Assembly: GCA_017539125.1 (NCBI GenBank)
Contig: JAFYHO010000054.1
Coordinates: 12,171 to 76,170, forward strand
Length of the DNA stretch: 64,000 bases
Direction of reading: 5' to 3'
Source: Actinomycetaceae bacterium
GTDB lineage: Bacteria > Actinomycetota > Actinomycetes > Actinomycetales > Actinomycetaceae
Shown: one piece after another, positions 1 through 64,000 of the stretch
Numbering within the stretch: position 1 is the stretch's first letter
Layout: every line of letters starts with the position of its first letter
Position numbers and translations under genes: made by a program
Notes under the pieces: generated by a model
The model's input: only the letters and a program-made list of their open reading frames with translations
Databases searched by the model: none
What the model was told of the DNA's origin: nothing

Positions 1-984
1 GGCGGGGTCTTTCTCGATATTCTCGCGGTATTCGTCGAGAGTGGTCGCGCCAATCATGCGGAGCTGGCCGCGCGCAAGCATAGGCTTAAGCATATTGCCC
101 GCGTCCATCGCGCCCTCGCTGCCAGCGCCCGCACCGACAATCGTGTGCAGCTCGTCGATGAAAGTGACGACTTCGCCTGCGCTGTCAGTGATTTCCTGCA
201 AGGCAGCCTTGAGGCGCTCCTCGAATTCGCCGCGGTACTTTGCGCCCGCCAGCATGGCGGCAATATCAAGCTGGATGAGGCGCTTGCCGCGCAGAGATTC
301 GGGCACGTCACCATCGACAATGCGCTGGGTGAGCCCCTCAACGACGGCGGTCTTACCCACACCGGGCTCACCGATAAGGACGGGATTGTTTTTGGTGCGG
401 CGGGAAAGGACCTGCACGAGGCGGCGGATTTCCGAGTCGCGCCCGATGACGGGGTCCATTTTGCCCTCACGCGCAAGAGCGGTGAGGTCCGTGCCGTATT
501 TTTCGAGAGATTGGAATGTGCCCTCTGGGTCAGGGCTGGTGACTTTCGCGTTCCCGCGGACGTTTGGCAAGGTCGCGGCGAGCGCGTCACGTGTAGCTCC
601 AGCGCTACGCAGGATATCGCCCGCCGTGGACTGCGAGGCGGCAAGCGCCATGAGCAGGTGCTCGGTGGAAATATAGGCGTCGCCGAGGGCTGTGGCTTCT
701 TTGCCCGCTTCACTGATGACGAGGGTGAGATTGCGTGAAGCGTCTGGGCGTGCGACAGACGAGCCGCTTGCCCCGGGCATGGCGGCGAGAGCGGCTTCGG
801 TGCGCGCGAGAATATCGGCGCGGTCTGCGCCGAGGGCGTCGAGCAGCGTGGGCGCTATTCCGCCTTCTTGGGAAAGAAGCGCGGCAAGTAGATGTGCCGG
901 CTCGACATGCGGGTTGCCTGCTGTGGTTGCCCGCATGATTGCGTCAGAAAATGCTTCTTGCGATTTTGTAGTCAACTTGTCCAT
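1..984 (-). CDS. clpB: ATP-dependent chaperone ClpB, first 328 codons (3' end runs off the left edge)
   Basis: Missing from the ORF track because it is open at position 1. My minus-strand translation from ATG (rc of 982-984) reads [33 protein letters not shown]...[59 protein letters not shown]...[17 protein letters not shown]. This shows a Clp N-domain, the NBD1 Walker A and a ClpB-type motif. A GGAGG SD (rc of 991-995) lies upstream. The + ORF 145-738 is its antisense shadow. Confidence 0.9.
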
Positions 985-1063
985 TATTTACCTCCTTGGA
1001 CGTTGCGTGTCTCTGACTACCCCAACGCATAAAAACTTGAGTCTATTCCACTCAAGTTTTGAC

Positions 1064-1696
1064 TCATACGTCACCCGTGAAAATGAACTGGGCATAGTCC
1101 GAGCCGTCACGCTTTGTGCGCCTATCCTCGGCAGCTTTCTCCAAGCCTTTGCTCTCGTAAATCTGCCAATTACAATCGGTATCGGTGTAAAGGAAATAGC
1201 GCTGAGCGCCGCAGCTACGGAAATAGTCAATCATATCGTCCCATAGCAGCCTCCCTATGCCTGTCCCCTGCATGGCAGGCAGAACGATATACATCTGGCA
1301 TTCGGCATCGCACATCTGGCGAGCGCCCGCTTCCAAAGCAGTATGGTCGCTTACATATTTACGGAATACCGACAGGAAGTGCCGTCCAGCTTCGCTCTCC
1401 TCCAGCTCGGCCTCTAGGCGCTCCATCTGGGCATGGGCATCGTCGCCATACACGATGGGCTCGCCTTTCACATTGGCAAACATAACCCCGACAACGCGCC
1501 CGTCCAGCCGCGCCACCCGCGCCAAGGTCGCCCGTCGTAGGTGCTGCGTGACAAAGAAAAGCGAGACTCTATCCTGCACACCCTGATAATCGCTGTGAAA
1601 CCACGCCTGATGTGCCAGCTCCGCCACCGCCTCGAGGTCGGCGAGCGCCATGTCCTCAAGTCTTGCGCGCCCCTCGCGCCCTGCCTCATTTTCCAT
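1064..1696 (-). CDS. GNAT-family N-acetyltransferase
   Basis: 210-aa ORF with a GNAT-type acetyl-CoA loop (LPAMQGTGIGRLLWDDMIDYFRSCGAQRYFLYTD). It is divergent from ybaK. Confidence 0.7.
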   Translation of the reverse strand: MENEAGREGRARLEDMALADLEAVAELAHQAWFHSDYQGVQDRVSLFFVTQHLRRATLARVARLDGRVVGVMFANVKGEPIVYGDDAHAQMERLEAELEESEAGRHFLSVFRKYVSDHTALEAGARQMCDAECQMYIVLPAMQGTGIGRLLWDDMIDYFRSCGAQRYFLYTDTDCNWQIYESKGLEKAAEDRRTKRDGSDYAQFIFTGDV

Positions 1697-1743
1697 GCCC
1701 CAATCCTATCGAGAAGGCTCAGCTTGGGGCATAAAATACTCCT

Positions 1744-2253
1744 ATGGCAAAAAAGAAGCGTGCGCGTGGCGGGACGGCGGCGCTCCGCGCGGTCGAGGCG
1801 GCAGGGGTGGATTGTCGCGTCCACGAGTACGAACATTCGATGCACATGGACCAGGGCTATGCGGTCGATTCGGCGCAGGTTTTGGGTTTTGAGCTTGACG
1901 AGGTGTTCAAAACGCTCATGGCGTATGCGGACGGCAAGCCCGTAGTCGGCTTGGTGCCGGCAAATGCGATGTTGAATTTGAAGTCGCTGGCGAAGGCTGC
2001 TGGGGCTAAGCGCGCCGAGATGATGAAGCCTGAGGACGCCGAGCGTTTGACGGGGTACGTGACGGGCGGTATTTCGCCTTTGGGCCAGCGCACGAGTTTT
2101 CCGACGTTTATTGACGCTTCCGCTGAGAAGTTGGAGCACATTCTCGTTTCTGGCGGCAAAAGGTCGCTGTCTCTTGAGCTTTCCCCGCAAGATTTATGCG
2201 CCTTGACGAATGGTGCTTTTGCGCCGATTGCCGACTATTCACGCCACTTTTAA
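1744..2253 (+). CDS. ybaK: Cys-tRNA(Pro)/Cys-tRNA(Cys) deacylase, YbaK/EbsC family
   Basis: 169 aa. It carries the family signature ...VFKTLMAYADGKPVVGLVPANAMLNLKSLAKAAGAKRAEMMKPEDAERLTGYVTGGISPLGQ... Confidence 0.8.
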   Translation: MAKKKRARGGTAALRAVEAAGVDCRVHEYEHSMHMDQGYAVDSAQVLGFELDEVFKTLMAYADGKPVVGLVPANAMLNLKSLAKAAGAKRAEMMKPEDAERLTGYVTGGISPLGQRTSFPTFIDASAEKLEHILVSGGKRSLSLELSPQDLCALTNGAFAPIADYSRHF

Positions 2254-2308
2254 CCTGACCGTTATCCCTAAAATCACAGTGGGCCAAAACTAGACCAGCC
2301 CACAATAT

Positions 2309-2575
2309 CTACAACGAAACAGAAGATGACGGCTTAGCAGAGCGTGAATAACGAATCAACGACCACACCAATAATGCAATACCAACAACAAGAGCAGCTA
2401 GAGAGAGAAAAGTCCACGCATTAATCCATAGTGGAGTCTCGTATCCTGCACCCGAATCAGTCGCAACTGCCATTGCTTCCCATTGAGAAAGATGATTGTC
2501 ACCAACTACAAGGGCTGCAAAAAACGATACTGCGCTTACTACCAACACTAAAGAAGCAGCAACAATTTTTTTCAT
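2309..2575 (-). CDS. small membrane protein (hypothetical, two hydrophobic segments)
   Basis: I moved the start to MKKIVAASLVLVV (rc ATG 2573-2575), which is preceded by AGGAGG. The product has an N-terminal signal/TM segment and a C-terminal TM segment. No recognisable family. Confidence 0.5.
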   Translation of the reverse strand: MKKIVAASLVLVVSAVSFFAALVVGDNHLSQWEAMAVATDSGAGYETPLWINAWTFLSLAALVVGIALLVWSLIRYSRSAKPSSSVSL

Positions 2576-2714
2576 ACTCAATCCTCCTATCACCAATTAC
2601 ACGTATGCTTCCACACAGTCTTCCACCAATCCAACTTATTCGGACGGAATCTTTCACGATTATATATCCCATCTAGCGGAAGCCGCCGAACAATGATGGG
2701 AGTAAGATACAAGG

Positions 2715-3158
2715 GTGGAATTGGACGACGCGCGCACTTTGGCTCGGACTTTTATGGATGCCTACGGCTTGGGCGATTGGGAGTTTTCTTTCGACCATGC
2801 TAAGCGTCGGCTTGGGCAGACGAATTTCACCGAGAAGCGCATTAGTCTTTCGAAGCATTTTGTTCAGGCTGGCGATTGGGAGCTTGTGCGCAATACGGTT
2901 TTGCACGAGATTGCTCATGCTCTTGTCGGCGAGAAGCATGGGCATGACGCTGTGTGGAAAGAGCAGGCGCGCGCTCTGGGTATTGAGCCGAAGGCTGCGA
3001 CACATGAGGCTCCTGCTGTGGAGAGTAAATATATTGGCACCTGCCCTAATGGGCATACTTTTGAGCGTCACCGCCGCCCGCGCGGCCTGCATTCGTGTAC
3101 GCAGTGCGATAAAAAGTTCAACCGCAATTTTCTCATCACCTGGCGGCAGCGTTACTAA
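2715..3158 (+). CDS. SprT-like zinc metalloprotease-domain protein
   Basis: GTG start. It has an HEIAH zinc-binding motif (VLHEIAHALVGEKHGHD) and a C-terminal Cys/His cluster (CPNGH...CTQC). Confidence 0.75.
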   Translation: MELDDARTLARTFMDAYGLGDWEFSFDHAKRRLGQTNFTEKRISLSKHFVQAGDWELVRNTVLHEIAHALVGEKHGHDAVWKEQARALGIEPKAATHEAPAVESKYIGTCPNGHTFERHRRPRGLHSCTQCDKKFNRNFLITWRQRY

Positions 3159-3193
3159 ATGTCGTTGCGAGGGGAGTATGAATAGCGGCAACC

Positions 3194-3853
3194 CTACTGA
3201 GAAAGGACGTCAATAATACCGTCGGCGCCGGCCTCCACGCAGGCGAGAGTGTCCCAATAGCCGGCGTCGTCGCCGTACCACGGGTCGGGCACGTCCGCCT
3301 TGCCGTTGGAAACGTAAAAGTCCTGATAACTCCCCCGCTTCGAGCGCCCCTCGCTGGCACTCTCAGCCAAAAAACCACCCTCACCGAAACAACCACCGAG
3401 GGCAATCTCCAAACCACTGTCGTCAAATTCGCGCCACAGGTGCAACACCGACAGGTCCAGGCCAAGCTCGCTCATGCGGCGGCGCAGGGAGCGGGCGTGC
3501 CCGACCGTCATCGCAAGAATAAGACCCGACTCGCGCAACTCAGCGTCGCTAGCGCGGTGTGCTCGGCGTGCCGGCACATCATAGCCTGCCTCGCGCAGCA
3601 CGCGCGCTGCCGGCGGATAGATGGGATTGCCCTGTTCTTCTGCGCTAACCCCGCAGCTTGCCACGCTGTAGCGCTCGTCCAAACCAGCCTCAGCCAAGCG
3701 CTCGCGCAGCACGACCTCCCCCATTGGTGAGCGGCAAATATTGCCCGTACACACGACCAGTATCTGTGGCTTGCGCGCCAAGTGCGCACGGATATTAGAG
3801 ATTGCTTCGTCGCTTCGCTCCTCGCAACGACGGGACGGGTTCTCGTTACTCAT
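3194..3853 (-). CDS. low-molecular-weight protein-tyrosine phosphatase
   Basis: CX5R(S) P-loop VVCTGNICRSPMGE and a downstream DPWYG aspartate loop. The track ORF (to 4024) reads through repeat DNA, so I use the ATG at 3853. An alternative TTG at 3781 would give MARKPQILVVCTGN. Confidence 0.8.
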   Translation of the reverse strand: MSNENPSRRCEERSDEAISNIRAHLARKPQILVVCTGNICRSPMGEVVLRERLAEAGLDERYSVASCGVSAEEQGNPIYPPAARVLREAGYDVPARRAHRASDAELRESGLILAMTVGHARSLRRRMSELGLDLSVLHLWREFDDSGLEIALGGCFGEGGFLAESASEGRSKRGSYQDFYVSNGKADVPDPWYGDDAGYWDTLACVEAGADGIIDVLSQ

Positions 3854-3998
3854 GCCCTTAGTATACAAACCCGTCGTCGCGAGGAGTCCCGCTAGGGACG
3901 ACGAAGCAATCAATAGTCCGTTACTGCGTGCGTTGCAAAGCAAGCAATGTCCATTATTGATTGCCGCGTCGGCACTCCGTGCCTCCTCGCAATGACGG
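3800..3998. repeat. palindromic repeat family, locus A: one reverse half-unit at 3800-3834 and a full unit at 3870-3998
   Basis: 3800-3834 reads GATTGCTTCGTCGCTTCGCTCCTCGCAACGACGGG. 3870-3998 runs CCCGTCGTCGCGAGGAG...CGACGAAGCAATCAATAGTCCGTTACTG...CAATGTCCATTATTGATTGC...CTCCTCGCAATGACGG. The arms are inverted copies of each other. Confidence 0.85.
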
Positions 3999-4027
3999 AG
4001 GCGGTGAGATGGCGGATGGCACACTCG

Positions 4028-6322
4028 CTACCGCTCGGTCAGATTAGCCTCGGAAGCAATAACCGACTTCGCCGACCAGTAACTCACCAGCGCATAGACG
4101 CCGTAAATCCCCACCACGAGCGCAGCCGTCACCAGCACCCCTCGACCAATCGACAGAGGCACAACAAACTCGATAACATCGACAGCCTCTCCCACTGCAA
4201 CCCACGCGTGGCAAGCCGCAACGAGAAGCGGCAGCAAGAAATACCACGCGACCTGCACAGCAACCGAGCGGTTCTCGTCCCGACGCGACGCGCCAATCTG
4301 GCTGAGGCGCCGATAGCGCGGGGCCGCCTCGCTCATGCTCGACAATATCTGAATCGCGAGCATCGCCGCGCTAATCATTGCCAAAACAAAAGCCACATAA
4401 ATCGACACGTAGGTGACAATCCCGAGGAACTCAACAGCGTATTCGACAATATCAGAATGCGTGTGCACCACACCCATAAACCAGCCGCCAGTCACCTCGT
4501 CATCCCCAAGTTCTTCTTCCGTAAGCGCGAAAGGGTCATAAAAATACTGCGCGCTCTGTTGTCCCGACGGCAGATTTTGGGAATCACCGTCAAAAGTGAC
4601 AGCTACATACACATGCGTATACGTGTCCTTTTGCTTACTAACCTCGTCAAAAAGCGAATCAGAAATGATGAGCATGCCAGTATTTTGCGCAATAAAATCC
4701 TCCAGGAAAATTGCTGCCGCCGACTCGTCGAGCGCCACGGCCGCCCTGCCAGCGGGCTTCACAGTCTGCCCCGCGACCTCAATTTCAAGCCCCGAATCGA
4801 GAGCGCTCACATACATATCGCGCAAGCCAGAAAAATTGAAAGAAAAGGCAACAGCGTACTCGCCTTCGTTTACCGTCATCGGCTCTAAACCGACGAAAGT
4901 ACGCCGCGTATTGTATGCCGAAATCGGCACCACTTCAAAGGAAGAATAATTGTAGTGCCCCATCTCCTTATCAATGGCGTAGCCCCATTGCGACGTGTCA
5001 TAGCCGCTCGCTTTTATGTAATCCGCCAAAGACGGCACGCTGTAACCGTCACTCACAGGATTGCCTTCATCGTCGGCCATATAACTGGCAGCAGCAATCG
5101 GAGTGATAGTCATGCGCGCGGGTTTGTCCATGAGCCTACCCGAATAAATCCCCTCGTCACTTGCAGCACTGCCAGTAAAAATACCTTTTTCGTCCAGCGT
5201 TGTGCGCACATCGTCCAAAGAGACAGATACTGTGTACGCGGCAGGCAAGTCCATGCTCGAGGAGTCGTTCTCGTCGATGGCGATTTCTTCGTAATTCATG
5301 TCAAAAGTGGCAGCGTACGGCGCATTTTTCTCAAGAGCTTGACGGACGGAAGTGCTCACACCGAAAGCGGGTGTAATGACGCCCAGCATGAGGAAGAGGA
5401 CAATCGAAATGCTTCCCATGGACAGCGCTGAGCTCTTGATTTTTGAGGCGAATTCGCGGACGGTAAACATATTGAGGCTGCGCCAATACACTGTGCGCGA
5501 GGCGCGCGCGAAATACAGTAGCGCCCCACCCAAGGAATAAAACAGCATATACGTGCCCGCGCACACGAGCGCCGTCGTCACCGCAAAATTCGTCCACGCC
5601 TGCGCGGTCTTTTCGTTATCCCCGTAGGAAAGCGCCTCGAAAGGATAGCCGATATCTATCAGGCGCCAATACGCCACCCCAATCAAAACCAGCGCGCCAA
5701 TAAACAGCCCAAGGGTGACCCACCGTGATTGCAGGCGGCTCACTTCGTTGGCGCGGGCGCGCTTGACCAAATCGACGAGCTGGAAGCGCCGCAGGGTAAT
5801 CAGGTTCAAAAGGAGGGTGAGCAGGAAGATAATTCCGAAGGCGATGACGGTCGTCAGAACGACTTCGGGTCGGAAAATGAAATGGTAGTTGCTGACGGTT
5901 TCTTGCAGGATACGTCCCGTCACGAAAACGAGGAATTGGCTGAGCAGCACGCCCAGGCCGAGCCCCACGACGAGCGCCGACAGCGAGGATAGGAAGGTCT
6001 CAATGGTGAGGATTGTGGCGACATTGCGCCGTCTCATGCCGAAAATTTGGTAGAGCGCGAATTCTTTCGAGCGCCGGCGAATGAGGTAATTATTGGCGTA
6101 AATGATGAGCAGGGCGAGGGCGACCATGAGCACATAGCTCAGGATGTCCATCAACTCGTCGATTGTTTGAATCATGCGCCGATGATGCGGGAGCATATCG
6201 ACGTGCGTATCGACGGTGTTGAAGGCGTAAAGCAGGGCGACGGAAAAGGCAATGGTGATGAAGTAAATCAGGTAGTCGCGCGAGGATTTGCGCACATTGC
6301 CGAGCGCCAGCTTAACGAGCAT
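4028..6322 (-). CDS. BceB-like ABC transporter permease (FtsX family, large extracellular domain)
   Basis: 764 aa. The N-terminus [35 protein letters not shown] is typical of BceB/VraG-type permeases. It has multiple TM segments around a hydrophilic domain of about 220 aa. It overlaps the upstream ATPase gene by 11 nt. Confidence 0.85.
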   Translation of the reverse strand: MLVKLALGNVRKSSRDYLIYFITIAFSVALLYAFNTVDTHVDMLPHHRRMIQTIDELMDILSYVLMVALALLIIYANNYLIRRRSKEFALYQIFGMRRRNVATILTIETFLSSLSALVVGLGLGVLLSQFLVFVTGRILQETVSNYHFIFRPEVVLTTVIAFGIIFLLTLLLNLITLRRFQLVDLVKRARANEVSRLQSRWVTLGLFIGALVLIGVAYWRLIDIGYPFEALSYGDNEKTAQAWTNFAVTTALVCAGTYMLFYSLGGALLYFARASRTVYWRSLNMFTVREFASKIKSSALSMGSISIVLFLMLGVITPAFGVSTSVRQALEKNAPYAATFDMNYEEIAIDENDSSSMDLPAAYTVSVSLDDVRTTLDEKGIFTGSAASDEGIYSGRLMDKPARMTITPIAAASYMADDEGNPVSDGYSVPSLADYIKASGYDTSQWGYAIDKEMGHYNYSSFEVVPISAYNTRRTFVGLEPMTVNEGEYAVAFSFNFSGLRDMYVSALDSGLEIEVAGQTVKPAGRAAVALDESAAAIFLEDFIAQNTGMLIISDSLFDEVSKQKDTYTHVYVAVTFDGDSQNLPSGQQSAQYFYDPFALTEEELGDDEVTGGWFMGVVHTHSDIVEYAVEFLGIVTYVSIYVAFVLAMISAAMLAIQILSSMSEAAPRYRRLSQIGASRRDENRSVAVQVAWYFLLPLLVAACHAWVAVGEAVDVIEFVVPLSIGRGVLVTAALVVGIYGVYALVSYWSAKSVIASEANLTER

Positions 6323-7106
6323 TGTCAGCGCCCCCGATGCTTGAGATGACGTTGACGATTGCGTCGAAGAACTCTGTGCGCGAGGAGGTGCCGCGCATCA
6401 GCTCGGTGAAAATGCGACCGTCACGGATGAAGAGCACGCGCTCGGTGAAGGAGGCGGCGTAAGAGTCGTGAGTGACCATGAGGATTGATGTGCCGAGGTC
6501 CTCATGCAGGTGAGCAAGGTATTCGAGGAGGAGCTTGGCGTTTTTGGAGTCGAGGGAGCCGGTAGGCTCGTCGGCAAGCATGAGGCGCGGGTGGGCGACG
6601 AGAGCGCGTGCGGCGGCGACGCGCTGTTTTTGGCCGCCAGAGATTTGGTAGGGGTATTTGTCGAGGATGTCGTCGACGTCGAGGGTGAGGGCGATTTCTT
6701 CGACGCGGTGGAGGATTTCGTCAGCTTTGACTTTTCCGATTGTCAGGGGCAGGGCGATATTTTCACGGACGGTAATCGTGTCGAGCAGGTTGGCGTCTTG
6801 GAAGATGAAACCGAGGTGTTTGCGGCGGAAGTCCGCAAGGTCGCGCGGACGCAGGGCGCTGAGGTTTTGGGTGCCGATGAAGACTTGACCAGCGGTGGGC
6901 TTGTCGATTGTGGCAATGCAGTTCAGGAGGGTTGTTTTGCCCGAGCCAGACGGACCCATGATGGCGACGTATTGCCCGCGCGGCACGTCGAAGCTGATCC
7001 CGTCGAGGGCGCGGGTTTGGGAGGTGAGCCCGCCGCCGTAGGTTTTTTCGAGCCCGAGCACTCGCAGGGCGGCTTGGTCGTCATAGGTTATCTGTGTTTG
7101 TGCCAT
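6312..7106 (-). CDS. BceA-like ABC transporter ATP-binding protein
   Basis: Walker [10 protein letters not shown], signature [15 protein letters not shown], Walker [13 protein letters not shown]. Confidence 0.9.
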
Positions 7107-7150
7107 AGTCTTATCCTCTATGAAATCTGCGGACGGGCGCTATAGCTTTG

Positions 7151-7178
7151 CCTTACATTTAGGTGACATTTATGTAAG
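7151..7178 (-). promoter_or_regulatory. candidate BceR-type response-regulator binding site upstream of the ABC operon
   Basis: The minus strand reads CTTACATAAATGTCACCTAAATGTAAGG. This gives TTACA-N4-TGTCA plus a flanking TTACA...TGTAA inverted repeat, 45-72 nt upstream of the ATG at 7106. It resembles the TNACA-N4-TGTAA box recalled for Bce-like systems. Confidence 0.45.
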
Positions 7179-7200
7179 ATTTCTTTTTTCGTCAACCTCA

Positions 7201-7582
7201 CCCGTCATTGCGAGGAGCGAGGAACGAGCGACGAAGCAATCAATAGTCCATTATTGCTTGCATTGCACAGCAAGGAGTGGAGGGTCGGAACGCTTGTGTT
7301 CCAGACCGAAACGACGTAGCTGTATTCAGTCGCTACGCTCCTTTTGGCAACTGCGTCACTACGGTCTCAAAGAAGCAAGCTTCTTTGGACGCTTCGTTCC
7401 TTGTTGTGGAAGGCGTGCAACGCACGCCGAACAACGCTGACAAATGTCCATTATTGATCGCCATAACAAGGAGCGTAATGCCTGAGGGAGCTTGCTCACT
7501 CAAGGCTGGAGCGACGCAGTTATGAGAGGCAACGGAGTTGCCGAACACGTCGCAGGCGGAGCCTGCTCCTCGCGACGACGGG
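7201..7582. repeat. palindromic repeat family, locus B (largest composite array, about 380 bp)
   Basis: Starts CCCGTCATTGCGAGGAGCGAGGAACGAGCGACGAAGCAATCAATAGTCCATTATTG and ends CTCCTCGCGACGACGGG. It contains stacked hairpin modules, for example GGAGGGTCGGAACGCTTGTGTTCCAGACCGAA. The core at 7454-7552 is near-identical in reverse complement to 37674-37770. Confidence 0.85.
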
Positions 7583-7593
7583 ATTGGGAGAAG

Positions 7594-8658
7594 CTAATCA
7601 GCCGGCATGGGGAAGACAAAGGAGAACGCCGCGCCCTCGCCCTCAGTGGAGCTCGCGCGAATCCCAAGGCCCATTTTCTGTGCCAGTTTCGCCACTAGAT
7701 ATAGACCGAGTCCAGTCGCTTTTTCATTGCGCACGCGCCCGTTTTCCCCCGTAAAGCCCTTATCAAAAATGCGTGGCATATCTGCCGCTGAGATACCGCA
7801 ACCGTTGTCGGCGACCGTCAGCACGACCGTCCGTCCAGCGCCTTCGCCCTCATAGGCTGCGGAGAAAGACAAAACGGGCTGCACCTTGGCATCAGCATCC
7901 CCGTCCACACTCCCGTCTCCGTCCTGCACCCGATACTTCACGGCATTGTCGATGAGCTGCCCCAACATAAAGACGAGCCATTTTTCGTCACTCAACACGC
8001 AGATGCCGTCATCGATTCCAGACATATCGATGCTCATGTGTGCGTCGATGAGGCTGCGCCGCCGCTCGCGCACCGCCGCCGAGACAACATCGCGCACCGA
8101 AAGCCGGGAAATGAAATAGTCGCGCTCTACCGAAGAGGAGCGGGCGAAAAAGAGCGCCTGGTCAACATAGAAACCGACGCGGTCGAGCTGTGAAGCAATC
8201 TGGTTCGCCCCCGCCCCCGCACTAGGCGCATTCTCGAGCGCCAAATAGGCTGCCGCAATAGGCGTCTTGACCTCGTGTACCCACGATTCGATGTATTCGC
8301 GGTGCTCAAGCGCGCTGGTCGTGACGGCGTCGAGGCGTTCGCGTGCGTCGTAGTTGAGGGTTTCGCAGGCACGCGCGCCTGCTGCCTGCTCAGGGGCGGA
8401 GGTTTCTCGCGGTACGCGCTCGTCGAGCGGACTCTCGCTATCAGCGATGGTGTCGAAGGCTCGCCACGTGGGCAGGGTGTGCAGGAAGCCGAAAACTATC
8501 ATGGCCAACCATGCTCCGCAGACCGTCAAGGCGACAAGAATCGTCGCTTGCTTGTTAATTCCCGTGCCGCTGAGAACGAAAACAATCAGCGCAATACAAG
8601 CGGCCAGCACAACGAGTTGATACCAGCGCGAGAGGGCGTAGCGGGCGAAGCGTCTCAT
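7594..8658 (-). CDS. BceS-like intramembrane-sensing histidine kinase
   Basis: Two N-terminal TM segments with almost no extracellular loop. H-box WVHEVKTPIAAA, N-box LIDNAVKY, G-boxes DNGCGI and GLGLYL. Confidence 0.85.
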   Translation of the reverse strand: MRRFARYALSRWYQLVVLAACIALIVFVLSGTGINKQATILVALTVCGAWLAMIVFGFLHTLPTWRAFDTIADSESPLDERVPRETSAPEQAAGARACETLNYDARERLDAVTTSALEHREYIESWVHEVKTPIAAAYLALENAPSAGAGANQIASQLDRVGFYVDQALFFARSSSVERDYFISRLSVRDVVSAAVRERRRSLIDAHMSIDMSGIDDGICVLSDEKWLVFMLGQLIDNAVKYRVQDGDGSVDGDADAKVQPVLSFSAAYEGEGAGRTVVLTVADNGCGISAADMPRIFDKGFTGENGRVRNEKATGLGLYLVAKLAQKMGLGIRASSTEGEGAAFSFVFPMPAD

Positions 8659-8667
8659 CGAGTGTCC

Positions 8668-9336
8668 TTATACCGAATACCCTTGCCCGCGATGGGTAAT
8701 GAGGAAGTCATTGACGCCGATTTTGGACAGGGAGCGCCGCAGCCGCGAAATGTTGATACTCAGGGTGTTGTCGTCAACGAACATCTCCGAGTCCCACAGC
8801 TCCGCCGCCAGTGCGCTGCGCTCGATGATTGCGCCCGCGTTTTTCATCAGGTAGCTCAGGATATGCCCCTCGTTATTGGGCAGTTTAATGCTTTTGCCGG
8901 TGTCGAGGACGGTCACAATATTTTGGACGGGGTCGAGGCTAACGCCACGGTATTCAATCGGCGCGGCAATCGTGTTGAAGCTGCGCCGCAGGACGGCGTC
9001 GATTCGGGCAAGGAGAATATTGGGCGAGTACGGTTTGGCAATGAAATCGTCCGCACCAAGCGACATGGTGAGCACTTCGTTCGTTTCGCTAGAGTTGGAG
9101 GTGAGGATGATGACGGGGACGGGTGAGTTGGCTCGGATTTCGCGGCAGATTGTTGTGCCGTCGGCACGAGGCAGGGAGAGGTCGAGTAGGACGAGTTGTA
9201 CGTCGGAGCGCAGGACTTCTTGTGCTGCGCGGGGGAAGTCGTTGATGATGACGGGGGTGTGGGCGTTGCGCGTCATAAGAGCGGCAAGTTCTTCGCAGAT
9301 TGCCTCGTCATCCTCGATGATTGCTATGCGTGCCAT
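8668..9336 (-). CDS. OmpR-family response regulator (BceR-like)
   Basis: Receiver domain MARIAIIEDDE...LVLLDLSLPRADG, and a winged-helix C-terminus ending ITHRGQGYSV. Confidence 0.9.
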   Translation of the reverse strand: MARIAIIEDDEAICEELAALMTRNAHTPVIINDFPRAAQEVLRSDVQLVLLDLSLPRADGTTICREIRANSPVPVIILTSNSSETNEVLTMSLGADDFIAKPYSPNILLARIDAVLRRSFNTIAAPIEYRGVSLDPVQNIVTVLDTGKSIKLPNNEGHILSYLMKNAGAIIERSALAAELWDSEMFVDDNTLSINISRLRRSLSKIGVNDFLITHRGQGYSV

Positions 9337-9384
9337 GCTCCTACCCTACTGCCCTCAAGTCTTTAAGGCAATGACGGGAGAGGG

Positions 9385-10614
9385 TTAGCCTTGGGGGCGC
9401 AGGGCAACCATCATCGCTTCAAGGGTCAGCAAGGGAGCACCATTGCCTGCCAGACGTTCGCGCGCCTGCCCGATTGCCTCGATACGCCGCACGCTCTGCT
9501 CCGGAGTGCTCTCAGCAGCAATACGCCGAATATCGCTCTCAAAGTCGATATTCATCAAATCGACCTCGCCGCCAAGCTGGACGATCAGCACATCGCGGTA
9601 GACCGAGAGCAAATCAATCATTACCCTGTCGAGACTGTCTCGGCTTTGGCGCTTTTGCCGCTTTTTCAGCTTCTCCTCGAAGTCGCGCACTTGCTTGCGC
9701 AGCGCCGAAGGTACATTCTGCCCCTCGGCAATCCCCAGCTGGCGCTTAAACTCCGCCAATTCGGGGTCGTCAGCATTTTTCTTGCCGCGAGATTGCTTCG
9801 TCGGAGAGGAGGTTGCCGCGTCGCTCGCGTCGCTCGCTCCTCGCAACGACGAAGGGGAATCAGCCTCGCGCTTGGTGGCATTGTCAAGAATCTCCATAAT
9901 ATTCGCCGCGGCGTAGACGGCATCGCCCACACCGCGCACACTCACCGCTTCGCGCACGACCTGCTGGCGGTCCTCCCACACGCCCGCGTCACGAACAAGC
10001 CCGCGAGCGCGCCCAATATGCGATTGCGCCGCGCGCGCTGCCACAAGTGCCTGCTGCGGGTCGACCCCTTGGCTGACCAGCAGCTGCGCCACGTCCTCTG
10101 CCGGCGGCACGACGAGCCCCACATGACGACAGCGCGAGCGAATCGTGGGGAGTACGTCGTCGAGGGAGGGGGTGCAGAGCATCCAGACGGTGAAAGCCGG
10201 CGGCTCTTCAATCGCCTTAAGCAAGACATTTGTGGTGCGCTCGCTCATGCGATCAGCATCTTCGACGATGATGATTCGGTAGCGTCCTGAACTGGGGCTT
10301 TCATAGGATTCGCCGACAAGCGCGCGCGTTTCTTCGACGGTAATCGTCACGCCCTCGGCGTTCATCAGGGTGAGGTCTGGGTGGTTGCCGGACATGACAG
10401 TGCGGCATTGGTGGCATTGCCCGCAGCCTGGGCTGTCGGTGGTTTCGCATTGCAAGGCAGCGGCGAGAGCGCGTGCTGCGAGGGAGCGCCCTGAGCCGGG
10501 CGGACCGGTGAAAAGCCATGCGTGGCTCATTGCTGCTGTTCCCCGCTCGCAGGCGGCGCGTTCGAGCTGGCGGCAGACCGCCGCCTGTCCGATGAGGGAA
10601 TCGAAAACGCTCAC
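9385..10614 (-). CDS. holB: DNA polymerase III subunit delta-prime
   Basis: AAA+ clamp-loader N-terminus HAWLFTGPPGSGRS, zinc module CGQCHQC, and SRC-type motif TIRSRC. It sits downstream of tmk and topA, as in many actinobacteria. Confidence 0.85.
   Translation of the reverse strand: MSVFDSLIGQAAVCRQLERAACERGTAAMSHAWLFTGPPGSGRSLAARALAAALQCETTDSPGCGQCHQCRTVMSGNHPDLTLMNAEGVTITVEETRALVGESYESPSSGRYRIIIVEDADRMSERTTNVLLKAIEEPPAFTVWMLCTPSLDDVLPTIRSRCRHVGLVVPPAEDVAQLLVSQGVDPQQALVAARAAQSHIGRARGLVRDAGVWEDRQQVVREAVSVRGVGDAVYAAANIMEILDNATKREADSPSSLRGASDASDAATSSPTKQSRGKKNADDPELAEFKRQLGIAEGQNVPSALRKQVRDFEEKLKKRQKRQSRDSLDRVMIDLLSVYRDVLIVQLGGEVDLMNIDFESDIRRIAAESTPEQSVRRIEAIGQARERLAGNGAPLLTLEAMMVALRPQG
9791..9851. 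repeat. half-unit of the palindromic repeat family embedded in frame inside holB
   Basis: The minus strand reads CGTCGTTGCGAGGAGCGAGCGACGCGAGCGACGCGGCAACCTCCTCTCCGACGAAGCAATC. It is translated as SSLRGASDASDAATSSPTKQS. Intergenic locus C gives SSLRGASATKQS in the same frame. Confidence 0.75.
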
Positions 10615-10698
10615 TCTGTTCCTCTGCTATTTCCTGTCGCCACTTTATGTACTTTACCAGTCACTGTGGACATTCTCTGTCCTTTCCCGTTGTCACAT

Positions 10699-10803
10699 TC
10701 CTCGTCGTTGCGAGGAGCGTCAGCGACGAAGCAATCTCAAAGGGCAATGGTGGAACTGGAGATTGCTTCGGTCGGACTTCGTCCTCCCTCGCAACGACGG
10801 GGG
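10699..10803. repeat. palindromic repeat family, locus C (minimal unit of about 100 bp between holB and tmk)
   Basis: CTCGTCGTTGCGAGGAGCGTCAGCGACGAAGCAATC - 24-nt spacer - GATTGCTTCGGTCGGACTTCGTCCTCCCTCGCAACGACGG. The two halves can fold into a long hairpin. Confidence 0.85.
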
Positions 10804-10806
10804 AGA

Positions 10807-11427
10807 CTAAGGCGCTAAAAGTTCGCGGACGTGCTCATGTATCTGTGCGCTGACCGTCTCGATATCCTCGCGCACATCAAGTACACGCCAACGCTGGGGG
10901 TCAGCTTCTGCCAAAGCGAGGAACTCTGCCCGGACAGCTTCATGGAATGCCATGCCAGCGCTTTCAATCCTGTCACTCTCCCCCACGAGCCGCTGCTGGG
11001 CAATATCGACTGGCAGGTCGAGCAGGAAGGTTAAATCGGGCAGTAGGTTCTCGGTCGCCCACAATGAAAGCTCGCGGACTTCCTCTTTGCCAAGGGCCCG
11101 CGCCGCACCCTGATAGGCAATGGAAGAATCGAGGTAGCGGTCGCAGAGGACGATTGCGCCGCGCTCAAGGGCCGGGCGAATAACGGTGGCGGCGTGGTGG
11201 GCGCGGTCGGCGGCATACAGGAGCGCTTCGGCTCGCGGGCTCACATCGCCGCCGTGTAAAAGAAGCTCACGAATCTGGGTGCCAAGCGGTGTTCCGCCTG
11301 GTTCACGGCTCACTACAACTTCGTGGCCTTGCGCGCGCAAGGAATCAGCGAGCAGGGATATGTGGGTGCTTTTGCCGACCCCGTCTCCGCCCTCAAAGGT
11401 GATAAAACGCCCGCCCATAGCCGTCAC
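10807..11427 (-). CDS. tmk: thymidylate kinase
   Basis: P-loop FITFEGGDGVGKST and the DRYLDSSIAYQG motif. It overlaps the topA stop by 4 nt. Confidence 0.9.
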   Translation of the reverse strand: MTAMGGRFITFEGGDGVGKSTHISLLADSLRAQGHEVVVSREPGGTPLGTQIRELLLHGGDVSPRAEALLYAADRAHHAATVIRPALERGAIVLCDRYLDSSIAYQGAARALGKEEVRELSLWATENLLPDLTFLLDLPVDIAQQRLVGESDRIESAGMAFHEAVRAEFLALAEADPQRWRVLDVREDIETVSAQIHEHVRELLAP

Positions 11428-14147
11428 TTCTTCGCTGTCTTTTTAGTTGTCGTCTTTTTAGTAGCGGTCTTTTTCGCGGTGCTCTTCTTTGCAGCAGTCT
11501 TTCGCGTCGTGCGCTTCTTCGCCGGGCCTTTCGCGCGACGGTCAGCGAGCAGCTCATAAGCACGCTCAGCGGTCAGCGTCTCCACTTCGTCACCTTTACG
11601 CAAAGACGCATTGGTCGTCCCGTCAGTCACGTAGGGGCCGAAACGTCCATCTTTTAGCACGACGGGTGCGCCGGTGGCAGGGTCGTTCCCAAATTCTTTC
11701 AAAGGAGCGGCAGACGAAGCCCGCCCGCGCCTGCCTTTCGGCTGAGCATACAAGGCCTCCGCCTCGGCGAGCGTCACCGTGAAAATTTGGTCCTCGCTGG
11801 TGAGCGAGCGCGTCTCCGGCTTAGCAGTCTCGCCCTCTTTTTCTTTTGTCAAATAGGGGCCGTAGCGTCCATTTTGCGCTTTAATCTCGTAGCCGTCGTC
11901 CGTCACACCCACAACTCGCGGCAGCTCGAAGAGGCGAAGTGCGTCCTGAAGCGTGACGGTATCGAGATTCATTGTTTTGAATAGGGACGCGGTGCGCGGC
12001 TTAGGCTGACGCTTAGAGGGCTTGCCCGTCTTTGTCAAAACCACTTCATCTTCGGGGATAATTTCGGTGAAGTAGGGGCCGTAGCGCCCCTCTTTGGCGA
12101 CAATCATGTGCCCGCTGTCAGGGTCGATACCGAGCTCTCTGTCTCCATTGGCGACCGCTTCGAGAATCTCGCGCGCCTTGGCCGCGGTGATTTCGTCGAG
12201 CGCGAGGCCTTGAGGAACTGAAGCACGCTGCCCGTCTTTGCCGTCAGCGCCTACTTCTTGGATGTAGGCGCCGTAGCGGCCGTTGCGCAAAACAAGCCCT
12301 TCGCCGAGGTCAATGGAGTTGATTTCGCGGGCATCCACATCGCCGAGGTTGTCGACTTTGCCCTCCAAGCCCTCTTGCTCACTCTCGCCTTTCCAGAAGC
12401 GGGTCAGGTAGGCGACGCGTTCGTCATCGCCCGAAGCGATACGGTCAAGGTCAGCTTCCATGAGAGCAGTGAAATCGTAATCGACCAGCTCAGGCAGGCC
12501 TTCTTCGAGTAGGCGCGTGACGGAGAATGCCAGCATGGTCGGCACAAGCGCCCCGGAGCGGCGCTCGGCGTAGTCGCGGTTGAGGACGGTCTGGATTGTT
12601 GCCGCATAGGTCGAGGGGCGGCCAATACCGAGCTCTTCCATTTTCTTCACGAGTGACGCGTCGTTGTAGCGCGGCGGTGGGGTGGTCGAATGGTCCTCAG
12701 CGCGCACATCGCTCACCTCGAGGCTATCTCCACGTGTCAGCGCGGGCAGGCGCGTTTCTTTGTCGCCCTTGCCGTTCTTTGCCGCCGACTGTTCATCGTC
12801 ACCGTCAAGCCCATAGACTTTGCGGAAACCGGCGAAAGTGATGACTGTGCCAGAGGCGGAGAACTCTGCCGTACCAACCTCGGGTACGCCGTCCACCAGC
12901 ACTTTGACCGTGGCGGTCTGGCCGAGGCAGTCGGTCATTTGCGAGGCGAGTGTGCGCTTCCAAATAAGCTCGTAAAGGCGGTATTGCGAATCGTTCAGCT
13001 CGCCGCGCACGTCTTTTGGCGCGCGGAATGTGTCGCCAGCTGGGCGGATTGCCTCGTGGGCTTCTTGGGCGCCCTTTGATTTGTTCGCGTAAAAGTTGGG
13101 TTTGTCGGGCACGTACTGCTCGCCGTACATTGTCGCGATTTGGCTGCGTGCTGCACTGATTGCCTGGGCCGACAAGGCGACGGAATCGGTACGCATATAG
13201 GTGATGTAGCCGTTTTCGTAGAGGTACTGGGCGGTGCGCATGGTATCGCGCGCGCTCATGCCGAGGGAGTGGGCCGCCTGCTGGAGGGTGGAGGTTGTAA
13301 AAGGCGGGCCGGGGTGGCGCTTGTACGGCTTCGTCTCAACGCTTGTTACTTCGCCGTGTGCCCCAGCAGTGTAGTCGGCAATGAGCTTGGCAGTCGCGGC
13401 GTCCAAATGGGTGACGTTTTTCTTCGCCAACTCGCCTTTATCGTTGAAGTCTTTGCCTGTGGCGATACGAGTACCGTCAACTGCTACCAGCTTGGCGTCA
13501 AATTCTTCACCGGCTTTATCGAAGGTCGCGCTGACGTCAGCATACGAAGCGGCAATAAACGCCATGCGTTCACGTTCACGGTCAACGAGCAGGCGTGTGG
13601 CTGCGGACTGTACGCGCCCTGCGGATGTGCCCGTGGCAATTTTGCGCCACAGGAGCGGGGAGATTTTGTATCCAACGAGGCGGTCGAGGATTCGGCGGGA
13701 TTCTTGTGCGTCGACGAGTTTGGTGTCGAGGTCGCGCGGGTGAGCGAGGGCTTCTTCGATTGCGCTTTTGGTGATTTCGTGGAAAACCATACGTTTGACG
13801 GGCACTTTTGGCTTGAGTACTTCAAGGAGGTGCCATGCGATTGCTTCACCTTCGCGGTCCTCGTCCGTTGCGAGGAGGAGTTCGTCGGCGTTTTTCAGTG
13901 CGGCTTTGAGCTCGCGGACAGTTTTGTTCTTGCCCTCGGAAATTACATAGTAGGGCTCGAAACCTGAATCAATATCGACGGCGAATTGGGAGTAGGCGCC
14001 GCCTTTCATGGAGGCGGGCAGCTTGGAGGGCTGAGGGAGGTCACGGATATGTCCAACAGACGCTAAAACATCGTAGTCGTCGCCAAGAAAGCGGCTAATC
14101 GTGCGCGCCTTAGCGGGAGACTCTACAATCACAAGCTTGGACACCAT
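11424..14147 (-). CDS. topA: DNA topoisomerase I
   Basis: 907 aa. Toprim start LVIVESPAKARTISRFLG, active-site Tyr region GYITYMRTDS, and a lysine-rich tail AKKRTTRKTAAKKSTAKKTATKKTTTKKTAKK. Confidence 0.95.
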   Translation of the reverse strand: MVSKLVIVESPAKARTISRFLGDDYDVLASVGHIRDLPQPSKLPASMKGGAYSQFAVDIDSGFEPYYVISEGKNKTVRELKAALKNADELLLATDEDREGEAIAWHLLEVLKPKVPVKRMVFHEITKSAIEEALAHPRDLDTKLVDAQESRRILDRLVGYKISPLLWRKIATGTSAGRVQSAATRLLVDRERERMAFIAASYADVSATFDKAGEEFDAKLVAVDGTRIATGKDFNDKGELAKKNVTHLDAATAKLIADYTAGAHGEVTSVETKPYKRHPGPPFTTSTLQQAAHSLGMSARDTMRTAQYLYENGYITYMRTDSVALSAQAISAARSQIATMYGEQYVPDKPNFYANKSKGAQEAHEAIRPAGDTFRAPKDVRGELNDSQYRLYELIWKRTLASQMTDCLGQTATVKVLVDGVPEVGTAEFSASGTVITFAGFRKVYGLDGDDEQSAAKNGKGDKETRLPALTRGDSLEVSDVRAEDHSTTPPPRYNDASLVKKMEELGIGRPSTYAATIQTVLNRDYAERRSGALVPTMLAFSVTRLLEEGLPELVDYDFTALMEADLDRIASGDDERVAYLTRFWKGESEQEGLEGKVDNLGDVDAREINSIDLGEGLVLRNGRYGAYIQEVGADGKDGQRASVPQGLALDEITAAKAREILEAVANGDRELGIDPDSGHMIVAKEGRYGPYFTEIIPEDEVVLTKTGKPSKRQPKPRTASLFKTMNLDTVTLQDALRLFELPRVVGVTDDGYEIKAQNGRYGPYLTKEKEGETAKPETRSLTSEDQIFTVTLAEAEALYAQPKGRRGRASSAAPLKEFGNDPATGAPVVLKDGRFGPYVTDGTTNASLRKGDEVETLTAERAYELLADRRAKGPAKKRTTRKTAAKKSTAKKTATKKTTTKKTAKK

Positions 14148-14478
14148 ATCCTCCTACACCTTATATATATGTGTCACCTATTCAGCTACAGAAAATTGCC
14201 GAGCGCAACTTTTTCGGAAAATATCACTATGGGACACCTTAGCGCACATAACAGACATTTGTGCAAACCTTTCCCTCCTTAGCGGTCAAAGCTCACTCCC
14301 ATCCCCTGCCCCCAGCACCACACACTACTTGCAAACATCACCCCACCACACACGCCCGTCACCAGCGAGCACTATCTGAATCCTTGTCTTTCATTTGTGT
14401 AAGATGTGAGCGTACGTGCCGCTATAGACACTAGAGTGAAAACGTCATCTCAATCCCTCACCTCACAGGAGAGTTCGC

Positions 14479-16137
14479 ATGGATACGCCAGTTGAGTCCA
14501 CTACCGATAGCGATGTGAAACCTACATTGCCGTCATATATTCTTCGTTTCTTCACGCACTACGTTTTGTTTTTTTTCATCCTGTCTATTATCTCTTTACT
14601 CCTCGTCGCTTTTACTTTATCCCTGTTTGAGGAGATCGTAAACAAAGTATCAGATGAGGTTATTTTGTCTATCGGACTACCGCTGGCAGTGTTCGCTTAT
14701 ATTTTCCTCATACATCTCATCACTCGTAATAGGCGTTTTCTTCGTTTTAAGCGCAGCGACGCAATCATGTATAGCGCTATTTTTGTTCTTTTTACTGTTA
14801 CTGATCTTATCGTTATTGCTTTCACGGATGGTCTGACCATTGGTGGGCCGCCCACTACAGTTCTTCTGATTTTCGCTTTCCCGTTCTTCCCTTTTATTTT
14901 CCTTTATTTGTTTGCGGGAATGGCGTTACATCTGCATTTGGTGATACTTTCTATTCTTTTCTTCATCTCAGTTTTTGCTTGGATTGTGACGCGCAATGAA
15001 ACAGCCGCCGCAAAAGAGCGCGTCGAGAAGGTGGACGCAAGCGCGGCGCAACCACTTGTGAGAAGAAAATCTGTGCTTGTAAAGCCTCTTTCTGCGCTTA
15101 CCGTCGTCGCTCTTGTGGGGGCTGGCGGCCTCGTGTGGGGGTATATGACCAATCCGGCCCATAAATATAAAGGTCATGATTTTGAGTATATGAATGGCTA
15201 TTCGAGTACTGATTTTACTGATTACACTCCGTATGCTGACCCGTCGAAGCTCGTCATGCTTGACCATAAGCCTTCGCTTGTTATCGATGACGAGGAGGAT
15301 ATGCCTGTGCTTGACGGCGCGGAGGCCTGTTACCCGTTGTATTCTTCGGTCGCGAAAAATGTGTATACAAATATCGCCGAGATTGAGCGGGAAGCTACCG
15401 ACATCGAAAACGGTGACTACGGAAGCTACCACACCAATGGAAAAATTGTCTCTTTTACTAATAGCTCTGTGGGCTATCAGCGCCTGCTGGACGGGGAGGT
15501 AGACATATTCTTCGGTGCGAAGCCATCCGAAAATATGGTTCAAAAGGCAAAAAAAGAGGGCAAAGAGTTCCGCATGACGCCTATCGGGCATGAGGGTTTT
15601 GTGTTTTTTGTCGAGAAGAATAATCCTGTCGATAATCTTACTAGTGAGCAAGTGAAAGCTATCTATTCTGGTGAGATTACGAATTGGAAAGAGGTTGGCG
15701 GACCCTACCGGAAAATTCTTGCTTTCCAGCGCCCCAATGAGTCTGGCTCGCAGATTATGATGAAGCACTATATGGGCGATGTGCCTTTGAAAGAACCTGT
15801 GACGTATGAAACCGTTGGTGGTATGGGTGACGTTATCGATATTGTTGCAGAGTATGGGCATGACAAGGGCGCGATTGGTTACACTTTCCGTTATTTCCTT
15901 GAGGGCTTGCATCAAGAAGATGGTGTCAAAATGCTTTCTATTGACGGGGTGTATCCGTCAGTCGAGAACATTTCTAATGGCACGTATCCCCTTGTTGCCG
16001 ATGTGTACGCTGTCACCCTCGAATCGAATGACGACCCCAATGTACAGGCAATGCTCGATTTCCTCGTCTCGCCTGACGGCCAAGAAATCGTCGAACGCTC
16101 CGGCTACGCTCCGCTTTCTCAACAGAAAAGCAAATAA
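14479..16137 (+). CDS. polytopic membrane domain fused to a PstS-like (phosphate-binding-protein fold) extracellular domain
   Basis: The first ~190 aa are strongly hydrophobic, with about 5-6 TM segments. The C-terminal ~300 aa read ...SFTNSSVGYQRLLDGEVDIFFGAKPS...LTSEQVKAIYSGEITNWKEVGG...AFQRPNESGSQ...GAIGYTFRYF...DGVYPSVENISNGTYPL, which is typical of the PstS / PBP-like-2 family. Confidence 0.7.
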   Translation: MDTPVESTTDSDVKPTLPSYILRFFTHYVLFFFILSIISLLLVAFTLSLFEEIVNKVSDEVILSIGLPLAVFAYIFLIHLITRNRRFLRFKRSDAIMYSAIFVLFTVTDLIVIAFTDGLTIGGPPTTVLLIFAFPFFPFIFLYLFAGMALHLHLVILSILFFISVFAWIVTRNETAAAKERVEKVDASAAQPLVRRKSVLVKPLSALTVVALVGAGGLVWGYMTNPAHKYKGHDFEYMNGYSSTDFTDYTPYADPSKLVMLDHKPSLVIDDEEDMPVLDGAEACYPLYSSVAKNVYTNIAEIEREATDIENGDYGSYHTNGKIVSFTNSSVGYQRLLDGEVDIFFGAKPSENMVQKAKKEGKEFRMTPIGHEGFVFFVEKNNPVDNLTSEQVKAIYSGEITNWKEVGGPYRKILAFQRPNESGSQIMMKHYMGDVPLKEPVTYETVGGMGDVIDIVAEYGHDKGAIGYTFRYFLEGLHQEDGVKMLSIDGVYPSVENISNGTYPLVADVYAVTLESNDDPNVQAMLDFLVSPDGQEIVERSGYAPLSQQKSK

Positions 16138-16242
16138 CTACGGCAGAATATAGCGTCCACCAGGTATTTTACGCACAAGCCATGTAAATCAGCTCATAGA
16201 TCTGGAGTTTTCTCCAGTTTCGTTTATCTCAATCCAAAAGAG

Positions 16243-16280
16243 ATCGGGCGCTGGAACTGCTAATCGTTCCAGCGCCCGAT
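16243..16280. terminator. bidirectional hairpin between convergent genes
   Basis: Perfect 15-bp stem ATCGGGCGCTGGAAC / GTTCCAGCGCCCGAT with an 8-nt loop. Confidence 0.7.
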
Positions 16281-16301
16281 TCAATCTATGTCTCTATGGG
16301 A

Positions 16302-18398
16302 CTACTTGATTGGCTTCTCACCATACCAAGCAGTTCCTTCGGCTTTCCAACCGTGCTGGGCAATGAGTACATTCCATTCATTCGTATCTGTAGTGTAATG
16401 ATGCTGAGCTGGTTGCGGCAAATTCTGGTTGTACAACCTACGCAACTCCACACTCTTCTTTGGATCGGAGTACCACGCCACACCTTCGTATCTCCAGCCA
16501 TGCTGTGCAGTCAGCACAGATTTCTCATGAGAATCCATCGTGTAGTGATGCGCACTCGAAACTGGATTATACAAGCGATAAACCTCGTATCCTTTCGTTC
16601 CAGACTTAGGTGCACACCATGCCACTCCCTCATATTGCCATCCATATTTAGATACAAGAACATTCTTTTCATTTTGGTCTAATGTGTAGTGGTGCTTTCC
16701 GCCAATCCCAGGATTGTAAAGACGGAATACTTGCTTACCTGAACACTTCTTCTCAACAGGCACAGGCTTAGGTTGCGCAGCTGCACAGCCGTTATCATTG
16801 TTGTTTATATCGGCTGAATTATCTGAGAAGGCTTTGCCTTTAGAAGAGATGCAGTTATTTTTGAAGACGTTTCCTGCACCTTCTTTCGACCTAAGATCGA
16901 CCCATGTCTGTCCACCATAGTTCGCTTTGCTTGACACTCTATTGCCGCTAATTGTCGCCTTCTTTACGCCTGTCACATAGATTCCAAAGCGACCAGAAGA
17001 CCGCACAGTGTTATTCGTAATTTTGCAGCCTGAACCAGCTTTTTCAAGCTGGATTCCGTCTTGAGCGGAGTTTTCGATAACCGAGTTTTGGACAGTTACG
17101 ACTGACCCATTGGCGGCTCTGATGCCGTGCTGTCCCGCGTTACGGAAGGTCGATTTACTAATAGTTCCTTTCGAGGAACTATCGTAAGTAGCATTATTTT
17201 TTGCCGAATTAGAAATGGTCACGTTCGACAGATTGATTGTTGAACCATTCCTAGCCGAGATTCCATATTGAGAGTTATTCACTGTACAACCAGTCATGTC
17301 AAGCTTCGACTTGTCATCAACAAAAACAGCTACGTCAGAAGCGTTCTGCAGCTTGTGGCCAGAGCCAATACTCGCGGTTGACCCTTTTTGCATAAAAACA
17401 GAAGCGATGGAACCGTTACCAATCAACTTGGCATTTTTTGAATCAAGCGCATATAAGAAATTTATTGGGGCTGTTCCTGAAAGTTTGTTCTTCTCGATAA
17501 CTGCATTATCCATTGAAGCAAGAGTAATGACTCGCCCGGAAATCTTCTTGAAAGTATTACCGCGAACAGTTAATCCACCAACCTTTGATTTGTAAGCGCC
17601 ATTTTTAAGGGTAGCGATAGTACGATGATTTCCAACCGCAGAAATGACATTTTCAAACGTATTATTTTCTACAAGCACTTTTCCTGCTGGAGTTCCGTCT
17701 TTAACGGTGATTGCATTCTCTCCGTTATCTGCAAAATCGAGATGAATCACTTCAGTAACTGTGGCGGGTTTTGAGTTGTCGGCCCAAAATTCTGTATCGC
17801 TATTTGAAGCAATCACTTGGTTTTTGAAAGTACTATTTTTGATAACAACATTTGTCGACGCAGAAACATTGATGAAATGGTTGACACAATTTGTGACTGT
17901 CACCCGATCGAAAGTGATGTTTTTTCCATGACGAATCATGAATCCCCCGTTATTTGCCGTCTTTTGGCCTGAACGTGCCCCGCCGTCCCACGTGCCACCC
18001 ACGATTTCAATATCATGCGGACCGTTGTATCCTCTACTACCGTCAATATCTGAATAGACAATCAAGTGGTTACCACGAATAGTCGCACCGGAATCGGCAA
18101 CAACTTTAGTATTCGATGGAATCTTAAGTGGACCGCCAATCACATATGTGCCAGCCGGGATCCACACAACCCCTTTTTTCGAAGGTGTTCCTTGTGCCCC
18201 TGCTTGATTAAGAGCCGTCTGTAATGCTGACTGAGTTTGAGCAGATACGACAATAGCGCCTGCTGGTGGTGTTCCATTAGTTAAGACGACGGCATTTTTT
18301 GCCGCAGCAGCTTCGGCTGGAGCAATGTTTAAGAAAGCCCCTGCCGCTAAGAGCGTTCCCGCACACACCAAAGCAAATAAATTACGTGTCAATTTCAT
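16302..18398 (-). CDS. secreted right-handed beta-helix (pectate-lyase-fold) protein with three C-terminal RLYNP-HHYT-GW-EG repeats
   Basis: Start moved to MKLTRNLFALVCAGTLLAAGAFLNIAPAEA, a signal peptide, preceded by a GAAGGGA SD. The long central region has periodic N/T/G-rich turns such as NSTFKNQ, ENNTFENV, VRGNTFKK, ITNNTVRSS and ISGNRVSS. The last ~148 aa carry three repeats of about 40 aa. There is no LPXTG motif. Confidence 0.75.
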   Translation of the reverse strand: MKLTRNLFALVCAGTLLAAGAFLNIAPAEAAAAKNAVVLTNGTPPAGAIVVSAQTQSALQTALNQAGAQGTPSKKGVVWIPAGTYVIGGPLKIPSNTKVVADSGATIRGNHLIVYSDIDGSRGYNGPHDIEIVGGTWDGGARSGQKTANNGGFMIRHGKNITFDRVTVTNCVNHFINVSASTNVVIKNSTFKNQVIASNSDTEFWADNSKPATVTEVIHLDFADNGENAITVKDGTPAGKVLVENNTFENVISAVGNHRTIATLKNGAYKSKVGGLTVRGNTFKKISGRVITLASMDNAVIEKNKLSGTAPINFLYALDSKNAKLIGNGSIASVFMQKGSTASIGSGHKLQNASDVAVFVDDKSKLDMTGCTVNNSQYGISARNGSTINLSNVTISNSAKNNATYDSSSKGTISKSTFRNAGQHGIRAANGSVVTVQNSVIENSAQDGIQLEKAGSGCKITNNTVRSSGRFGIYVTGVKKATISGNRVSSKANYGGQTWVDLRSKEGAGNVFKNNCISSKGKAFSDNSADINNNDNGCAAAQPKPVPVEKKCSGKQVFRLYNPGIGGKHHYTLDQNEKNVLVSKYGWQYEGVAWCAPKSGTKGYEVYRLYNPVSSAHHYTMDSHEKSVLTAQHGWRYEGVAWYSDPKKSVELRRLYNQNLPQPAQHHYTTDTNEWNVLIAQHGWKAEGTAWYGEKPIK

Positions 18399-18648
18399 TG
18401 ATTTCCCTTCTACTACTTTCACCGATTAAATAGTGATTTTCCTGCATTTTAACAGAAGAAGATAAGTGCTACAACGAGAGAAAACAGTGTAGGCGCAATG
18501 GAGCCCCTTCATCGTAATCCGCTACTTATCTAAAAGCAGGCCTACCATCCGCATGTCAGGTGAACAAAACAATCTCAGGGAATGAATGTGATACAGTCAC
18601 ATCAAAAAGTAGTTACCGCTAAAGCCCATGCCTTGGGGAGAAGAAAAG

Positions 18649-19798
18649 ATGGATAAAACCACACCTAAGTCCACTAAAAGCAATCAAACTACACCAATAC
18701 GCACCCGAATTGCATGGTTGGCATTGCACGCTCTATTGCCATAATTTCCATTACTCTCAATCACGCGGTTAATAGGAGTTTTTCTGTCTATCACGGGCAG
18801 CATAACGAATTCGTTGAATTGCCGTTATGGGTTTCCGTTACTGAAGCAACTGTGGCCACATTCAGCCGACTTGGTGTCCCGCTTTTCTTGATGATTACAG
18901 GCGCATTGATGCTGCACAGGGATTATGAAAGCAAAGGACGCATCTCCCGTTTTCTCAAATATAATTGGCTTCAACTGCTTATTACAACCGAAATATGGTT
19001 GACGATAATGTTTTGGTATATACAGTTACTACCAAAGTCGGTTCTGCGTACAGACGGTATTGGAGAATGTCTGAAAGATTTTTTCTGTACTTTATTGTTC
19101 ATAGATCCAGTCACAATGGGAAATATGTGGTACATGTCGATGATACTGTGCGTCTACTTAATGATTCCGATTCTCGCAATAGGCCTTAAAAGAATTGATG
19201 TCCGCTTTTTGCTTTACCGATGGCTATCGTAATCTTCAGTAATTACATATTGCCAGACATTAATGCCGTGAAGAAAGTGTTGGGATTTGAAAAACAATTA
19301 ACTACTGAGCTTGCAGGTAACAATGTTTTTTCGATGTTTGTTGTATGCATACTTATTGGTTATTTCGTAGTTCATCATAATGTAATGGGAAAGATAAGCA
19401 CGCCAGTGCTCATCGGACTGACCATCGTATCTTTTGTTGCCTTCTGCGCATTTCAGCTTTGGTTTTTCTCCGCTGACTATGATTACGTAATCCGCTACAA
19501 CAGCTGCTTTCCCCTGATAACGGCAACATTTCTTTTTGAACTTTTACATAGGGCGCAACCTGGCAAACAGATTAGCAGGATTGCAGAAAAACTATCAAAA
19601 ATGGCTCTCGGAATTTACTTCGTCCATATTTGTATCATGGAAGGGCTTATGGCTCTTATTAATCACTATCACTGGGATATAACGCATTTGTCGAGACTTG
19701 CTTTTCTAGAGCTGGTTTCATTCTTTGGATCAATACTGATTATTCTGATTTGTGAAAAGTCGGAACTGATGAAAAAGTATCTTTTCATCATCAAGTAA
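18649..19798 (+). pseudogene. acyltransferase-3 family O-acyltransferase interrupted by two frameshifts
   Basis: Three frame-shifted pieces. 18649-18744 reads MDKTTPKSTKSNQTTPIRTRIAWL.... 18714-19232 reads ..VGIARSIAIISITLNH...GVPLFLMITGALM.... 19220-19798 holds further TM segments. RIAWL+GIARSIAI matches RLEWLDIAKGIAI of the intact paralogue at 27142-28218. The breaks coincide with a GG(G) run near 18717-18721 and a T5 run at 19206-19210. Confidence 0.65.
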
Positions 19799-19893
19799 GC
19801 TGTGCAATTGCATATCATTTATCCTCCTTAAGTTGCGTCTTTCCTTATCGGAGGAAATAATGAAGGGGACTGCACTACTGGGAAAGGTTCATC

Positions 19894-20958
19894 ATGTATT
19901 TCCTTGATGAGAAGGTTCGGAATCTTCATCGTATTTTTGATCAGAATGCTCGACGTGGCTATCTGCGTCTTGATTTGAACGAGAATCCTGGCGGTCTGCC
20001 TCAAGAACTTATTGATAAAGCCTTCGACGGGGTCATTACTCCCGAGTTTGTTGCACAGTACCCCGAAACTCTACATTTCACTGAGGTACTCGCGAAACAC
20101 TTGGGTACAGACATTTCCCATGTGTGCCTAACTAATGGTTCATCTGAAGCTATCCGTTACGTCATCGAAGCCTTTACCTCAGATAATGGTCGTATTGTTG
20201 GGGTTGTTCCCTCGTATTTCATGTTCCAGATTTATTCCGAAATGTACGGGAAAAATATCGTTCAGGTGCCGTATCGTGACGATTTGAGTATGTACGTGGA
20301 AGATATTATCGCTGAGCTAACCGAGGATACTGAGCTACTGATTTTACTCAACCCCAATAACCCCATGGGGAACGTCTATACCCGTGAAGAATTTGAACAG
20401 ATTATGACGGTCGCTAGGGAAAAGGAAATAACTGTCCTTGTCGATGAGGCCTACCATTATTTCTATCCAGAAACGTTCCTTGACTATGCCTTGAATGAAG
20501 AACACGTCTTTGTGACTCGTACTTTCTCCAAAGCCTTTTCCATGGCAGGGTGCCGCCTCGGCTATGTCATCGGCTGGCCTGAGGGTATTGCGATGGTTCA
20601 AAAGCTGTGTACGCCCCACAATACGAATGCTTTTGCCATGCAGATGGCAGAAACCATTTTGGAAACCCCTGGAGCAATCGAAGGTCTTATAGAGCGCTTC
20701 AGCAAAGGCCGTTCTTATCTTATCGACGCGCTCGATGAACATGGTTATAAGTATCAAGGCCAGGCAGGTAACTTCCTGTTTATTCAACCTAAAACAGATG
20801 CCCATACGATTGTTGCCCGTATGAAAGAAGAAAAGAAAATCCTCATCAAGGTATACCCCGATGTGGGCCATCTCGGCACCTGCCTACGCGTCACCATCGG
20901 AGAAAAGCAATATATGGAGCAATTCCTAAATGCCCTCCTAGAACTCGACCGCCTCTGA
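19894..20958 (+). CDS. class-II (HisC/CobD-type) PLP-dependent aminotransferase
   Basis: Motifs LDLNENPGGLP, NPNNPMG, and the PLP-lysine context TFSKAFSMAGCRLGY. Confidence 0.8.
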   Translation: MYFLDEKVRNLHRIFDQNARRGYLRLDLNENPGGLPQELIDKAFDGVITPEFVAQYPETLHFTEVLAKHLGTDISHVCLTNGSSEAIRYVIEAFTSDNGRIVGVVPSYFMFQIYSEMYGKNIVQVPYRDDLSMYVEDIIAELTEDTELLILLNPNNPMGNVYTREEFEQIMTVAREKEITVLVDEAYHYFYPETFLDYALNEEHVFVTRTFSKAFSMAGCRLGYVIGWPEGIAMVQKLCTPHNTNAFAMQMAETILETPGAIEGLIERFSKGRSYLIDALDEHGYKYQGQAGNFLFIQPKTDAHTIVARMKEEKKILIKVYPDVGHLGTCLRVTIGEKQYMEQFLNALLELDRL

Positions 20959-21063
20959 ACTCTGCTCGGCATTTTTGGCGCTTTAACTTGCGTCTTTTCC
21001 TAGAGAAAGAAATAATGAAAGTTAGATTGCCATTGCGATAAAACCGCGAGTAAAAGGATTCAT

Positions 21064-21909
21064 GTGAAGAATAACAAGACAGTTAGTAAACAATACTTGA
21101 CTCCTGTTGAGCTACACAGCGAACTTCTGTCTATTTTGCGAGCTTTCGCCTCTTTCTGCGATTCCCACAATCTCCGCTACACACTTGTCGGCGGCTCGAT
21201 GCTGGGCGCTGTGCGCCATCAAGGATTTATTCCATGGGACGACGATATTGATGTCGGTATGCCACGCCCCGACTATGAGAAGCTACGAACTCTCGAGGCT
21301 GAGTTTTACGAAGAGACAGGTTATAAGCTCTCTGGCTATCGTTCGCTCAAACTTAAAGATTCTCCAATGATAAAGATAGAAAATGAGCAGATTAACTGCT
21401 TGGAGATGGGGACAGTTCCCGTCAAGCTCTGGATTGACCTCGTTCCCGTTGACGGCCTTCCCGCAAACGACCGCTTGAACTGGGTGGTTTGCCAAAGCGC
21501 ATTTGTCGTGCGACGAGTCCTGTCAATCATGCTTACTCCACGTAATGAGCGCTCTGGCAGTTTTGGTGGATTTATCAAAGACAAAATCGTTGGCCCCACG
21601 ATATCGGCAGTGCCGGGTATTGCAGTTGCGACATCAAAACTTCTCACTACTATTGCGAGGCGAATTCCTTTCGGTTCTTCTGCTCACGCTGGCATCGTAG
21701 CTTTTGGTATATATCGCGACGCGGAACGTATCTCTTTGAATGGCTGGACGGAGACTGTAGAGGTAGATTTCGAGGGAGAGAAGTATCGTGGGATTAGCTG
21801 TTGGGACGAGTATTTAAGCCAGCTGTACGGCGATTACATGAAACTTCCGCCCGAGGAAAAACGCGAAACGCACGGGCTTAGCGCGTGGCGAGTAGAGGAG
21901 GAGCAATGA
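21064..21909 (+). CDS. licD: LicD-family phosphotransferase (paralogue 1)
   Basis: GTG start after an AAAAGGA SD. Motifs GGSMLGAVRHQGFIPWDDDIDVGMPRPDYEKL and C-terminal LYGDYMKLPPEEKRETH. Confidence 0.85.
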   Translation: MKNNKTVSKQYLTPVELHSELLSILRAFASFCDSHNLRYTLVGGSMLGAVRHQGFIPWDDDIDVGMPRPDYEKLRTLEAEFYEETGYKLSGYRSLKLKDSPMIKIENEQINCLEMGTVPVKLWIDLVPVDGLPANDRLNWVVCQSAFVVRRVLSIMLTPRNERSGSFGGFIKDKIVGPTISAVPGIAVATSKLLTTIARRIPFGSSAHAGIVAFGIYRDAERISLNGWTETVEVDFEGEKYRGISCWDEYLSQLYGDYMKLPPEEKRETHGLSAWRVEEEQ

Positions 21910-22736
21910 GCGAGCTTCTCAGCCTCGAAGAGCTGCAAAAAGTGTATATAGAGCTCCTCGCGGATTTTGACAGCATATGTTCTGCGCACGGTTTGCGTTA
22001 TGACCTGTGTGGTGGCTCGATGCTGGGCGCTGTGCGTCACGAGGGCTTCATTCCGTGGGATGATGATGCAGACGTGTCGATGCCGCGTCCTGATTATGAC
22101 CGCCTCATCGAGTTGGCGCTCGCGGGCGAACTGCAACTTCCAGAAGGCCGTGAAATTGTCTGCCAGCAGGCAGGAACTTTTGCACGCCCCTACGCTCGTC
22201 TTGTCCGCCATGATGTGGAGAGAGTTGCACAGTATTTGAGTGATGATGACTGCCCTTATATTGGGCTTGATATTTTCACGGTTGACGGTTTCCCTTCGTC
22301 TAACGTAGCTTTTAAGGCACAAACAAAACTTCTCAAAGCCTTGCGTTCGGCGCTTCTTGTCTCCCTATCCAAGCCGGGAACGTCCTCGCGTTCTGGAGCC
22401 GTGGCAAAAGCTAAAGATGTGCTTCGCCCGCCGCTTCAAGCAATCGGTTCTATGCATCTTGCTGCCCTTTATGAAAAAATGTGCCGTCTCGTGCCGTATT
22501 CCAAGGCAGAATATGTCGGTATTGCTAACGGGATGTACGGAACGAAAGAGCGCTGGCGCAAGGACGATATGCTGCCGCAGCAGCAGTGGAAATTTGAGGG
22601 CTTATCCTTGCCGGGTTATCGCAATGCCGATATGTATTTGTCGAACTTGTACGGCTCATACATGGATTTGCCGCCCGAATCAGAGCGCGAACCTCACTGC
22701 GACGAGGCGCGTTGGGCCGGAAAGGACACACAATGA
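21906..22736 (+). CDS. licD: LicD-family phosphotransferase (paralogue 2)
   Basis: I take the start as ATG 21906, which forms an ATGA overlap with the upstream stop and is preceded by GGAGGA. Motifs GGSMLGAVRHEGFIPWDDDADVSMPRPDYDRL and LYGSYMDLPPESEREPH. Confidence 0.85.
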   Translation: MSELLSLEELQKVYIELLADFDSICSAHGLRYDLCGGSMLGAVRHEGFIPWDDDADVSMPRPDYDRLIELALAGELQLPEGREIVCQQAGTFARPYARLVRHDVERVAQYLSDDDCPYIGLDIFTVDGFPSSNVAFKAQTKLLKALRSALLVSLSKPGTSSRSGAVAKAKDVLRPPLQAIGSMHLAALYEKMCRLVPYSKAEYVGIANGMYGTKERWRKDDMLPQQQWKFEGLSLPGYRNADMYLSNLYGSYMDLPPESEREPHCDEARWAGKDTQ

Positions 22737-23566
22737 CATCGGATTTGCGTCGTCTTCAACTTGAAGAGCTTGCTATTCTTGAGGATTTTGTTGCTGCCTG
22801 CGAGGAATACGGGCTTCGCTACTATCTGCTTGGCGGCACTTTACTGGGCGCCGTGAGGCACAAGGGTTTTATTCCATGGGACGATGATGTCGACGTAGCG
22901 ATGCCGCGCGTCGATTACGACCGTCTCATTTCTTTGTGGGATTCACGCGAATGTGAATACACAATGGTTACACCCGATACTCCCGGCTATCGTTATCCGT
23001 GGGCGCGCCTCGAATCATCGCGAGTACGTATCCGTAATCATTCAGCGAATGTTCCACGTATTGAAAACGCGTGGATTGATATTATTCCTTTTGATTCAAT
23101 ACCCGATAATCCTGTGCTCCGCACCTTACATAAAACACGGCTTTCTCTGTGGTGGAATCTCAATCAAATTGTGCAATTTGATGAGCTTGTCGACCAAAAA
23201 CGTCAGCGTTCTTTGCCAGGCAGACTCGCTATTTCTCTTGCGTCTAAGTTCAAGTGGATTGGTTCGCTTGTTGATTATAAGACGACGTTGCGTGGCCTCA
23301 ATCGAACGCTCATGAAGTATCCGTACGATATGGACACTCGCGATATTATTAACTTCCTTGCCGCCTATGGCTTTGACGAGATTTTCCCTAGGCAGGCCTT
23401 TGCCGAGACAGCTTTGTATGACTTTGAAGGTAGGCAATTTGTTGGTCCGAAAGATTACCACGAGGTGTGTCTTCGCATTTACGGCGATAGCTACATGGAG
23501 CTTCCTCCTGAAGACGAACGCAATAAGCACAATGCAGAAATTCTCGATGATGACGAATTAGGGTAG
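22733..23566 (+). CDS. licD: LicD-family phosphotransferase (paralogue 3)
   Basis: I take the start as ATG 22733, which forms an ATGA overlap with the upstream stop and is preceded by AAAGGA. Motifs GGTLLGAVRHKGFIPWDDDVDVAMPRVDYDRL and IYGDSYMELPPEDERNKH. Confidence 0.85.
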   Translation: MTSDLRRLQLEELAILEDFVAACEEYGLRYYLLGGTLLGAVRHKGFIPWDDDVDVAMPRVDYDRLISLWDSRECEYTMVTPDTPGYRYPWARLESSRVRIRNHSANVPRIENAWIDIIPFDSIPDNPVLRTLHKTRLSLWWNLNQIVQFDELVDQKRQRSLPGRLAISLASKFKWIGSLVDYKTTLRGLNRTLMKYPYDMDTRDIINFLAAYGFDEIFPRQAFAETALYDFEGRQFVGPKDYHEVCLRIYGDSYMELPPEDERNKHNAEILDDDELG

Positions 23567-23650
23567 GATTGAGCACATGAGCGCCCTGACTGTCAAAGAC
23601 AATAAGCGACCTGCGGAGGCTCTGGACGTTTTGCATCGGCGAGGTATTGT

Positions 23651-24985
23651 ATGAAAAAGGTACTGACATACGGCACGTATGATTTGCTCCATCATGGGCA
23701 TATTGCTTTGCTTGAGCGTGCCAAGGCTCTCGGCGATTATCTGATTGTCGGTATTACTTCCGACCAGTTCGACCGTGACCGTGGCAAGCTGAATGTACGG
23801 CAGTCCCTTGTCGAGCGAATCCGCGCAGTCGAAGCCCTTGGGATTGCAGACGAAATCATTGTCGAGGAATATCAAGGGCAAAAGATTGACGATATCGTCG
23901 CCCATGACGTCGATATTTTCACGGTCGGCTCCGATTGGGTGGGCAAGTTTGACTATCTACGTGAGTATTGCGAGGTTGTCTATCTTGAGCGAACGGCAGG
24001 GGTTTCTTCCTCGGAGATTCGCGAGGAAGAATCAGGGATTGTGCGCCTCGGCATCATTGGCGGCGGCTCTCGCGCTCTCAGATTTGCCCGCGAATGTCAG
24101 TATGTCTCTGGTGTAGAGATTATTGGTGTGACGGCAGCTAATTCAGGGGGCGATTCATCTTTCGCTGACGGCATGTCTCTGCTGGTCTATTCGTCTCTGG
24201 CTGAGTTACTCCCCGATATTGACGCGCTCTACATTATTGACACCGTCGATACGCACGCCACGCTTATTACCCAAGCGCTTGAGGCAGATTGTCACGTCAT
24301 CTGCGAGACCCCGATGTTCATGTCTGAGCACGAAGCACGTGAAGCTTTTGCTTTGGCTGAATCTCGCGGGCTTGTTCTTTTTGAAGCTGTCAAGACCTTG
24401 TGGGCTCCCGCCTTTAGGCGCTTGCTTCTTCTCGTAGAATCGGGCGCTATTGGCGAGGTTAAAGCCATTGATGTTGCCTGTACCCAGATTCCCGCTGATT
24501 TGAAGAGGGTGCGCGAAAACGTTTATGAGGGCAGTCTGTATGACTGGGGAACGCTTGTTCTCCTACCTATCTTCCAGCTCCTGGGAACGTCCTATCATTC
24601 TTGCGAACTTTACGAGATGAAAGACGGCGATTTTTCTGCTTTCGTTCGTGGAAATATCGCTTATGAGAATGCCATCGCAACTTTCTCTGCTGGTCGAGGA
24701 ATAAAGAGTGAAGGTCACCTTATCATTACCGGTACTGAAGGATATATTTACGTTCCTGCTCCGTGGTGGAAGCCCGAGTACTTCGAGATTCGTCATGAAG
24801 ACTTACGCGAAACAAAGCGTTTCTCTTTCGCTTTCGAGGGCGAGGGCATGCGATACGAGATTTTGGAGTTTATCGCCATGATTCGCACTAGAAATCTCGA
24901 CAACCGTCTTCTTTCCAAGGACCACATCTTCGCTGTTGCAGATATTATTTCTCGCCTGCACATTGGGGATACTGTCCAAATCTAG
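23651..24985 (+). CDS. bifunctional protein: TagD-like glycerol-3-phosphate cytidylyltransferase (N-terminal) fused to a Gfo/Idh/MocA oxidoreductase (C-terminal)
   Basis: The N-terminal ~130 aa read MKKVLTYGTYDLLHHGHIALLERAKALGDYLIVGITSDQF...FTVGSDWVGKFDYL...ERTAGVSSSEIR, with an HxGH motif and close resemblance to B. subtilis TagD. The remaining ~310 aa start VRLGIIGGGSRALRFA..., a Rossmann fold, and continue ...HVICETPM..., which is Gfo/Idh/MocA-like. Confidence 0.8.
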   Translation: MKKVLTYGTYDLLHHGHIALLERAKALGDYLIVGITSDQFDRDRGKLNVRQSLVERIRAVEALGIADEIIVEEYQGQKIDDIVAHDVDIFTVGSDWVGKFDYLREYCEVVYLERTAGVSSSEIREEESGIVRLGIIGGGSRALRFARECQYVSGVEIIGVTAANSGGDSSFADGMSLLVYSSLAELLPDIDALYIIDTVDTHATLITQALEADCHVICETPMFMSEHEAREAFALAESRGLVLFEAVKTLWAPAFRRLLLLVESGAIGEVKAIDVACTQIPADLKRVRENVYEGSLYDWGTLVLLPIFQLLGTSYHSCELYEMKDGDFSAFVRGNIAYENAIATFSAGRGIKSEGHLIITGTEGYIYVPAPWWKPEYFEIRHEDLRETKRFSFAFEGEGMRYEILEFIAMIRTRNLDNRLLSKDHIFAVADIISRLHIGDTVQI

Positions 24986-24997
24986 GAGATGTGCTAT

Positions 24998-26056
24998 ATG
25001 CCGCGGTTATCTGTCATAACACCTTTTTACAACGTTTCAGAATTACTTTTTTCTGCATGCGTCGATTCTATTCTTAACCAAGATTTCACAGATTTTGAGT
25101 GGATTATCGTTGACGACGGCTCAGATGAAAAAAGTGCTACGATGCTGGATAGTTATGCCGCGCGAGACGAGCGCATACATGCGTATCACTGTGGCAATGA
25201 GGGCGTTTCTGCCGCGCGCAATAGTGGGCTCGATGTGGCAGTGGGCGACTATTTCACTTTTGTCGATGCCGACGATCTCGTAACACCTATTTTTTTCAGT
25301 AACTCCACAGAAATACTCGACCGCACTAACGCCGATATCGCCTATGGCTTCCTCCGACGAACTGGTGGCAATTCTATCCTTGGTGTTGACGCAGGCGATT
25401 TGCGAGAAGAAGTTTTGACAGGAAATAAGCTGTCGCTTTTCCAGCGTGGCGTACTCGCGGGAGAGAAATTGCCTGGTCTGGCAGAAGTAAAGAAATACGC
25501 TCCGTATCCAGTTGCCCCAAAAGTTTATCGTCGAAAAGTATTTAGTGAACTCCGCTTTAGGCGCGGTATGCCTGTCGGCGAAGATTCCCTTTTCAATGCC
25601 ATGTCACTCGATATAGCCCAATCCATCGTTCTTATTCCAGAGCATTGGTATAACTACATCATTCACCGCCACTCTGTTTCCCAAGCGCCCGCATTGGATA
25701 AATTATTAGACCAGCTTGCCGGGTTTTCCGCATATATTGACGAGGGTTCTGCGCGGGGGTGGAACAAGTCTGATGTCGGCATGAGGTATGCTCACGCACT
25801 CGTAAATGTCCTTTCCGTCCTTGCTAAGTACACATCTATTGGTGAAATGCGTCGTTTTACAAAAAACGCTCTTAAGCTTGATGCTGCAGCATGGCTGGGA
25901 GATATTGACATATCCAACTACGAGCTCTCGCCACAGTTCCGCCTGCTTGCCACAATGATTCACCATAAAAGGGCGAATGCGATTGTTGCTCTTATGAAAG
26001 CGCAACCTACAGTTGATGTCCTGAAAGCACGTGTTCACCGTATGCTAAAGAATTAA
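24998..26056 (+). CDS. family-2 glycosyltransferase
   Basis: LSVITPFYNVSELLFSACVDSILNQDFTDFEWIIVDDGSDE...VDADD. The start ATG 24998 lies 9 nt after AGGAG. The track start at 24989 abuts the SD. Confidence 0.85.
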   Translation: MPRLSVITPFYNVSELLFSACVDSILNQDFTDFEWIIVDDGSDEKSATMLDSYAARDERIHAYHCGNEGVSAARNSGLDVAVGDYFTFVDADDLVTPIFFSNSTEILDRTNADIAYGFLRRTGGNSILGVDAGDLREEVLTGNKLSLFQRGVLAGEKLPGLAEVKKYAPYPVAPKVYRRKVFSELRFRRGMPVGEDSLFNAMSLDIAQSIVLIPEHWYNYIIHRHSVSQAPALDKLLDQLAGFSAYIDEGSARGWNKSDVGMRYAHALVNVLSVLAKYTSIGEMRRFTKNALKLDAAAWLGDIDISNYELSPQFRLLATMIHHKRANAIVALMKAQPTVDVLKARVHRMLKN

Positions 26057-26129
26057 CCAGTTTTAGATAGCTTGTCGCATAATCTTTGATTTATAGGCAC
26101 AATGGATGAGAGAGTATTGAGGAGGAACC

Positions 26130-27137
26130 ATGGCGGAGAAAGTACTCACTATCTCTGTAGCTGCATACAATGTTGCGGACTATCTGAAGCAGACGCTTGA
26201 ATCATGCCTTGCACTATCCTACAAGGATTTTGAGGTACTCATCGTTAATGATGGCTCAAGCGACACAACAGCTCAGATTGCCGCCGACTATGAAAAACAC
26301 TATCCTGACATCTTCAAACTTGTATCTAAAGAAAACGGCGGCTATGGTTCAACGGTCAATACTGCTCTTGAGGTGGCACAAGGTAAGTATTTTAAGCTTT
26401 TGGACGGTGACGACTGGTTTGACACCGATGGTTTAGAGTCTCTGCTTAGCGTTTTACGCGATAACGATGTTGACCTTGTTCTCACTCCTTATGTCCGTCA
26501 AGAAGAAGGTGTTGGGACAAAAATTGTTGATCAGGCAGAGGGGATTGAGGAACGCATATGGGATTTTGACGAGTGCCCTATTCCTTGGCGTATCTCCATG
26601 CATTCAATGGCATATCGCACCGCATTAGTTCGCGAATCGGGTCTGCGTCTCGAGGAACATTGCGTCTATACTGACACTGATTACATTACGGAACCTTTGC
26701 ATCGTGTTCACACAGTCTATGTAAGCCACACTCCTGTTTATCAGTATCGGATAGGGCGCGAAGGCCAATCAATGGAACGTGCGGGGCGTATTCGCCACCG
26801 AGGCGAAATGGAATCGCTCATTTATCGTATGCTTAAGCGTTGGCCGTCTCTCGAAAATACAAATACTACTGCGGAACGGGTATGCCGAGCTTGGCTTATT
26901 GATGATATTGTCGGTCACCTTCAACTTCTTTATTCTATGGATGCTTCCGATCAGATAAAGGACGAGATTCTCCGTTTTACTGAGTATGTGCGTACAGCTG
27001 CACCAGCGCTTTACCGCGATACTCTCAAGCATTCCCAGTGGGCTTTCCTTTTTGATAAAGGTGGCGCTCGCGGATATAAAGCAGTCAGCGCAGCTTATCA
27101 CGCTTTTCTTGCTGTAAAAGATGCTCTGAAACGCTAA
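26130..27137 (+). CDS. family-2 glycosyltransferase
   Basis: LTISVAAYNVADYLKQTLESCLALSYKDFEVLIVNDGSSD...LDGDD. This is the last gene of the + operon. Confidence 0.85.
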   Translation: MAEKVLTISVAAYNVADYLKQTLESCLALSYKDFEVLIVNDGSSDTTAQIAADYEKHYPDIFKLVSKENGGYGSTVNTALEVAQGKYFKLLDGDDWFDTDGLESLLSVLRDNDVDLVLTPYVRQEEGVGTKIVDQAEGIEERIWDFDECPIPWRISMHSMAYRTALVRESGLRLEEHCVYTDTDYITEPLHRVHTVYVSHTPVYQYRIGREGQSMERAGRIRHRGEMESLIYRMLKRWPSLENTNTTAERVCRAWLIDDIVGHLQLLYSMDASDQIKDEILRFTEYVRTAAPALYRDTLKHSQWAFLFDKGGARGYKAVSAAYHAFLAVKDALKR

Positions 27138-27141
27138 TACA

Positions 27142-28218
27142 TTATTTGGATATTTTCCGCACAAGGGCGACAAGGAGCAAATCGTATCCGAAACGCAGCA
27201 AAGATTTAGCAATCCAGCTATCTGCAATTGGCGCGACTGAAATTGCGCTGAGCATAAGGAGCCTGCCATCGATAGCGTGCATTGCGTAGATTTCAAGAGA
27301 ATGTCTCCCCGTCCATGCCACTGCCTTCTCGGCGTATCGAAGAATGGGAACAGTACGCAGGGCTTCAATGCCCAAAGAAATATAACAAAGGGCTAAGGTT
27401 CCAGCAAGCGCGCCGCATATCGCGAGTAGATAGTTGTCTCCCCACGCGCGCGATGACATTTCAAATGTCGAGTACCGTGTAGCAATTATCCAGAGTATAA
27501 ACGCCACCACTCCAACAAAGACGAGCTTTAGACGCACTGCATTGAGCACTTTTATGAGCTGACCGAAGAACATGAAGCCGACGGCGAGCAATGCCAAATC
27601 AAAATCAAAAGGCAGATATACCAGTAACTTTTGCGGGACAACAAAGGCGAGGGCAAGCATCAGCACACCAGTGCCAGCGATTATCCACGGGTTATTATCC
27701 TGTTTCCATTTAGCGGCAATACGCAACAAAGCATTAGCAAGAATACGCGCAAGGAATAGGCACCATAAAAACCATGCCATTCCAACCCCGTAAAAACCGC
27801 CGCCAACATAATCAAGTCGAACACCAGCCCACATGCTTTGTGGCATCCATTGTGTCGACGGGTAACCTGCGGGAAAGACAAGTGCCTGTGCGAGCGCGAG
27901 AAAACGCGAAGATATTGGCGCATCACTTGTGAGCACATTCGGCAATACAGCTATCGCCACAATGAGTATGTAGGGCAAAAGTAGGCGCTTCGCCGAAGAC
28001 TGCAGAACTGTTTTCCACGGTTTTGCCCGCAACGTGAAGCCTGCGAGAATAAAGAACGCTGGCATATGAAAGGAAAAGATAAGTTGGCGAACTGTCCCGT
28101 GGTCAACCGTATGCCCAACCACAACTAAAAAGATGGCAATGCCTTTAGCAATGTCTAGCCATTCCAAGCGAGACGAAGCAGGCAAATCACCAGATTCTCT
28201 CGTTTTCTGCGCCATCAA
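27142..28218 (-). CDS. acyltransferase-3 family O-acyltransferase (intact)
   Basis: RLEWLDIAKGIAIFLVVVGHT plus about 10 TM segments. Its stop lies 4 nt from the convergent GT2 stop. Confidence 0.8.
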   Translation of the reverse strand: MMAQKTRESGDLPASSRLEWLDIAKGIAIFLVVVGHTVDHGTVRQLIFSFHMPAFFILAGFTLRAKPWKTVLQSSAKRLLLPYILIVAIAVLPNVLTSDAPISSRFLALAQALVFPAGYPSTQWMPQSMWAGVRLDYVGGGFYGVGMAWFLWCLFLARILANALLRIAAKWKQDNNPWIIAGTGVLMLALAFVVPQKLLVYLPFDFDLALLAVGFMFFGQLIKVLNAVRLKLVFVGVVAFILWIIATRYSTFEMSSRAWGDNYLLAICGALAGTLALCYISLGIEALRTVPILRYAEKAVAWTGRHSLEIYAMHAIDGRLLMLSAISVAPIADSWIAKSLLRFGYDLLLVALVRKISK

Positions 28219-29684
28219 TTTTCCTTTTTCTTCAAACCACTTGTATCGAGAAGCTCAAGGAAAAAAGGATCTTTACGTATAAGTAACCAAGCAAAAGTGC
28301 AGGCAAGGAAGAAGATTGCTCCAATTCCCACTTCAAGGAATAGACCTGGATAACTCAATCCCCACATCGCACGCGTCACGTGAGCAACATAGCGCACCAG
28401 TACTGCCATGAGAACACCAATAATAAAGAAAGGAATAATGCGAGCAAAGAAACGACCAACTGGTAATTCTTTGCGAACCATGATGACTTGGGCAACCAAA
28501 ACAGCAACTTCTGCAGCAATTGTCGCTATTGCTGCCCCTAAAGACCCGTAGGGTTTAATAAGAATCAGGTTTAAGACAATATTGACAACAGCTCCAGCGA
28601 GAACCGAGATAGTGAAAAACCAGTCTTTATGACTGGGAAGTAAGTATTGATTGCCAAGAACATTCGTCGACGCAATCAAAGGGACGACTCCAGCTAAAAC
28701 AATCATCGTAGGAATTGCAGGACTGAATGTACCTGATAAAAACTTTGTCACAAATTCGGGGGCAATTGCTCCAATGCCAAAAGCGGCAGCGAAAGCCGCA
28801 ATCATCATAAACCAGAAGGACAACTCCAACGCATGTAAACCTAAGGCTCTGTCTTCCTCGTTATCACTGGAAAAATACGAAGACATACGAGGAAGCATGA
28901 CCGCGCCAAGTGCAGTAATAACGGCGAGAGGAATCTTGGCAACACGCTCAGAGTACTCGTAGTAACCAGTTTGAACCATTGTCGATATCGCGCCAAGCAT
29001 GATTTTGTCTAAAACAGTGTATAGAGAGATGGCGATGACGGGAATGAAAAGGCGGAGTGAGGGACGAAAATGGGCGCTAATCTCTTGCCATGAAGGAGTG
29101 TAGAAATCGACATACCGCGGGATAAAAGGCAAAACGAGAAGCTGAGAAACTAAATAGCCACCCGCAATGATAATCACGTAAATCCACAGATCTTCATAGG
29201 ATTTCACCAAAGTAAAAATAAGTACAAGCTCGGTGACTTTAACGATCACATTGCGAATTGTCGGAATTTTGAACTCTTCAACTCCAAAAAGGAGCCATGA
29301 AGCATTCAACGCTGCCGAAATAATCCAAAAACACCAGAAAAAAGCTATCTTATGTCCACCTTTAGGCTCGGGGATCCAATACACAAAATAAATTGCTAAA
29401 ACTATCGCAGCGATAAGCAGCTGGCTAACATAGGCGCTCCAAAACGCTTTTGACAATTCCTGGCGATTATGGCGTTTCATTGCCACAAGGCGCACGCCAT
29501 ACGTCGACATTCCTAAGGTTGCAAAAAGAACAAAATACTGAGTAATTGAAGAAGTATAAGAGTAGACGCCCACGCCAGTCGGTTCAAGTACACGAGATAA
29601 ATATGGAGTCGTAATAAGCGGAGTAATAATCAGGAGTACCTGATACGCCGCGTTATAGAGAAAACTGTGCCGTAGGCGTGGCAT
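28215..29684 (-). CDS. Wzx-type oligosaccharide flippase (MOP superfamily)
   Basis: 489 aa and polytopic. The N-terminus LYNAAYQVLLIITPLITTPYLSRVLEPTGVGVYSY is typical of polysaccharide-biosynthesis flippases. Confidence 0.8.
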   Translation of the reverse strand: MPRLRHSFLYNAAYQVLLIITPLITTPYLSRVLEPTGVGVYSYTSSITQYFVLFATLGMSTYGVRLVAMKRHNRQELSKAFWSAYVSQLLIAAIVLAIYFVYWIPEPKGGHKIAFFWCFWIISAALNASWLLFGVEEFKIPTIRNVIVKVTELVLIFTLVKSYEDLWIYVIIIAGGYLVSQLLVLPFIPRYVDFYTPSWQEISAHFRPSLRLFIPVIAISLYTVLDKIMLGAISTMVQTGYYEYSERVAKIPLAVITALGAVMLPRMSSYFSSDNEEDRALGLHALELSFWFMMIAAFAAAFGIGAIAPEFVTKFLSGTFSPAIPTMIVLAGVVPLIASTNVLGNQYLLPSHKDWFFTISVLAGAVVNIVLNLILIKPYGSLGAAIATIAAEVAVLVAQVIMVRKELPVGRFFARIIPFFIIGVLMAVLVRYVAHVTRAMWGLSYPGLFLEVGIGAIFFLACTFAWLLIRKDPFFLELLDTSGLKKKEN

Positions 29685-29704
29685 AGAACTCCTTAGATAA
29701 ACAT

Positions 29705-30763
29705 CTAATCACTCAAAGCAACTATAGTACGTTCGAGTCCTTCAGGCATAGTTAAACTGGCTTTCCAGCCAAGGGCGTGGGCGCGGGCAGGATTGAGGAT
29801 TGCACGGGTTGCTGTGGAATACCCTGCTCTCTCTGTTTCGTCTGGCAAATCGAAAATGACCTGAGTGCCAGCACTCTCAGCAATCGCAGCCGCAATATCC
29901 CGCAAGCTCATATCGCAACTCGAATCAGCGAGGTTATAGGCAGCACCCGCGTCGCCACGCGTGAGCACCCAGAGCATTCCGCACACAGCATCACGCACAT
30001 GCAAGTAGGAGAAGAACTGCGTTCCTTCCGATTTCAACACGACATCTTCGCGTGCCACACCCTTAAAAATGAACTGGCTAATCGCTTTAGTATCCGAGGG
30101 CAGAACTGTTGCTCCAAAAATGCGCGGCAGACGGGGAATGAATACGGGCAGATTCTTCTGCGCCATATAGGCCTGGCAGAGCGCTTCGCCTGCACGTTTG
30201 GCTTCAGGATAGCCAGCACGTAGAGTATTGCAATCAATATAGCCCAAATAATCTTCACTGAAAGAATCAGTATCGCCGCGATTTTCTCCGTAAATCTCAA
30301 CAGAAGAGGCAAAAACAAATGCGTCTGCTTCCGAAGCAACTCCATACTCCAAAAGATTCGATAAACCCGTCATATTAGACGCGATAGTACCAATCGGGTC
30401 GCTCGCATAGGCGCGAGGGTGAGTGGCAGAAGCGAGATGAAGAATAATATCGGCACGCTTATTTGGGCGCGCTCCATGAACCGACACATCGCACACTTCA
30501 AAAGAAAAATCGTCACGATCAAAATACGGCAGACGCTTGCGTGCTTTTTCCTCATTACGCCCCAAAGCAAGAACGTGGCAATCCAAATGCGCTATATCGT
30601 TTTTCAACAGCAAAACATCGATGAGAAATGTGCCGACCATACCGGTCGCCCCAGAAATCGCAATAGTTTTACCGCGCAACTTTTCCCAATCAAGCCCGCT
30701 TGCGCATACGTATTCACAATCTTCGTGATACAGAGGATTATCTAAATAAGTCGTCGCGCCCAT
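29705..30763 (-). CDS. extended short-chain dehydrogenase/reductase (NAD-dependent epimerase/dehydratase family), candidate ribulose-5-P reductase
   Basis: Rossmann motif ISGATGMVGTF and catalytic YxxxK (YPEAKRAGE). It lies immediately downstream of the TarI-like gene. Confidence 0.75.
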   Translation of the reverse strand: MGATTYLDNPLYHEDCEYVCASGLDWEKLRGKTIAISGATGMVGTFLIDVLLLKNDIAHLDCHVLALGRNEEKARKRLPYFDRDDFSFEVCDVSVHGARPNKRADIILHLASATHPRAYASDPIGTIASNMTGLSNLLEYGVASEADAFVFASSVEIYGENRGDTDSFSEDYLGYIDCNTLRAGYPEAKRAGEALCQAYMAQKNLPVFIPRLPRIFGATVLPSDTKAISQFIFKGVAREDVVLKSEGTQFFSYLHVRDAVCGMLWVLTRGDAGAAYNLADSSCDMSLRDIAAAIAESAGTQVIFDLPDETERAGYSTATRAILNPARAHALGWKASLTMPEGLERTIVALSD

Positions 30764-30778
30764 TTCATGTACCTCGTC

Positions 30779-31504
30779 TTACTTCAACCACGTATCGGAA
30801 TCTGCAGCGAGATATGCCTTGAAAAGTTCCAAATCATCTTTTGTCGTCAACTTGATATTCTTATCCGAACCAGCAGCAAAATACAAAAGATAACCAAGCT
30901 CAACCATCATCGTATTGGTGTAATGCGAGCCGTGGACACCAATATTTTCTGCAAAAGCACGCTCATACGCACTCGAGAGTAAATCGTAGCGGTACGCTTG
31001 TGGAGTCGAAACTCTGCGCAGCGTCTCGCGCGGAATAAACTCACTCGTCGTCTCAGGGTCTTCGGGATCAACACGGAAAATCTGCTCGTTATAAGGCAGA
31101 GACGTCACGGCATTGCCATGCTCACCAGCCACACGCAATACATCGCTCAAAACAGCAGAATCCACAAGCGGGCGAATACCGTCATGAATAATAATCAAAT
31201 CATCTGGCGCAGCGAATTCACCGACAGCTTTAACACCGTTATAAATCGACTCTTGTCCACTTGCGCCACCGGGAACAATCGTCACCAGCTTCTCGATATT
31301 GAATTGCTTGGCATAAGCGCGCGCAACATCAATCCACGACTCAATGCAGACCAAAACAATCGAATCAACCTCCGGGTGACGCTGGAAAGACTCAAGCGTA
31401 TAAATCAAGACAGGTTTGTCATACACGTTAATGAATTGCTTAGGAATATCCTGACCCATACGAGAGCCGGAACCGCCCGCGATGATTACCGCGATATTAC
31501 TCAT
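30779..31504 (-). CDS. IspD/TarI-family cytidylyltransferase (probable D-ribitol-5-phosphate cytidylyltransferase)
   Basis: MSNIAVIIAGGSGSRMGQDIPKQFINVYDKPVLIYTLESF...; 241 aa. Confidence 0.8.
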   Translation of the reverse strand: MSNIAVIIAGGSGSRMGQDIPKQFINVYDKPVLIYTLESFQRHPEVDSIVLVCIESWIDVARAYAKQFNIEKLVTIVPGGASGQESIYNGVKAVGEFAAPDDLIIIHDGIRPLVDSAVLSDVLRVAGEHGNAVTSLPYNEQIFRVDPEDPETTSEFIPRETLRRVSTPQAYRYDLLSSAYERAFAENIGVHGSHYTNTMMVELGYLLYFAAGSDKNIKLTTKDDLELFKAYLAADSDTWLK

Positions 31505-31513
31505 CTCTATCTC

Positions 31514-32281
31514 CTAAAAACTTTCGGTGTATCGGCGACCGAGGAACTTGGCTGCTAAGAAACCGCCACCCTTCTTCAGCCAATTCGTCTTCTCTGTTGA
31601 CATCACAGGACACTCAATATAATCGTAGCCTTTTGTATTTAGCCATGCATCTATTAGAAGCTCTGAAAGCCTACCGACCACACGCGCTTCAAAAGCCGTC
31701 ATGCCCTCAAAATCGAGACGCTTTTCCACCTCGAAAAGAATCGGGAAAAGCCACGAGCAATACTCGTCAAAAAGATCACGCCGCATAAGCATCATATTGA
31801 AAATATGTGCACCGCGAGCGCTGAGCACTTTTTCATATGCTGGCAACGATTCGGGAGACAGCTCGCCAAGCACATCACGCACAACATCAAGATGCGCCGC
31901 ATCAAAAGTATGCGCATAGTGATTACCGACGGTTTCGATATAGTAGTTGCGTTTTTTCGGCAGGATAATCGGACACCGCTCAAGCATCTGGGCAGCTTCT
32001 GCACCGCTGAGTACGCCCCTCTCCCCGCGTCCAGCGAAATGTCGACGATAATGCGCCAAACCCAGAGCATCTTCGTCTTTGAGATTCTTCCATGCCCAAT
32101 ACAAAGCGGTCAGCTCACTGTAACGCGGATTGGAGGCTGAGATATTCTCTCCCTCGTCATCGCGTTGAAAATTAAGCTGCGTATCAGAATTCGCTGCACC
32201 CACATGAACGGGGAGATACAGAGAATCTTCTGGTGTCCAATAAGGCTTGTGTGCAGCAATAACGATACGCGCCATAATCAT
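31514..32281 (-). CDS. DUF4422-family protein (putative glycosyltransferase)
   Basis: IVIAAHKPYWTPEDSLYLPVHVGA...NPRYSELTALYWAWKN...LAHYRRHF matches my memory of DUF4422 proteins from EPS and capsule loci. Confidence 0.65.
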   Translation of the reverse strand: MIMARIVIAAHKPYWTPEDSLYLPVHVGAANSDTQLNFQRDDEGENISASNPRYSELTALYWAWKNLKDEDALGLAHYRRHFAGRGERGVLSGAEAAQMLERCPIILPKKRNYYIETVGNHYAHTFDAAHLDVVRDVLGELSPESLPAYEKVLSARGAHIFNMMLMRRDLFDEYCSWLFPILFEVEKRLDFEGMTAFEARVVGRLSELLIDAWLNTKGYDYIECPVMSTEKTNWLKKGGGFLAAKFLGRRYTESF

Positions 32282-32330
32282 TGGCCCCTAAAGCCTGCGT
32301 TTTTATAGCTGTTTCCATAGGAGTAATTTT

Positions 32331-32972
32331 TCATTTTGCTCCCTTAGCTTTGAGCACAACTGACACAGCAGAAAAACCAATACGCAAATCAAGTAAAAGA
32401 CTTTTATGGAGGGAATAATACTTTTCTAGTTCCAAACGAGTTTCAAAATCAACATCGTTACGACCATTAATTGCCCAATACGAAATAATGCCTGGCTTTG
32501 CATTAGTAATAATGTCGCAATCTTCACCCATATCGTCACGTTCACTCGGAAGATATGGCCGATTACCGATAATGGACATATCGCCCTTCACAACATTGAA
32601 GAATTGAGGGAATTCATCAATGCTAAATTTGCGAAGCTTTTTCCCCATATTAGTAATACGTGGATCATTTTCAAGTTTCTTATTTTTTTCATACTCGGCA
32701 GCATAATGAGGATTTTCAGATAAAAAGGTCGAAAGCATCTCCTGAGCTTTTGGCACCATCGTACGAATTTTATACAGTTTGAAAAGCTGACCACCTTCAC
32801 CAATGCGGTCTTGAACCAAAATAATTCGATCGTTGTCTTTATCGACAAGATAAATAATTTTGACGCCCAAAAGAACAAGAAGCGCGAAGACTGAGCCTAC
32901 TGAACCTACGCAGATATCGAAAAAGCGTTTCGATATTGCGTAGAACGCGCTTTCTTTGCGAGCCATGCCCAC
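32331..32972 (-). CDS. small (monotopic) undecaprenyl-phosphate sugar phosphotransferase, the initiating enzyme
   Basis: One N-terminal TM segment followed by the bacterial sugar transferase core: LFKLYKIRTM...DEFPQFFNVVKGDMSIIGNRPYLPSE. Confidence 0.85.
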   Translation of the reverse strand: MGMARKESAFYAISKRFFDICVGSVGSVFALLVLLGVKIIYLVDKDNDRIILVQDRIGEGGQLFKLYKIRTMVPKAQEMLSTFLSENPHYAAEYEKNKKLENDPRITNMGKKLRKFSIDEFPQFFNVVKGDMSIIGNRPYLPSERDDMGEDCDIITNAKPGIISYWAINGRNDVDFETRLELEKYYSLHKSLLLDLRIGFSAVSVVLKAKGAK

Positions 32973-33112
32973 TCCTTATCTGCTTGCCATTCGCGCTAAG
33001 CATTGCCATTATATCGCCCTTTGTCCACACATCTTTCTTTTCCCTCCAGCACGTCTTTTTTCCCATAAAACATCTCCCATCCCTTAGAATTGCGGAGACG
33101 AATGGAGTAGAA

Positions 33113-34099
33113 ATGAAAGTTCTTATCGCAGGTGGCGCTGGATACATCGGCTCACACACAGTTGCACACATGATTCGCGAGGGCTACGAGGTCGTTGTGC
33201 TCGATAATTTGGCGACGGGTCACCGCGAAGCTGTCCACCCAGACGCGGTTTTTTATGAGGGGGACGTGCGTGACCGCGCTTTTCTCGATGAGCTTTTTGC
33301 TCGCGAAAACGATATCGAAGCTGTGATCCATTTCTGCGCATGGTCGCTGGTCGGCGAATCGATGGAAAAGCCACTGAAATACTACGAGAACAATGTAGGC
33401 GGAGCGATTGTGCTGCTCGAAGCGATGATTGCTGCCGGTATCGACAAAATCGTCTTTTCTTCGACAGCCGCAACCTATGGCGAGCCGAAGTCTATTCCGA
33501 TTCGCGAGGACGACCCAACCGAGCCGACCAACACCTATGGCGAAACAAAGCTCGCTATGGAAAAGATGTTTAAGTGGGCGAGCGTTGCGCACGGTCTACG
33601 TTTTGTGTCCCTGCGATATTTCAACGCCTGCGGTGCGGCGCAGGGCGGCGCGATTGGCGAAGCGCATGCCACCGAGACGCATCTTATCCCGCTGATTTTG
33701 CAAGTTCCGCTCGGCAAGCGCGAACAGATTTTTATTTTTGGTGACGATTATGCCACCGAGGACGGCACGTGTATCCGCGATTATATCCATGTGGACGATT
33801 TGGCTCAGGCACACGAGAAAGCCGTGAAGTACCTGGCTGACGGTGGCCAGTCCGATATTTTCAATCTCGGTAACGGGACGGGCTTCTCGGTGCGTGAAGT
33901 CATTGACGTGGCTCGTGAAGTCACAGGGCATGAGATTCCCGAAATGGTCGCTGAGCGGCGAGCTGGCGACCCTGCCGTGCTAGTCGCTTCGAGCGAGAAG
34001 GCACGCGAAGTCTTGGGCTGGAATCCCGAAAAGGCAGATTTACGCGAGATTATCGGCTCTGCCTGGACATGGCATAAAAACCATCCCAACGGCTTTTAG
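33113..34099 (+). CDS. galE: UDP-glucose 4-epimerase
   Basis: MKVLIAGGAGYIGSH..., YGETKLAME (YxxxK) and DYIHVDDLA; 328 aa. The track ORF start at 32936 is a spurious upstream extension. Confidence 0.9.
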   Translation: MKVLIAGGAGYIGSHTVAHMIREGYEVVVLDNLATGHREAVHPDAVFYEGDVRDRAFLDELFARENDIEAVIHFCAWSLVGESMEKPLKYYENNVGGAIVLLEAMIAAGIDKIVFSSTAATYGEPKSIPIREDDPTEPTNTYGETKLAMEKMFKWASVAHGLRFVSLRYFNACGAAQGGAIGEAHATETHLIPLILQVPLGKREQIFIFGDDYATEDGTCIRDYIHVDDLAQAHEKAVKYLADGGQSDIFNLGNGTGFSVREVIDVAREVTGHEIPEMVAERRAGDPAVLVASSEKAREVLGWNPEKADLREIIGSAWTWHKNHPNGF

Positions 34100-34122
34100 T
34101 AACCTCTCTAAAACGCCCTGCC

Positions 34123-34680
34123 CTAGTTGAGGTAGGGCGAGTTGCGTGCCTTCTCAATATCAATCATCAACTCGGCGTTGTAGTCCTCTATCGCATTGAG
34201 TTGCTTGTCCCCTCGGTCTTCCATCGCTATCCATTCATCGCGCGTATACCGCGGGTAATACCAACTTTTCTTCGAGAAATAGTCGCGCAAATCCGCATAC
34301 CTATCCGAAAAAATCATTCCGTGACGGGCGAAAATCTCGTTTCGTGCAAGATATAGCTGGTAATTGTCAAAACTCTCTAATTCTTCGCGGCTGTACTGCC
34401 TCGTTGCCGCGTCAGGAACTAAATAATCATCGTGCGCGTTTGCGGAAGGAGCAGGCGTTGTGCTTGGCTGTGTTGCCGGTACTTCTCGCTCTAAAATAAT
34501 GATGCGCTCTGGATCGTCGTCTGCATTCTTTTGCTCATCTGGGGTACTCTCGTCTTGTACTTCTTGGGAAGAATGTGCAGACTCACTGGCAAAATGGAAA
34601 GCTGTAAAACCACCTAGTCCTAAAACAAAGGCAAATAAAGCCAGCAGCACAGTGCTTTTGCCTGAAATCGTCTCCTTCAT
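34123..34680 (-). CDS. membrane-anchored YARHG-domain protein
   Basis: An N-terminal TM segment, a low-complexity linker, then YQLYLARNEIFARHGMIFSDRYADLRDYFSKKSWYYP, a YARHG-type motif. Confidence 0.75.
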   Translation of the reverse strand: MKETISGKSTVLLALFAFVLGLGGFTAFHFASESAHSSQEVQDESTPDEQKNADDDPERIIILEREVPATQPSTTPAPSANAHDDYLVPDAATRQYSREELESFDNYQLYLARNEIFARHGMIFSDRYADLRDYFSKKSWYYPRYTRDEWIAMEDRGDKQLNAIEDYNAELMIDIEKARNSPYLN

Positions 34681-34824
34681 GTGAGCTCCTCTATACGCAA
34701 TTCTCTCTGATATTCACTCTAGCACTTCTTCAAAGGCAATAAAACGCGGTAGAAAAAACTAAAACATTGATTCAACGAATAATTAAATGAATATAATGAA
34801 CTGAGACAAGAGAAGGAAAATCAT

Positions 34825-35385
34825 ATGACACAACAACGTTACACCCTCAATAAAAGCAATCCGGTTTTCGTGGTTACTGTCGACGGAGACTACGTTATGG
34901 ACGGTGACGCACCTAAAGCATTCACCGGAGTTGCATATCCCGACCCTAGTAACACATATCTTTTAGATGACCAGGGAAATTACCTTCTGTGTGACGGGGA
35001 GTATTTGCGCGTCTCAGACGGCAGTCTTGTCAGCGAGGAAACGTCTGCTGAGGAATCTCCCAAAGACAATGCTTCCGTGGAAACTCCTACAAAAGAGACT
35101 GTTACAGAAGAAGTAGCTGCAGAAGCATCCCCTGGATCTGTCACCCCGATTACCACGCCGCCTCCGTCATATGCAACAGCAGCGACACCGGCAACACCGG
35201 CAAACCTCGCTCCCCCAGCGATAGTAGCACCTGCACCGCTTTATAATCCCCCGGTTACCTATGTCGCAGAGCCGACGCCAGAGAAAACAGGGACGCCGCT
35301 CCTTCTCGCTATCGTCATCATGCTGCTGGCTGCTGCCGCGGGCGTTGGCCTGGGTTGGCTACTCTTTAACGTCATCATTCCTTAA
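34825..35385 (+). CDS. hypothetical protein with a Pro/Ala/Thr-rich linker and a C-terminal TM anchor
   Basis: The ATG is preceded by GAAGGAAAA. The C-terminus LLLAIVIMLLAAAAGVGLGWLLFNVII is hydrophobic. No family recognised. Confidence 0.5.
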   Translation: MTQQRYTLNKSNPVFVVTVDGDYVMDGDAPKAFTGVAYPDPSNTYLLDDQGNYLLCDGEYLRVSDGSLVSEETSAEESPKDNASVETPTKETVTEEVAAEASPGSVTPITTPPPSYATAATPATPANLAPPAIVAPAPLYNPPVTYVAEPTPEKTGTPLLLAIVIMLLAAAAGVGLGWLLFNVIIP

Positions 35386-35414
35386 CCCGCCATCACTTCT
35401 TCCACAGGGAAAAG

Positions 35415-36191
35415 TTAGACGAGAGCTTTGTAGGGCTGGTAGTCCTCACAGGGCTGCGGATTGCGCTGGGCGGCAGGGACGGCGATGCGGCGAGCGCGGC
35501 GAGAAAGAACAGCTTTGAGGACGCCCAGATATTGGCGTCCGCGGTGAATCGTGCCTGATAAATCATTCGCTGTAGCACGATGTTGCAAATCGCACGGCAC
35601 TTCTTGGACGGTGAATCCTTGGGCAAGCAAGTCAATTGTCATACCCACTTCGACCCCCCAGCCAGCTGCAAGAGGACAGGCAGCATCAAAGGCTGTGCGT
35701 GTCAGGCAGCGCTGTCCTGATAGTGGCTGCAAAGGCTTCCATCCTGTCGCCTTCTCGATTGCAGATTTTCCGAGCCCAACCACAAAACCGTGGCCGCCTG
35801 CGCCTTCTTGAGGGGGAAGCGCCGCGATAGCAACATCGGTTTGCTTGGAGATAACCGGATAAATCAGAGAAGCCGTCTCCAAAGCAGACTCGCCCAAATC
35901 TGCGTCAATGAACATGAGCAGATGCGCAGGTACGCCCGCTACATCGCGCATTGCTACGACAGAAGCGCCAGTTTCCATGGCTGCCGCCTTGCCACGATTG
36001 GTCGTGTGGCGAACTGCTGTCGCTCCTGCTGAACGCGCAACATCCAAAGTCTCATCGCTTGAACCGTCGTCAACGACAACCACTAAATCGACTTTGGGGA
36101 TTGCTCTAGCTGCACGCACAGTCTCCGCAATGCGTTCTGCCTCGTCTTTCGCTGGAATAATCACAGCGACTTTCTGCTCATTTGAAGCCAT
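35415..36191 (-). CDS. family-2 glycosyltransferase (small, soluble type)
   Basis: VAVIIPAKDEAERIAETVRAARAIPKVDLVVVVDDGSSDETLDVAR...FIDADL. Confidence 0.75.
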   Translation of the reverse strand: MASNEQKVAVIIPAKDEAERIAETVRAARAIPKVDLVVVVDDGSSDETLDVARSAGATAVRHTTNRGKAAAMETGASVVAMRDVAGVPAHLLMFIDADLGESALETASLIYPVISKQTDVAIAALPPQEGAGGHGFVVGLGKSAIEKATGWKPLQPLSGQRCLTRTAFDAACPLAAGWGVEVGMTIDLLAQGFTVQEVPCDLQHRATANDLSGTIHRGRQYLGVLKAVLSRRARRIAVPAAQRNPQPCEDYQPYKALV

Positions 36192-36215
36192 AAATCTCTC
36201 CTCAACGAAATGGGG

Positions 36216-36644
36216 TTAAGCAGCGGGAAACTCTTTAGCAAATTCGTCAGCAGTAACCGCTAGACGTCCGATGAGCCGAGCAGCATCTCTGTAACTCATA
36301 CGCTCCATTGGTTTCGTCGTGCGGACAGCCAGAGAGTCTGCACTCACCACAAGTCCACCCTCTAAAACCTTTTCCACCATGTCAAGAGCCTGCGCACAAT
36401 TTTCCGGCGACGCAGGGTAAGCGAAAGGCGCGGTGAAATAGACGACCGGTCCTACGGAATCGACGTCCGCGCAATGCACAAAAACCTCTGCCTTGCGTTT
36501 TTCTTTCTTGAAAGGCACCTCAAAACGTATAGAGCCGTCTTTTTGAGTCTTTCCTCCGCCAACTCCAATCAACAAATCAGTGAGACTTTCCCAATCTTTG
36601 ACGATTTCGTCATCCTTGCGAGGTTTTTTCTTTAGCCCAAACAT
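36216..36644 (-). CDS. hypothetical protein (possibly YbjN-like fold)
   Basis: 142 aa, in an operon with the upstream paralogue-like ORF. The family assignment is only an impression. Confidence 0.45.
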   Translation of the reverse strand: MFGLKKKPRKDDEIVKDWESLTDLLIGVGGGKTQKDGSIRFEVPFKKEKRKAEVFVHCADVDSVGPVVYFTAPFAYPASPENCAQALDMVEKVLEGGLVVSADSLAVRTTKPMERMSYRDAARLIGRLAVTADEFAKEFPAA

Positions 36645-37135
36645 TACTGCTCTCCCTCGTTTTGTTCACCGTTACTATTCTGTTTATCGTCAGATTCCTC
36701 CGAACGCAGAGAAAGGGTCTGCGCTGCGATAAGGCGAATACAAGAGATGAGGGTGGCGTCGCTGAACTCGCTGAAAGCGAGCGCTTCATGAATATGCAGG
36801 ATACCGCCTAGGCGACGCAGAGCCCCTAGCGGCATTGTGTCCATTTGGGAAGCGATGTCGTAAGCCTTGCTTTCGTTGACGTCCAGCAGAGGCGAAGCAA
36901 TGTTGACGACTTCTCGTGAAGTTTCCAGGCTTGAGCTGCCGAGATAGACCATGACGGGTTGCGTGCCCTCAGGGAGTTCTACGCTCAAGCGCGCGTGACG
37001 CGGGGAAGAATCGTCAACCGTAAAATGGGCGGATACAAGCTCCTGCACATCGTCAAAGGTTGTGCAGTCTGTGTTTAGAGCTCCCTCTGTGTTTGGAGTG
37101 CCCTCTGAAGCACTCTGTCTCACATCTTCAGACAA
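36644..37135 (-). CDS. hypothetical protein (possibly YbjN-like fold)
   Basis: 163 aa with a TTG start overlapping the ridA stop. It has an acidic C-terminal tail. Its secondary-structure-like pattern resembles that of 36216-36644. Confidence 0.45.
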   Translation of the reverse strand: MSEDVRQSASEGTPNTEGALNTDCTTFDDVQELVSAHFTVDDSSPRHARLSVELPEGTQPVMVYLGSSSLETSREVVNIASPLLDVNESKAYDIASQMDTMPLGALRRLGGILHIHEALAFSEFSDATLISCIRLIAAQTLSLRSEESDDKQNSNGEQNEGEQ

Positions 37136-37586
37136 GGCTAAACTCCGCTTCTACCTCGACCGACGAATTGAGCGGGAGGACGGGCACGCCCACTGCGCTG
37201 CGGGCATGCGCATCGCCAAAGACCGCGCCGAACAGCTCGGACGCGCCATTGATGACGGCAGGCTGACCGTAAAAGTCGCTCTTGGAGGAGACAAAGCCTG
37301 TCACTTTCACACAGCCACTCAGATTGTCTAGACCACCAGCGGCAGCAGCAGCGGCAGCCAAACAATTCAAGGCACACAGGCGCGCTGCATCTTTTGCCTG
37401 CTCAGGATCGGCACCCCCCTCACCGACAGCGCCCGTGCAGGCGAGCTCGCCGTCGACAAAAGGCAACTGACCCGAAGTGCGGACGACACCGCGGTCAATA
37501 ACGGCCGGCACATAGGCGGCGACGGGAGCTGCTACCTCAGGCAGGCTCAAACCGAGAGCTTTCAAGTTTTCGGAGGGGCTAGACAT
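37128..37586 (-). CDS. RidA/YjgF-family protein
   Basis: ...TSGQLPF...AKDAARLCALNCLAAA...VKVTGFV...PARSAVGV..LP....VEVE-type pattern. Start moved to MSSPSEN (rc ATG 37584-37586) after AAAGGA. Confidence 0.8.
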   Translation of the reverse strand: MSSPSENLKALGLSLPEVAAPVAAYVPAVIDRGVVRTSGQLPFVDGELACTGAVGEGGADPEQAKDAARLCALNCLAAAAAAAGGLDNLSGCVKVTGFVSSKSDFYGQPAVINGASELFGAVFGDAHARSAVGVPVLPLNSSVEVEAEFSLV

Positions 37587-37643
37587 GGGGTGTCCTTTCA
37601 TAGGTTATAAACAGAATTCGCTGCCACTAAGCCTACCACCCCG

Positions 37644-37942
37644 CCCGTCATCGCGAGGAGTGACCGAAGGGAACGACGTGTTCGGCACTTCGTGCCTCTC
37701 ATAACTGCGTCGCTCCAGCCTTGAGTGAGCAAGCTCCCTCAGGCATTCCGCTCCTTGTTATGGCGATCAATAGTCCATTATTGCCTGCTTTGCAAAACGG
37801 CCAACTGTCCAATATTGATTGCTTCGTCATTCACTTCGTTCATTCCTCGCACAACAACGAACGGAGGGTCTGAAAGCTTGCTTTCAAGACCGAAGTGAAG
37901 AAGGGTTGCAGCATCGAAGATGCGAACACCGCCCCGAAACGG
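37644..37942. repeat. palindromic repeat family, locus D (composite, about 300 bp)
   Basis: Starts CCCGTCATCGCGAGGAG. It contains a core of about 97 nt (37674-37770) that is the reverse complement of 7454-7552. Further on are ATCAATAGTCCATTATTG, GATTGCTTCGTC, and the hairpin modules GGAGGGTCTGAAAGCTTGCTTTCAAGACCGAAG and GGTTGCAGCATCGAAGATGCGAAC. Confidence 0.85.
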
Positions 37943-37965
37943 AAATAATCACCACGCCCTCCTTA

Positions 37966-38706
37966 TTACACACTAAGACGGGCGGCCATGTAGCTGTGGG
38001 CAGCGCGCTCAAAAGAATCATCAAGCGGGGCAAGCTCGCCAGAAAAATCCTCGCCATACTTGCGCTTCAAGGCGCTTGCCAGAATAAAATCCGCCAACTC
38101 GGGGTTCTTCGGCAAGAGCGAGCCGTGCGAATACGTCCCGAACACTCCGCGATACCGCGCCCCCTCGGTGCCGTCCTCACCATTATTGCCGTAACCGGCG
38201 AGCACACGCCCCATCGGCTCAACTCCCTCTCCAAGGTACGTCTTGCCAGAATGATTCTCGAAACCGACCACAGTCGAGCCGCCGCTGAGCGCAGACGTTT
38301 CAAACATATAGTTGCCAATCATGCGCTCTTGCGAGCCGACCGTGTGCAGGTCGAGCGCGCCGACGAAATCCATTTGAATGCCGTCCCACGTGCGGTAATA
38401 CTGCCCGAGCAGCTGGTAGCCTCCGCAGATTGCAAGGAAGATACGCTCGTCCTCAATCGCCGTGCGAATTGCCTCGCTTTTACCGGTGGCAAGGTCAGCC
38501 AACAGGACTTCCTGCTCGAAATCTTGACCGCCGCCGATGAAGAAAATGTCGGCGCTGTCCGCGCGCACAGCCTCACCGACCGAGCATTCCTCAACCGCCA
38601 CCGCGATTCCACGCGCTTCGCATCGACGGCTGAGCGCGATGATATTCCCGCGGTCGCCGTATAGATTCAGCAGGTCGGGGTACAGGTGGCAAATTCGCAA
38701 TTCCAT
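37966..38706 (-). CDS. gatD: lipid II isoglutaminyl synthase, glutaminase subunit
   Basis: CobB/CobQ-like GATase: LRICHLYPDLLNLYGDRGN and nucleophile context AICGGYQLLG. It lies directly downstream of murT. Confidence 0.85.
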   Translation of the reverse strand: MELRICHLYPDLLNLYGDRGNIIALSRRCEARGIAVAVEECSVGEAVRADSADIFFIGGGQDFEQEVLLADLATGKSEAIRTAIEDERIFLAICGGYQLLGQYYRTWDGIQMDFVGALDLHTVGSQERMIGNYMFETSALSGGSTVVGFENHSGKTYLGEGVEPMGRVLAGYGNNGEDGTEGARYRGVFGTYSHGSLLPKNPELADFILASALKRKYGEDFSGELAPLDDSFERAAHSYMAARLSV

Positions 38707-38723
38707 ATTCTTCCCTCAGCTAT

Positions 38724-40160
38724 CTATTCGTAAAAGGCCTTGACTTCAGTACGCTTGGAGATTGCCGAGCGCAAATCGAACATGGCGGTATAGGTGGGCA
38801 TGATGAATGTGGGCGTTTCGCTACTCGAGAGGGCATCTAGCAAATCGTCGTCCTTCCGCATAATCTCAAGTCGCTCAGGAGCAAAGCCCGCGTATTTCAG
38901 GCGCACAGCCATATCGTCAGCACGCACACCGCCGACGAGCACCCGCGTAAAACGCTCACTGTGGCGCGCCAAAGTTTCAAAATCGACGTCCCAAATCCAC
39001 GAGATATCAGTGCCGTCAGCAAAACGGTCATTGAGCAGGAATGCCAACTGGTATTCGCCCTCGTCATTAGCGATGAGATTGATGACTTGGTTGAAACCGG
39101 CAGGATTCTTGACGAGCATCATGCGTGCGCGGGTGCTGCCGAGGGCGAATTCTTCGGCGCGCCCGAAGCCGCATTCAAAGGTGGCAAGGGATTGGATAAT
39201 CGTCTCGTCCTCGACGCCGTTTTCGTGGGCGACGGTGGCAGCGGCAGCAGCGTTGTAGATGTTGTAGCCACCAGGCAGGTTGATATTGGCCTCGTGCTCG
39301 CGCCCCTCAATCGACAGGCGAATGCGCGAATTGGAAGCGCCGCTGGAAATAATCTCGGTAACTGCCACGTCCGCATCGTGGCGTTTGTATCCGCAATTCG
39401 GACAAGCGAAACCGCCCAGATGCCCGAAGGTGCGCCACTCGTAGGTGTACTCGGCTTTGCAGTTAATGCAGTAAGGGGCGTCGGACAGTTCCTCGACCGC
39501 TTCCTTATAGACGGGCACGTCCACGCCGAACCATGTGATTGGATTAGGGACGCCCTGAGCAAGTGAAGCAGTCAGTGAGCAGTCGGCATTCAGGCAGAGT
39601 TTTGCGTTAGGAACGTGGGAGATGCCTGTGCGTATCGCTTCGAGTGTGTGGGAGATTTCTCCGTAGCGGTCGAGTTGGTCGCGGAAGATATTATTGACGA
39701 CGAGCACCTCGACAGGTAGGTATTCGCTCACTCGGCGGAAAGCGGCTTCGTCACATTCAATGAGAGCATGCGTGTAAGGGCTCTGTCCGTTCAAGCGAGA
39801 ATGTTGGGCGAAAACGGCAGTAATTCCGCTAAGTAGATTCGCTCCTGATTTATTGGAGAAATAGCGGAAGCCTGCGCGTCGGAATGTTTCCTCAATCATG
39901 CGTGAGGTCGTGGTTTTTCCGTTTGTTCCCGTCACGACGGTGACGTGCATTCCTTTGGCAAGTGTGCCTAGGAGCGAGGGGTCGATTTTGAGGGCGAGTG
40001 TACCAGGCAGGTTCGTGCCGCCTCGACCGAGTTTGCGTAGGAGCGCCGCAGAGCTTTTGGCTACGGCGACTGCTATTTTGCTTCGTACCACGCCCCGAAG
40101 TATACCCGCCTTACCATGACAAGAAAGAGTAATGCCGCAGGCGCGTAGCGCCCACGGCAT
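38724..40160 (-). CDS. murT: lipid II isoglutaminyl synthase, Mur-ligase-like subunit
   Basis: Mur ligase P-loop VTGTNGKTTT and the Cys4 ribbon CINC...CPNC typical of MurT. The true start may be the GTG near 40091. Confidence 0.85.
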   Translation of the reverse strand: MPWALRACGITLSCHGKAGILRGVVRSKIAVAVAKSSAALLRKLGRGGTNLPGTLALKIDPSLLGTLAKGMHVTVVTGTNGKTTTSRMIEETFRRAGFRYFSNKSGANLLSGITAVFAQHSRLNGQSPYTHALIECDEAAFRRVSEYLPVEVLVVNNIFRDQLDRYGEISHTLEAIRTGISHVPNAKLCLNADCSLTASLAQGVPNPITWFGVDVPVYKEAVEELSDAPYCINCKAEYTYEWRTFGHLGGFACPNCGYKRHDADVAVTEIISSGASNSRIRLSIEGREHEANINLPGGYNIYNAAAAATVAHENGVEDETIIQSLATFECGFGRAEEFALGSTRARMMLVKNPAGFNQVINLIANDEGEYQLAFLLNDRFADGTDISWIWDVDFETLARHSERFTRVLVGGVRADDMAVRLKYAGFAPERLEIMRKDDDLLDALSSSETPTFIMPTYTAMFDLRSAISKRTEVKAFYE

Positions 40161-40180
40161 TACACTATAGATAGAGAAGG

Positions 40181-42286
40181 CTATCGGAGGCTAAGGGCGT
40201 ACCAGCCTTTGCCTTCGTCCTTCCAGCCATGCTTGTCCACCAAAGCCTTGTATTCATTCCAATTGGCAGTGTAATGATGCTGACCGACCTTCAAACCAGG
40301 GTTGTAGCAACGATAAACAGGCACACTCTCTTGCGCATCAGAATGGAACAAAGGCTTACCACCATTGTCATACACCCAACCATGCTTCCTCAAAGCCTGA
40401 GCCTCTTTCGTATCCTTCGTATAATGATGATCTCCCAGACCAGGATTATACAAACGATACACACCAGCACCAGACTTGGGGCCTACCCAAGCAACACCCT
40501 CTTTCTTCCAACCATGCTTATCATGAAGAATGTTGTACTCCTTCATATCCGTGGTGAACAAATGCTCTGATGTCCTGGGATTGTACAGACGATACACCTT
40601 CTGAGTAGCCGTAGGATCGGTCACAGTAATCGTATGCCAATCCGTCTTCTTTGAACCATCCTTGGCAGTAGCACTAATCGTCACCACGCCAGCCTTCTTA
40701 CCAGTGACCTTACCGGCAGAATTCACCGTGGCAATCCTCTCATCCAACGACTCCCACGTCACCTTCTTATTCGCCGCATTTTTCGGAGACACCGTAGCCT
40801 TCAACGTAATCGACTTTTTAACGGCAACACTTGAAGGACCCGAAATGGAAACCTTTGTCACTTTCGCCCCAGGCTTAACACCAGTGGTCAGCTTGATGTA
40901 CCAGCCGCCAATTTTCTTGCCCTCAGCGTAAATCCAGTCGCCATTCTTGAGTACTTTCTTGAAGGTTGCAGTCTTTCCATCTTTACTGATAGAACCTGGA
41001 TAGGCAGTCAAAGGCTTGAGAGAATACCCGTTATTCTCGACGAGGTACACCTTCTTGGGAAGCGATCCATCTCTGTCACGCAAGGAGGAGATGTTAACCG
41101 TTGTCTTTTTATTCTTAACCTTTCCTTTCAACGCAACCGTCTGTTCTTGCTTGCCGTCAAGAACGCTCCACGTTTTTGCGTTCCTCATATCTTTAATTTT
41201 ATTATCGCTGACATCCAAGTAAGTCTTGAGATCACTTCCCCATGACGTCTTGGGTTTAACGGTTCGTTTCGGGATAGAAGTGAGATTCTGGTGTCTTACA
41301 GAAAGATATTCCAACGTCTTGATGTTTGCGAGGGATGAAATGCTCTTAATGCCGTTGTCGCTCAACATAATATTTGTAACCTTCGGCAGCTTTGCCAATG
41401 GCGACACATCCGATATAGCAGCGTTGGTTATACTGACATAAGCAAGTTTTTTATTTTTAGTAATATTCTTTATATCGCTGAAAGGCATTGTGTAAACATA
41501 AAGGGACTGCAAATTCGGCAATCCAGAAAGATTCGGGAACTTCTGCTTCTTTTTATTCTTGTAATGGCCATCAAGACTCAAACGAGTTAGCTTTTTGTTC
41601 TTCAGCTTTTCAAGTGGTTTCAAGCTAGTCGTGTCACGAATATTTGAAATGCTTAAGGTTGGAACCTTAGTCAAATACTGCACACCTTCCAGAGAAGAAA
41701 TAACTCCAGAACCGGCACCGACACAATCCACGGACTTAGTAATCTTCTGCAGCTTTGCCTTAGTAATTCCACGGGAATCACCTTTTGCGTAGCCAAGAGC
41801 CGCCACATTAATGCACTTACGAAGTTCCTTGTCTTTAACAACGTTTTTAGCGGCACCGCCTTCGTCGTCAAGGGCATCTTCTTCATCGTCAACAGTAGCA
41901 TCCTCGTCATCGACAGTAACATCTTCATCGCCGACAGTAGCGTCCTCGTCGATATCGGCATCAGCCTCATCTTCGACGCTATCGCTATCGGAAACACCCT
42001 CGTCACTGCCGTCCTCAAGAACAGCGTCATCGCTTGCCTCTTCACTAGGCTCAGCGTCAAGAGTGCTCTCTTCAACATCCGGCGTTACTTCATCAGTAGC
42101 AACATCGCTCTCATTGTCGAGCACCTGTGCTTCAGGAGTAGCGCTCACTTCGTTTGATACAGCAACATCAGTAGTAACGTCACCGTTATCGACATCGTCA
42201 GCGACAGCAACGCCAGAACCCATAAGGCTCAAAGCAGCTACTGTAGCCAGCAACTTCACAGAAAAACGACCAGTCTTTGCAGACAT
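40181..42286 (-). CDS. secreted surface protein: acidic D/E-rich region, leucine-rich repeats, a Big_2-like Ig domain, and three C-terminal RLYNP-HHYT-GW-EG repeats
   Basis: Start moved to MSAKTGRFSVKLLATVAALSLMGSGVAVA, a signal peptide. LRR stretches include LTRLSLDG..., LQSLYVYT..., LAYVSITNAAISDVSPLAKLPKVTNIMLSDNGIKSI. The Ig-like segment reads VTKVSISGPSSVAVKKSITLKATVSPKNAANKKVTWESLDERIATVNSAGKVTGKKAGVVTISA. The last ~140 aa carry three repeats. There is no LPXTG motif. Confidence 0.8.
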   Translation of the reverse strand: MSAKTGRFSVKLLATVAALSLMGSGVAVADDVDNGDVTTDVAVSNEVSATPEAQVLDNESDVATDEVTPDVEESTLDAEPSEEASDDAVLEDGSDEGVSDSDSVEDEADADIDEDATVGDEDVTVDDEDATVDDEEDALDDEGGAAKNVVKDKELRKCINVAALGYAKGDSRGITKAKLQKITKSVDCVGAGSGVISSLEGVQYLTKVPTLSISNIRDTTSLKPLEKLKNKKLTRLSLDGHYKNKKKQKFPNLSGLPNLQSLYVYTMPFSDIKNITKNKKLAYVSITNAAISDVSPLAKLPKVTNIMLSDNGIKSISSLANIKTLEYLSVRHQNLTSIPKRTVKPKTSWGSDLKTYLDVSDNKIKDMRNAKTWSVLDGKQEQTVALKGKVKNKKTTVNISSLRDRDGSLPKKVYLVENNGYSLKPLTAYPGSISKDGKTATFKKVLKNGDWIYAEGKKIGGWYIKLTTGVKPGAKVTKVSISGPSSVAVKKSITLKATVSPKNAANKKVTWESLDERIATVNSAGKVTGKKAGVVTISATAKDGSKKTDWHTITVTDPTATQKVYRLYNPRTSEHLFTTDMKEYNILHDKHGWKKEGVAWVGPKSGAGVYRLYNPGLGDHHYTKDTKEAQALRKHGWVYDNGGKPLFHSDAQESVPVYRCYNPGLKVGQHHYTANWNEYKALVDKHGWKDEGKGWYALSLR

Positions 42287-42510
42287 ATGACAACCTTTCT
42301 CTCTACTAACACCTCTAAAATAAAGGAATACGTTCCCAAAGATGAGAGGACATAGGATTAAAGTCCTACGACACGTAGTATTCCACACCTCAGGAAACTA
42401 CACGGTTCTTTTTATGTGTGAAACCCTACCCTATATGAAAGCTTACTATTTCTTTACTAATCTGCTCCTCGACGGCATTGCACATGGCAATTTCGCTCAC
42501 AATACGACAG

Positions 42511-43356
42511 TCAGTCAAACATAACAGGCTTTGCAGCGCGCCAACGGTCATCCCACGCACCAATAGGCTCTACACCAATATCTTCGAGTGCCTTATGGCT
42601 CAATACCGAATAGTGGGGGCGCGGAGCTGGACGCTGAAAAGCTGCCGCTGTTGTTTCGTCAACTATGGCAGGGTCTTTGCCAATCGTCTCCATAATAAGT
42701 CGAGTAAATCCCCACCAGTTTGTCTGCCCACTTGACGTGCCATGATACGTGCCTGATGGAGCATTAGCCTCGACAAGACGCACAAGCAAATCGGCCAAAT
42801 CGACCGTCCAGGTGGGCTGACCAACCTCATCGGTGACGACGGACAGTCTCTCATGTGTTTCTGAGAGCGCCTTCATCGTTGCTGGAAAAGATTTACCATT
42901 CTTTCCATAGAGCCATGCGGTACGCACAATCAAATAGTCGTCAGTATTGGCACGCACAGCCCACTCTCCCGCGGCTTTCGTGCGCCCATACGCACCTTTC
43001 GGTGCAATCACGCCGTCCTCGGCATACGGCTCACTGTCCTCTCCACCAAACACATAGTCCGTAGAGATATGAATCAGTCGCGCGCCAATCTTTTTCGCAT
43101 GACGCGCCAAAATCTGCGGGCCGACGGCATTCACCATAAAAGCGACGTTCTCATTTTCTTCGGCTGCATCCACAGCCGTATAGGCAGCCACATTGGCAAT
43201 CACATCGGCACTCTCAATCGCCGCCGCGACAGAAGCTGCGTCAGTAATATCAATCTCTGGCAAATCAAGTCCAATAACCTCATGCCCACCACGCTGCACA
43301 CGCTCCATGAGGTCGTGCCCAAGCATTCCGCTTGCACCTGTGATAACCCAACGCAT
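42511..43356 (-). CDS. rfbD: dTDP-4-dehydrorhamnose reductase
   Basis: MRWVITGASGMLGHDL..., YGRTKAAGE (YxxxK); 281 aa. Confidence 0.85.
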   Translation of the reverse strand: MRWVITGASGMLGHDLMERVQRGGHEVIGLDLPEIDITDAASVAAAIESADVIANVAAYTAVDAAEENENVAFMVNAVGPQILARHAKKIGARLIHISTDYVFGGEDSEPYAEDGVIAPKGAYGRTKAAGEWAVRANTDDYLIVRTAWLYGKNGKSFPATMKALSETHERLSVVTDEVGQPTWTVDLADLLVRLVEANAPSGTYHGTSSGQTNWWGFTRLIMETIGKDPAIVDETTAAAFQRPAPRPHYSVLSHKALEDIGVEPIGAWDDRWRAAKPVMFD

Positions 43357-43415
43357 TCTTTTCTCCTTATCCGTCCACTCATATGTAGGACACGTTACTA
43401 AGCTAGTCTAAACAT

Positions 43416-45926
43416 TTATGCGAACCTAGAGCGTACCGCTCGATACGTTTTTCGTAACGCGCGTCCGCCTGTCACTAGAATCCCGTCATCTTTGATGCTG
43501 ATTATGCCCACTCGGAACAACAAACCTGCATTCCACACGAACTGGGCAAAACGACGACGCGGAATCTCGTACACTTCCATGACTGCGGCTGCCGCAGAAA
43601 AGGGCTCGTTGTCGTACACATTCTCCCACTCGGATAAATCTCGATGCCCATGTGTACGCACATGAGCTCGCGCCTGCTCAAGAATACGCACATAGCGTGC
43701 TCCCTGCCGCGCAGGAGAGAGCTCCATAAGCACTGCCCTCTGCGCCTCGCGCCCCATGCTTGCGCGCAGGTGAGAATCGTCTAAAAGCTTGGCTATTGCT
43801 TCGACCCACTCGTCCTCGCTCTGGGCAAGTATGCCTGTGCGCCCATCGTCAATCGCGTCTCTGAAAGGCTCGGTGGGACTGGCGACAGTAGGAGTCTGCA
43901 CAAGGGCCGCTTCCAGCCATTTGATTGCAGACTTTGATTCGTTGAAAATAGAATCGCGAGTCAAGGGGGCAAGACAAATATCTATATTGCGCAAATGGCG
44001 TGGCAATTCGTGCCATACAACAAAAGGAATCCGCTCGATACGCTGGGCATACGCTTCGAGCTTCTCAGTAGGCTCAACCATTCCCCCAAGCCGCAATTCG
44101 ACATTTGGATACTGATTGAGAATGCGGATAATTGCTCTTTCAATTGATGCCCAATCAGCATCGTGAGTATCCGTCCCCGAAAAATAGCCAATTCGCACAG
44201 CGCCCTTTTTGCGTTTCCTGTCCAAAGCTCTCTGGCTCACTTGGGCAAGTTTTGCCCCAACACCGTTAAACCATGTGTGGCTAGGAATCCCTAAAAGACG
44301 CTCAGCCTCACTAGAAATGGTGTGTGTTGAGCCAATGAAATAATCGCAGTGCTCTAGTGTGGTGCGATAGCGGTAGATTCCACGTCTCCACAAATCTCGC
44401 TCCGGCTTACTCAAACCGTCCAAGTTATCCAGTAAAGGCTCAATCTCTGGGTCAAAGATCAAATCGTCGATATCACCCACAATTGGCGTATCGCTGCGGC
44501 GAATCTCCTCAATGAGGTCGAGAATCTGACAGGTTGCCGGCACGCGGTAAAAAACGACAGCATCGGCCTGCTCGGCTAGTTCAGGCAAAGCTGGGTCGCG
44601 ATAATGGCGAAGCTGGGCCGACACACCTACCGTCTCTAAAGCCTCGACAGGGAAATAGCCACGGTATCGCCCAGGGGCACCCTGTATACCCGTCACAATA
44701 AGAACATTGCCGAGTGGCTCATCTTCGGAGCCTGACGGGGCCGCCGCCGCTGCGCGAGAGCCAGCGTAAAGCTCATCGTAGAGTGCAAGAATCTGCTTTT
44801 CTTGTTTCTCTTTACTGATAATTGGCGAAACCGAGCCGTTTCCAGTTAGTTTGTGGCACACCTGCGGATTGGCAAGTCTCTCAATCGCTCGCGCTAACTC
44901 CTGAGAATCTGCCGCTCGAACAACAAGCCCGTTATACCCCTCTTTAATAGCTTCTTCGGGACCTAAAGTATCTGTAGCGATGACGGCTAAACCAGCTGAA
45001 AGGGCCTCACGGGTAAGGATTGAGTGAGATTCGCGCATAATTGAAGGAAGGATAAGAACTTCGTGCTGAGAGAAGATGTCAGCAAGATTTTCTCGACCAT
45101 AAGCGGGCTTACTATGCACCCATTGCGGGAAACCATCAGCAGAAGCGTTGTAAAGGTTAAGACGTGTACCGTCTGGAACATTCGCACTCTGGCAGGCTTT
45201 TTTAAGGACGTCATATCCTTTGAGTTCCGCTTCACCACCAGCGTACATAAAGGAAATAGAGTCTCGCGTCTGCGCAGAAGTATGGCACTCAAAAGCGTCA
45301 ACACCATTTTCCGTTATAACAAGTTTTTCTTCAGGAATACCATTGGCACATAAAACATCCCCTGCCGTGCGTGAAGGAGCGCAGATACAATCGAGATCAT
45401 CAAAAAACTGGGCAAGCCATCTGTCGCGCTCCAAAAGCCACTCATGCGTTTTAGCGCAAGCGCACTCCCCGCATTCAACGACAAGAGAGCAAGGTTTGAG
45501 TTCACGATTAGCTAGAAATTGGCGCGCACATACCCACCAAAAATCGTGCATGGTAAGAATTGTTCGAGCTCCAGCCTCGCGCGCAATCCGCACCATATCC
45601 GCGCCAAGGGTATGGATTGAATGAAAATGAACAATATCAGGTTTAATCTCGTCAATGTACTGCTGAAAATGCTGCGCAATGTCCGGATTGTGATAATTTC
45701 TCTCATCAAACCATGCCAAAAAAGACGATGTGCCCACCCAACGAACAGGGATTTCTTTTTCTATCGTATCGCGCACCTCAAGAGCTTCTAAACCATTCAA
45801 ACACCCTGCAAAAACAAAAGATTCATGCCCCTGATTGCGAACCGCTAAAGCAAAACGCTGCGGAATAAGCGTCCCGCCTGATACGAAATCTGGCGGATAG
45901 TGCGCAGTAACCTGCAAAATCTTCAT
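43416..45926 (-). CDS. large two-domain glycosyltransferase (N-terminal GT4/GT-B type plus a second GT-B-like half)
   Basis: MKILQVTAHYPPDFVSGGTLIP... is GT4-like, and the first half ends with an E-x7-E-like region around LPSIMRESHSILTREALSAG. The second ~400 aa again look GT-B-like. The start is uncertain (45926, 45941 or 45956). Confidence 0.7.
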   Translation of the reverse strand: MKILQVTAHYPPDFVSGGTLIPQRFALAVRNQGHESFVFAGCLNGLEALEVRDTIEKEIPVRWVGTSSFLAWFDERNYHNPDIAQHFQQYIDEIKPDIVHFHSIHTLGADMVRIAREAGARTILTMHDFWWVCARQFLANRELKPCSLVVECGECACAKTHEWLLERDRWLAQFFDDLDCICAPSRTAGDVLCANGIPEEKLVITENGVDAFECHTSAQTRDSISFMYAGGEAELKGYDVLKKACQSANVPDGTRLNLYNASADGFPQWVHSKPAYGRENLADIFSQHEVLILPSIMRESHSILTREALSAGLAVIATDTLGPEEAIKEGYNGLVVRAADSQELARAIERLANPQVCHKLTGNGSVSPIISKEKQEKQILALYDELYAGSRAAAAAPSGSEDEPLGNVLIVTGIQGAPGRYRGYFPVEALETVGVSAQLRHYRDPALPELAEQADAVVFYRVPATCQILDLIEEIRRSDTPIVGDIDDLIFDPEIEPLLDNLDGLSKPERDLWRRGIYRYRTTLEHCDYFIGSTHTISSEAERLLGIPSHTWFNGVGAKLAQVSQRALDRKRKKGAVRIGYFSGTDTHDADWASIERAIIRILNQYPNVELRLGGMVEPTEKLEAYAQRIERIPFVVWHELPRHLRNIDICLAPLTRDSIFNESKSAIKWLEAALVQTPTVASPTEPFRDAIDDGRTGILAQSEDEWVEAIAKLLDDSHLRASMGREAQRAVLMELSPARQGARYVRILEQARAHVRTHGHRDLSEWENVYDNEPFSAAAAVMEVYEIPRRRFAQFVWNAGLLFRVGIISIKDDGILVTGGRALRKTYRAVRSRFA

Positions 45927-46025
45927 CGTCTGTTCTTTCATCGAAAACGCGAACATCTAAAGTTTAGACCACTCTGAACAATTTATGACGCTCTCATCAC
46001 GCATTGCACAGTCATCGTTCACCAT

Positions 46026-46760
46026 TTAGACAAAGAGATGGCTTATTGCCCAAGCAAGGGCAATTGCACCGAAAAGAGCCGAGAGCCAGAACTCGACGGC
46101 AGCCCATGCGGGCACACGCTCGAGAGCGCCGCGACGCAAAGGCAAAACAGGTGCTCTGTTGCGCATGATTTTCGGATTGGCTTCAAGACGCTCCATCAGC
46201 TCGCGCTGAGCAGGGGTAACGTCCTCGTCTGCCACGTCAATGAGCTCGCCCATACCAGGCTCGACCTGCACAAGAGGAAGCAGTGTGCCAACCGGCGGGT
46301 CAACAGGATTATCCGTGTCTTTACTATGAACGACGACAACAGCGCGAAAGTCCTGGTCACGTGACTGCTTTGTTTGACCGTCGCCGTCCACATTATCTAT
46401 TGACGTTACGCAGGGGCGGCAAACAACAGGCACAAGCACACCGCCGCCTTTCGAGCGACGCGCAGCAGGCAACTCTTTCGTGGCAAGAACTCGCGCAACA
46501 ACAGGGATTGAGTTTCGCCCTTTCGGCTTGAGCGCCCACGGCGACAGACACAGCGCCCCAAAAGCAAGCATGGCAAGAAGCCCCTTAAGGACACTGGACA
46601 TCGAGGGCAAAGCTGGCAGAGCACCAATACCGAGAATGACACCACCTATCGAGCCAAGAAAAAATGCGGTACCGATTCGGCGGGCATGATCGATGGGGCG
46701 CGAAGCAGGCACAGTTGCCTCCCGCAAAATCTCTCGCACAAGGCTGCCACTATTTGACAT
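46026..46760 (-). CDS. hypothetical membrane protein
   Basis: 244 aa with two N-terminal TM segments and one C-terminal TM segment around a soluble core. It is the last gene of the TetR / ABC / YhgE operon direction. Confidence 0.5.
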   Translation of the reverse strand: MSNSGSLVREILREATVPASRPIDHARRIGTAFFLGSIGGVILGIGALPALPSMSSVLKGLLAMLAFGALCLSPWALKPKGRNSIPVVARVLATKELPAARRSKGGGVLVPVVCRPCVTSIDNVDGDGQTKQSRDQDFRAVVVVHSKDTDNPVDPPVGTLLPLVQVEPGMGELIDVADEDVTPAQRELMERLEANPKIMRNRAPVLPLRRGALERVPAWAAVEFWLSALFGAIALAWAISHLFV

Positions 46761-46835
46761 GTAATCCTCCAGCTGGCGCTCGCGTCTGCACTGTCTCCTC
46801 CGAGACTACAGCACTAGGGCACGCAGTCAAGCGCC

Positions 46836-49022
46836 TTAGCGTGGGCGAACCATGAATGCGTTATCGCCCGTTGACGAACCCGTCACCAAAGGCGGGTGCA
46901 AATCGCGCATACGGAAGAGCTGTCGGCGGCGAATCAGAAGGACAACACCCACTATGCTCAGCACTGCGATAATCGCCAAAACAGCCAGCGCCCCCCAATA
47001 GACCGCCATATTTCCGCCGGAAATCGCCACACGGAAAGCGTCAACCGAGTATCGCATCGGCGAAATCACCGCGAGCGCCTGCCAGAAGGGACTGAGCATG
47101 GCAATCGGGAATGTGCCGCCGCACGCCGGCAGCTGCAAAATGAGAGCCACCAAGAAAATCGCCGTCTGTATCGCCCCCAGACCAAGACGCACCACATACG
47201 CCAAGGCCATGAAGGAAATCGCCGTCACTAAAAGAAGCAGGACGTAGAGCCACGGGTGGACGGGGTTGATACCCAAGACGGGCCACAAAACCAGACCCAT
47301 AATGAGTGCGCCAACCAAACCAATGGCGGCAACCGGCCCGAAGCCGAAGGTGGCGATACGCCCGGGGCGTGCCCGCCCGGTTAGCGCGCGGCCGGAGATT
47401 GTGCGCACAACGAGGAAGGTCGAAATCGTCGCAATCCACAGGCCGAGGGAGAAGAACATCGGGGCAAGCCCGCGCCCGTAGTATTTCGCGGGATTGTCTA
47501 CCACTTGGTGCACGTCAATCGGCGAGGACATCACTGCTGACATGTCCTCACGCTCGGTGTCGCTGAGAGCCGGAATCTGCTCGGCGCCCTCCGTCAGCCC
47601 TGTTGAAAGATCGTCTGCGCCCTGAACAAGTTGCGGCATTGCTTCGTCCAACTGGTCGAGCGCCTGAGACAGACGCTGAATGCCCGAATTGAGCTGACCG
47701 CCTTGGGCGGAGAGACCGGCGGTTGTACTGCGCAAAGACTCAACATTCTGGTTCACCCCAGAAAGCACATCTTTCGAGGTCTGCCCGCCTTTTTGAATAG
47801 CCGTCAAACCCGAAACAATGCCGTCGCCAGCACCAGCAAGATTCTTGTCGGCCTGCCCGATACCCTCAAGAGCGCCTTGCAGCTTCGTCGCGCTCGTCTG
47901 TAGGTCGATGCTCTGCAATGTATTCGCTATATTTCCCACGCCTGTGCTGACGGCACTCGTATTGGTATCGGCTGTCGCAAGAGCTGCGGTGAGTGATTGA
48001 AAAGCAGGATCACTCGCCAGCTCTGGGTGGGACTGCGCGAGCGCTGCCGCCGAGGCTTGAGCGGTTTTCACCCCAACAACGCTCTGCCCGACCGGAGAGT
48101 TTTGCCCTGCACCAGCCAGATTATTGACGTCCGTCCCGATTTGTTGAAGCTGTCCGCCAAGGGCAGGAACGTCCTCTTTCAAATAGCTTGAGGCGGTTTG
48201 CAGATGGGTGGCAATATCGGTCGCCGAGGTCTTTATGGTCTGGCCAGCACCAGCAATCTGCGTTGCTCCACTTTCGATATCGGACGCCGCCGAATTGAAG
48301 CCCGTCACGGCGCTGTCGAAAGACGAAAAAGCATTGGGGACACTATTCATAGCGCTCTGCATACCGCCTATATCAATCCCCTTGACTGCGGTGTCGAGCT
48401 GGTTCACTCCCTCTCGCACTTCAGCAAGATGGTCGTGCAAAGAGCGCGAGCCCTCACTGGCGGTATCCATCCCCGCGCGGATATCTTCGAGGTTGGTGAA
48501 AAGGGCGGTGAAATAGGTCTGCGAGATGGACGAATCGAGGGTGGCAGTGAGCGCATTGTCGATTTGCGAGGTGAGAATACCGGCGATAAAGCCATTCGCG
48601 TCGTCGCGTTCGAGGGAAATCTGGGCGCGCTCAGGAGTGAATGCTCCCGCCGAGGTCAGACGCTCGGAAAAGTTCTCGGGAATCGTCATCACCATGTAGT
48701 ACGTGCCCTCGGAGAGCCCGTCATTTGCCCCTTGGGCGTCCGTGCCGAGAAATTGCCAGTTGAAATTGTCTTGCGTGCGCAAAGCGTCCTCGAACATTGC
48801 GCCACCGTCAACCTTTTCGCCTTTATATTCAGCGCCTTTATCGAGATTGACGACGGCTATTTTGAGACGGTCCGTATGATTGTAGAGGTCCCAATTCGCG
48901 GCGAGATAGATACCGCCGTAGAGGATGGGAATGAGCAGGATAAAGACGAGGGCAAGCGCAGAAAGCCCCTTAAATCGGCGGAATTCGTAGCGTAGAAGTC
49001 TGCTGAACGGTGCGAATTTCAT
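46836..49022 (-). CDS. YhgE/Pip-domain membrane protein
   Basis: N-terminus FRRFKGLSALALVFILLIPILYGGIYLAANWDLYNHTDRLKIAVVNLDKG, a long Ala/Gln/Gly-rich helical middle region, and a C-terminal ABC-2-like TM bundle. Confidence 0.8.
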   Translation of the reverse strand: MKFAPFSRLLRYEFRRFKGLSALALVFILLIPILYGGIYLAANWDLYNHTDRLKIAVVNLDKGAEYKGEKVDGGAMFEDALRTQDNFNWQFLGTDAQGANDGLSEGTYYMVMTIPENFSERLTSAGAFTPERAQISLERDDANGFIAGILTSQIDNALTATLDSSISQTYFTALFTNLEDIRAGMDTASEGSRSLHDHLAEVREGVNQLDTAVKGIDIGGMQSAMNSVPNAFSSFDSAVTGFNSAASDIESGATQIAGAGQTIKTSATDIATHLQTASSYLKEDVPALGGQLQQIGTDVNNLAGAGQNSPVGQSVVGVKTAQASAAALAQSHPELASDPAFQSLTAALATADTNTSAVSTGVGNIANTLQSIDLQTSATKLQGALEGIGQADKNLAGAGDGIVSGLTAIQKGGQTSKDVLSGVNQNVESLRSTTAGLSAQGGQLNSGIQRLSQALDQLDEAMPQLVQGADDLSTGLTEGAEQIPALSDTEREDMSAVMSSPIDVHQVVDNPAKYYGRGLAPMFFSLGLWIATISTFLVVRTISGRALTGRARPGRIATFGFGPVAAIGLVGALIMGLVLWPVLGINPVHPWLYVLLLLVTAISFMALAYVVRLGLGAIQTAIFLVALILQLPACGGTFPIAMLSPFWQALAVISPMRYSVDAFRVAISGGNMAVYWGALAVLAIIAVLSIVGVVLLIRRRQLFRMRDLHPPLVTGSSTGDNAFMVRPR

Positions 49023-49795
49023 GCTTCGTCTCCTTCGTTGTGGTGTGCGGGAGTGCTGATTGGCGTGACGATATCGTCAAGTTCGCTGATGCGCCCGCCT
49101 TCAAGGTAGATGCGCACAGCGTCCTCGGGTGCGCCCACATCGTCGAGGCACGACAAGACAATTGCCGAACCGTCGAGCTCGGCGAAACGGCGAAGCAGCG
49201 CGTACATTGTCGGGCGTAGTTGCGGCGGGATTCCCGCGTCTGCGTCATCGGCGACAATGACGGCTGCTGGCCGCAATGCCACCAAGGTGATGGCGAAGAT
49301 GAGGCGCACGAGCGGGGGAAGCTCCTCGATTTCAATATCGCGATTGATTGTGTATCCCATATGTTCTTCGATTTCTTCAACCCGCTTTTCTGCCGTGCGC
49401 AGGGCGATGCCGTCAAGATACGCTCGCTCGGTGATAGATTCGCCGACTGTCAGGCGGTCCTCAAGTGCAACATAGCTTCCCAGACGTGCCACGGCCGTAT
49501 ACTCTTTCGCGCGATGCGGCTCGGCGATTGCGTCAATTCCGCAGATTTCCAGAGAGCCCGCAGTGCGACGGAAGCGCCCAGAAAGGGCGAGCAGAAGCGT
49601 CGATTTGCCTGAGCCCTCTGCCCCACAGGCGATACAGATATCGCCAGCAGAAAGGTCGAGGTCGAGGGGGCCGAATGTGTTTTTCCCTCGACTGCGCGCG
49701 TGCAGGTCGCGGGCGCGCAAGAGTGTGGTGCGCGAGTCGTCCTCGCTCGTTTGCGGCGAGTCGACAACTGGCAGAACATCAGTTTGCTGGGTCAT
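49019..49795 (-). CDS. ABC-type ATP-binding protein with degenerate signature and Walker B motifs
   Basis: Walker A is intact (GAEGSGKST). No LSGGQ is recognisable. The Walker B region reads VIVADDADAG, so there is no catalytic Glu after the Asp. It overlaps both neighbours by 4 nt. Confidence 0.7.
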   Translation of the reverse strand: MTQQTDVLPVVDSPQTSEDDSRTTLLRARDLHARSRGKNTFGPLDLDLSAGDICIACGAEGSGKSTLLLALSGRFRRTAGSLEICGIDAIAEPHRAKEYTAVARLGSYVALEDRLTVGESITERAYLDGIALRTAEKRVEEIEEHMGYTINRDIEIEELPPLVRLIFAITLVALRPAAVIVADDADAGIPPQLRPTMYALLRRFAELDGSAIVLSCLDDVGAPEDAVRIYLEGGRISELDDIVTPISTPAHHNEGDEA

Positions 49796-50481
49796 GCGAT
49801 TACTCCTTGCAGACAGTAGCGAAAGAAATTGGTGCTTTCTTCATTGCTTTGAAAATCGGGGTGGGCTGCCCGTTCAAGGCAGAGGCTATTCATTAGTGAG
49901 ATGAGCGCGATGGCAAAAATGCGTAATTGTTTCTCGCTCAAATGTTTCATGGAAGGGTGTTGACGGGTTGCTTCGACGACTTTCTCGATACGCTCGTCAA
50001 AGACGCGCTTGTAGATACTGGCAACTTCTGGGTTTGTGCGCGCGAGCATTCGCACCTGGGCAATGAGGATTTCCCACGGTTGTAGTGTGGGAATATAGTC
50101 GGTAAGGGCGCTGGAGAGGCGGTCGAGCAAATCGTCAACATCGTTCGCATCATTGGCGAGTTCTGTCAGGGTTTCAACGACGGCATTTTGGCGGACTTGT
50201 TCTTCCCACACTTCCATGAATAGGGCTGTTTTTGAGCCGAAGTTGGAATAGATTGCTCCTTTTGTGAAGCCGGCACGGGTGGCTATACGTGCAAGAGAGG
50301 CACGCTCATATCCCTCGTCAAGAAAGACATCGGCAGCGGCATTCAAGATGCTGACGCGCACATCGTCTCTTTTAGGACGGGAAAAGGGGCGCTGTTTATT
50401 CATGCGAGCACGCGAGGCTAAGCCTTGGGCGATGTCGTCAGCTACGCGACGCTCGCGGGCGTGCAATTTGTCAATATCCAT
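49792..50481 (-). CDS. TetR-family transcriptional regulator
   Basis: HTH region RVSILNAAADVFLDEGYERASLARIATRAGFTKGAIYSNFGSK. I prefer the ATG at 50481 (MDIDKL, GGAG SD) over the track's TTG at 50487. Confidence 0.85.
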   Translation of the reverse strand: MDIDKLHARERRVADDIAQGLASRARMNKQRPFSRPKRDDVRVSILNAAADVFLDEGYERASLARIATRAGFTKGAIYSNFGSKTALFMEVWEEQVRQNAVVETLTELANDANDVDDLLDRLSSALTDYIPTLQPWEILIAQVRMLARTNPEVASIYKRVFDERIEKVVEATRQHPSMKHLSEKQLRIFAIALISLMNSLCLERAAHPDFQSNEESTNFFRYCLQGVIA

Positions 50482-50495
50482 ATACAACTCCGAAA

Positions 50496-50534
50496 ACTCA
50501 ATACCGACGGTTTTCGATACCGTCGGTATTGAGT
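50496..50534. promoter_or_regulatory. perfect 16-nt inverted repeat, candidate TetR operator
   Basis: ACTCAATACCGACGGT - TTTCGAT - ACCGTCGGTATTGAGT, 15 nt upstream of the tetR start, in the divergent tetR/panE intergenic region. Confidence 0.6.
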
Positions 50535-50652
50535 ATGGTCTCTAGGGCTGCTATGTGCAAGCGTTTGTGACCTTCCCCTACTCAAACATTGCGAATCTCA
50601 CCAACACATTCTGCTCCGGCAATACGAGGATTAAAAAGCATAGAATACGTGT

Positions 50653-51597
50653 ATGAAGATTGCAGTTATCGGCACGGGCGGGATTGGCGGATATTACGGC
50701 AGCCAGCTTATCGCCGCAGGTGAAGAGGTCCATTTCCTTTCGACACAGCGCCACGTAGACGCTGTGCGCGAGCGCGGGCTTATCGTACAGACCGACGAAG
50801 GCGAGCGCTCCTACACTCCCGCTTCTATCACGACCAATGCGGAAGAAATCGGACCAGTCGATATCGTTCTCAATGCCGTCAAGCTTTACCAATTGCGCGA
50901 ATCAATGGAGAATGCGCGCCCTCTTATTGGCGAGAACACCCTCCTCATTTCCACACAAAATGGTGTGACAGCTCCAGAAACCATCGCCGAATATGTCGGC
51001 GCTGAACGCTCGGTTGCAGGGCTATGCATTATTGTCTCTTACACAGACGCACCTGGGCATATTCGCCAAGTTGGGTTTTTACCGAAAATCGTTATCGGCA
51101 CACGCCCCCTTGCAGATAAAGGCAAAGACGGCGTTGACCCGCGCATTGACGAGTTCACTAAGGCACTCGAACGCGGCGCTGTTATTGCGCAAACTAGTGA
51201 CGATATTGAACGCGAATTGTGGAAGAAGTTTGCCCTTATCACGACTTTTGGTGGGGTGTGCGGTTTGGCTCGCGCTACTATCGGTCAAGTGCGTGACTAC
51301 CCGCCAACGCGCGAATTGCAAATACAGGCTCTTGCCGAAGCGCGTGCTGTTGCTAATGCCCGAGGCATTGCGCTTACCGAAGCAGACACTCACGATATTC
51401 TTGACCGTCTCGACATCCTGTCACCCGAATCAACAACCTCTATGCAACGCGATATTGAGGCAGGCCGGCCCTGCGAGCTAGAGGATTTGAACGGCACTCT
51501 CGTGCGCCTTGGCGCGGAAGTCGGCGTAGATACGCCCCTCAACCGTATTGCTACTGCCTGCATGGGTTTGCAGATTCAGGAAAGCTCGCCCTGCTGA
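50653..51597 (+). CDS. panE: 2-dehydropantoate 2-reductase (ketopantoate reductase family)
   Basis: MKIAVIGTGGIGGYYGSQL is a Rossmann motif. The C-terminal ApbA/PanE-like region reads ...SMQRDIEAGRPCELEDLNG. Confidence 0.75.
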   Translation: MKIAVIGTGGIGGYYGSQLIAAGEEVHFLSTQRHVDAVRERGLIVQTDEGERSYTPASITTNAEEIGPVDIVLNAVKLYQLRESMENARPLIGENTLLISTQNGVTAPETIAEYVGAERSVAGLCIIVSYTDAPGHIRQVGFLPKIVIGTRPLADKGKDGVDPRIDEFTKALERGAVIAQTSDDIERELWKKFALITTFGGVCGLARATIGQVRDYPPTRELQIQALAEARAVANARGIALTEADTHDILDRLDILSPESTTSMQRDIEAGRPCELEDLNGTLVRLGAEVGVDTPLNRIATACMGLQIQESSPC

Positions 51598-52961
51598 TCC
51601 TGTTCAGCGTACTGCCCGAAAGAGGACACATTACCGCGGAAGAGCAAATCAACAGTACCCGTCGGACCTGAACGCTGTTTGCCGATAATAATCTCAGCGC
51701 TACCGTCACGCTCTTCTTCAGGGCGGTACACATCAGGGCGATGAATAAGCAAAATGACATCAGCATCTTGCTCAAGCGAGCCGGATTCACGTAGGTCAGA
51801 GACTTGTGGGCGCTTCCCCTCACGGGTTTCCGCGTTTCGATTTAGCTGAGCTACGGTAATAATAGGCACTCCTAATTCCTTGGCAAGCAGCTTAATAGCG
51901 CGGGACTGCTCAGAAACTTCTTGCTGACGATTCTCGGCAACGCGCCGTCCTGACGAGGACATCAATTGCAAGTAGTCAATAATGACGAGTTTGATATCGT
52001 GTTGCTGCTTGAGGCGGCGACACTTTGCGCGTATCTCTGATGTTGTGATATTTGGACTATCGTCGATGATGAGAGGCTTTTGTCCAATACGTTCAAGGGT
52101 GCTTGCGATTTTTGTCCAATCCCTATCCTCAATCTTGCCTTTAATCATTCTGTCGAGAAAAATATCAGTTTCGGCAGCTAGCAGGCGCATTGCCAATTCG
52201 TTACGGTTCATTTCCAGAGAAAAATAGACCGTCGGCATATCGTTTTTGATGGCTGCTGTACGCGCAATGTCCATGGCGAGGGTCGATTTTCCAGCGCCAG
52301 GACGTGCGGCAATAATAATCATTTGCCCTTCGCGCAGACCGTTAAGCTTATTGTCCAAATCCTTAAAACCAGTCGGAACGCCGCGCAGAGAGTCATCACG
52401 GCTGGCATTCGTCTCTAATTCGTTAATCAAGTCGGGAATGATGTCACCCAAAGGCCGGAAACTGGAAGCTTCGTGCTGCTCCGAGATAGCAAAAACCTCA
52501 GCCTGAGCAGTGTCAACAAGCTGTTCAACGTCTGCACCATTAGTTGTGTAACCGAGTTGAGTAATCCGGGTGCCAACTTCAACAAGGGCACGCAATTGTG
52601 CCTGTTCACGGACGATTTCTGCATAATAGACGGCATTAGCGGGGGTGGAAATTGAAGAGACGAGAGTGTCGAGGTAAAGTCTGCCGCCAATGCGTTCAAG
52701 GTCGCCATTTCGCTCTAACTCATGTGCGAGGCTGAGGGGATCGGCAGGAACGCCTTTCCCATATAGCTTGACGATTGCGCGGAAAATATCAGCATGAATG
52801 GGCTTGTAGAAATCTTTATCGGTGATTGTTTCAACGACATCTCCAATGGCGTCTTTAGACAGGAGCATTGAACCCAGCACACTTATTTCGGCGTCGATAT
52901 TCTGAGGTGGAATGCGCTCGTACTGGAATTCTGCACGTGCGCCCTCACTCACTACCGTCAT
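51576..52961 (-). CDS. dnaB: replicative DNA helicase
   Basis: PPQNIDAEISVLGSMLL, Walker A IIIAARPGAGKSTLAMDIA, Walker B LVIIDYLQLM; 461 aa with no intein. Confidence 0.95.
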   Translation of the reverse strand: MTVVSEGARAEFQYERIPPQNIDAEISVLGSMLLSKDAIGDVVETITDKDFYKPIHADIFRAIVKLYGKGVPADPLSLAHELERNGDLERIGGRLYLDTLVSSISTPANAVYYAEIVREQAQLRALVEVGTRITQLGYTTNGADVEQLVDTAQAEVFAISEQHEASSFRPLGDIIPDLINELETNASRDDSLRGVPTGFKDLDNKLNGLREGQMIIIAARPGAGKSTLAMDIARTAAIKNDMPTVYFSLEMNRNELAMRLLAAETDIFLDRMIKGKIEDRDWTKIASTLERIGQKPLIIDDSPNITTSEIRAKCRRLKQQHDIKLVIIDYLQLMSSSGRRVAENRQQEVSEQSRAIKLLAKELGVPIITVAQLNRNAETREGKRPQVSDLRESGSLEQDADVILLIHRPDVYRPEEERDGSAEIIIGKQRSGPTGTVDLLFRGNVSSFGQYAEQDQQGELS

Positions 52962-53108
52962 ATTCCTCTCCTCGAGATGTGCCCAAAATTACATGTCTAG
53001 GCCTTAAGACCTATTCTGTGGCACTACATTTCCCTTTTATTGCCACTCTTCTGCCCCCTATCTTCCTCATCATCATACGAGAATGCAAGCACAAATATTC
53101 ACCTCTCC

Positions 53109-53277
53109 TGTGGAAACACTCCCATGACACGCTGAATAAAATGTGGATAAAGATGCAGGAAATGTGGATATTAACTCTTGTCAACAAGCACAATAAGCAC
53201 TTTCTATCCACATGTGGGGAAAACATATGGGATAACCTCGCAAAAAGGAATTTTTGGTCAATCCTACGTGTGGATAA
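53109..53277. promoter_or_regulatory. cluster of DnaA-box-like 9-mers in the AT-rich dnaB upstream region
   Basis: TGTGGATAA at 53142-53150 and 53269-53277, both perfect reverse complements of TTATCCACA. TGTGGATAT at 53163-53171 and CTATCCACA at 53204-53212 each have one mismatch. TGTGGAAAC at 53109-53117 is weaker. Confidence 0.5.
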
Positions 53278-53386
53278 AAAATTCGTTCTTTTGCCAACTT
53301 TTCCACCATTTTAATTTTTTGTTAGATTCATATGAGCCTCAAGTCCTACTTGAGCTTTATGGGCATGAAAAAGCTAGACTGTGTGT

Positions 53387-54628
53387 ATGGCTAAAACGAA
53401 GTTGTCCCAACGCACCTATGGGCTGCCCGTCAATCCAAAAATTGGTGCAACGATTTTCTATAGTGCGTTTGCGCTGTATACCCTGTACATTCTTATCGGT
53501 TCTACAGGCTATGAGGCGGTTTTGACAAATGTACTCGCTGGGCACTTTGACCTCTTTCATTTTTTGCGTTTAGTCATCTGGGGACTTTTGGGAATCAAAC
53601 TACTACTTCAACGCTATAAACTCTCTCATCTTCTCGTCTCATTTATTTTCATTGCGCTCTTCTTGGCAACCTGGCATTATGCGGGTCGAGGATTAGAGTT
53701 CCTTCTCTTTATCGCCGCTGGTCAAAGTATTAAAGTGCGTCGCTTGGCGCAGATCGCTCTGCCGCTCACCGCCATCCTTGTCGTAGCAACTCTCATCGGC
53801 TCTTTTACAGGTGTCATAGACAATGTTCAGATAGCTTCCGATTTACAAGAAAATCCAGCTGGTCGCAATTCTCTCGGCTTTGAACACCCTAATACTTTTG
53901 GCAGTTTTATCTTCGCCATCGTTCTTGCCTGGCTCGTTATCAACTACCGCACAATCAATATCGTCAACACGGTAATTGTCCTTTGTGGAGCAGTCGTAGT
54001 ATTCGCGGTCAGCGAGTCCGAGACGTATACAATCGCTATTCTTCTGGCTGGACTTTTGCATATTTGTTCCCAAAAACTCCCTGCTCGCTTGCTGGCTTCT
54101 GGCTCTCTTATTGCGACAGCAGCAATCAGTGCTTTCAGTTTCTATGCCATGTTTACTTTCGATCCGAAAGTTCCGTGGTGGAACACCTTAGACAGCGTCC
54201 TATCCCACCGCCTGACTCTCGCGCGCCATTATTTCCATATTTTCCCCAACACTCTCTTTGGGCAAAGTTTTGAAAGCACCAACATATCGTGGTTTCCTTC
54301 CGCAAATGGTCGCCTTGTTGTCGACAATGTATTCAGTCATCTTTGGCTTCAATACGGGATTGTCTCGGCTGTTGTATTCCTTGTTTTACTTCTGGCGATT
54401 TTCGTTAAAAGTTTCCGTGAAAATAGGTGGAACGAAGCCAGTTTCGGTATTCTCTTATTCGTTATTGTCGGTTTCGCTGAAGCGACCTCCATCAATTTCT
54501 CCGAAAACTATTTTCTCATCGCTGCTTCCGCGCTTATCTTTGGGGCAAGCTTGCGTAGCCTAGAGATGCCACGAACATATAAAACGAAGCAATCCTCAAT
54601 AATTTCAGGGGAAAATCCTGACGAATGA
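53387..54628 (+). CDS. polytopic membrane protein, O-antigen polymerase/ligase (Wzy-like) family candidate
   Basis: About 10-12 TM segments with a loop reading GRNSLGFEHPNTFGSFIFAIVLAW, reminiscent of Wzy/O-antigen-ligase proteins in Gram-positive EPS loci. Composition is lower GC. Start ATG 53387. Confidence 0.55.
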   Translation: MAKTKLSQRTYGLPVNPKIGATIFYSAFALYTLYILIGSTGYEAVLTNVLAGHFDLFHFLRLVIWGLLGIKLLLQRYKLSHLLVSFIFIALFLATWHYAGRGLEFLLFIAAGQSIKVRRLAQIALPLTAILVVATLIGSFTGVIDNVQIASDLQENPAGRNSLGFEHPNTFGSFIFAIVLAWLVINYRTINIVNTVIVLCGAVVVFAVSESETYTIAILLAGLLHICSQKLPARLLASGSLIATAAISAFSFYAMFTFDPKVPWWNTLDSVLSHRLTLARHYFHIFPNTLFGQSFESTNISWFPSANGRLVVDNVFSHLWLQYGIVSAVVFLVLLLAIFVKSFRENRWNEASFGILLFVIVGFAEATSINFSENYFLIAASALIFGASLRSLEMPRTYKTKQSSIISGENPDE

Positions 54629-54755
54629 TGGCCGTGTAATATCACTTACAGCTTAGAGTCGGGTAATTGGTATTTGAGACAGATATATTAAAGGGGCATA
54701 TGATTGTGGAGTTGTACGCCCTGCGCACACATACCCGCTGAGGTAAGGAGAAGAA

Positions 54756-55835
54756 GTGAGCACTATTCGTGTAGGCATTGTCGGACTTGGCAATTGCGCA
54801 TCATCTCTGATTCAAGGTGTTGAGTACTATAAGGACGCTTCGCCCGAAGATGTCGTCCCCGGGCTGATGCACGTCCAGTTCGGCGATTATCACGTCTCGG
54901 ATTTGGAGTTCGTGACGGCGTTTGATGTGGACGCGAAGAAAGTCGGGTTTGATATCGCTGAAGCAATTGAGGCTTCGGAGAACAACACGATTAAGCTGTG
55001 TGACGTGCCGACGACGGGCGTGACGGTTGAGCGCGGGCACACCCTCGACGGTCTGGGCAAGTACTACAAGGACACGATTGTTGAGTCGGACGCCGAGCCT
55101 GTGGACGTGGTGCAGGTGCTTAAGGATAAGCAGGTTGACGTGCTTGTTTCCTATCTACCTGTGGGCTCGGAGCAGGCAGCTCGCTTCTATGCTCAGTGCG
55201 CGATTGACGCAAAGTGCGCTTTCATCAACGCTATGCCAGTCTTTATCGGTTCGACCAAGGAGTGGTCGGATAAGTTTGAGGCTGCCGGTGTGCCGATTAT
55301 CGGCGACGACATCAAGAGCCAGATTGGTGCAACGATTACGCACCGTGTGCTCGCAAAGCTCTTTGAGGATCGCGGCGTCACCCTTGACCGCACCTACCAG
55401 TTGAATGTGGGCGGCAATATGGACTTCAAGAATATGCTTGAGCGCGAGCGCTTGGAGTCGAAGAAGATTTCTAAGACAAATGCTGTGCAGTCGAATTTGC
55501 GTGAGCGTCTTGACGACCACAATGTTCATATTGGCCCGTCGGATTATGTGTCGTGGCTGGACGACCGCAAGTGGGCTTTTGTTCGCCTTGAGGGCCGCAA
55601 TTTTGGTGACGCTCCTGTGTCGCTTGAGTACAAGCTTGAGGTCTGGGATTCGCCGAACTCGGCTGGCATTATCATTGACGCTGTGCGCGCGGCAAAAATT
55701 GCTCTTGACCGCGGGATTGGCGGCGAGCTGCTGGCTGCCTCGTCCTATTTCATGAAGTCGCCTATGGAGCAGCGCCCTGACGAAGAGGCGCGCGCTTCAG
55801 TCGAGGCCTTTATCCGCGGCGACATTGAGCGCTAA
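54756..55835 (+). CDS. ino1: myo-inositol-1-phosphate synthase
   Basis: GTG start after [31 protein letters not shown]...; 359 aa, the actinobacterial short Ino1 type. Confidence 0.9.
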
Positions 55836-55853
55836 TACACCTCATCTTTAGAG

Positions 55854-55887
55854 AGGGCTTGCCGGCACTTGTTGGCAAGCCCTTTTA
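55854..55887 (+). terminator. rho-independent terminator after ino1
   Basis: AGGGCTTGCC - 10-nt loop - GGCAAGCCCT followed by TTTT. Confidence 0.7.
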
Positions 55888-55976
55888 ACACATAAAAAGA
55901 ATGCATTCGCACATCACATTGCTTTTTGATACACTCGTCCGTATGGCACGATTACTCGCCTAGTAAGGAGAAAATT

Positions 55977-56816
55977 ATGAAAAAGCTTGCCATTATCCCT
56001 GCGCTTCTCGCGCTTCTTGCAGGAACACTCGCCCTGCCCGCTCAAGCAGACGAAACGACCGAAACCGTCTGCGACACCTACTGCGTCAGAGAAAAATACG
56101 GTGAGGACGCTAGGATACTTGGTGACGAAGTCATTGAAGTCACCGATCAAGGTTTGACGATTAGACATTCACGCTCAAGCAACGCCGAAAAAGAAGGTCA
56201 AATCGTCTATCGCCTCTACAATCGCGTCAGCGGAGAACATTTGTATACGACTGATAAAAACGAAGTTCAGACACTTGCCAAATTTTTGAAAACTGAGCAA
56301 GCTTGCTTTGAGGGTGAAAAACTAGTTGAATGCCCCAACAACAAGACAGATTGGAATTATGAAGGTGTTGCGTGGGTTGGCGGAGAAACAACAACTACTG
56401 ACCCCGTAGTCCGCCTGTACAATCCTGTTCTCGGAGACCACCACTACACATCCGATCAAAACGAAATTAATGTTTTGACGTCACGGTATGACTGGATAAA
56501 TGAAGGAACCGTCTTTTTTGAAGCAGCTCTTACTGAAGGCACTGTTTCTGTTTACCGCCAGTACAATCCTGGGCTTAGGGTAGGCGCTCATCTTTTCACA
56601 GTAGACAAGAATGAATACGATATCAATAATGCGAAGAATGGTTGGCAAGGCGAAGGCACTTCGTTTACCGTCTATCCGTATACGGAATCTTGTTCGGTCT
56701 CTTCCGTGCCGAACACCGATAGTTCAGAACCACCAAAAAGTTATTACCGAATCGTTGAGTGTGCTGAAGACGAACGCTTCACGACCTCAACTATTCCCTT
56801 CGGCTTTTTACCCTAG
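55977..56816 (+). CDS. small secreted protein made almost entirely of RLYNP-HxYT-(G)W-EG repeats
   Basis: Start moved to MKKLAIIPALLALLAGTLALPAQA after AAGGAG. Repeats: IVYRLYNRVSGEHLYTTDKNEVQTL...WNYEGVAW, VVRLYNPVLGDHHYTSDQNEINVLTSRYDWINEGTVF, and VYRQYNPGLRVGAHLFTVDKNEYDINNAKNGWQGEGTSF. Confidence 0.7.
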   Translation: MKKLAIIPALLALLAGTLALPAQADETTETVCDTYCVREKYGEDARILGDEVIEVTDQGLTIRHSRSSNAEKEGQIVYRLYNRVSGEHLYTTDKNEVQTLAKFLKTEQACFEGEKLVECPNNKTDWNYEGVAWVGGETTTTDPVVRLYNPVLGDHHYTSDQNEINVLTSRYDWINEGTVFFEAALTEGTVSVYRQYNPGLRVGAHLFTVDKNEYDINNAKNGWQGEGTSFTVYPYTESCSVSSVPNTDSSEPPKSYYRIVECAEDERFTTSTIPFGFLP

Positions 56817-56847
56817 TCGCTGAATCTTCTATTAACCCTAATCATCA

Positions 56848-56885
56848 ATGAGGGGCAGGTTTTATGAAGCCTGCTCCTCATTTTT
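56848..56885. terminator. hairpin plus T-run between convergent genes
   Basis: ATGAGGGGCAGG / CCTGCTCCTCAT (one mismatch) followed by TTTTT. It overlaps the last codons of the minus-strand ORF. Confidence 0.5.
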
Positions 56886-57215
56886 ATTGTCAGTGCTGTC
56901 TTTGCGGCAGCGATAGATTGTGAAAGCACCGACAGCAACGCCTACTCCCAGCATTCCTAGGGCGATTGCGGGACCAATAGTATCCTCTGGCTCTGCTTCG
57001 TCATCAGGTGTAGTTTCGGATTGAGTCACGCGTACCGATACACTCATGTTTGCGTGCGCCAGCGAAGAAGCGTAACTGCCTACGGCTGGCGGCGTTATAT
57101 TGCTAGAAATGGCAATCCCTAGACCCGCGGCCACCGCAAAGACAAGAACTCCTACAATCAACTTACGCCGTATCTTTATGTCTGTATTCATATCAATCTC
57201 TATATTTCTATTCAT
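56862..57215 (-). CDS. hypothetical small membrane protein (two TM segments)
   Basis: 117 aa with two hydrophobic segments and an acidic loop. No family recognised. Confidence 0.4.
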   Translation of the reverse strand: MNRNIEIDMNTDIKIRRKLIVGVLVFAVAAGLGIAISSNITPPAVGSYASSLAHANMSVSVRVTQSETTPDDEAEPEDTIGPAIALGMLGVGVAVGAFTIYRCRKDSTDNKNEEQAS

Positions 57216-57413
57216 ATTTTCAGGCTACGAAAAAGCCACAGCGTGCCGCCAGCCTTTCCTGTGCGCCCACGGAGTAATACACTCCCACCAGCCCAAAAAC
57301 AGCTCTCCCACCCCTACGCCCTAAGAAAACATTCTCCTCATTGCGAGACTTGCTGGATTACCAGCAGGCCCCTTTTGGTATCGCTTTTTGTGGGAAAGTG
57401 ATACCATTTACTT

Positions 57414-57629
57414 ATGGCAATGACTTTGCGAATTGAAAAAGAAGATAAAGCGCTTTTGGAAAAGATTGCCCGAAGGCGCGGAATGTCGCGCCAAAAAACC
57501 ATTCTTCAACTCGTCCGCGAAGAAGGCGAGCGCCTCAATTTACACGAAAACCCTTTCACAGCAATACCCCGCATTTCCTCTACTCTCTCTAGCCACGATG
57601 CGCTCAACGACGAACGGAAACCCTACTGA
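57414..57629 (+). CDS. vapB: ribbon-helix-helix antitoxin (VapB-like)
   Basis: 71 aa. MAMTLRIEKEDKALLEKIARRRGMSRQKTILQLVREE has an RHH pattern. Its TGATG overlaps the PIN toxin start. Confidence 0.7.
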   Translation: MAMTLRIEKEDKALLEKIARRRGMSRQKTILQLVREEGERLNLHENPFTAIPRISSTLSSHDALNDERKPY

Positions 57630-58024
57630 TGCGCCTGTATATAGATACCTCGGCCGCAATGAAACTCTTTCTCGACGAAGCCGATTCTGATGCGTGCGCA
57701 GACACACTATTCTCGGTGCTGAAAAAGGGTGGCGAACTTATCGCCGCGACATGGATGCTTGCAGAACTATCGTCCGTCATGCGACGCATGTATTCCGTCG
57801 ATTCCATTGACGGTCTTGATGTGTTTCTCAAACAATGCACACTTATTGAAACAGACGCGAAGCATATCAACCGCGTTCGCGGCGAAAAATGGAAACTACG
57901 CAGCGCCGACGCGCTTCATCTTGCCTGTGCCCTCGATGCAGACGCCACGCACATACTCACCTACGACAAGGAGCTCGCCTCGGCAGCCCGCAAGCACAAC
58001 ATCACGCCCACCACCGCCCACTAA
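57629..58024 (+). CDS. vapC: PIN-domain ribonuclease toxin (VapC-like)
   Basis: MRLYIDTSAAMKLF (first acidic residue), ...SADALHLACAL..., ...HILTYDKELA; 131 aa. Confidence 0.8.
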   Translation: MRLYIDTSAAMKLFLDEADSDACADTLFSVLKKGGELIAATWMLAELSSVMRRMYSVDSIDGLDVFLKQCTLIETDAKHINRVRGEKWKLRSADALHLACALDADATHILTYDKELASAARKHNITPTTAH

Positions 58025-58034
58025 GAGAGCTCCG

Positions 58035-58063
58035 CAAGCCTCCTACCTGCACTACTTCCTGTT
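58035..58063 (+). repeat. 29-bp direct repeat, copy 1 (downstream flank of the ATPase cassette)
   Basis: CAAGCCTCCTACCTGCACTACTTCCTGTT, identical to 59342-59370. Confidence 0.9.
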
Positions 58064-58116
58064 CTGCTCGTCATTACAGGAAAGACCAGCGACGAAGGTA
58101 CTCGCAGATAACCTTT

Positions 58117-58153
58117 GAGGGGCTTGGTGTTTTCCGCCAAGCCCCCTCTTTTT
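58117..58153. terminator. bidirectional hairpin terminator between vapC and the ATPase gene
   Basis: GAGGGGCTTGG - loop - CCAAGCCCCCTC followed by TTTTT. Confidence 0.65.
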
Positions 58154-58161
58154 ATTTGTAA

Positions 58162-59340
58162 TTAAGAGGTGATTTTCTTGTAGATATCGCTAATCGTTTC
58201 GAAGTGCTCCACGTGTCCATGGCGAGTATTGAACGTATCCTCGCCACAATAGACAAGAAAACGCTCATCTGGCGTTAAACCAAAATCGTCACCCAAAGCG
58301 TCAAGATGTACAAACCCCTCAGGCTTGTATGTGTGAGACGATTTGATTTCTATTCCTGCAACAGCCTGCAGTCCGCGAGAAACAACAAGGTCGATTTCGC
58401 GCCCATTAGAGTCTTGCCAATAATAAAAATCCGGCTCTACACCAGCATTGAGATACTGTTTAGCCAACTCGACAATAACCGCGTTTTCGTAGAGCTCACC
58501 TTTCATGTCACCCGAACGATAATCGTCAGGCGAAGTAAAACCAAGAAGATGGCAGGCAAGCCCCGTATCCCAAAAATACAATTTGGGCTTTTTGACAAGA
58601 CGCTTGCTGAGGTTTTTATGCCACGGGTTCAGACGGAAAATAATGTAACTTTCCTCCAACGCCGAAAGCCAATTATTGACGGTTTTGACACTGACACTAC
58701 TGGCAGCAGCCAAAGCCGACAGATTAAGTGGAGAACCGATATGGGTGGCACACAGTCGGAGGAATGTCTGAAAAGACGACAGGTTACGCACGCCCAACTC
58801 TGTGCGAACATCTCGCTCGCAATACGTCTGAACATAGCTGGGATAGTAGTCAAGCGGCGACATATCCGAACTGTAAAGACGCGGATAGCTACCGGTAAAA
58901 ACCCAATCATCAATAGAACTGGGCGGCTCAGGAACTTCGTTGTATGCGAGAGGGAGTAGGCGAAGCACTCCCACTCGCCCTGCAAGGGACTGCTGGATGG
59001 ACTGGGAAAGAAGAAAATTCTGTGAACCAGAAAGAATAAAACGCCCCGGCTCAGACGAATTGTCAATGCGCTCTTGGAGATATGAGAAAAGTTCTGGGAC
59101 ACGCTGGGCTTCATCGAGAATAACAGGCTGACCTATAGAGTCCAGAAAAAATCGCGGGTCATCCACTATTCGTTTGCGAATATCAGGTGTTTCCAGAGAA
59201 TAATACGCATATGAGGGGAAATGATTTTTCAGCAGCGTTGTTTTCCCGCTCTGACGTGGACCAGTCAAAGATACTGCCGGAAAAGAGCGCAAGAGCTCTT
59301 CTAAACGCGTAGACAGATGCCGCTCAATGCTCCTGTTCAT
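58162..59340 (-). CDS. AAA-family ATPase with a C-terminal DUF4143-type domain
   Basis: P-loop LTGPRQSGKTTLLK and Walker B PVILDEAQRV; 392 aa, matching the AAA_14 + DUF4143 architecture as I remember it. Confidence 0.8.
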   Translation of the reverse strand: MNRSIERHLSTRLEELLRSFPAVSLTGPRQSGKTTLLKNHFPSYAYYSLETPDIRKRIVDDPRFFLDSIGQPVILDEAQRVPELFSYLQERIDNSSEPGRFILSGSQNFLLSQSIQQSLAGRVGVLRLLPLAYNEVPEPPSSIDDWVFTGSYPRLYSSDMSPLDYYPSYVQTYCERDVRTELGVRNLSSFQTFLRLCATHIGSPLNLSALAAASSVSVKTVNNWLSALEESYIIFRLNPWHKNLSKRLVKKPKLYFWDTGLACHLLGFTSPDDYRSGDMKGELYENAVIVELAKQYLNAGVEPDFYYWQDSNGREIDLVVSRGLQAVAGIEIKSSHTYKPEGFVHLDALGDDFGLTPDERFLVYCGEDTFNTRHGHVEHFETISDIYKKITS

Positions 59341-59341
59341 A

Positions 59342-59370
59342 CAAGCCTCCTACCTGCACTACTTCCTGTT
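59342..59370 (+). repeat. 29-bp direct repeat, copy 2 (contains the ATPase SD on the minus strand)
   Basis: CAAGCCTCCTACCTGCACTACTTCCTGTT. The reverse complement supplies GGTAGGAGGCTTGT immediately before the ATPase ATG. Confidence 0.9.
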
Positions 59371-59473
59371 TTGCATAAAGTCTACTTCCTGTTTTGCATA
59401 AAGTCTACTTCCTGTTTTACATAAAGTCTACTTCCTGTTTTGCATAAAGTCTACTTCCTGTTTTGCACAAACT
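59359..59473 (+). repeat. five tandem copies of a 23-bp unit (iteron-like array)
   Basis: CTACTTCCTGTTTTGCATAAAGT is repeated head to tail at 59359, 59382, 59405, 59428 and 59451. Copy 3 has G>A, and copy 5 diverges at its 3' end. There are no spacers. Confidence 0.9.
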
Positions 59474-59626
59474 ACTTTGCAGCATTCGTGAGGATAGTGT
59501 TTTATCGTAAAACGAGGTGGATTTATTGCAAAACAATATAGTTTTATTGACAAACGATAAAAGTGTGCTAGAGTTGTCGGCGAGGGTAGCTCTGACTGCC
59601 CCCACAACGACCGATACAGAAAAGGA

Positions 59627-60115
59627 ATGGACATGAAACAACGCGAATTAGCACTGGCCTTGAAAGTCGCCGACATTGTCGCTTTAGCGTGCTCTATCGC
59701 AGCCATCTTTTACCTTGTCAACAAAATCGGACTTCTCCTCACCTCTGTCGAGGGCAACGCAGGATCCCTACTGCGCCACGCTGCCCTACCTTTCGGCATT
59801 CTCACGTGTATTCCGCTTATCGTCATTGCGGCACTCTCGTGGAAACTTTTCAACGAACTAGCACACGACAACTCCTTCTGCCCCGAAAACGCTGGGCGCC
59901 TACGCACAATCGGGCTCATCGCCTTTGCAGAAGCCCTCTTATTCATATTCGCCGCCGCAGTCATAGCGATTTTCGGAAGTATCAGCCTCGACGCATTCGC
60001 CGATTTCGCCGTCATCATTATTGCGTGCGGCGCATTTGCCGTCGTGTGCTTCACCCTCAGCCACCTCTTTGCCAAGGCGAGCGCCCTGCAAGACGAAAAC
60101 GATTTGACGGTTTAG
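59627..60115 (+). CDS. DUF2975-like four-TM membrane protein
   Basis: 162 aa with four hydrophobic segments. It lies directly upstream of a short XRE-type HTH gene, which is the recurrent DUF2975 + HTH pairing. The start could be 59633 (SD AAAGGA). Confidence 0.6.
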   Translation: MDMKQRELALALKVADIVALACSIAAIFYLVNKIGLLLTSVEGNAGSLLRHAALPFGILTCIPLIVIAALSWKLFNELAHDNSFCPENAGRLRTIGLIAFAEALLFIFAAAVIAIFGSISLDAFADFAVIIIACGAFAVVCFTLSHLFAKASALQDENDLTV

Positions 60116-60124
60116 AGGTGCGTC

Positions 60125-60334
60125 ATGGAAATCAAAGTCAATCTCGACCGTGTGCTCCTCGAGCGCAAAATGACCCTCACGCAGCTGTCAGACAAGGTCG
60201 GAATCACTATCGCCAATCTTTCCAACCTGAAAACCGGCAAAGCCAAAGCAATACGCTTCACCACACTTGCAGCCCTGTGCGAAACGCTCGACTGCCAGCC
60301 ATGTGACCTCCTTGAATACACGGAAAGCGCATAA
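60125..60334 (+). CDS. short XRE-family helix-turn-helix transcriptional regulator (YozG-like)
   Basis: MEIKVNLDRVLLERKMTLTQLSDKVGITIANLSNLKTGKAKAIRFTTLAALCETLDCQPCDLLEY. Confidence 0.85.
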   Translation: MEIKVNLDRVLLERKMTLTQLSDKVGITIANLSNLKTGKAKAIRFTTLAALCETLDCQPCDLLEYTESA

Positions 60335-60341
60335 CTCCAAT

Positions 60342-60431
60342 CCGTCATTGCGAGGAAGCCCAAAGGGCTGACGAAGCAATCTCTACTGGGAGATCGCCAC
60401 GTCGGCGCGGAGCGCCTCCTCGCGACGACGG
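60342..60431. repeat. palindromic repeat family, locus E (minimal unit of about 90 bp)
   Basis: CCGTCATTGCGAGGAAGCCCAAAGGGCTGACGAAGCAATC ... GATCGCCACGTCGGCGCGGAGCGCCTCCTCGCGACGACGG. Confidence 0.85.
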
Positions 60432-60456
60432 TGGGAGAAAAGAAAGGACACCCACC

Positions 60457-62160
60457 ATGACTACCCCAGCGTCAGCCACGCCAGAAACAGGGAATCTCAC
60501 CCCGGAAGCCCCGCAAAATCCGCAAAACGCCCCCACGAATCCCGTCCCCGCGCATAACACTATGCCTCCGCAAGGGATGCCACCCCAGGGAACAGCACCG
60601 CAAGGCACACCGCACTACGCCTACATTCTGCCGCCGCAGCAAGCACCACAGCCGCGCGAACCCATTCCTTTCAGCCGTGCAGACTGGCTCATTTTTGCCC
60701 TCGCTGGCATTGAAGCCCTCATCTTCATCATCGCATTCAATATCGGCGGCAATGACGCGATGTACGGGCTGCCGGGCATTGGGCTCACCCTTATGATTTA
60801 CGCACATCTAGGATTCGTTGTCCTCGCGCTACGCGGCAAGGCACGCTACGACCGCACCACTATTTTCCTCATCGCCGCAACCCTGCTGCTCGGCGCCTTC
60901 CCCACTATCTACGGCAACCATACCCTGCGATTCCTCAATCTTCTTATTGTCTGGGTGCTCATGATTTTCACGACCTTCCTTATGTCGAATATTTGGGAAT
61001 CGGCAAAAATGCGCCTGACCCCTTTCATCTGCGCATTCACCACGTGGTTCCTCTCGATTTTCGTCCATATCGCCCGCCCTCTCGATGCAGTGCGCGCCTT
61101 TGTGCGCACACGCGAAAAGGGCAATTCAAAGAAAATCCTTCCTGTAGCTCTCGGCATTCTGCTTGCTGGCACAGTACTCGCTATCGTCCTGCCGCTGCTC
61201 TTTTCTGCCGACGCTATCTTCGCTAAAGGATTCTCTGACACTCTCGGCTCCCTCTTTTCTTTCGACGCTCCCACTCTCATCCTGCGCAGCGTCACCCTCA
61301 TCGTCATGTGGCCCGCCTTTTTCGGCGTGCTTTGGGGGCTTGCCCGCACATCAAAACCGAATCAGACAGTCACATCGACCGCTTCGAGCTTTGCTCGCGC
61401 ACTCCGCCTACCTGCAACAACGGCACTTATTGTGCTGGGCACTCTCGTCCTCGTCTATGCCGCCTTCATCTGGGTGCAGGCAGTTTATCTCTTTGGGGGG
61501 CGCACGGAAGCCATAGCTGCCGGCAGTTACAGCGAATACGCGCGCTCTGGCTTCTTCCAACTGGTCGCCGTCGCCGCTATTAACCTCGCTGTGGCGCTCC
61601 TCGCCGCCTACTCTGCGCACAACCGCCGCACCACCGACGGGGGTCTATCTCCCTCGCCGACGCCTGTTGTGCTTGTGCGGGTAGGGGTTATCCTGCTTCT
61701 TATTCAGACAGCCGTCATCCTCGTAAGCGCCTTTAAGCGCATGAATTTGTACGTTGACGCTTATGGTTTGAGCCTGCTGCGTATCTTGACCTACCTCGGC
61801 ATGGCTTTTATTGCCGTGTGCCTGATCATCGTTTGCCTCTACACTTTCCGCGCTCAAACACCTGTTTTCGCAGCTACTTTTGTTGCGGGTGTCGTCCTGT
61901 GGGCAGCTTTCAATCTCATCAATCCCGAGATGCGCATTGCCACCTATAACGTCGAGCATTACCTCAGCGGGGATATGAAAGAGTTTGACGTGAACTATTT
62001 CTGGGATTTTTCCCCAGCGGTAGCGCCCACCATTGAAGAATATCGACGCCACGAGGTTTCGCACATCGCTGACGAGGTGCTGGAACACTATCGAGACGAG
62101 GTAAAGGAGTCGCCGTGGCAGGCGTGGTCGCTGGCTTTCTTAAACAATGACAAGGATTAA
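60457..62160 (+). CDS. large polytopic membrane protein with a Pro/Gln-rich N-terminus (DUF4153/DUF4173-like; family uncertain)
   Basis: 567 aa. The N-terminal low-complexity stretch PQGMPPQGTAPQGTP is followed by at least 12 hydrophobic segments. Confidence 0.6.
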   Translation: MTTPASATPETGNLTPEAPQNPQNAPTNPVPAHNTMPPQGMPPQGTAPQGTPHYAYILPPQQAPQPREPIPFSRADWLIFALAGIEALIFIIAFNIGGNDAMYGLPGIGLTLMIYAHLGFVVLALRGKARYDRTTIFLIAATLLLGAFPTIYGNHTLRFLNLLIVWVLMIFTTFLMSNIWESAKMRLTPFICAFTTWFLSIFVHIARPLDAVRAFVRTREKGNSKKILPVALGILLAGTVLAIVLPLLFSADAIFAKGFSDTLGSLFSFDAPTLILRSVTLIVMWPAFFGVLWGLARTSKPNQTVTSTASSFARALRLPATTALIVLGTLVLVYAAFIWVQAVYLFGGRTEAIAAGSYSEYARSGFFQLVAVAAINLAVALLAAYSAHNRRTTDGGLSPSPTPVVLVRVGVILLLIQTAVILVSAFKRMNLYVDAYGLSLLRILTYLGMAFIAVCLIIVCLYTFRAQTPVFAATFVAGVVLWAAFNLINPEMRIATYNVEHYLSGDMKEFDVNYFWDFSPAVAPTIEEYRRHEVSHIADEVLEHYRDEVKESPWQAWSLAFLNNDKD

Positions 62161-62275
62161 TGCCCGCACGTAAGGAAAATCTCTTGTAGAATACCCCCGT
62201 GCGGAGCTTCGCCGTCCAATGCTGGTTGGGGTCGCCGCGCGGTTCAATAAGTCCTTACATCTAAGGAGAATATAG

Positions 62276-63289
62276 ATGAAAATTACGAAAGCAGCTTTCG
62301 CAACTCTGGCTGTCGCAGCTCTCGCTCTTGGCGGTTGTAGCGATTCGACTAGCGGAGACGCAAACAAAGATACAGCAGGCGATGCAGCATACACAGTCGG
62401 TGTTATCCAACTCGCCCAGCACCCCGCACTTGACGCCGCCACCAAAGGCTTCGAGGAGAAATTGACTGAACTTATTGAAGCGGACGGCAAAACCGTCACC
62501 ATCGAGGTTCAAAACGCAAGTGGAGATTCGGCAACAGCCGCAACCATTGCTAACGGTTTCGTCTCCGATAATGTTAACCTCATTATGGCAAACGCAACCC
62601 CAGCTCTACAGGCAGCCGCTCAGGCAACCACTGACATTCCGATTCTCGGCACGTCTGTGACCGATTATGGCGCAGCGCTCGATATCGAGGGTTGGACTGG
62701 AACTGGTTCGACTGGTTTCAATATTTCTGGCACCTCTGATCTTGCTCCTCTGGACAAGCAGGCAGATATGGTTAAGGAACTCGTCCCTGACGCAAAGAAA
62801 GTCGGCATTCTTTATTCTTCTTCTGAAGCTAACTCGGTTTACCAGGCCGAAGAGATGAAAAAGAATCTTGAAGGTCTTGGCTACGAAGTCGAGTTCTTCA
62901 CTGTTGCCGATAGCAATGACATCGCTGCCGTCACACAAAAGGCTGTGGATTCGTCTGACGTTCTCTACATTCCTACCGATAACACACTTGCTTCTGCTGC
63001 AGAAACCATCGACGCAGTGACAGGTCCTGCTAAGAAGCCCGTTATCGCTGGCGAGTCTGGTATTTGTGAAGGCGCAGGCTTGGCAACTTTGTCGATTGAC
63101 TACTACGATCTTGGCGCTAAGACTGCCGAAATGGCATACGAGATTCTCGTCAAGAACGCAGATCCTTCGACAATGGATATCCAGACTGCTGACGCAACGA
63201 AGAAGCAGTACATGGCTGAGCGCGCTGAAGCTCTTGGTATTACTATTCCCGACGACTACGAAGCAATCGTGGTTGAAGAAGAAGAGTAA
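62276..63289 (+). CDS. ABC transporter substrate-binding lipoprotein (ABC_sub_bind / TrpX-like family)
   Basis: Lipobox LALGGCS. The mature part reads YTVGVIQLAQHPALDAATKGFEEKL...VNLIMANATPALQAA.... Confidence 0.8.
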   Translation: MKITKAAFATLAVAALALGGCSDSTSGDANKDTAGDAAYTVGVIQLAQHPALDAATKGFEEKLTELIEADGKTVTIEVQNASGDSATAATIANGFVSDNVNLIMANATPALQAAAQATTDIPILGTSVTDYGAALDIEGWTGTGSTGFNISGTSDLAPLDKQADMVKELVPDAKKVGILYSSSEANSVYQAEEMKKNLEGLGYEVEFFTVADSNDIAAVTQKAVDSSDVLYIPTDNTLASAAETIDAVTGPAKKPVIAGESGICEGAGLATLSIDYYDLGAKTAEMAYEILVKNADPSTMDIQTADATKKQYMAERAEALGITIPDDYEAIVVEEEE

Positions 63290-63323
63290 TAGCGCGATTT
63301 AGTAGCTTATTACATAGCCATTT

Positions 63324-63363
63324 GCAAGGCTGGTTGATACTCTAGGGTGTCAGCCAGCCTTGC
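63324..63363 (+). terminator. hairpin between the binding-protein and permease genes (partial terminator or processing site)
   Basis: GCAAGGCTGG - 20-nt loop - CCAGCCTTGC followed by TTGTATT. Confidence 0.4.
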
Positions 63364-63381
63364 TTGTATTAGAATGCGGGA

Positions 63382-64000
63382 GTGCAGTTTTTACTTTCGT
63401 TCTTCAACGCGCTTCCTGGCGCTGTCGCCCAAGGAATCATTTGGGGCATTATGGCAATCGGGGTCTATCTGACGTTCCGCCTGCTCGATTTTCCTGATTT
63501 GACTGTTGACGGCTCTTTTGCAACTGGTGGCGCAATCACAGCAATTCTTGCCACGCAAGGTGTCAGTTTGTGGATTTGCGTTCTGCTTGGTTTCCTCGTT
63601 GGTTGTTTAGCGGGCTTGATGACGGGCATTTTCCACACGAAGTTTGGTATTCCCGCGATTTTGGCGGGTATTTTGAGCCAGTTGGCGCTCTACTCTATCA
63701 ACCTGCGGATTTTGGACAATAAAGCAAATCAGCCGCTCAATGCGCGCAATTACAATTTGATGCTTTCGCTTAACGAACCCGAATGGGCCATTGTGGTTTC
63801 TGGGCTTTTCTCCCTCGTCCTTATCGTCATCTTGTACTGGTTCTTTGGGACAGAGCTGGGCAGCGGTATTCGCGCAACGGGAACGAACCCAGCGATGTCT
63901 CGCGCAAATGGTATCAACACGAGCCGTAATACGATTATTGGCTTGGTTCTTTCTAATGGTCTTGTGGCGCTCTCGGGTGCTTTGCTGGCACAGTATCAGG
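63382..64000 (+). CDS. ABC transporter permease (branched-chain/BPD_transp_2 type), 5' part running off the right edge
   Basis: Missing from the ORF track because it is open at the right edge. My translation from GTG 63382 reads VQFLLSFFNALPGAVAQGIIWGIMAIGVYLTFRLLDFPDLTVDGSFATGGAITAIL...GIRATGTNPAMSRANGINT.... Confidence 0.8.
   Translation, partial: MQFLLSFFNALPGAVAQGIIWGIMAIGVYLTFRLLDFPDLTVDGSFATGGAITAILATQGVSLWICVLLGFLVGCLAGLMTGIFHTKFGIPAILAGILSQLALYSINLRILDNKANQPLNARNYNLMLSLNEPEWAIVVSGLFSLVLIVILYWFFGTELGSGIRATGTNPAMSRANGINTSRNTIIGLVLSNGLVALSGALLAQYQ

Follow-up and report, generated by a model that had tools for sequence, protein, structure and literature searches.

An expanded family of paired hairpin repeats in an Actinomycetaceae genome resembles Ssn-related motifs and carries a second structured element nested within it

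Results and Discussion

A composite repeat beside a Bce-like kinase gene

The window, that is, the whole stretch of DNA analyzed here (64,000 nt of contig JAFYHO010000054.1 from an Actinomycetaceae bacterium), contains a 380-nt composite element in the spacer between two genes. The stop codon of a Bce-like kinase gene (minus strand, 7594-8658) precedes it by 12 nt, and 95 nt separate it from the downstream start of an ABC ATPase gene (7106). An imperfect palindrome at 7152-7178 is the likely response-regulator box, and the composite lies distal to it; the 380-bp element probably plays no role in Bce regulation, and is most simply regarded as a passenger. Compared with shuffled sequences, the predicted folding of this stretch gave z = -9.3 for the + strand and -6.8 for the - strand.

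The composite was parsed against uninterrupted paralogues, such as the copy at 3871-3998 (Table 1). In a first-pass annotation it had been described as a string of hairpins, yet it resolved into one pair of inverted half-units carrying three nested insertions of approximately 86 nt, which are copies of a second element, named X here. Two modules previously listed as separate, "GGAGGGTC-hairpin-AGACCGAA" and the "~97-nt core", both turned out to be X. The X copy in the central loop (7268-7433) is itself interrupted at about 7322/7323 by a reverse X, while the copy in the right inner arm (7462-7548) has counterparts in contig C152 that are 98% identical. Two other loci in the window were redrawn: 3800-3998, formerly taken as one copy, comprises a solo half and a complete 128-nt pair, and 37644-37942 ends on the right near 37927 and encloses two X copies. 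The half-unit at 9791-9852 lies within holB (ORF 9385-10614, minus strand; Pfam DNA_pol3_delta2).

Table 1. Coordinates of the repeat features in the window.
Feature	Position	Strand	Description
Composite element	7202-7581		One 128-nt inverted half pair with three nested X (128 + about 3 x 84 = 380 nt)
Left half-unit	7202-7241	+	CCGTC, ATTGC, GAGGAG, variable hairpin, CGACGAA, GCAAT, C; folds on + strand
Left extended inner stem and central loop	7242-7267		AATAGTCCATTATTGC..TTGCA; 125-133-nt class; aligns with uninterrupted copy 3912-3960
X in central loop	7268-7433	+	CAGC/GCTG stem subfamily, at TTTG[CA]ACGC; junction as in intact copies of contigs C59, C6, C80, C68 and C93
Reverse X nested within X 7268-7433	7322-7408	-	nhmmer E = 5.6e-17, profile positions 1-86
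Right central loop and extended inner stem	7434-7461		ACGCTGACAAATGTCCATTATTGATCGC; by comparison with paralogues
X in right inner arm	7462-7548	+	ATAAC/GTTAT stem subfamily, at GATCGC[CA]CGTCG; nhmmer E = 4.4e-21
Rest of right half	7549-7581	-	GTCG, hairpin CAGGCGGAGCCTG, outer arm CTCCTCGCGACGACGG; folds on - strand
Solo half-unit	3799-3833	-	Arm matches
Uninterrupted half pair	3871-3998		128 nt; reference for empty sites of X insertions
Half-unit with internal duplication	9791-9852	-	In frame in variable linker of holB; peptide SSLRGASDASDAATSSPTKQS
Half pair	10702-10800		99 nt; arm matches, parsing
Half pair with two X	37645-37927		Reverse X in left inner arm (37678-37762), X in right outer arm (from 37850); right end degraded
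Minimal half pair	60342-60431		90 nt; arm matches, parsing

Abundance and species restriction

The outer arm (CCGTCRTYGCGAGGAG) matched the window 11 times at up to two mismatches, against 0.14 matches expected, and the inner arm (CGACGAAGCAATC) 8 times, against 0.23, bearing out the places at which arms had first been reported. The genome that contains the window is a 93%-complete MAG of 1.79 Mb (53.5% G+C, 173 contigs). Genome-wide, the 16-nt arms were found 198 times at up to one mismatch (0 for the reversed control), and the 14-nt arm core 571-576 times at up to two mismatches, that is, about 575 halves. With the 14-nt core set, 159 inverted arm pairs were shorter than 450 nt. Pair lengths, drawn from the stricter 16-nt arm set (75 pairs shorter than 400 nt), fell into classes of approximately 85, 125-133, 176 and 210 nt, together with a single 380-nt case, which is the copy studied here.

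After merging arm and X matches, 364 repeat clusters were obtained, covering 42.1 kb (2.35% of the genome), 29 of them within 150 nt of a contig end. Based on a heuristic ORF map, 276 of the 364 clusters were intergenic, and about 227 of the 1,374 intergenic gaps (roughly one in six) held repeats. The claim that all copies lie at gene boundaries is thus mostly right, although one half sits in frame in holB.

Among 40 relatives (two congeners and 38 genomes of the family and order), the arms occurred at background level only and X was absent, while X copies within the genome reached 94-100% identity. Judged from these comparisons, the expansion is species-specific and partly recent. The view of the first-pass annotation that this is a proliferating, gene-less structured family gains support from its confinement to one species among 40 relatives, from its near-identical copies and from the exact nested insertions. 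One congener (G002) has the same kinase/ABC gene pair with a shorter spacer lacking the element; this spacer was too diverged to align, and no empty site for the main element was recovered. The same was true of the holB insertion, for which the linker is hypervariable among relatives. Searches for further assemblies of the studied locus returned only sequence from the same sample.

Anatomy and strand asymmetry of the half-unit

Each folding unit is a half of approximately 40 nt (about 35-55 nt) that folds on itself on one strand only. Its order is leader, CCGTC, stem RTYGC, GAGGAG, variable hairpin, CGACGNN, stem GCRAY and a final C, with GAGGAG lying opposite CGACGNN as an internal loop and the 5-bp stem formed by RTYGC and GCRAY. 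The leader (about 8 nt) is G-poor (5-13% G) and C/T-rich, whichever gene feature it faces. Reading this flank bias as a Shine-Dalgarno sequence was rejected because the leader is alike at ends facing gene starts and at those facing stops. Insertion into terminator stems was likewise discarded, there being no copy-specific inverted flanks beyond base composition. No direct repeat above chance, as a target-site duplication would leave, was found at 157 complete elements; further out from the arms no TA duplication was seen, and TA at the two ends was uncorrelated.

The outer Y7 and the inner R of the same half covaried strongly (T-A 232, C-G 101, non-pairs 14; chi-square 282, p = 2e-63), and the neighboring stem pair was A-T in 186 cases, G.T in 137, G-C in 18 and A.C in 6. 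Within an element, the left outer arm was essentially uncorrelated with the right one, with no positive correlation (p about 0.05). Since outer and inner arms covary within a half and left and right arms do not, the half is the folding unit; minimal units had been thought to fold into one long hairpin, but the arms pair inside one half rather than from left to right. The tolerance of G.T and avoidance of A.C indicate, therefore, that the relevant strand is the one read outside-in.

Among 234 variable hairpins, 165 different sequences were counted, and 185 of the hairpins were closed by a C-G pair. Triloops on the outside-in strand were far more often GNA than TNC (96 vs. 12). C-GNA-G is a classical extra-stable DNA mini-hairpin (PMC13037366; also PMC3201870): the melting temperature of d(GCGAAGC) is 76.5 C, against 39 C for the RNA r(GCGAAAGC) (PMC13037366). 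When DNA parameters were used, the sense strand was predicted to be the more stable one in 278 halves and the less stable one in 38; RNA parameters gave 314 vs. 10. Taken together, the strand asymmetry and the C-GNA-G loops are consistent with single-stranded DNA as the folding form.

The nested element X

X is an asymmetric structured element of about 86 nt, of which a profile built from six copies detected 183 copies genome-wide, 113 of them full length. It consists of an outer stem of 4-5 bp (ATAAC/GTTAT, ACAAC/GTTGT, ACAGC/GCTGT or GACGA/TCGT), RAGGAGCGG, a long hairpin, GTAGCGACGMA, the closing stem strand, a 3' C-GNA-G mini-hairpin and CCGAACA, so that its core mirrors the main half (stem, RAGGAG, hairpin, CGACGMA, stem). 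In a 45-copy alignment, all 16 predicted pairs showed compensatory double changes, and the sense strand was predicted to be the more stable one in 111 of the 113 full-length copies (the opposite in 2).

Insertion points of X were stereotyped, with a 2-nt ambiguity (CA, CG or AC), and its junctions were exact in comparison with uninterrupted paralogues. Within halves, the targets were the inner arm, the central loop and the outer arm, the latter being split at CTCCTCG[CA]ACGACGG; X was also inserted within other X copies, and started 2-3 nt inside the annotated 3' ends of tRNA-Leu(CAG), tRNA-Leu(GAG) and tRNA-Val(CAC). Each target had its own stem subfamily. Relative to the direction of neighboring genes, X was oriented 35 vs. 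45 (p = 0.31); a role in mRNA is disfavored because this orientation is random with respect to transcription. No X was matched near ssn genes (see below) or elsewhere in approximately 1 Mb of loci from other phyla. Going by resemblance only, X may depend on the same nuclease, Ssn, as the one discussed below for the halves.

A GIY-YIG nuclease gene between the halves in other genomes

The exact core GTCATTGCGAG-N6-30-GACGAAGCAATC was found in at least 120 stretches of a reference genome collection, spanning many phyla. Among the stretches listed were Alphaproteobacteria (many Bradyrhizobium, Sphingomonadales and Rickettsiales), Gammaproteobacteria, Bacteroidota, Patescibacteria, Chloroflexota, Planctomycetota, Zixibacteria, Ignavibacteria, Verrucomicrobiota, Myxococcota and Bacillota, and in these the mirrored half nearly always accompanied the core. 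In a planctomycete (L027) and a member of Bacillota (L080), a 95-aa ORF lay exactly between the two halves. This ORF is a single GIY-YIG domain (PF01541, E = 6e-18) from a family of at least 7,985 proteins at E <= 1e-10, and its nearest solved structures are the uncharacterized UPF0213 proteins 1zg2 and 1ywl (E = 9e-7).

The association was also seen in 80 metagenomic loci encoding relatives of the ORF, where an outer arm lay within 130 nt upstream of the gene in 58, downstream in 59 and on both sides in 49, and at least one half-unit was present in 77. Of 301 sampled Actinomycetota genomes, 18 had the protein. Nine of the matches were strong, and in five of these (L210-L212, L216 and L228) the ORF was bracketed by arms, with a sixth showing them in reversed orientation; the weaker GIY-YIG matches of this sample had no arms. 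The link to the GIY-YIG gene was drawn from these sequences before any comparison with the published Ssn system. It was noted earlier that no transposase is present in the window, which is true; a partner gene nonetheless exists elsewhere, in the form of the nuclease of about 95 aa between halves.

In the assembly studied here, PF01541 matched only two long unrelated ORFs (561 and 578 aa), and tblastn detected no ssn-like gene at E up to 10. The second GIY-YIG match in the genome was rejected as a candidate Ssn, as it is a 571-aa protein, which we take, from a look at its sequence, to resemble a DUF2075-type nuclease-ATPase. This absence is weak evidence because a short gene amid high-copy repeats is easily lost from a MAG, in which 29 repeat clusters lie at contig ends, and we infer that the partner Ssn is either absent from the genome or unassembled.

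Comparison with known repeat systems

Ssn proteins are single-domain GIY-YIG proteins of approximately 94 aa (CDD cd10448; Chenal et al., Nat Commun 2025, PMC11893778). Ssn binds an oriented hairpin repeat solely as single-stranded DNA, on one strand, and cuts it a few nucleotides upstream, being inactive on double-stranded DNA and on RNA and showing no RNA binding (PMC11893778). In Neisseria its repeats are called NTS (CGTCATTCCCGCGMAVGCGGGAATCYRG), and in other genomes "Ssn-related motifs" (SRM); they lie on both flanks of 42% of ssn homologues, and where a genome has more than 200 SRMs, ssn is present in 81% of cases (PMC11893778). In N. meningitidis, the proposed function of NTS is as Ssn sites acting on incoming single-stranded DNA, and the NTS-ssnA-NTS arrangement was likened to an insertion sequence, its mobility being left as a hypothesis (PMC11893778).

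The family described here belongs with these NTS/SRM motifs, so that the remark that no formal description was known has to be withdrawn. Both share the head CGTCAT, a stem opening with ATT.. and closing with ..AAT-C, hundreds of mostly intergenic copies, and inverted copies around a GIY-YIG gene of about 95 aa (in the present case seen only in other genomes). They further share a fold on one strand with signs of DNA (here predicted from sequence) and a patchy distribution across phyla with expansion in host-associated bacteria. SRMs are defined as hairpin-forming repeats, 20-50 nt long, whose 5' head is conserved and oriented (..GTCWY..); the halves, about 35-55 nt in length and with the arm head CCGTC(A/G)T, agree with this definition. 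The studied halves differ at the top, which consists of the GAGGAG/CGACGNN internal loop and a hypervariable C-GNA-G mini-hairpin, whereas the NTS top is a simple GCG-MAV-GCG; moreover, most of the studied copies form inverted pairs, in which a long inner stem is optional, X is nested in the repeats, and their host is a Gram-positive member of Actinomycetaceae with an assembly lacking ssn. The published SRM string, HGTCWYN(0-2)YYVSBRHN(0-5)WNVSBRGN(0-2)RNCYNB, gave 10 matches in the genome vs. 10-20 in shuffles, matched in one of the 80 loci with ssn relatives, and did not match the consensus of the studied family, while it does match the Neisseria NTS.

With REP, REPIN and BIME repeats the family has in common short imperfect palindromes, an oriented head, a frequent arrangement as inverted pairs that build a longer hairpin, mosaic arrays, intergenic location, lack of target duplication and a hairpin recognized in single-stranded form. 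However, the head is CCGTC rather than the GTAG of REPs, the partner elsewhere is a GIY-YIG nuclease rather than a RAYT, and the sequence recurs across phyla while REPs are lineage-specific. The genome gave 0 matches to the Y1/RAYT transposase model PF01797, with which 6 of 14 control genomes were positive. A REP/MITE-like identity, as initially suggested, does not hold in the strict sense, given that neither a target-site duplication nor a Y1/RAYT transposase gene was found. IS200/IS605 elements and their gene-less derivatives (PATEs) likewise have end hairpins read as single-stranded DNA and no target duplication, and X resembles them in its fixed short insertion sequence and in having subfamilies tied to targets; the studied end hairpins, in contrast, lie on opposite strands and not on the same strand, and there is neither TnpA nor TnpB. 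Ssn is a hydrolytic nuclease for which we know of no strand-joining activity. Literature queries with the repeat sequence strings returned nothing relevant.

Position relative to genes

Element ends facing a gene stop lay at a median distance of 35 nt from it, with a sharp peak at 6-8 nt. The stops at this peak were TAA in 37 cases, TAG in 17 and TGA in 6, compared with 725, 724 and 1,004 in a background of six-frame long ORFs (p = 4e-8; these context statistics use the heuristic ORF map). The peak may reflect either target choice or the survival of harmless insertions. Repeat clusters were found in 54 of 236 convergent gaps and in 14-16% of the other gap types, and some elements were situated in divergent gaps, next to tRNA genes at their ends, or within a coding region. 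The hairpins are not followed by a T-run. In Rfam, the whole window had no match at the gathering score, and a permissive search of 7100-7700 gave matches at chance level only.

Proposed origin of the repeats

We regard it as likely that the repeats are Ssn-type single-stranded DNA hairpin sites that have spread as gene-less miniatures of a hairpin-ssn-hairpin cassette, and that X is a second non-autonomous element. Two inverted halves bracket a putative ssn gene in other genomes, and the gene-less pairs and solo halves would be miniatures of that arrangement, multiplied to about 575 halves in the studied genome. X would exploit the same or a similar recognition, its landing sites being the halves, further copies of X and the 3' ends of tRNAs. 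The spread may have been driven by an Ssn acting in trans on single-stranded DNA, which would since have been lost or have escaped assembly, and copying to new sites may be driven by cuts on opposite strands, one at the outer border of each half.

A more specific version, which we put forward tentatively and consider rather doubtful, is that the nesting records true transposition, with half pairs and X moved in trans by the hydrolytic nuclease of about 95 aa. X would then be a new type of element, one that recognizes its target by structure and inserts after CA (or CG or AC) at SRM hairpins, X copies and tRNA acceptor ends; its subfamilies would be matched to their targets, and the spacing of 6-8 nt after TAA or TAG would be a matter of target choice. 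To our knowledge, no transposon has so far been shown to move by means of a hydrolytic single-strand nuclease.

The hairpins could instead act in RNA, as 3'-end stabilizers, terminators or processing sites kept by selection, as the idea of a function in termination or mRNA stability had it. Such a role would account for the closeness of stop-facing ends to the stop (median 35 nt, peak at 6-8 nt) and for the modest excess in convergent gaps; a transcript entering an element would carry the well-folding strand, and G.U pairs are tolerated. Yet the one-sided fold of X is combined with random orientation (35 vs. 45), and the C-GNA-G loops are the DNA-stable and not the RNA-stable form, so that strand asymmetry, loops and X orientation together fit an RNA function poorly. 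Neither an Rfam match nor a T-run behind the hairpins was found, divergent gaps, tRNA ends and a coding region hold elements as well, the family is missing from congeners with the same genes, and the published Ssn does not bind RNA (PMC11893778). We consider an RNA role highly improbable.

Somewhat less improbable, while still unlikely in our view, is that the repeats are not selfish relics and that the host keeps them as functional Ssn sites, with which it would restrict or shape the single-stranded DNA that enters in transformation or conjugation. The function published for N. meningitidis (PMC11893778), the very high density of about one intergenic gap in six, and hairpins that stay intact despite hypervariable stems (165 distinct among 234) speak for it; the lack of an ssn gene in the assembly, the many units broken by X, with outer-arm splits included, and the presence of solo and degraded halves speak against it. 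The lowest probability is assigned to an ordinary REP/REPIN family, or a MITE family derived from an IS, that is mobilized by a Y1 (RAYT, IS200/IS605) or DDE transposase, with the GIY-YIG gene merely landing in between. The inverted pairs are indeed REPIN-like and the module mosaic BIME-like, no target duplication is seen, as with Y1-driven elements, and the genome has no GIY-YIG partner. No Y1 transposase gene was found, however; an identical head and stems recur across phyla with the same nuclease clade exactly in between, weaker GIY-YIG relatives have no arms, and biochemical pairing is published for the sister motif (PMC11893778).

Significance and consequences for annotation

With the repeats taken as Ssn-type sites, what is new here is limited, and lies in a hairpin class missed by the SRM pattern, in an assembly without ssn, and in the precise insertion of X into hairpins, X copies and tRNA 3' ends. 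A large branch of the nuclease family goes with this hairpin class, which occurs in many phyla and combines a conserved head with an expanded hypervariable top. Surveys by the published string undercount the Ssn/SRM system, especially outside Gram-negative bacteria, because the string misses this class. The genome also bears on the mobility of the repeats, left open in PMC11893778, through a burst in one species, near-identical copies and exact nested insertions.

Rickettsia palindromic elements (RPE), too, are short palindromic repeats, and they likewise can occupy in-frame positions inside genes. A comparison of the translated repeats with NCBIfam gave no match at E up to 10, in a release that may not include RPE domain models. 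The studied motif itself was also found in Rickettsiales genomes (loci L029, L088, L091 and L114). For genome annotation, repeats of this kind matter in that they create spurious ORFs, break assemblies and can lie in frame within genes.

Element ends at stop codons and tRNA genes

In the genome containing the window, the distance from a stop codon to the element end facing it peaked at 6-8 nt (e.g. window 7582-7596). These stops were strongly biased towards TAA and TAG (TAA/TAG/TGA = 37/17/6 vs. a background of 725/724/1004). Copies of X, the asymmetric structured element of ~86 nt, were also found beside tRNA genes, with nine tRNA-X pairs lying no more than 100 nt apart in this genome. At tRNA-Leu(CAG), tRNA-Leu(GAG) and tRNA-Val(CAC), a co-oriented X started 2-3 nt within the annotated 3' end of the tRNA.

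Coordinates of the features described in this section
Feature	Location	Strand or orientation	Remarks
Imperfect palindrome CTTACATTTAGGTGACATTTATGTAAG	window 7152-7178		between repeat composite and start codon (7106) of the minus-strand ABC ATPase gene
X at tRNA end	G000 C48:20817-20909	as tRNA	
X at tRNA end	G000 C53:15065-15155	as tRNA	
X at tRNA end	G000 C95:4745-4828	as tRNA	
571-aa protein gene (L122)	G000:C88:49778-51493	minus	N-terminal GIY-YIG-like motif and P-loop ATPase region

Spacer between the kinase and ABC ATPase genes

The repeat composite was located upstream of an imperfect palindrome, which resembles a BceR-type response-regulator box. In the orthologous spacer of the congener (L207, G002:C242), a different palindrome, GTATCRCAGGGGTCAGACMCCTKTGATAC, occurred twice at about 1170-1360, suggesting a further repeat family in that species. 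Elsewhere in the window (59336-59473), a 23-nt unit, CTACTTCCTGTTTTGCATAAAGT, was present in five tandem copies (repeat family D2).

A protein with a GIY-YIG-like motif, and ssn cassettes

The 571-aa protein looks like a DUF2075-type candidate, judging by the appearance of its sequence, and an X copy lay about 600 nt from its gene. Cassettes of ssn, the gene for a small single-domain GIY-YIG nuclease, were recorded in other genomes. In a Planctomycetota MAG (L027), the hairpin-ssn-hairpin unit stood between two copies of a ~43-nt stretch from the 5' region of pheT (AAGCTCACATTCCTGGGGCTTGAGGTCGCAGCCCTCAGCGCTG). In an Actinomycetota genome (L228, G058:C20), three arms flanked an ssn relative on either side, implying that the hairpins around this gene are tandem or nested.

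Follow-up and report, generated by a model that had tools for sequence, protein, structure and literature searches.

A putatively acquired Wzx-dependent glycan island with three LicD transferases and two candidate CDP-donor routes in a gut Actinomycetaceae bacterium

A locus that encodes three LicD phospho-alcohol transferases, two cytidylyltransferases and a Wzx-type flippase raises the question of which CDP-activated alcohols it makes, and of what glycan it decorates with them. We have addressed this for an island in the window, by which we mean the whole 64,000-nucleotide stretch of DNA analysed here. In type the island is ordinary, a Wzx-dependent, teichoic-acid-like glycan locus. We propose that it was acquired horizontally and that its LicD enzymes would add decorations from both a CDP-alditol and a CDP-amino-alcohol, a proposal that, taken whole, we give slightly better than an even chance of being correct.

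The island and its host

An open reading frame and Pfam scan of about 50 ORFs in the window, most of at least 150 amino acids, confirmed the gene content of the whole island, with every family named in the original prediction found where it had been placed. The genes form two convergent operons with a 4-nucleotide gap between them (27137/27142), and the annotation supports the predicted glycan locus, initiated by a phosphoglycosyl transferase (PGT), flipped by Wzx and equipped with three LicDs and two cytidylyltransferase donor routes. The host is an uncultured gut Actinomycetaceae bacterium; its TopA shares 91% identity with the protein of an Actinomycetaceae MAG. The GC content of the island genes is 39–53%, compared with 58% for TopA, and the IspD-family protein and extended SDR of the minus operon are 72% and 55% identical to their homologues in an Oscillospiraceae locus (L009), where aminotransferase, fusion, LicD, IspD and SDR genes lie together as one block. 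Because of this low GC and these identities, we take the island, on sequence grounds, to be a horizontally acquired, modular cell-envelope glycan locus. The island is flanked by a gene for a secreted β-helix protein with a C-terminal DUF5648 (16302..18422, minus strand), residues 1–522 of which are 60% identical to a protein carrying CW_binding_2 in the related locus L090; the same slot in relatives holds the CW_binding_2 version of this protein. On the other side a divergently transcribed NAD-dependent epimerase/dehydratase (33113..34099, plus strand, coordinates from the L001 gene call, 328 amino acids; PF01370, 200 bits) is a possible source of precursors. RmlD and a large GT4/GT1 protein are encoded 10 kb off.

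The initiating enzyme is a small monotopic PGT (32331..32972, minus strand, gene-caller start 32966; PF02397, Bac_transf, 165 bits) with one TM segment, which is like the C-terminal domain of WbaP, at a score below cut-offs. Three soluble glycosyltransferases are encoded, two GT2 enzymes on the plus strand (24989..26056, PF00535, 101 bits; 26130..27137, PF00535, 108 bits), the second being 36% identical to the GT2 found 3' of the fusion gene in L090, and a DUF4422 (GT111-fold) glycosyltransferase on the minus strand (31514..32281; PF14393, 264 bits), which is possibly a galactofuranosyl transferase, DUF4422 having been tied to GT111/WbbM/PamA (PMC12269835). The Wzx-type flippase (28215..29684, minus strand; PF01943, Polysacc_synt, 102 bits) has about 13 TM-like segments. 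An intact Acyl_transf_3 membrane O-acyltransferase (27142..28218, minus strand; PF01757, 91.5 bits) has 8 TM-like segments and is 69% identical to its L090 homologue. A second Acyl_transf_3 gene (18714..19798, plus strand, GC 0.39) is split into two overlapping ORFs, each of which covers one half of PF01757 (18714–19232 the N-terminal one, at profile positions 6–154, and 19220–19798 the C-terminal one, at 182–324), with a T5 run at about 19205, near the frameshift. This is probably a pseudogene or an assembly frameshift, and no counterpart was found in the relatives L087 and L090.

LicD transferases and two candidate donor routes

The original prediction had CDP-ribitol made by a TarI/Bcs1-like enzyme, a view that the minus operon does not bear out. 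Its IspD-family sugar-phosphate or alditol-phosphate cytidylyltransferase (30779..31504, minus strand; PF01128, 140 bits) matches ribitol-5-phosphate cytidylyltransferase structures (E 1e-24), but falls below all NCBIfam cut-offs, including that for ribitol-5-phosphate cytidylyltransferase, and the island has no TarJ-type or Bcs1-type reductase. The neighbouring extended SDR (29705..30763, minus strand; Epimerase type, PF01370) instead has its best PDB matches in 8V4G and 8V4H (E 7e-31), which are structures of the C. jejuni HS5.17 CDP-6-fructose reductase (PMC10918830), and it is a probable CDP-ketose reductase. A PF01128 and PF01370 gene pair has been described as the signature of this type of pathway, examples being C. 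jejuni HS5.18/HS5.17, which gives CDP-6-glucitol, and S. pneumoniae 35A Mnp1/Mnp2, which gives CDP-mannitol (PMC10918830). As in those routes, the two genes of the island are adjacent and probably make a CDP-alditol, the putative IspD enzyme cytidylylating a ketose phosphate that the SDR would then reduce. The similarity is at family level (E 7e-31) and sets no choice between hexulose and pentulose phosphate substrates; moreover the island, unlike those routes, sits in a Gram-positive host and a Wzx-type pathway.

The three LicD genes follow one another on the plus strand (LicD1, 21064..21909; LicD2, 21885..22736, gene-caller start 21906; LicD3, 22712..23566, gene-caller start 22733). Their products match PF04991 at 114–130 bits against a cut-off of 22.6, and all three keep both conserved LicD motifs and are apparently competent as phospho-alcohol transferases. 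They have orthologues in the same order in relatives, at 75–91% identity: LicD1 shares 75% identity with the first LicD in L087 (against about 32% with LicD2 and LicD3), LicD2 shares 87% with L090 LicDa and 75% with L087 LicDb, and LicD3 shares 91% with L090 LicDb and 75% with L087 LicDc. LicD2 is also 53–58% identical to the LicD that lies 3' of the fusion in Oscillospiraceae loci. The N-terminal motif of LicD3 aligns with the catalytic region of FKRP (6KAJ), a LicD relative that transfers ribitol phosphate.

The second donor route centres on a fusion protein (23651..24985, plus strand; CTP_transf_like and GFO_IDH_MocA) with a TagD-like cytidylyltransferase at residues 1–130 and a non-canonical Gfo/Idh/MocA-like domain at residues 131–444. 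The N-terminal half matches B. subtilis TagD (1COZ, E 1e-38) but scores below the NCBIfam TagD equivalog cut-off, so that a C3 skeleton for the product is an assumption. In the Gfo-like domain the canonical catalytic lysine is absent, EKP reading ETP, and DIGVY reads DWGTL, the tyrosine also being missing in aminotransferase-linked members; with these residues gone, a dehydrogenase step is doubtful and the domain could be non-catalytic. The fusion is 92% and 78% identical to those of the closest relatives, and has more than 8000 homologues, with both domains present in 120 of the 120 matches listed.

We surveyed 78 fusion loci from many phyla for partners within two genes. An aminotransferase was found in 38 of them (29 class V, 10 class I/II), the two classes being unrelated, and an adh_short (short-chain) dehydrogenase in 20, yet the two never occurred together (0/78; Fisher 9e-8, counting as independent loci that are phylogenetically related). 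Residues of the fusion track the partner, with Tyr302 and His257 accompanying the dehydrogenase and xWGPT and Arg257 the aminotransferase, and LicD or TagF-like transferases lie within four genes of the fusion in 44/78 loci. This coupling to an aminotransferase or, alternatively, a short-chain dehydrogenase suggests a modified, probably aminated, donor, in place of the TagD-made CDP-glycerol originally predicted.

In L087 and L090 the partner is a class-V aminotransferase whose gene overlaps the start of the fusion by 4 nucleotides, an enzyme similar to AEP transaminases, the PntC::aminotransferase fusion 6PD1 among them. In our island tblastn found the relic of this gene, an 84-bp 3' end of about 29 codons (23568..23651, plus strand) that is 69% and 66% identical to the C-terminal ends of the Aminotran_5 proteins in L090 and L087; its DNA is 86% identical to L090, and the colinearity extends into the fusion gene. 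Some 1.0 kb of the class-V gene body is gone, and at the junction the two alignments share 13 bp. Upstream lies a HisC/CobD-like class I/II PLP aminotransferase (19894..20958, plus strand; PF00155, Aminotran_1_2, 151 bits), which scores 234 bits against the 277-bit hisC equivalog cut-off, keeps the TFSK PLP-lysine motif, and has homologues of 61–70% identity adjoining the fusion, or a few genes from it, in Clostridia and Eggerthellaceae loci. We read this arrangement as a non-orthologous displacement, in which the ancestral class-V gene was deleted and the HisC-like one inserted upstream, and propose the latter as the replacement partner. Both aminotransferase classes include enzymes for X-C(=O)-CH2-O-phosphate skeletons (HisC, SerC). 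The cassette product is probably a CDP-amino-alcohol for LicD transfer, and a three-carbon one, most simply CDP-serinol, is our best guess; it could arise from CDP-glycerol through CDP-dihydroxyacetone and transamination, or from dihydroxyacetone phosphate that is transaminated and then cytidylylated.

Several known systems offer parallels. Modules that oxidise and then transaminate with a Gfo/Idh/MocA dehydrogenase (NtdC/NtdA, GnnA/GnnB, WbpB/WbpE) likewise pair a Gfo-family domain with a PLP aminotransferase whose substrate is a polyol or sugar in activated or phosphorylated form, but in the fusions the catalytic lysine, and in aminotransferase-linked ones the tyrosine, is missing, the aminotransferases are class I/II or V rather than DegT-type, and the putative scaffold is a CDP-linked C3 unit rather than a UDP-sugar. 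The pneumococcal CDP-2-glycerol pathway (Gtp1/Gtp2/Gtp3 and WchX, serotypes 15 and 23) is similar in enzyme count and logic when compared by published annotations, which have a dehydrogenase and a nucleotidyltransferase encoded together with a third enzyme and a transferase for glycerol phosphate, and it might represent the same chemistry. Its enzymes, however, are not fused, and the annotation of Gtp3 is that of a phosphotransferase rather than an aminotransferase. In phosphonate tailoring, a class-V AEP transaminase produces an amino-phosph(on)ate that the PntC cytidylyltransferase activates for surface decoration, the two being coupled physically or genomically, as in the Tde1415 fusion (PDB 6PD1; PMC6697681); the island, however, lacks PEP mutase and phosphonopyruvate decarboxylase, carries an extra Gfo-like domain and uses a cytidylyltransferase of the TagD (PF01467) family rather than of the LicC/PntC type.

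Assembly of the glycan and alternative readings

We envisage that an oligosaccharide would be assembled on undecaprenyl phosphate on the cytoplasmic side of the membrane, that the LicDs would attach phosphodiester-linked alcohols from the two CDP donors, and that Wzx would flip the decorated unit, with O-acylation following outside the membrane. The pneumococcal teichoic acid pathway, with TarI/TarJ, LicD1/LicD2/LicD3 and the TacF flippase, keeps its polymerase and LCP ligase genes separate from those for the donors and the LicDs. The island resembles it in building an undecaprenyl-linked unit in the cytoplasm with several LicD paralogues, CDP donors and a Wzx-family flippase, but has no LicA/B/C choline uptake and activation genes and no TarJ-type reductase, and its Gfo-like fusion and aminotransferase are absent from the pneumococcal pathway. 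As originally predicted, polymerase and ligase are absent from the island, the Pfam scan giving no Wzy, BY-kinase, TagGH or LCP family match in the about 50 window ORFs. This is not anomalous, because L087 has the LicD cassette without any assembly genes and because, in the Gram-positive Wzx route, the exporter thought to be missing is Wzx itself. The Wzy-like gene predicted at 53387 corresponds to a divergent Wzy_C-superfamily membrane protein (53381..54628, plus strand). This protein crosses the membrane at least 8 times, with a loop at 210–327; it has no Pfam match of its own, but 33 of its 85 profile-found relatives match PF04932. Its AF2 model (pLDDT 92.6) gave no match in a PDB fold search. 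We regard it as a candidate polymerase or ligase with a putative tie to the island: it could polymerise the unit, which may otherwise stay unpolymerised, and wall ligation would fall to enzymes encoded beyond the window.

We link the plus-strand cassette to the minus-strand operon on account of their adjacency, and L087 shows that such a cassette can work with genes elsewhere. It is conceivable, if rather improbable, that the two are unrelated neighbours, the cassette decorating some polymer whose genes lie at another site (a rhamnose-rich wall polysaccharide, say, or a lipoglycan) and the minus operon making an independent Wzx-dependent glycan with CDP-alditol alone. In L087 the neighbours of the cassette are housekeeping genes, and PGT, Wzx and GTs are all absent there; in L090 a GT2 and an acyltransferase alone are seen 3' of it before the contig ends; the three LicDs, aminotransferase and fusion are thus a self-contained decoration cassette that exists also without assembly genes, and RmlD and the GT4/GT1 protein would be at hand for another polymer. 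The minus operon, however, has a donor route yet no LicD or TagF-like transferase, so that the CDP-alditol must depend on one or more of the plus-strand LicDs, and the Oscillospiraceae loci join both donor routes to a LicD resembling LicD2.

An unlikely reading is that the island makes a phospho-substituted capsule or exopolysaccharide, which the cell would release or attach loosely, rather than a wall-anchored polymer. The PGT, GTs, Wzx, O-acyltransferase, CDP-alditol genes and LicD-type transferase do resemble the cps loci of pneumococci that carry Mnp1/2 or Gtp1-3/WchX, but neither the island nor the DNA beside it contains Wzy, a Wzd/Wze BY-kinase or an LCP of the CpsA type, and flanking secreted proteins with putative wall-polymer-binding modules fit, weakly, a wall-associated ligand.

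We give still less credence to a wall-teichoic-acid-like polymer built from CDP-glycerol and CDP-ribitol, with the HisC-like enzyme and Gfo domain incidental. The matches to TagD and to ribitol-5-phosphate cytidylyltransferase structures and the ribitol-phosphate transfer by FKRP speak for it; both cytidylyltransferases, though, fall below the cut-offs for those functions, the SDR matches a CDP-ketose reductase, and plain CDP-glycerol synthesis explains neither the fusion nor its tight linkage to aminotransferases that differ in class. That such polymers should be atypical of Actinobacteria, as first thought, is contradicted by the ribitol-phosphate WTA of Streptomyces and the mannitol-phosphate polymers of Brevibacterium, both documented. 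Finally, the split acyltransferase and the deleted aminotransferase could mean that the locus is decaying or inactive, but this is very improbable given that every remaining gene is intact, the LicDs keep their motifs, a second aminotransferase has an intact PLP motif and an identical island, 100% at protein level, occurs on two independent metagenome contigs.

Returning to the LicD-mediated use of two donors, the cassette is widespread and uncharacterised, and its donor pathway is possibly new. Its decoration is probably a positively charged amino-alcohol, and, if the second donor is as we suggest, the glycan of this bacterium would carry a zwitterionic phospho-amino-alcohol.

Gene content, origin and host of the island

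Two convergent operons make up the island, their stop codons separated by 4 nt, and ORF listing together with Pfam scans bears out the gene content of the original prediction. The plus strand holds an Acyl_transf_3 gene split into 18714-19232 and 19220-19798 (profile positions 6-154 and 182-324), a HisC-like aminotransferase (Aminotran_1_2, PF00155; 19894-20958), three LicD genes (PF04991; 21064-21909, 21885-22736 and 22712-23566), a fusion of CTP_transf_like and GFO_IDH_MocA domains (23651-24985) and two GT2 genes (24989-26056 and 26130-27137). On the minus strand lie a further Acyl_transf_3 gene (27142-28218), Polysacc_synt/Wzx (28215-29684), an Epimerase-type SDR (PF01370; 29705-30763), IspD (PF01128; 30779-31504), DUF4422 (31514-32281) and a small phosphoglycosyl transferase of the Bac_transf family (32331-32972). 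The break in the split acyltransferase (18714-19798, plus strand) is close to a stretch of five consecutive T residues (about 19205) and, since the sequence is metagenome-derived, may be an assembly error.

Island genes have a GC content of 39-53%, against 58% for TopA, and two independent metagenome contigs carry the identical island. No tRNA marking an insertion site was found, a genome contig scan of species representatives returned no close relative of the island (best fusion identity 53%), and an NCBIfam scan gave an equivalog-level assignment to none of the island enzymes. We conclude that the island is real, horizontally acquired, Wzx-dependent and of a known general kind, its logic being closest to that of pneumococcal teichoic acid and alditol-phosphate capsule loci.

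The predicted actinobacterial host is confirmed, since TopA shares 91% identity with a protein annotated 'MAG: Actinomycetaceae bacterium' (the nearest cultured relative being Arcanobacterium haemolyticum, at 67%) and IKS49_02740 of an Actinomycetaceae MAG matches the membrane protein at 53381-54628 with 100% identity. The accompanying expectation that such polymers would be unusual in actinobacteria does not hold: Streptomyces makes poly(ribitol-phosphate) wall teichoic acids bearing lysine and phosphoethanolamine (bioRxiv 10.1101/2025.04.24.650519), and Brevibacterium makes mannitol-phosphate wall polymers (as cited in PMC10918830).

The three LicD proteins score 114, 122 and 130 bits against PF04991 (cut-off 22.6). 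Their catalytic residues, chosen beforehand as the refuting test, are in place: both the N-terminal GGxxLGAVRHxGFIPWDDDxDVxMPRxDY motif, with the acidic WDDDxD of the nucleotidyltransferase fold, and the C-terminal YGxYMxLPPExxRxxH motif (YGxYMxLPP) are intact in all three, and the former aligns with the catalytic region of the ribitol-phosphate transferase FKRP (6KAJ). They are thus predicted phospho-alcohol transferases using CDP donors. With about 30% mutual identity and 75-91% identity to their positional counterparts in related Actinomycetaceae contigs, they read as old paralogues kept as a conserved, ordered trio, and presumably differ in acceptor or donor specificity.

Several neighbouring genes deserve mention. 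Between the island and the MurT/GatD genes are a YARHG-domain membrane protein (34123-34680, minus strand), a 186-aa protein that belongs to no family and ends in a TM segment (34825-35385, plus strand) and a further GT2 (35415-36191, minus strand); these genes (34123-36191) may extend the island rightward. Where the low-GC block begins on the left, a 552-aa protein (14479-16137, plus strand; GC 0.46) has a PstS-like phosphate-binding PBP_like_2 domain confined to residues 324-532, its N-terminal 320 residues having no assignment. Three low-GC secreted proteins end in DUF5648 (16302-18422 and 40181-42388, minus strand; 55926-56816, plus strand), one with a beta-helix, one with LRR and Big_2 and one with two DUF5648 copies. 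The first 522 residues of the beta-helix protein are 60% identical to a relative's protein that bears CW_binding_2 instead, a swap suggesting that DUF5648 may be a wall-polymer-binding module co-varying with the glycan island. Elsewhere, a low-molecular-weight phosphotyrosine phosphatase domain with an 87-residue N-terminal extension (3194-4024, minus strand) adjoins an FtsX-like permease and ABC ATPase pair and a two-component system, with no BY-kinase nearby.

Export, polymerisation and ligation

Wzx (28215-29684) scores 102 bits against Polysacc_synt (cut-off 28.2), has about 13 hydrophobic segments and serves as exporter in pathways of this kind. Among some 50 further ORFs of the window, most of at least 150 aa, we found no LCP ligase, BY-kinase, TagGH-type exporter or recognisable Wzy. 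The Glyphos_transf (TagF-type) family and the glycan-type ABC exporter of classical wall teichoic acid loci were not found in the window either, the sole ABC2 system being TetR-linked and YhgE/Pip-like. The original prediction was right that the island has no polymerase or ligase; that this is anomalous does not follow, because Wzx exports and because in a related Actinomycetaceae MAG (L087) three LicD genes, the aminotransferase and the fusion stand alone between housekeeping genes. This arrangement points to the cassette being a portable decoration module that uses assembly genes located elsewhere, in which case functions missing from the island are no anomaly.

The protein at 53381-54628, which has at least eight TM segments and a long loop, matches nothing in Pfam, PF04932 included, even at E<=1. 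A profile search gathered 2479 relatives, and 33 of 85 sampled match Wzy_C (PF04932; best E 8e-7); its AF2 model has a pLDDT of 92.6 and finds no Foldseek match in the PDB (best E 0.2). We regard it as a candidate Wzy_C-superfamily protein only.

DUF4422 corresponds to the GT111 galactofuranosyltransferase fold of WbbM (PMC12269835); glf was not found among the genes of the window. Further along, RmlD (42511-43356, minus strand) adjoins an 846-aa protein that combines a GT4 region with two GT1 regions (43416-45956, minus strand), and the two may belong to a pathway for a wall polysaccharide containing rhamnose; RmlA, RmlB, RmlC and a glycan ABC exporter were not found in the window.

Two cytidylyltransferase routes

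The proposal of two donor routes is correct insofar as two cytidylyltransferase routes are present, but their chemistry had been misassigned. On the minus strand, IspD and the SDR had been read as TarI/Bcs1 making CDP-ribitol. IspD, however, reaches 129.4 bits against the ribitol-5-phosphate cytidylyltransferase model NF001183, under its cut-off of 166, and we found neither a TarJ-type (medium-chain) nor a Bcs1-type (classical SDR) reductase, the partner being an extended Epimerase-type SDR. The best solved relatives of this SDR (29705-30763) are 8V4G and 8V4H (E 7e-31), structures of the C. jejuni CDP-6-D-fructose reductase HS5.17 (PMC10918830). In that study an adjacent PF01128 and PF01370 pair is the signature of a route which cytidylylates a ketose phosphate and then reduces it, yielding CDP-glucitol or CDP-mannitol (Mnp1/Mnp2); in the island PF01128 (30779-31504) likewise adjoins PF01370 (29705-30763). 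From the HS5.17-like SDR, the gene pair, the sub-cut-off IspD score and the absence of a TarJ or Bcs1 reductase, it is likely that IspD and the SDR make a CDP-alditol donor, whose alditol may be ribitol, arabinitol, mannitol or glucitol. A Clostridia locus from an Oscillospiraceae MAG (L009, about 6596-10564) carries homologues of the window's 29705-31504 region with 72% (IspD) and 55% (SDR) identity, and has aminotransferase, fusion, LicD, IspD and SDR in one gene block, a striking likeness that hints at a combined module for both donors having moved between phyla.

The second route centres on the fusion (23651-24985, plus strand). Its N-terminal 130 residues are TagD-like, matching 1COZ over the whole domain (E 1e-38) and keeping the HxGH motif as HHGH (14-17) and RTxGISTT as RTAGVSSS (114-121). 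At 119.1 bits they fall under the TIGR01518 equivalog cut-off of 165.4, and the earlier assignment as a plain TagD making CDP-glycerol is not supported. The C-terminal 310 residues are Gfo/Idh/MocA-like, with a Rossmann domain (PF01408, 62 bits; cut-off 24) whose motif, GIIGGGSRA, is intact. Compared with 3EVN and 4HAD, the catalytic E-K-P has become E-T-P and D-I-G-V-Y has become D-W-G-T-L. The EKP lysine is missing from all partner-linked fusions surveyed and survives in just 6 fusions, all among the 17 without a partner gene next to them.

More than 8000 homologues of the fusion exist as protein clusters, with both domains present in all 120 among the matches listed, and 567 fusion loci were confirmed among GTDB species representatives. 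They range over Clostridia, Bacteroidota (Segatella copri, S. bryantii), Akkermansia, Fibrobacter, Coriobacteriia/Eggerthellaceae and Actinomycetota (Actinomycetaceae).

When the genes flanking the fusion were clustered in 78 loci, an aminotransferase was found within two genes in 38, usually immediately upstream, belonging to class V (PF00266) in 29 loci and to the HisC-like class I/II (PF00155) in 10. In 20 loci the next gene downstream encodes a short-chain dehydrogenase, and the two partners never occur together (Fisher 9e-8, for related loci and uncorrected for phylogeny). In 44 of the loci a LicD or TagF-like transferase is no more than four genes away. Residues of the Gfo-like domain follow the type of partner: dehydrogenase-linked fusions have Tyr302 (19/20) and His257 (20/20), and aminotransferase-linked fusions have xWGPT and mostly Arg257.

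Aminotransferase exchange and a putative amino-polyol donor

In the closest relatives, whose fusions are 92% and 78% identical to that of the window, the LicD gene or genes come first, then the class-V aminotransferase, then the fusion, and the end of the aminotransferase gene shares 4 nt with the beginning of the fusion gene. The class-V aminotransferase of one related contig (L090, 8146-9237) has a near-orthologous solved structure, PDB 3F0H (E 3e-137), that is without functional annotation. In the window, the gap of about 85 bp between the third LicD gene and the fusion (23568-23651) still encodes, as the leftover 3' end of the lost gene, the last ~29 residues of that class-V aminotransferase, at 66-69% identity, and the DNA is colinear with a relative either side of a ~1.0-kb deletion, the flanking alignments overlapping by 13 bp at the junction. 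Upstream of the first LicD gene is a 2.4-kb insert, not present in the relatives, with the split acyltransferase and the HisC-like aminotransferase (19894-20958), which keeps its PLP-lysine motif. Homologues of the latter (61-70% identity) lie adjacent to the fusion, or a few genes off, in Clostridia and Eggerthellaceae loci. The reading as a housekeeping HisC is rejected on the grounds of a TIGR01141 score of 233.9 bits, under the cut-off of 276.55, of its low GC and of its linkage to the fusion in other phyla. One aminotransferase class has thus taken the place of another, an exchange that would be difficult to account for if transamination were not part of the fusion's pathway. The window is in effect a clean natural experiment, one class deleted and another inserted, that pins the aminotransferase to the pathway.

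This donor module, whose distribution is wide, is probably a route to an amino-alcohol phosphate that has yet to be characterised. A phosphonate (AEP) donor, considered for the likeness of the class-V aminotransferase to AEP transaminases, is rejected as the PEP mutase and decarboxylase families were not found, and a phosphocholine donor likewise, Pfam detecting no choline kinase, LicC or transporter families in the window.

As to the chemistry, HisC acts on imidazole-acetol phosphate and SerC, a class-V relative, on 3-phosphohydroxypyruvate, both being X-C(=O)-CH2-O-P compounds. The class-V aminotransferase of the relatives resembles AEP transaminases, including the PntC::aminotransferase fusion 6PD1, for which the logic is to aminate, then cytidylylate, then decorate (PMC6697681). 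Taken with the TagD-like half of the fusion, these similarities suggest that the aminotransferase partner would aminate a three-carbon 2-keto phosphate skeleton. Two orders can be envisaged, both ending in CDP-serinol: CDP-glycerol could be converted to CDP-dihydroxyacetone and then to CDP-serinol, or DHAP could be converted to serinol phosphate and then to CDP-serinol. The absence of Lys and Tyr from the Gfo-like domain weakens the order via CDP-glycerol.

We tentatively propose, as a possibility less likely than not, that the fusion together with its interchangeable aminotransferase constitutes a route, so far undescribed, to a CDP-amino-polyol, of which CDP-serinol is the simplest candidate, and that LicD enzymes, or TagF-like ones in other genomes, would install or even polymerise it. 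The literature searched contained nothing relevant on CDP-serinol, CDP-aminoglycerol, CDP-dihydroxyacetone or serinol in teichoic acids, and relevant enzyme terms are absent from a preprint on the S. pyogenes qim operon. The pneumococcal Gtp1/2/3 and WchX pathway to CDP-2-glycerol, compared here by functional labels, may share its chemistry. If the proposal is true, polymers would be decorated with zwitterionic phospho-amino-alcohols, or teichoic acids of the poly(serinol-phosphate) type would be formed, and the sister subfamily with a short-chain dehydrogenase would yield a different, non-aminated donor.

The island as a whole adds little, as phosphodiester-containing Wzx-dependent wall glycans are well known, Actinobacteria included, and the embedded cassette may matter more. 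Anionic surface polymers are given positive charge by phosphocholine or phosphoethanolamine and by D-alanylation, and this charge affects cationic-peptide resistance, phage adsorption, the anchoring of wall-binding proteins and zwitterion-dependent immune recognition. If its product is an amino-alcohol phosphate, the cassette would be a third general way of adding such charge. Major gut commensals, for most of which the structures of the surface glycans have yet to be solved, commonly carry the cassette, and the aminotransferase version occurs in about half of the 78 fusion loci surveyed.

Follow-up and report, generated by a model that had tools for sequence, protein, structure and literature searches.

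Cytidylyltransferases paired with, or fused to, a carbonyl-processing enzyme yield CDP-alditols in TarI/TarJ, Bcs1 and the Campylobacter jejuni HS:5 CDP-6-glucitol pathway; these systems use IspD-fold cytidylyltransferases together with active MDR or SDR reductases. The TagD/Gct plus LicD/TagF-type systems for CDP-glycerol, CDP-ribitol and CDP-2-glycerol, including wchX-gtp1-gtp2-gtp3, resemble the locus described here in that a TagD-family enzyme supplies a CDP-alcohol, from which a LicD-family enzyme passes the phospho-alcohol on to a glycan. In pneumococcal loci, the LicD-family gene wchX is followed by genes for a 'dehydrogenase', a 'nucleotidyl transferase' and a 'phosphotransferase' for glycerol-2-phosphate (PMC1391919, PMC5581491, PMC3493582). 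In C. jejuni, Cj1437 makes (S)-serinol-P from DHAP, and Cj1436 makes phosphoethanolamine from phosphoserine (PMC11800397). Here the likeness, drawn by reaction only, is a dedicated PLP enzyme of a polysaccharide locus that produces a small phospho-amino-alcohol out of central metabolism. However, the Campylobacter system involves neither CTP activation nor LicD: an ATP-grasp enzyme couples the amine to glucuronate through an amide bond, after which the phosphate is taken off. Lastly, GnnA/GnnB and the KijD10-type 3-ketoreductases share with our locus one oxidoreductase-type fold (TM 0.78-0.86) and the logic of pairing it with an aminotransferase.

We analyzed a window of 64,000 nt from an Actinomycetaceae bacterium (GCA_017539125.1, contig JAFYHO010000054.1, positions 12,171-76,170 of the forward strand). 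The genes of interest lie in a low-GC island of polysaccharide genes, a Wzx-type locus, in the order 5′-3′ HisC-like PLP gene, three LicD genes and a TagD::Gfo/Idh/MocA fusion gene. The bracketing of a LicD triplet by the aminotransferase and the fusion, reported in a first-pass annotation, is borne out by Pfam LicD matches to all three intervening ORFs (E 1e-32 to 2e-37); these and the domain matches given below go well past what chance would produce. In our reading, to which we give about an even chance, this cassette adds an amino-C3 alcohol, in phosphodiester linkage, to a Wzx-dependent surface polysaccharide; for this alcohol, the enzyme families present make serinol a candidate. The locus departs from the TagD/Gct systems in that its cytidylyltransferase falls short of the TagD equivalog cut-off, shares a polypeptide with a Gfo-fold domain and is coupled to an aminotransferase. 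It differs from the GnnA/GnnB and KijD10-type systems in lacking the catalytic Lys and Tyr, in having an aminotransferase of the HisC rather than the DegT type, and in its predicted substrate, a C3 phospho-alcohol rather than a hexose.

The fusion gene (23651-24985, + strand, ATG start) is one uninterrupted frame of 444 aa, and thus encodes a single polypeptide as originally proposed. Its N-terminal domain (aa 1-130; 23651-24040, + strand) is a TagD-like cytidylyltransferase: Pfam CTP_transf_like covers residues 5-125 (E 1.6e-17), and among solved structures B. subtilis TagD (1coz, E 9.6e-39) is the best relative of residues 1-130. The earlier description of the first ~130 aa as glycerol-3-phosphate cytidylyltransferase-like agrees with this; the model for that enzyme, TIGR01518, also matches residues 5-125, at 119.1 bits and thus under its cut-off of 165.4. 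The translation contains HxGH (as HHGH), RTxGxS (within RTAGVSSSEIR) and VRLGIIGGGSRALRFA, the Gfo/Idh/MocA Rossmann motif with which the remainder of the protein had been said to open, and GFO_IDH_MocA is matched at residues 132-244 (Pfam, E 9.6e-17).

The HisC-like class I/II PLP aminotransferase (19894-20958, + strand, 354 aa) gives a Pfam Aminotran_1_2 match at E 8.5e-44 and carries SKAFSMAGCRLGY. Among NCBIfam models it scores best with hisC TIGR01141, in line with the HisC/CobD-type assignment made initially, and its relatives of solved structure are HisC in every case. It would thus be conceivable that this is simply the organism's ordinary histidinol-phosphate aminotransferase, a chance neighbour of polysaccharide genes. 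We consider this very improbable, since the enzyme scores below the HisC equivalog cut-off (233.9 vs. 276.55 bits), its gene lies within the low-GC island among polysaccharide genes, and near-identical or 65-75 % identical copies directly adjoin the fusion gene in unrelated genomes. As first noted, there are no histidine or cobalamin genes among the annotated neighbouring ORFs of the window module. The family comprises >100 database clusters at 72-75 % identity. A search for the module neighbourhood in other genomes, as had been suggested, found copies directly upstream of the TagD::Gfo fusion in loci L001-L003 and L179-L181, and relatives of the window enzyme adjoin the fusion gene together with a LicD gene. 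The adjacency in unrelated genomes and the sub-cut-off HisC score support the view, taken in the first-pass annotation, that the enzyme is a dedicated pathway partner of the fusion and LicD rather than a housekeeping HisC. In the window itself, the aminotransferase gene is parted from the fusion by the three LicD genes and is not adjacent to it, which counts against the module reading.

The fusion cassette is a very widespread and so far uncharacterised CDP-alcohol module. At least 571 species-representative genomes, from Bacillota, Actinomycetota, Bacteroidota, Fibrobacter and Methanobrevibacter, carry the fusion gene, as do 573 metagenome stretches; in each of the 78 metagenome loci that could be scored, the C-terminal domain forms one protein with TagD. 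Over 99 complete loci, i.e. those with at least 2.5 kb on each side of the fusion, the gene beside it encodes a FabG-like SDR reductase in 51 cases, a class-V PhnW/AGXT-like aminotransferase in 31 and a HisC-like aminotransferase in 7, with no partner in 9. The three partners are mutually exclusive, two occurring together in only 1 of the 99 loci, and the two aminotransferases are not homologous (BLASTP E 0.65). The alternation of a reductase with two unrelated transaminases points to a carbonyl substrate and a genuine amination, and on this basis we argue for an amino-polyol donor such as CDP-serinol, the type of product originally put forward. TarI/TarJ, Bcs1 and HS:5 correspond to the reductase-type version (51/99 loci); the window differs from them in the degeneracy of the domain fused to its cytidylyltransferase and in leaving the carbonyl chemistry to a separate protein, here an aminotransferase.

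Neighbouring genes across the loci encode LicD, TagF-like or CDP-alcohol phosphatidyltransferases, which suggests a CDP-alcohol as the product; the TagD-like cytidylyltransferase, together with fusions of C-domain relatives to glycerophosphodiester phosphodiesterase (GDPD) domains, seen repeatedly, suggests a glycerol-like carbon skeleton. Near aminotransferase-type cassettes, enrichment for GNAT N-acetyltransferases is no more than weak (5/60 vs. 1/68), a point against our reading.

The partner distribution also bears on two readings in which no transamination occurs. In the first, the module would be a counterpart of pneumococcal gtp1-gtp2-gtp3/wchX making CDP-2-glycerol or plain CDP-glycerol, with a PLP protein that is not a transaminase. 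The LicD, TagD-like domain and dehydrogenase-fold domain of the window do match the annotated roles in the pneumococcal loci. However, phosphotransferase chemistry is implausible for a PLP aminotransferase fold, its swap for a second, unrelated aminotransferase family argues for true transamination, and there is no Streptococcus protein among the 120 matches listed for either aminotransferase family or for the fusion. Judged by domain content, a Gtp-like pathway is more readily sought in the cassettes of the GDPD-fused or reductase type, and we regard this explanation as unlikely for the window.

The second such reading, which we think quite improbable, has the HisC/CobD-fold enzyme acting as a decarboxylase (phosphoserine to phosphoethanolamine, as in Cj1436, which decarboxylates L-serine phosphate), so that the module would make CDP-ethanolamine for phosphoethanolamine decoration. 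Zwitterionic head groups are LicD substrates, and the TagD-like domain is also related to ethanolamine-phosphate cytidylyltransferase (3elb, E 1.9e-12); TagD is nevertheless by far its nearest relative (E 9.6e-39). Similarly, CobD TIGR01140 does score on the window enzyme, but with 148.5 bits it is well under hisC (233.9), and the alternative partners, PhnW/AGXT/SerC-like transaminases and SDR reductases, fit carbonyl chemistry instead. Cj1436-like decarboxylases also fall within the HisC/CobD fold, a point against reading the enzyme as a transaminase.

The C-terminal domain of the fusion (aa 131-444; 24041-24985, + strand) adopts a Gfo/Idh/MocA fold, but its catalytic set is degenerate. The AlphaFold prediction proposed for the fusion gave a model with a pLDDT of 88.8 (AF2), and Foldseek identified KijD10 (TM 0.86) and GnnA (0.78-0.80) as its closest characterised structural neighbours, both of which act on nucleotide-linked sugars. 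In the window, E219-T220-P221 stands where E-K-P is expected, T220 replacing the catalytic Lys (KijD10 K102); L302 occupies the catalytic Tyr/His position (KijD10 Y186), and Q279 is found where catalytically intact relatives carry an invariant K/R. The GxGxxA NAD motif and D298, which aligns with KijD10 D182, are retained. A lack of NAD-binding or catalytic residues, named earlier as a sign against a fused redox step, is thus seen at the catalytic and pocket positions (Thr, Leu and Gln), with the glycine motif kept. Having lost the Lys and Tyr needed for catalysis as well as the pocket Lys/Arg, the domain is most likely not a working dehydrogenase, although the retention of GxGxxA and D298 in the window protein means that it may have residual or altered redox chemistry.

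These data weigh against the fusion of activation and redox steps put forward in the first-pass annotation, taken here as a route in which TagD makes CDP-glycerol from G3P, the Gfo domain oxidises C2 with NAD(P)+ to give CDP-dihydroxyacetone and the aminotransferase forms CDP-serinol, much as GnnA/GnnB or WbpB/WbpE process nucleotide sugars. Two-domain fusions usually represent consecutive steps, the GDPD fusions suggest G3P as the entry metabolite, and both the nucleotide-sugar substrates of the structural neighbours and the residues retained in the window would suit such a scheme. However, stand-alone and GDPD-fused C-domain relatives, outside the aminotransferase-type cassettes, retain GxGxxA, E-K-P, K/R279, E298 and Y302. 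Among the 120 closest homologues of the window fusion, the second NAD-motif glycine (G139) is retained in only 20 and is missing in 100, being replaced by Asp in 49; K220 is present in 1 and Y302 in 27. At matched TagD divergence, the C-domain has also diverged more in aminotransferase-type cassettes. A fused redox step is therefore disfavoured, and we consider this route unlikely.

The C-domain is nonetheless kept under selection, with K352, E354, E379, R381, E383 and R401 invariant; so many invariant charged residues would not be expected in a mere relic. Position 279 (window numbering) is K/R in 64/64 SDR-type and 0/51 aminotransferase-type fusions, while at position 299 the SDR-type fusions carry L/H/M/S and the aminotransferase-type ones W/E/Q; within Bacteroidota and Fibrobacter, it is the partner and not the taxon that these residues follow. 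A positive charge lost at 279 and an aromatic, acidic or amide residue (W/E/Q) gained at 299 would fit an ammonium replacing a hydroxyl. As these two pocket positions co-vary with the partner enzyme, binding of the C3 head group or docking of the partner is probably still a function of the domain.

In the amino-alcohol pathway that we favour, the HisC-like enzyme would first transaminate a ketone phosphate from central metabolism, most likely dihydroxyacetone phosphate (DHAP), to serinol phosphate, a reaction for which the capsule-locus aminotransferase Cj1437 provides the precedent (PMC11800397). By homology, the TagD-like domain would then join serinol phosphate and CTP to give CDP-serinol. 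Equally possibly, DHAP would be cytidylylated first and the aminotransferase would act on CDP-dihydroxyacetone, leading to the same end product. Residues E72, E73, G76, Q77 and K78 of the TagD-like domain are invariant across every partner type. Few of its residues separate reductase-type from aminotransferase-type cassettes, which suits a shared substrate (DHAP or G3P) no less well than serinol-P. Also on the opposing side, the literature searched yielded no case of phospho-serinol as a phosphodiester substituent; if the pathway is correct, the substituent would be a zwitterion comparable to phosphoethanolamine or phosphocholine.

For the final step, the window offers LicD1 (21064-21909, + strand, 281 aa counted from the first GTG, E 1.3e-32), LicD2 (21885-22736, + strand, 283 aa, E 4.9e-35) and LicD3 (22712-23566, + strand, 284 aa, E 1.8e-37), which are just 31-33 % identical to each other. 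LicD2 is 49-57 % identical to the LicD directly adjoining the fusion in Gemella loci (L004/L006/L007/L087/L089/L090), and this conserved adjacency makes it most likely the best candidate for attaching serinol phosphate to the lipid-linked repeat unit, at a hydroxyl of one of its sugars. The remaining paralogues would use a CDP-alditol from a second pair of genes on the - strand, encoding an extended SDR (29705-30763, Pfam Epimerase E 3.3e-37) and an IspD-like cytidylyltransferase (30779-31504, Pfam IspD E 1.3e-40) that scores 129 bits, below cut-off, with the ribitol-5-P cytidylyltransferase subfamily model. This pair (29705-31504), which recurs in related loci L004-L011 and L178, is probably the donor source for another LicD paralogue.

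The rest of the locus contains two GT2 glycosyltransferases on the + strand (24989-26056 and 26130-27137; Glycos_transf_2 E 9.4e-29 and 6.5e-31, respectively) and, on the - strand, a membrane O-acyltransferase (27142-28218, Acyl_transf_3 E 6.9e-26), the Wzx-type flippase (28215-29684, Polysacc_synt E 4.3e-29), a DUF4422 protein (31514-32281, E 1.1e-78) and a priming polyprenyl-phosphate hexose-1-phosphate transferase (32331-32972, Bac_transf E 1.6e-48) whose C-terminal domain is WbaP-type. Upstream of the aminotransferase, an Acyl_transf_3 gene (18714-19798, + strand) is represented by two ORFs that overlap (18714-19232 and 19220-19798) and match positions 6-154 and 182-324, respectively, of one Pfam model; a T-run lies within it at about 19205-19215, and the split is likely a frameshift.

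The ORF at 23651-24985 encodes a single protein of 444 amino acids, and all of the sequence strings quoted in the first-pass annotation are present in the translations of the window, confirming that the initial observation was sound. Residues 1-130 match the Pfam CTP_transf_like model (E 1.6e-17), with TagD of B. subtilis as the best solved relative (1coz, E 9.6e-39). Both nucleotide-binding motifs of TagD are recognizable, HxGH as HHGH at residues 14-17 and RTxGISTT as RTAGVSSS at residues 114-121, and H14, H17, R114 and T115 show no variation among 52 homologues. It should be noted that the score against the TagD equivalog model TIGR01518 (119.1 vs. a cut-off of 165.4 bits) places the protein outside this equivalog, and that no NCBIfam equivalog model covers the fusion protein. 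An EEYxGQK motif around residues 72-78 is unvarying within the fusion family and appears to differ from the corresponding stretch of TagD from B. subtilis.

The fusion is widespread rather than exotic. A search of 5.8 billion proteins gave at least 8000 candidates. All 120 matches listed are 437-461 amino acids long and contain both domains; their sources include Lachnospiraceae, Oscillospiraceae, Gemella, Eggerthellaceae and Atopobiaceae. Scanning a single genome for each species yielded at least 571 encoded relatives, including some from Bacteroides, Prevotella, Alistipes, Fibrobacter and a Methanobrevibacter MAG, and a metagenome scan with the C-terminal domain alone as query gave 573 relatives of this domain. 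Split versions, with the two domains unfused, were also sought in metagenomes, where the TagD domain turned out to precede the C-terminal domain directly in all 78 scorable loci (80 examined). Stand-alone relatives of the C-terminal domain do exist, but these are catalytically intact paralogues in other contexts. The plasmid search gave one full-length match, on the Ruminococcus albus 7 megaplasmid, accompanied by a class-V aminotransferase and three LicD genes; the Lactiplantibacillus plasmid matches are plain tagD.

Partner genes were called in about 165 loci by clustering the genes that surround the fusion, together with tblastn, and were counted in those 99 loci that have 2.5 kb or more on both sides. 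A FabG-like SDR, usually encoded directly downstream of the fusion, is the partner in 51 loci, a class-V PhnW/AGXT/SerC-like aminotransferase in 31 and a HisC-like aminotransferase in 7, with one locus having two partners and nine having none. Although the two aminotransferase families share no homology (BLASTP E 0.65), they occupy the same position by the fusion, class V for example in Gemella and on the R. albus megaplasmid. The alternation of a reductase with two non-homologous transaminases indicates that the pathway handles a carbonyl, which the window version would aminate. A CobD/Cj1436-like decarboxylase, yielding phosphoethanolamine, would leave this alternation unexplained and is a very unlikely alternative. 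The transferases found near the fusion (LicD, TagF-like and CDP-alcohol phosphatidyltransferases) all use CDP-alcohol donors, and relatives of the C-terminal domain are repeatedly fused to glycerophosphodiester phosphodiesterase (GDPD) domains, indicating a glycerol-phosphate-type skeleton. A phosphonate (AEP) pathway, brought to mind by the PhnW-like class-V partner, was rejected for the window because its annotated genes include no PEP mutase or decarboxylase.

The C-terminal part of the fusion (residues 131-444) matches Pfam PF01408 (E 9.6e-17; 62.2 bits vs. a cut-off of 24), and its AF2 model (pLDDT 88.8) has the two-domain Gfo/Idh/MocA fold, with an N-terminal Rossmann and a C-terminal alpha/beta domain. 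Foldseek gave TM-scores of 0.86 to KijD10 and 0.78-0.80 to GnnA, and the fold itself is intact in the model. The state of the catalytic set is a different matter. In HMMER alignments, E219-T220-P221 of the window protein falls on the E-K-P of 3evn, 4had, 3e9m and KijD10, with threonine in place of the catalytic lysine, and D298-W-G-T-L302 falls on D182-I-G-V-Y186 of KijD10, with leucine in place of the catalytic Tyr/His. Among the 120 closest homologues listed, K220 occurs in 1, E219 in 46 and Y302 in 27. The dinucleotide-binding motif GxGxxG/A reads G137-G-G139-S-R-A142 in the window; G139 is kept in 20 of the same 120 homologues and is replaced by Asp in 49.

The losses differ between fusion types. 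The stand-alone relatives and those fused to GDPD or metallophosphoesterase domains nearly all have the canonical set (GxGxxA, E-K-P, K/R279, E298, Y302); K220, for instance, is present in 15/16 GDPD-fused, Metallophos-fused or otherwise extended relatives and in 19/22 stand-alone ones. In reductase-type TagD fusions, named like the aminotransferase-type after the gene beside them, the sole loss is the E-K-P lysine (G139, K/R279 and E298 in 64/64, Y302 in 50/64). In the aminotransferase-type, the lysine and K/R279 are both gone, and positions 139, 298 and 302 are drifting. At equal TagD divergence, the C-terminal domain is also less conserved in the aminotransferase-type than in the reductase-type, with 37 vs. 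47% in the Rossmann half and 45 vs. 57% in the C-terminal half. To judge from these residues, the catalytic apparatus of the fused 'redox' domain is gone.

This bears directly on the route first put forward for the locus, in which the fused domain oxidizes CDP-glycerol and the aminotransferase then aminates the product. The window protein still has GxGxxA and D298, but the Lys, the Tyr and K/R279 are missing; a working fused redox step was therefore not borne out, and the oxidize-then-aminate route is unlikely. The first-pass annotation had made this route depend on the NAD-binding and catalytic residues of the domain: the catalytic residues are indeed absent in the window, while the NAD-binding glycine is absent in most of the clade and kept in the window.

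The C-terminal domain is still not junk, as far as conservation can tell: K248, K352, E354, E379, R381, E383 and R401 show no or almost no variation in any cassette type. Two pocket positions separate perfectly according to the partner. Position 279 is K/R beside the reductase, whereas either aminotransferase goes with Q/S/T (once H), and position 299, beside the conserved acid, is L/H/M/S in the reductase-type and W/E/Q in the aminotransferase-type. The rule holds within one clade, since the Bacteroides locus L012 (reductase) has K and L at the two positions and the Xylanibacter locus L013 (HisC-like) has Q and E; with a class-V partner, the Fibrobacter, Bacteroides and Prevotella loci L019, L022, L026 and L035 have Q at both. 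Loss of a positive charge and gain of W/E/Q would be expected where a pocket faces an ammonium rather than a hydroxyl group; co-evolution with the surface of the partner protein would give the same pattern, and the two readings are inseparable.

The window aminotransferase (19894-20958) is a fold-type I, class I/II PLP enzyme (Pfam PF00155, E 8.5e-44) with the SKAF lysine motif in the string SKAFSMAGCRLGY, and its best solved relatives are HisC structures. The best family model is hisC TIGR01141, but the score (233.9 bits) is below the equivalog cut-off (276.55), and the neighbours are polysaccharide rather than histidine-biosynthesis genes, both in the window and in the fusion-carrying loci L001-L003 and L179-L181 of other genomes. 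Copies that are 100%, 75% and 65-70% identical directly adjoin fusion genes, usually with LicD nearby. The proposal that this is a dedicated enzyme was thus upheld, and a housekeeping HisC is effectively excluded. In L001-L003 and L179-L181, where the aminotransferase is 75% identical to that of the window, FemAB-like (Acetyltransf_6) and GNAT genes lie directly upstream of it (about 4246-5834); their products could acylate or aminoacylate the new amine. Enrichment of GNAT N-acetyltransferases was considered as support for an amine product and set aside, the signal being too weak (5/60 vs. 1/68).

Since ketone formation by the fused domain is doubtful, metabolism would have to supply the ketone, and DHAP is the obvious candidate. 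The aminotransferase Cj1437 of the C. jejuni capsule locus converts DHAP to (S)-serinol phosphate (PMC11800397). Two orders of reaction can be envisaged. In the first, the aminotransferase would convert DHAP to serinol phosphate, which the TagD-like domain would then cytidylylate. In the second, the cytidylyltransferase would act on DHAP and the partner on the resulting CDP-dihydroxyacetone; this would explain why the cytidylyltransferase pocket (E72, E73, G76, Q77, K78) is unchanged whatever the partner type. Both orders would end in CDP-serinol, for transfer to the repeat unit by a LicD enzyme. Three LicD genes with LicD-domain E-values of 1.3e-32, 4.9e-35 and 1.8e-37 lie between the aminotransferase and the fusion and are only 31-33% identical to one another. 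LicD2 (21885-22736) would be the best candidate, since its orthologues (49-57% identical) are the LicD immediately beside the fusion in Gemella, several Oscillospiraceae and metagenome loci. Another LicD would be fed with a CDP-alditol by an IspD-like/SDR pair. As a prediction from sequence, this overall serinol-phosphate cassette picture has, in our estimate, an even chance of being right, and we have less confidence in serinol specifically. Phosphodiester-linked serinol in glycans was not found in the literature searched, in which few subscription journals are covered, and nothing relevant on phospho-serinol, CDP-serinol or a TagD::Gfo fusion was found there. The S. pyogenes qim preprint concerns GlcNAc-ribitol and is unrelated.

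The locus could also encode a pathway like the pneumococcal one to CDP-2-glycerol (Gtp1-Gtp3 with WchX), for which Gtp1, Gtp2 and Gtp3 are annotated as dehydrogenase, nucleotidyl transferase and phosphotransferase, respectively (PMC3493582). The Gtp1 and Gtp3 annotations fit reductase- or GDPD-type cassettes better than they fit an aminotransferase, and this reading is quite unlikely. No Streptococcus protein was among the listed matches of the fusion, of the window aminotransferase or of a search seeded with the Gemella class-V aminotransferase, and none of the cluster names of 20 stand-alone C-terminal domain relatives is streptococcal.

The components of the serinol-phosphate cassette are of known kinds (TagD-family cytidylyltransferase, LicD transfer, HisC-fold aminotransferase). 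The architecture of the cassette, its interchangeable partner, the degenerate dehydrogenase domain whose pocket residues differ by partner, and the head group predicted for it, phospho-serinol, all appear to be undescribed. We tentatively propose a modular 'CDP-C3-alcohol' cassette in hundreds of gut, rumen and oral species from several phyla and a Methanobrevibacter MAG, in which a TagD-like enzyme is joined to an ex-dehydrogenase that now serves as a non-redox head-group-binding or partner-docking domain. The head group would be set by a swappable reductase, either of the unrelated aminotransferases or a GDPD domain; aminotransferase versions, including that of the window, would install a new zwitterionic phospho-serinol (2-amino-glycerol phosphate) on surface glycans, and some Bacteroidota would possibly modify lipids via adjacent CDP-alcohol phosphatidyltransferases. 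Taken jointly, the chances lean somewhat against all of these elements holding together.

Zwitterionic phosphodiester groups on bacterial glycans influence immune recognition, phage adsorption and charge-dependent resistance; examples of zwitterionic substituents are phosphocholine, phosphoethanolamine and the amino and phosphonate groups of Bacteroides polysaccharides. If amino-glycerol phosphate is installed, this head group would be new and, in the gut microbiota of humans and animals, very common; with the cassette widespread in host-associated microbiota, it would be of immunological relevance if zwitterionic. The partner enzyme together with fusion residues 279 and 299 would make a simple genomic predictor of the head group, and the fusion offers a clear case of a dehydrogenase fold kept after its catalytic residues were lost. 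Public database names of the fusion relatives are generic, and thousands of entries at these loci are probably misnamed as 'glycerol-3-phosphate cytidylyltransferase', 'Gfo/Idh/MocA oxidoreductase' or 'histidinol-phosphate aminotransferase family protein'.

Several variants of the cassette were seen. The form with the FabG-like SDR, the commonest (51/99 loci), is mostly from Bacteroidota (L012, L016, L020 and others); its product could be an enantiomeric glycerol phosphate, glycerol-2-phosphate or something else. Intact relatives of the C-terminal domain are fused to GDPD, calcineurin-like phosphoesterase, LicD and TagD domains in many combinations of up to 1240 amino acids (P0376, P0397, P0398, P0403, P0407, P0423 and others; L177 2948-5089; L178 3987-5825), and by domain content may be a counterpart of the pneumococcal dehydrogenase/nucleotidyl transferase/phosphotransferase trio. 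Some class-V gut-metagenome loci have a CDP-alcohol phosphatidyltransferase instead of LicD (gene -1 in L096, L097 and L107; L167 4619-5991), which hints that the same head group may go onto a lipid. In a Ruminococcus sp. (L172-L174, 645-8662), the region just downstream of a flagellin gene carries the fusion and, after it, a second Gfo/Idh/MocA gene, stand-alone and catalytically intact, and a LicD gene; this arrangement may serve in flagellin glycan modification. The neighbouring genes at 3684-4658 and 7838-8662 of these loci gave no Pfam match.

In the window, the surrounding genes encode two GT2 glycosyltransferases, an O-acyltransferase, a Wzx flippase, an IspD-like cytidylyltransferase with an extended SDR, a DUF4422 protein, a priming phosphotransferase and GalE. 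This polysaccharide locus is a low-GC block (14000-36000, 42-51% G+C) between housekeeping genes of 55-60% G+C, with topA (11424-14147), tmk and holB on one side and murT (38724-40160) on the other. The low GC, the 49-57% identity of LicD and the synteny in Gemella and Oscillospiraceae suggest that it was horizontally acquired. The IspD-like/SDR pair (29705-31504, minus strand), a second CDP-alditol pair, scores below all NCBIfam cut-offs for both members and accompanies the cassette in L004-L011 and L178; its reductase is not of the usual TarJ zinc-ADH type. An Acyl_transf_3 O-acyltransferase gene at 18714-19798 (plus strand) is split into two overlapping ORFs, of which 18714-19232 matches the N-terminal and 19220-19798 the C-terminal half of one Pfam model, with a T-rich run near 19205-19215; this is likely a frameshift, due to phase variation, a pseudogene or an assembly error.

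Two large proteins ending in DUF5648 (16302-18422 and 40181-42388, both minus strand) bracket the locus, one with right-handed beta-helix repeats and the other with LRR and Big_2 domains, and may be surface proteins that bind or degrade glycans. A PstS-family phosphate-binding protein of 552 amino acids (14479-16137, plus strand), encoded where the low-GC island borders its flank, has an unexplained N-terminal extension of about 310 residues. A second glycan-related block (42511-49795, minus strand), encoding RmlD, an 846-aa double GT4 protein, an unannotated 244-aa ORF and a 728-aa ABC-2-type permease, may make a rhamnose-containing, ABC-transporter-dependent polymer.
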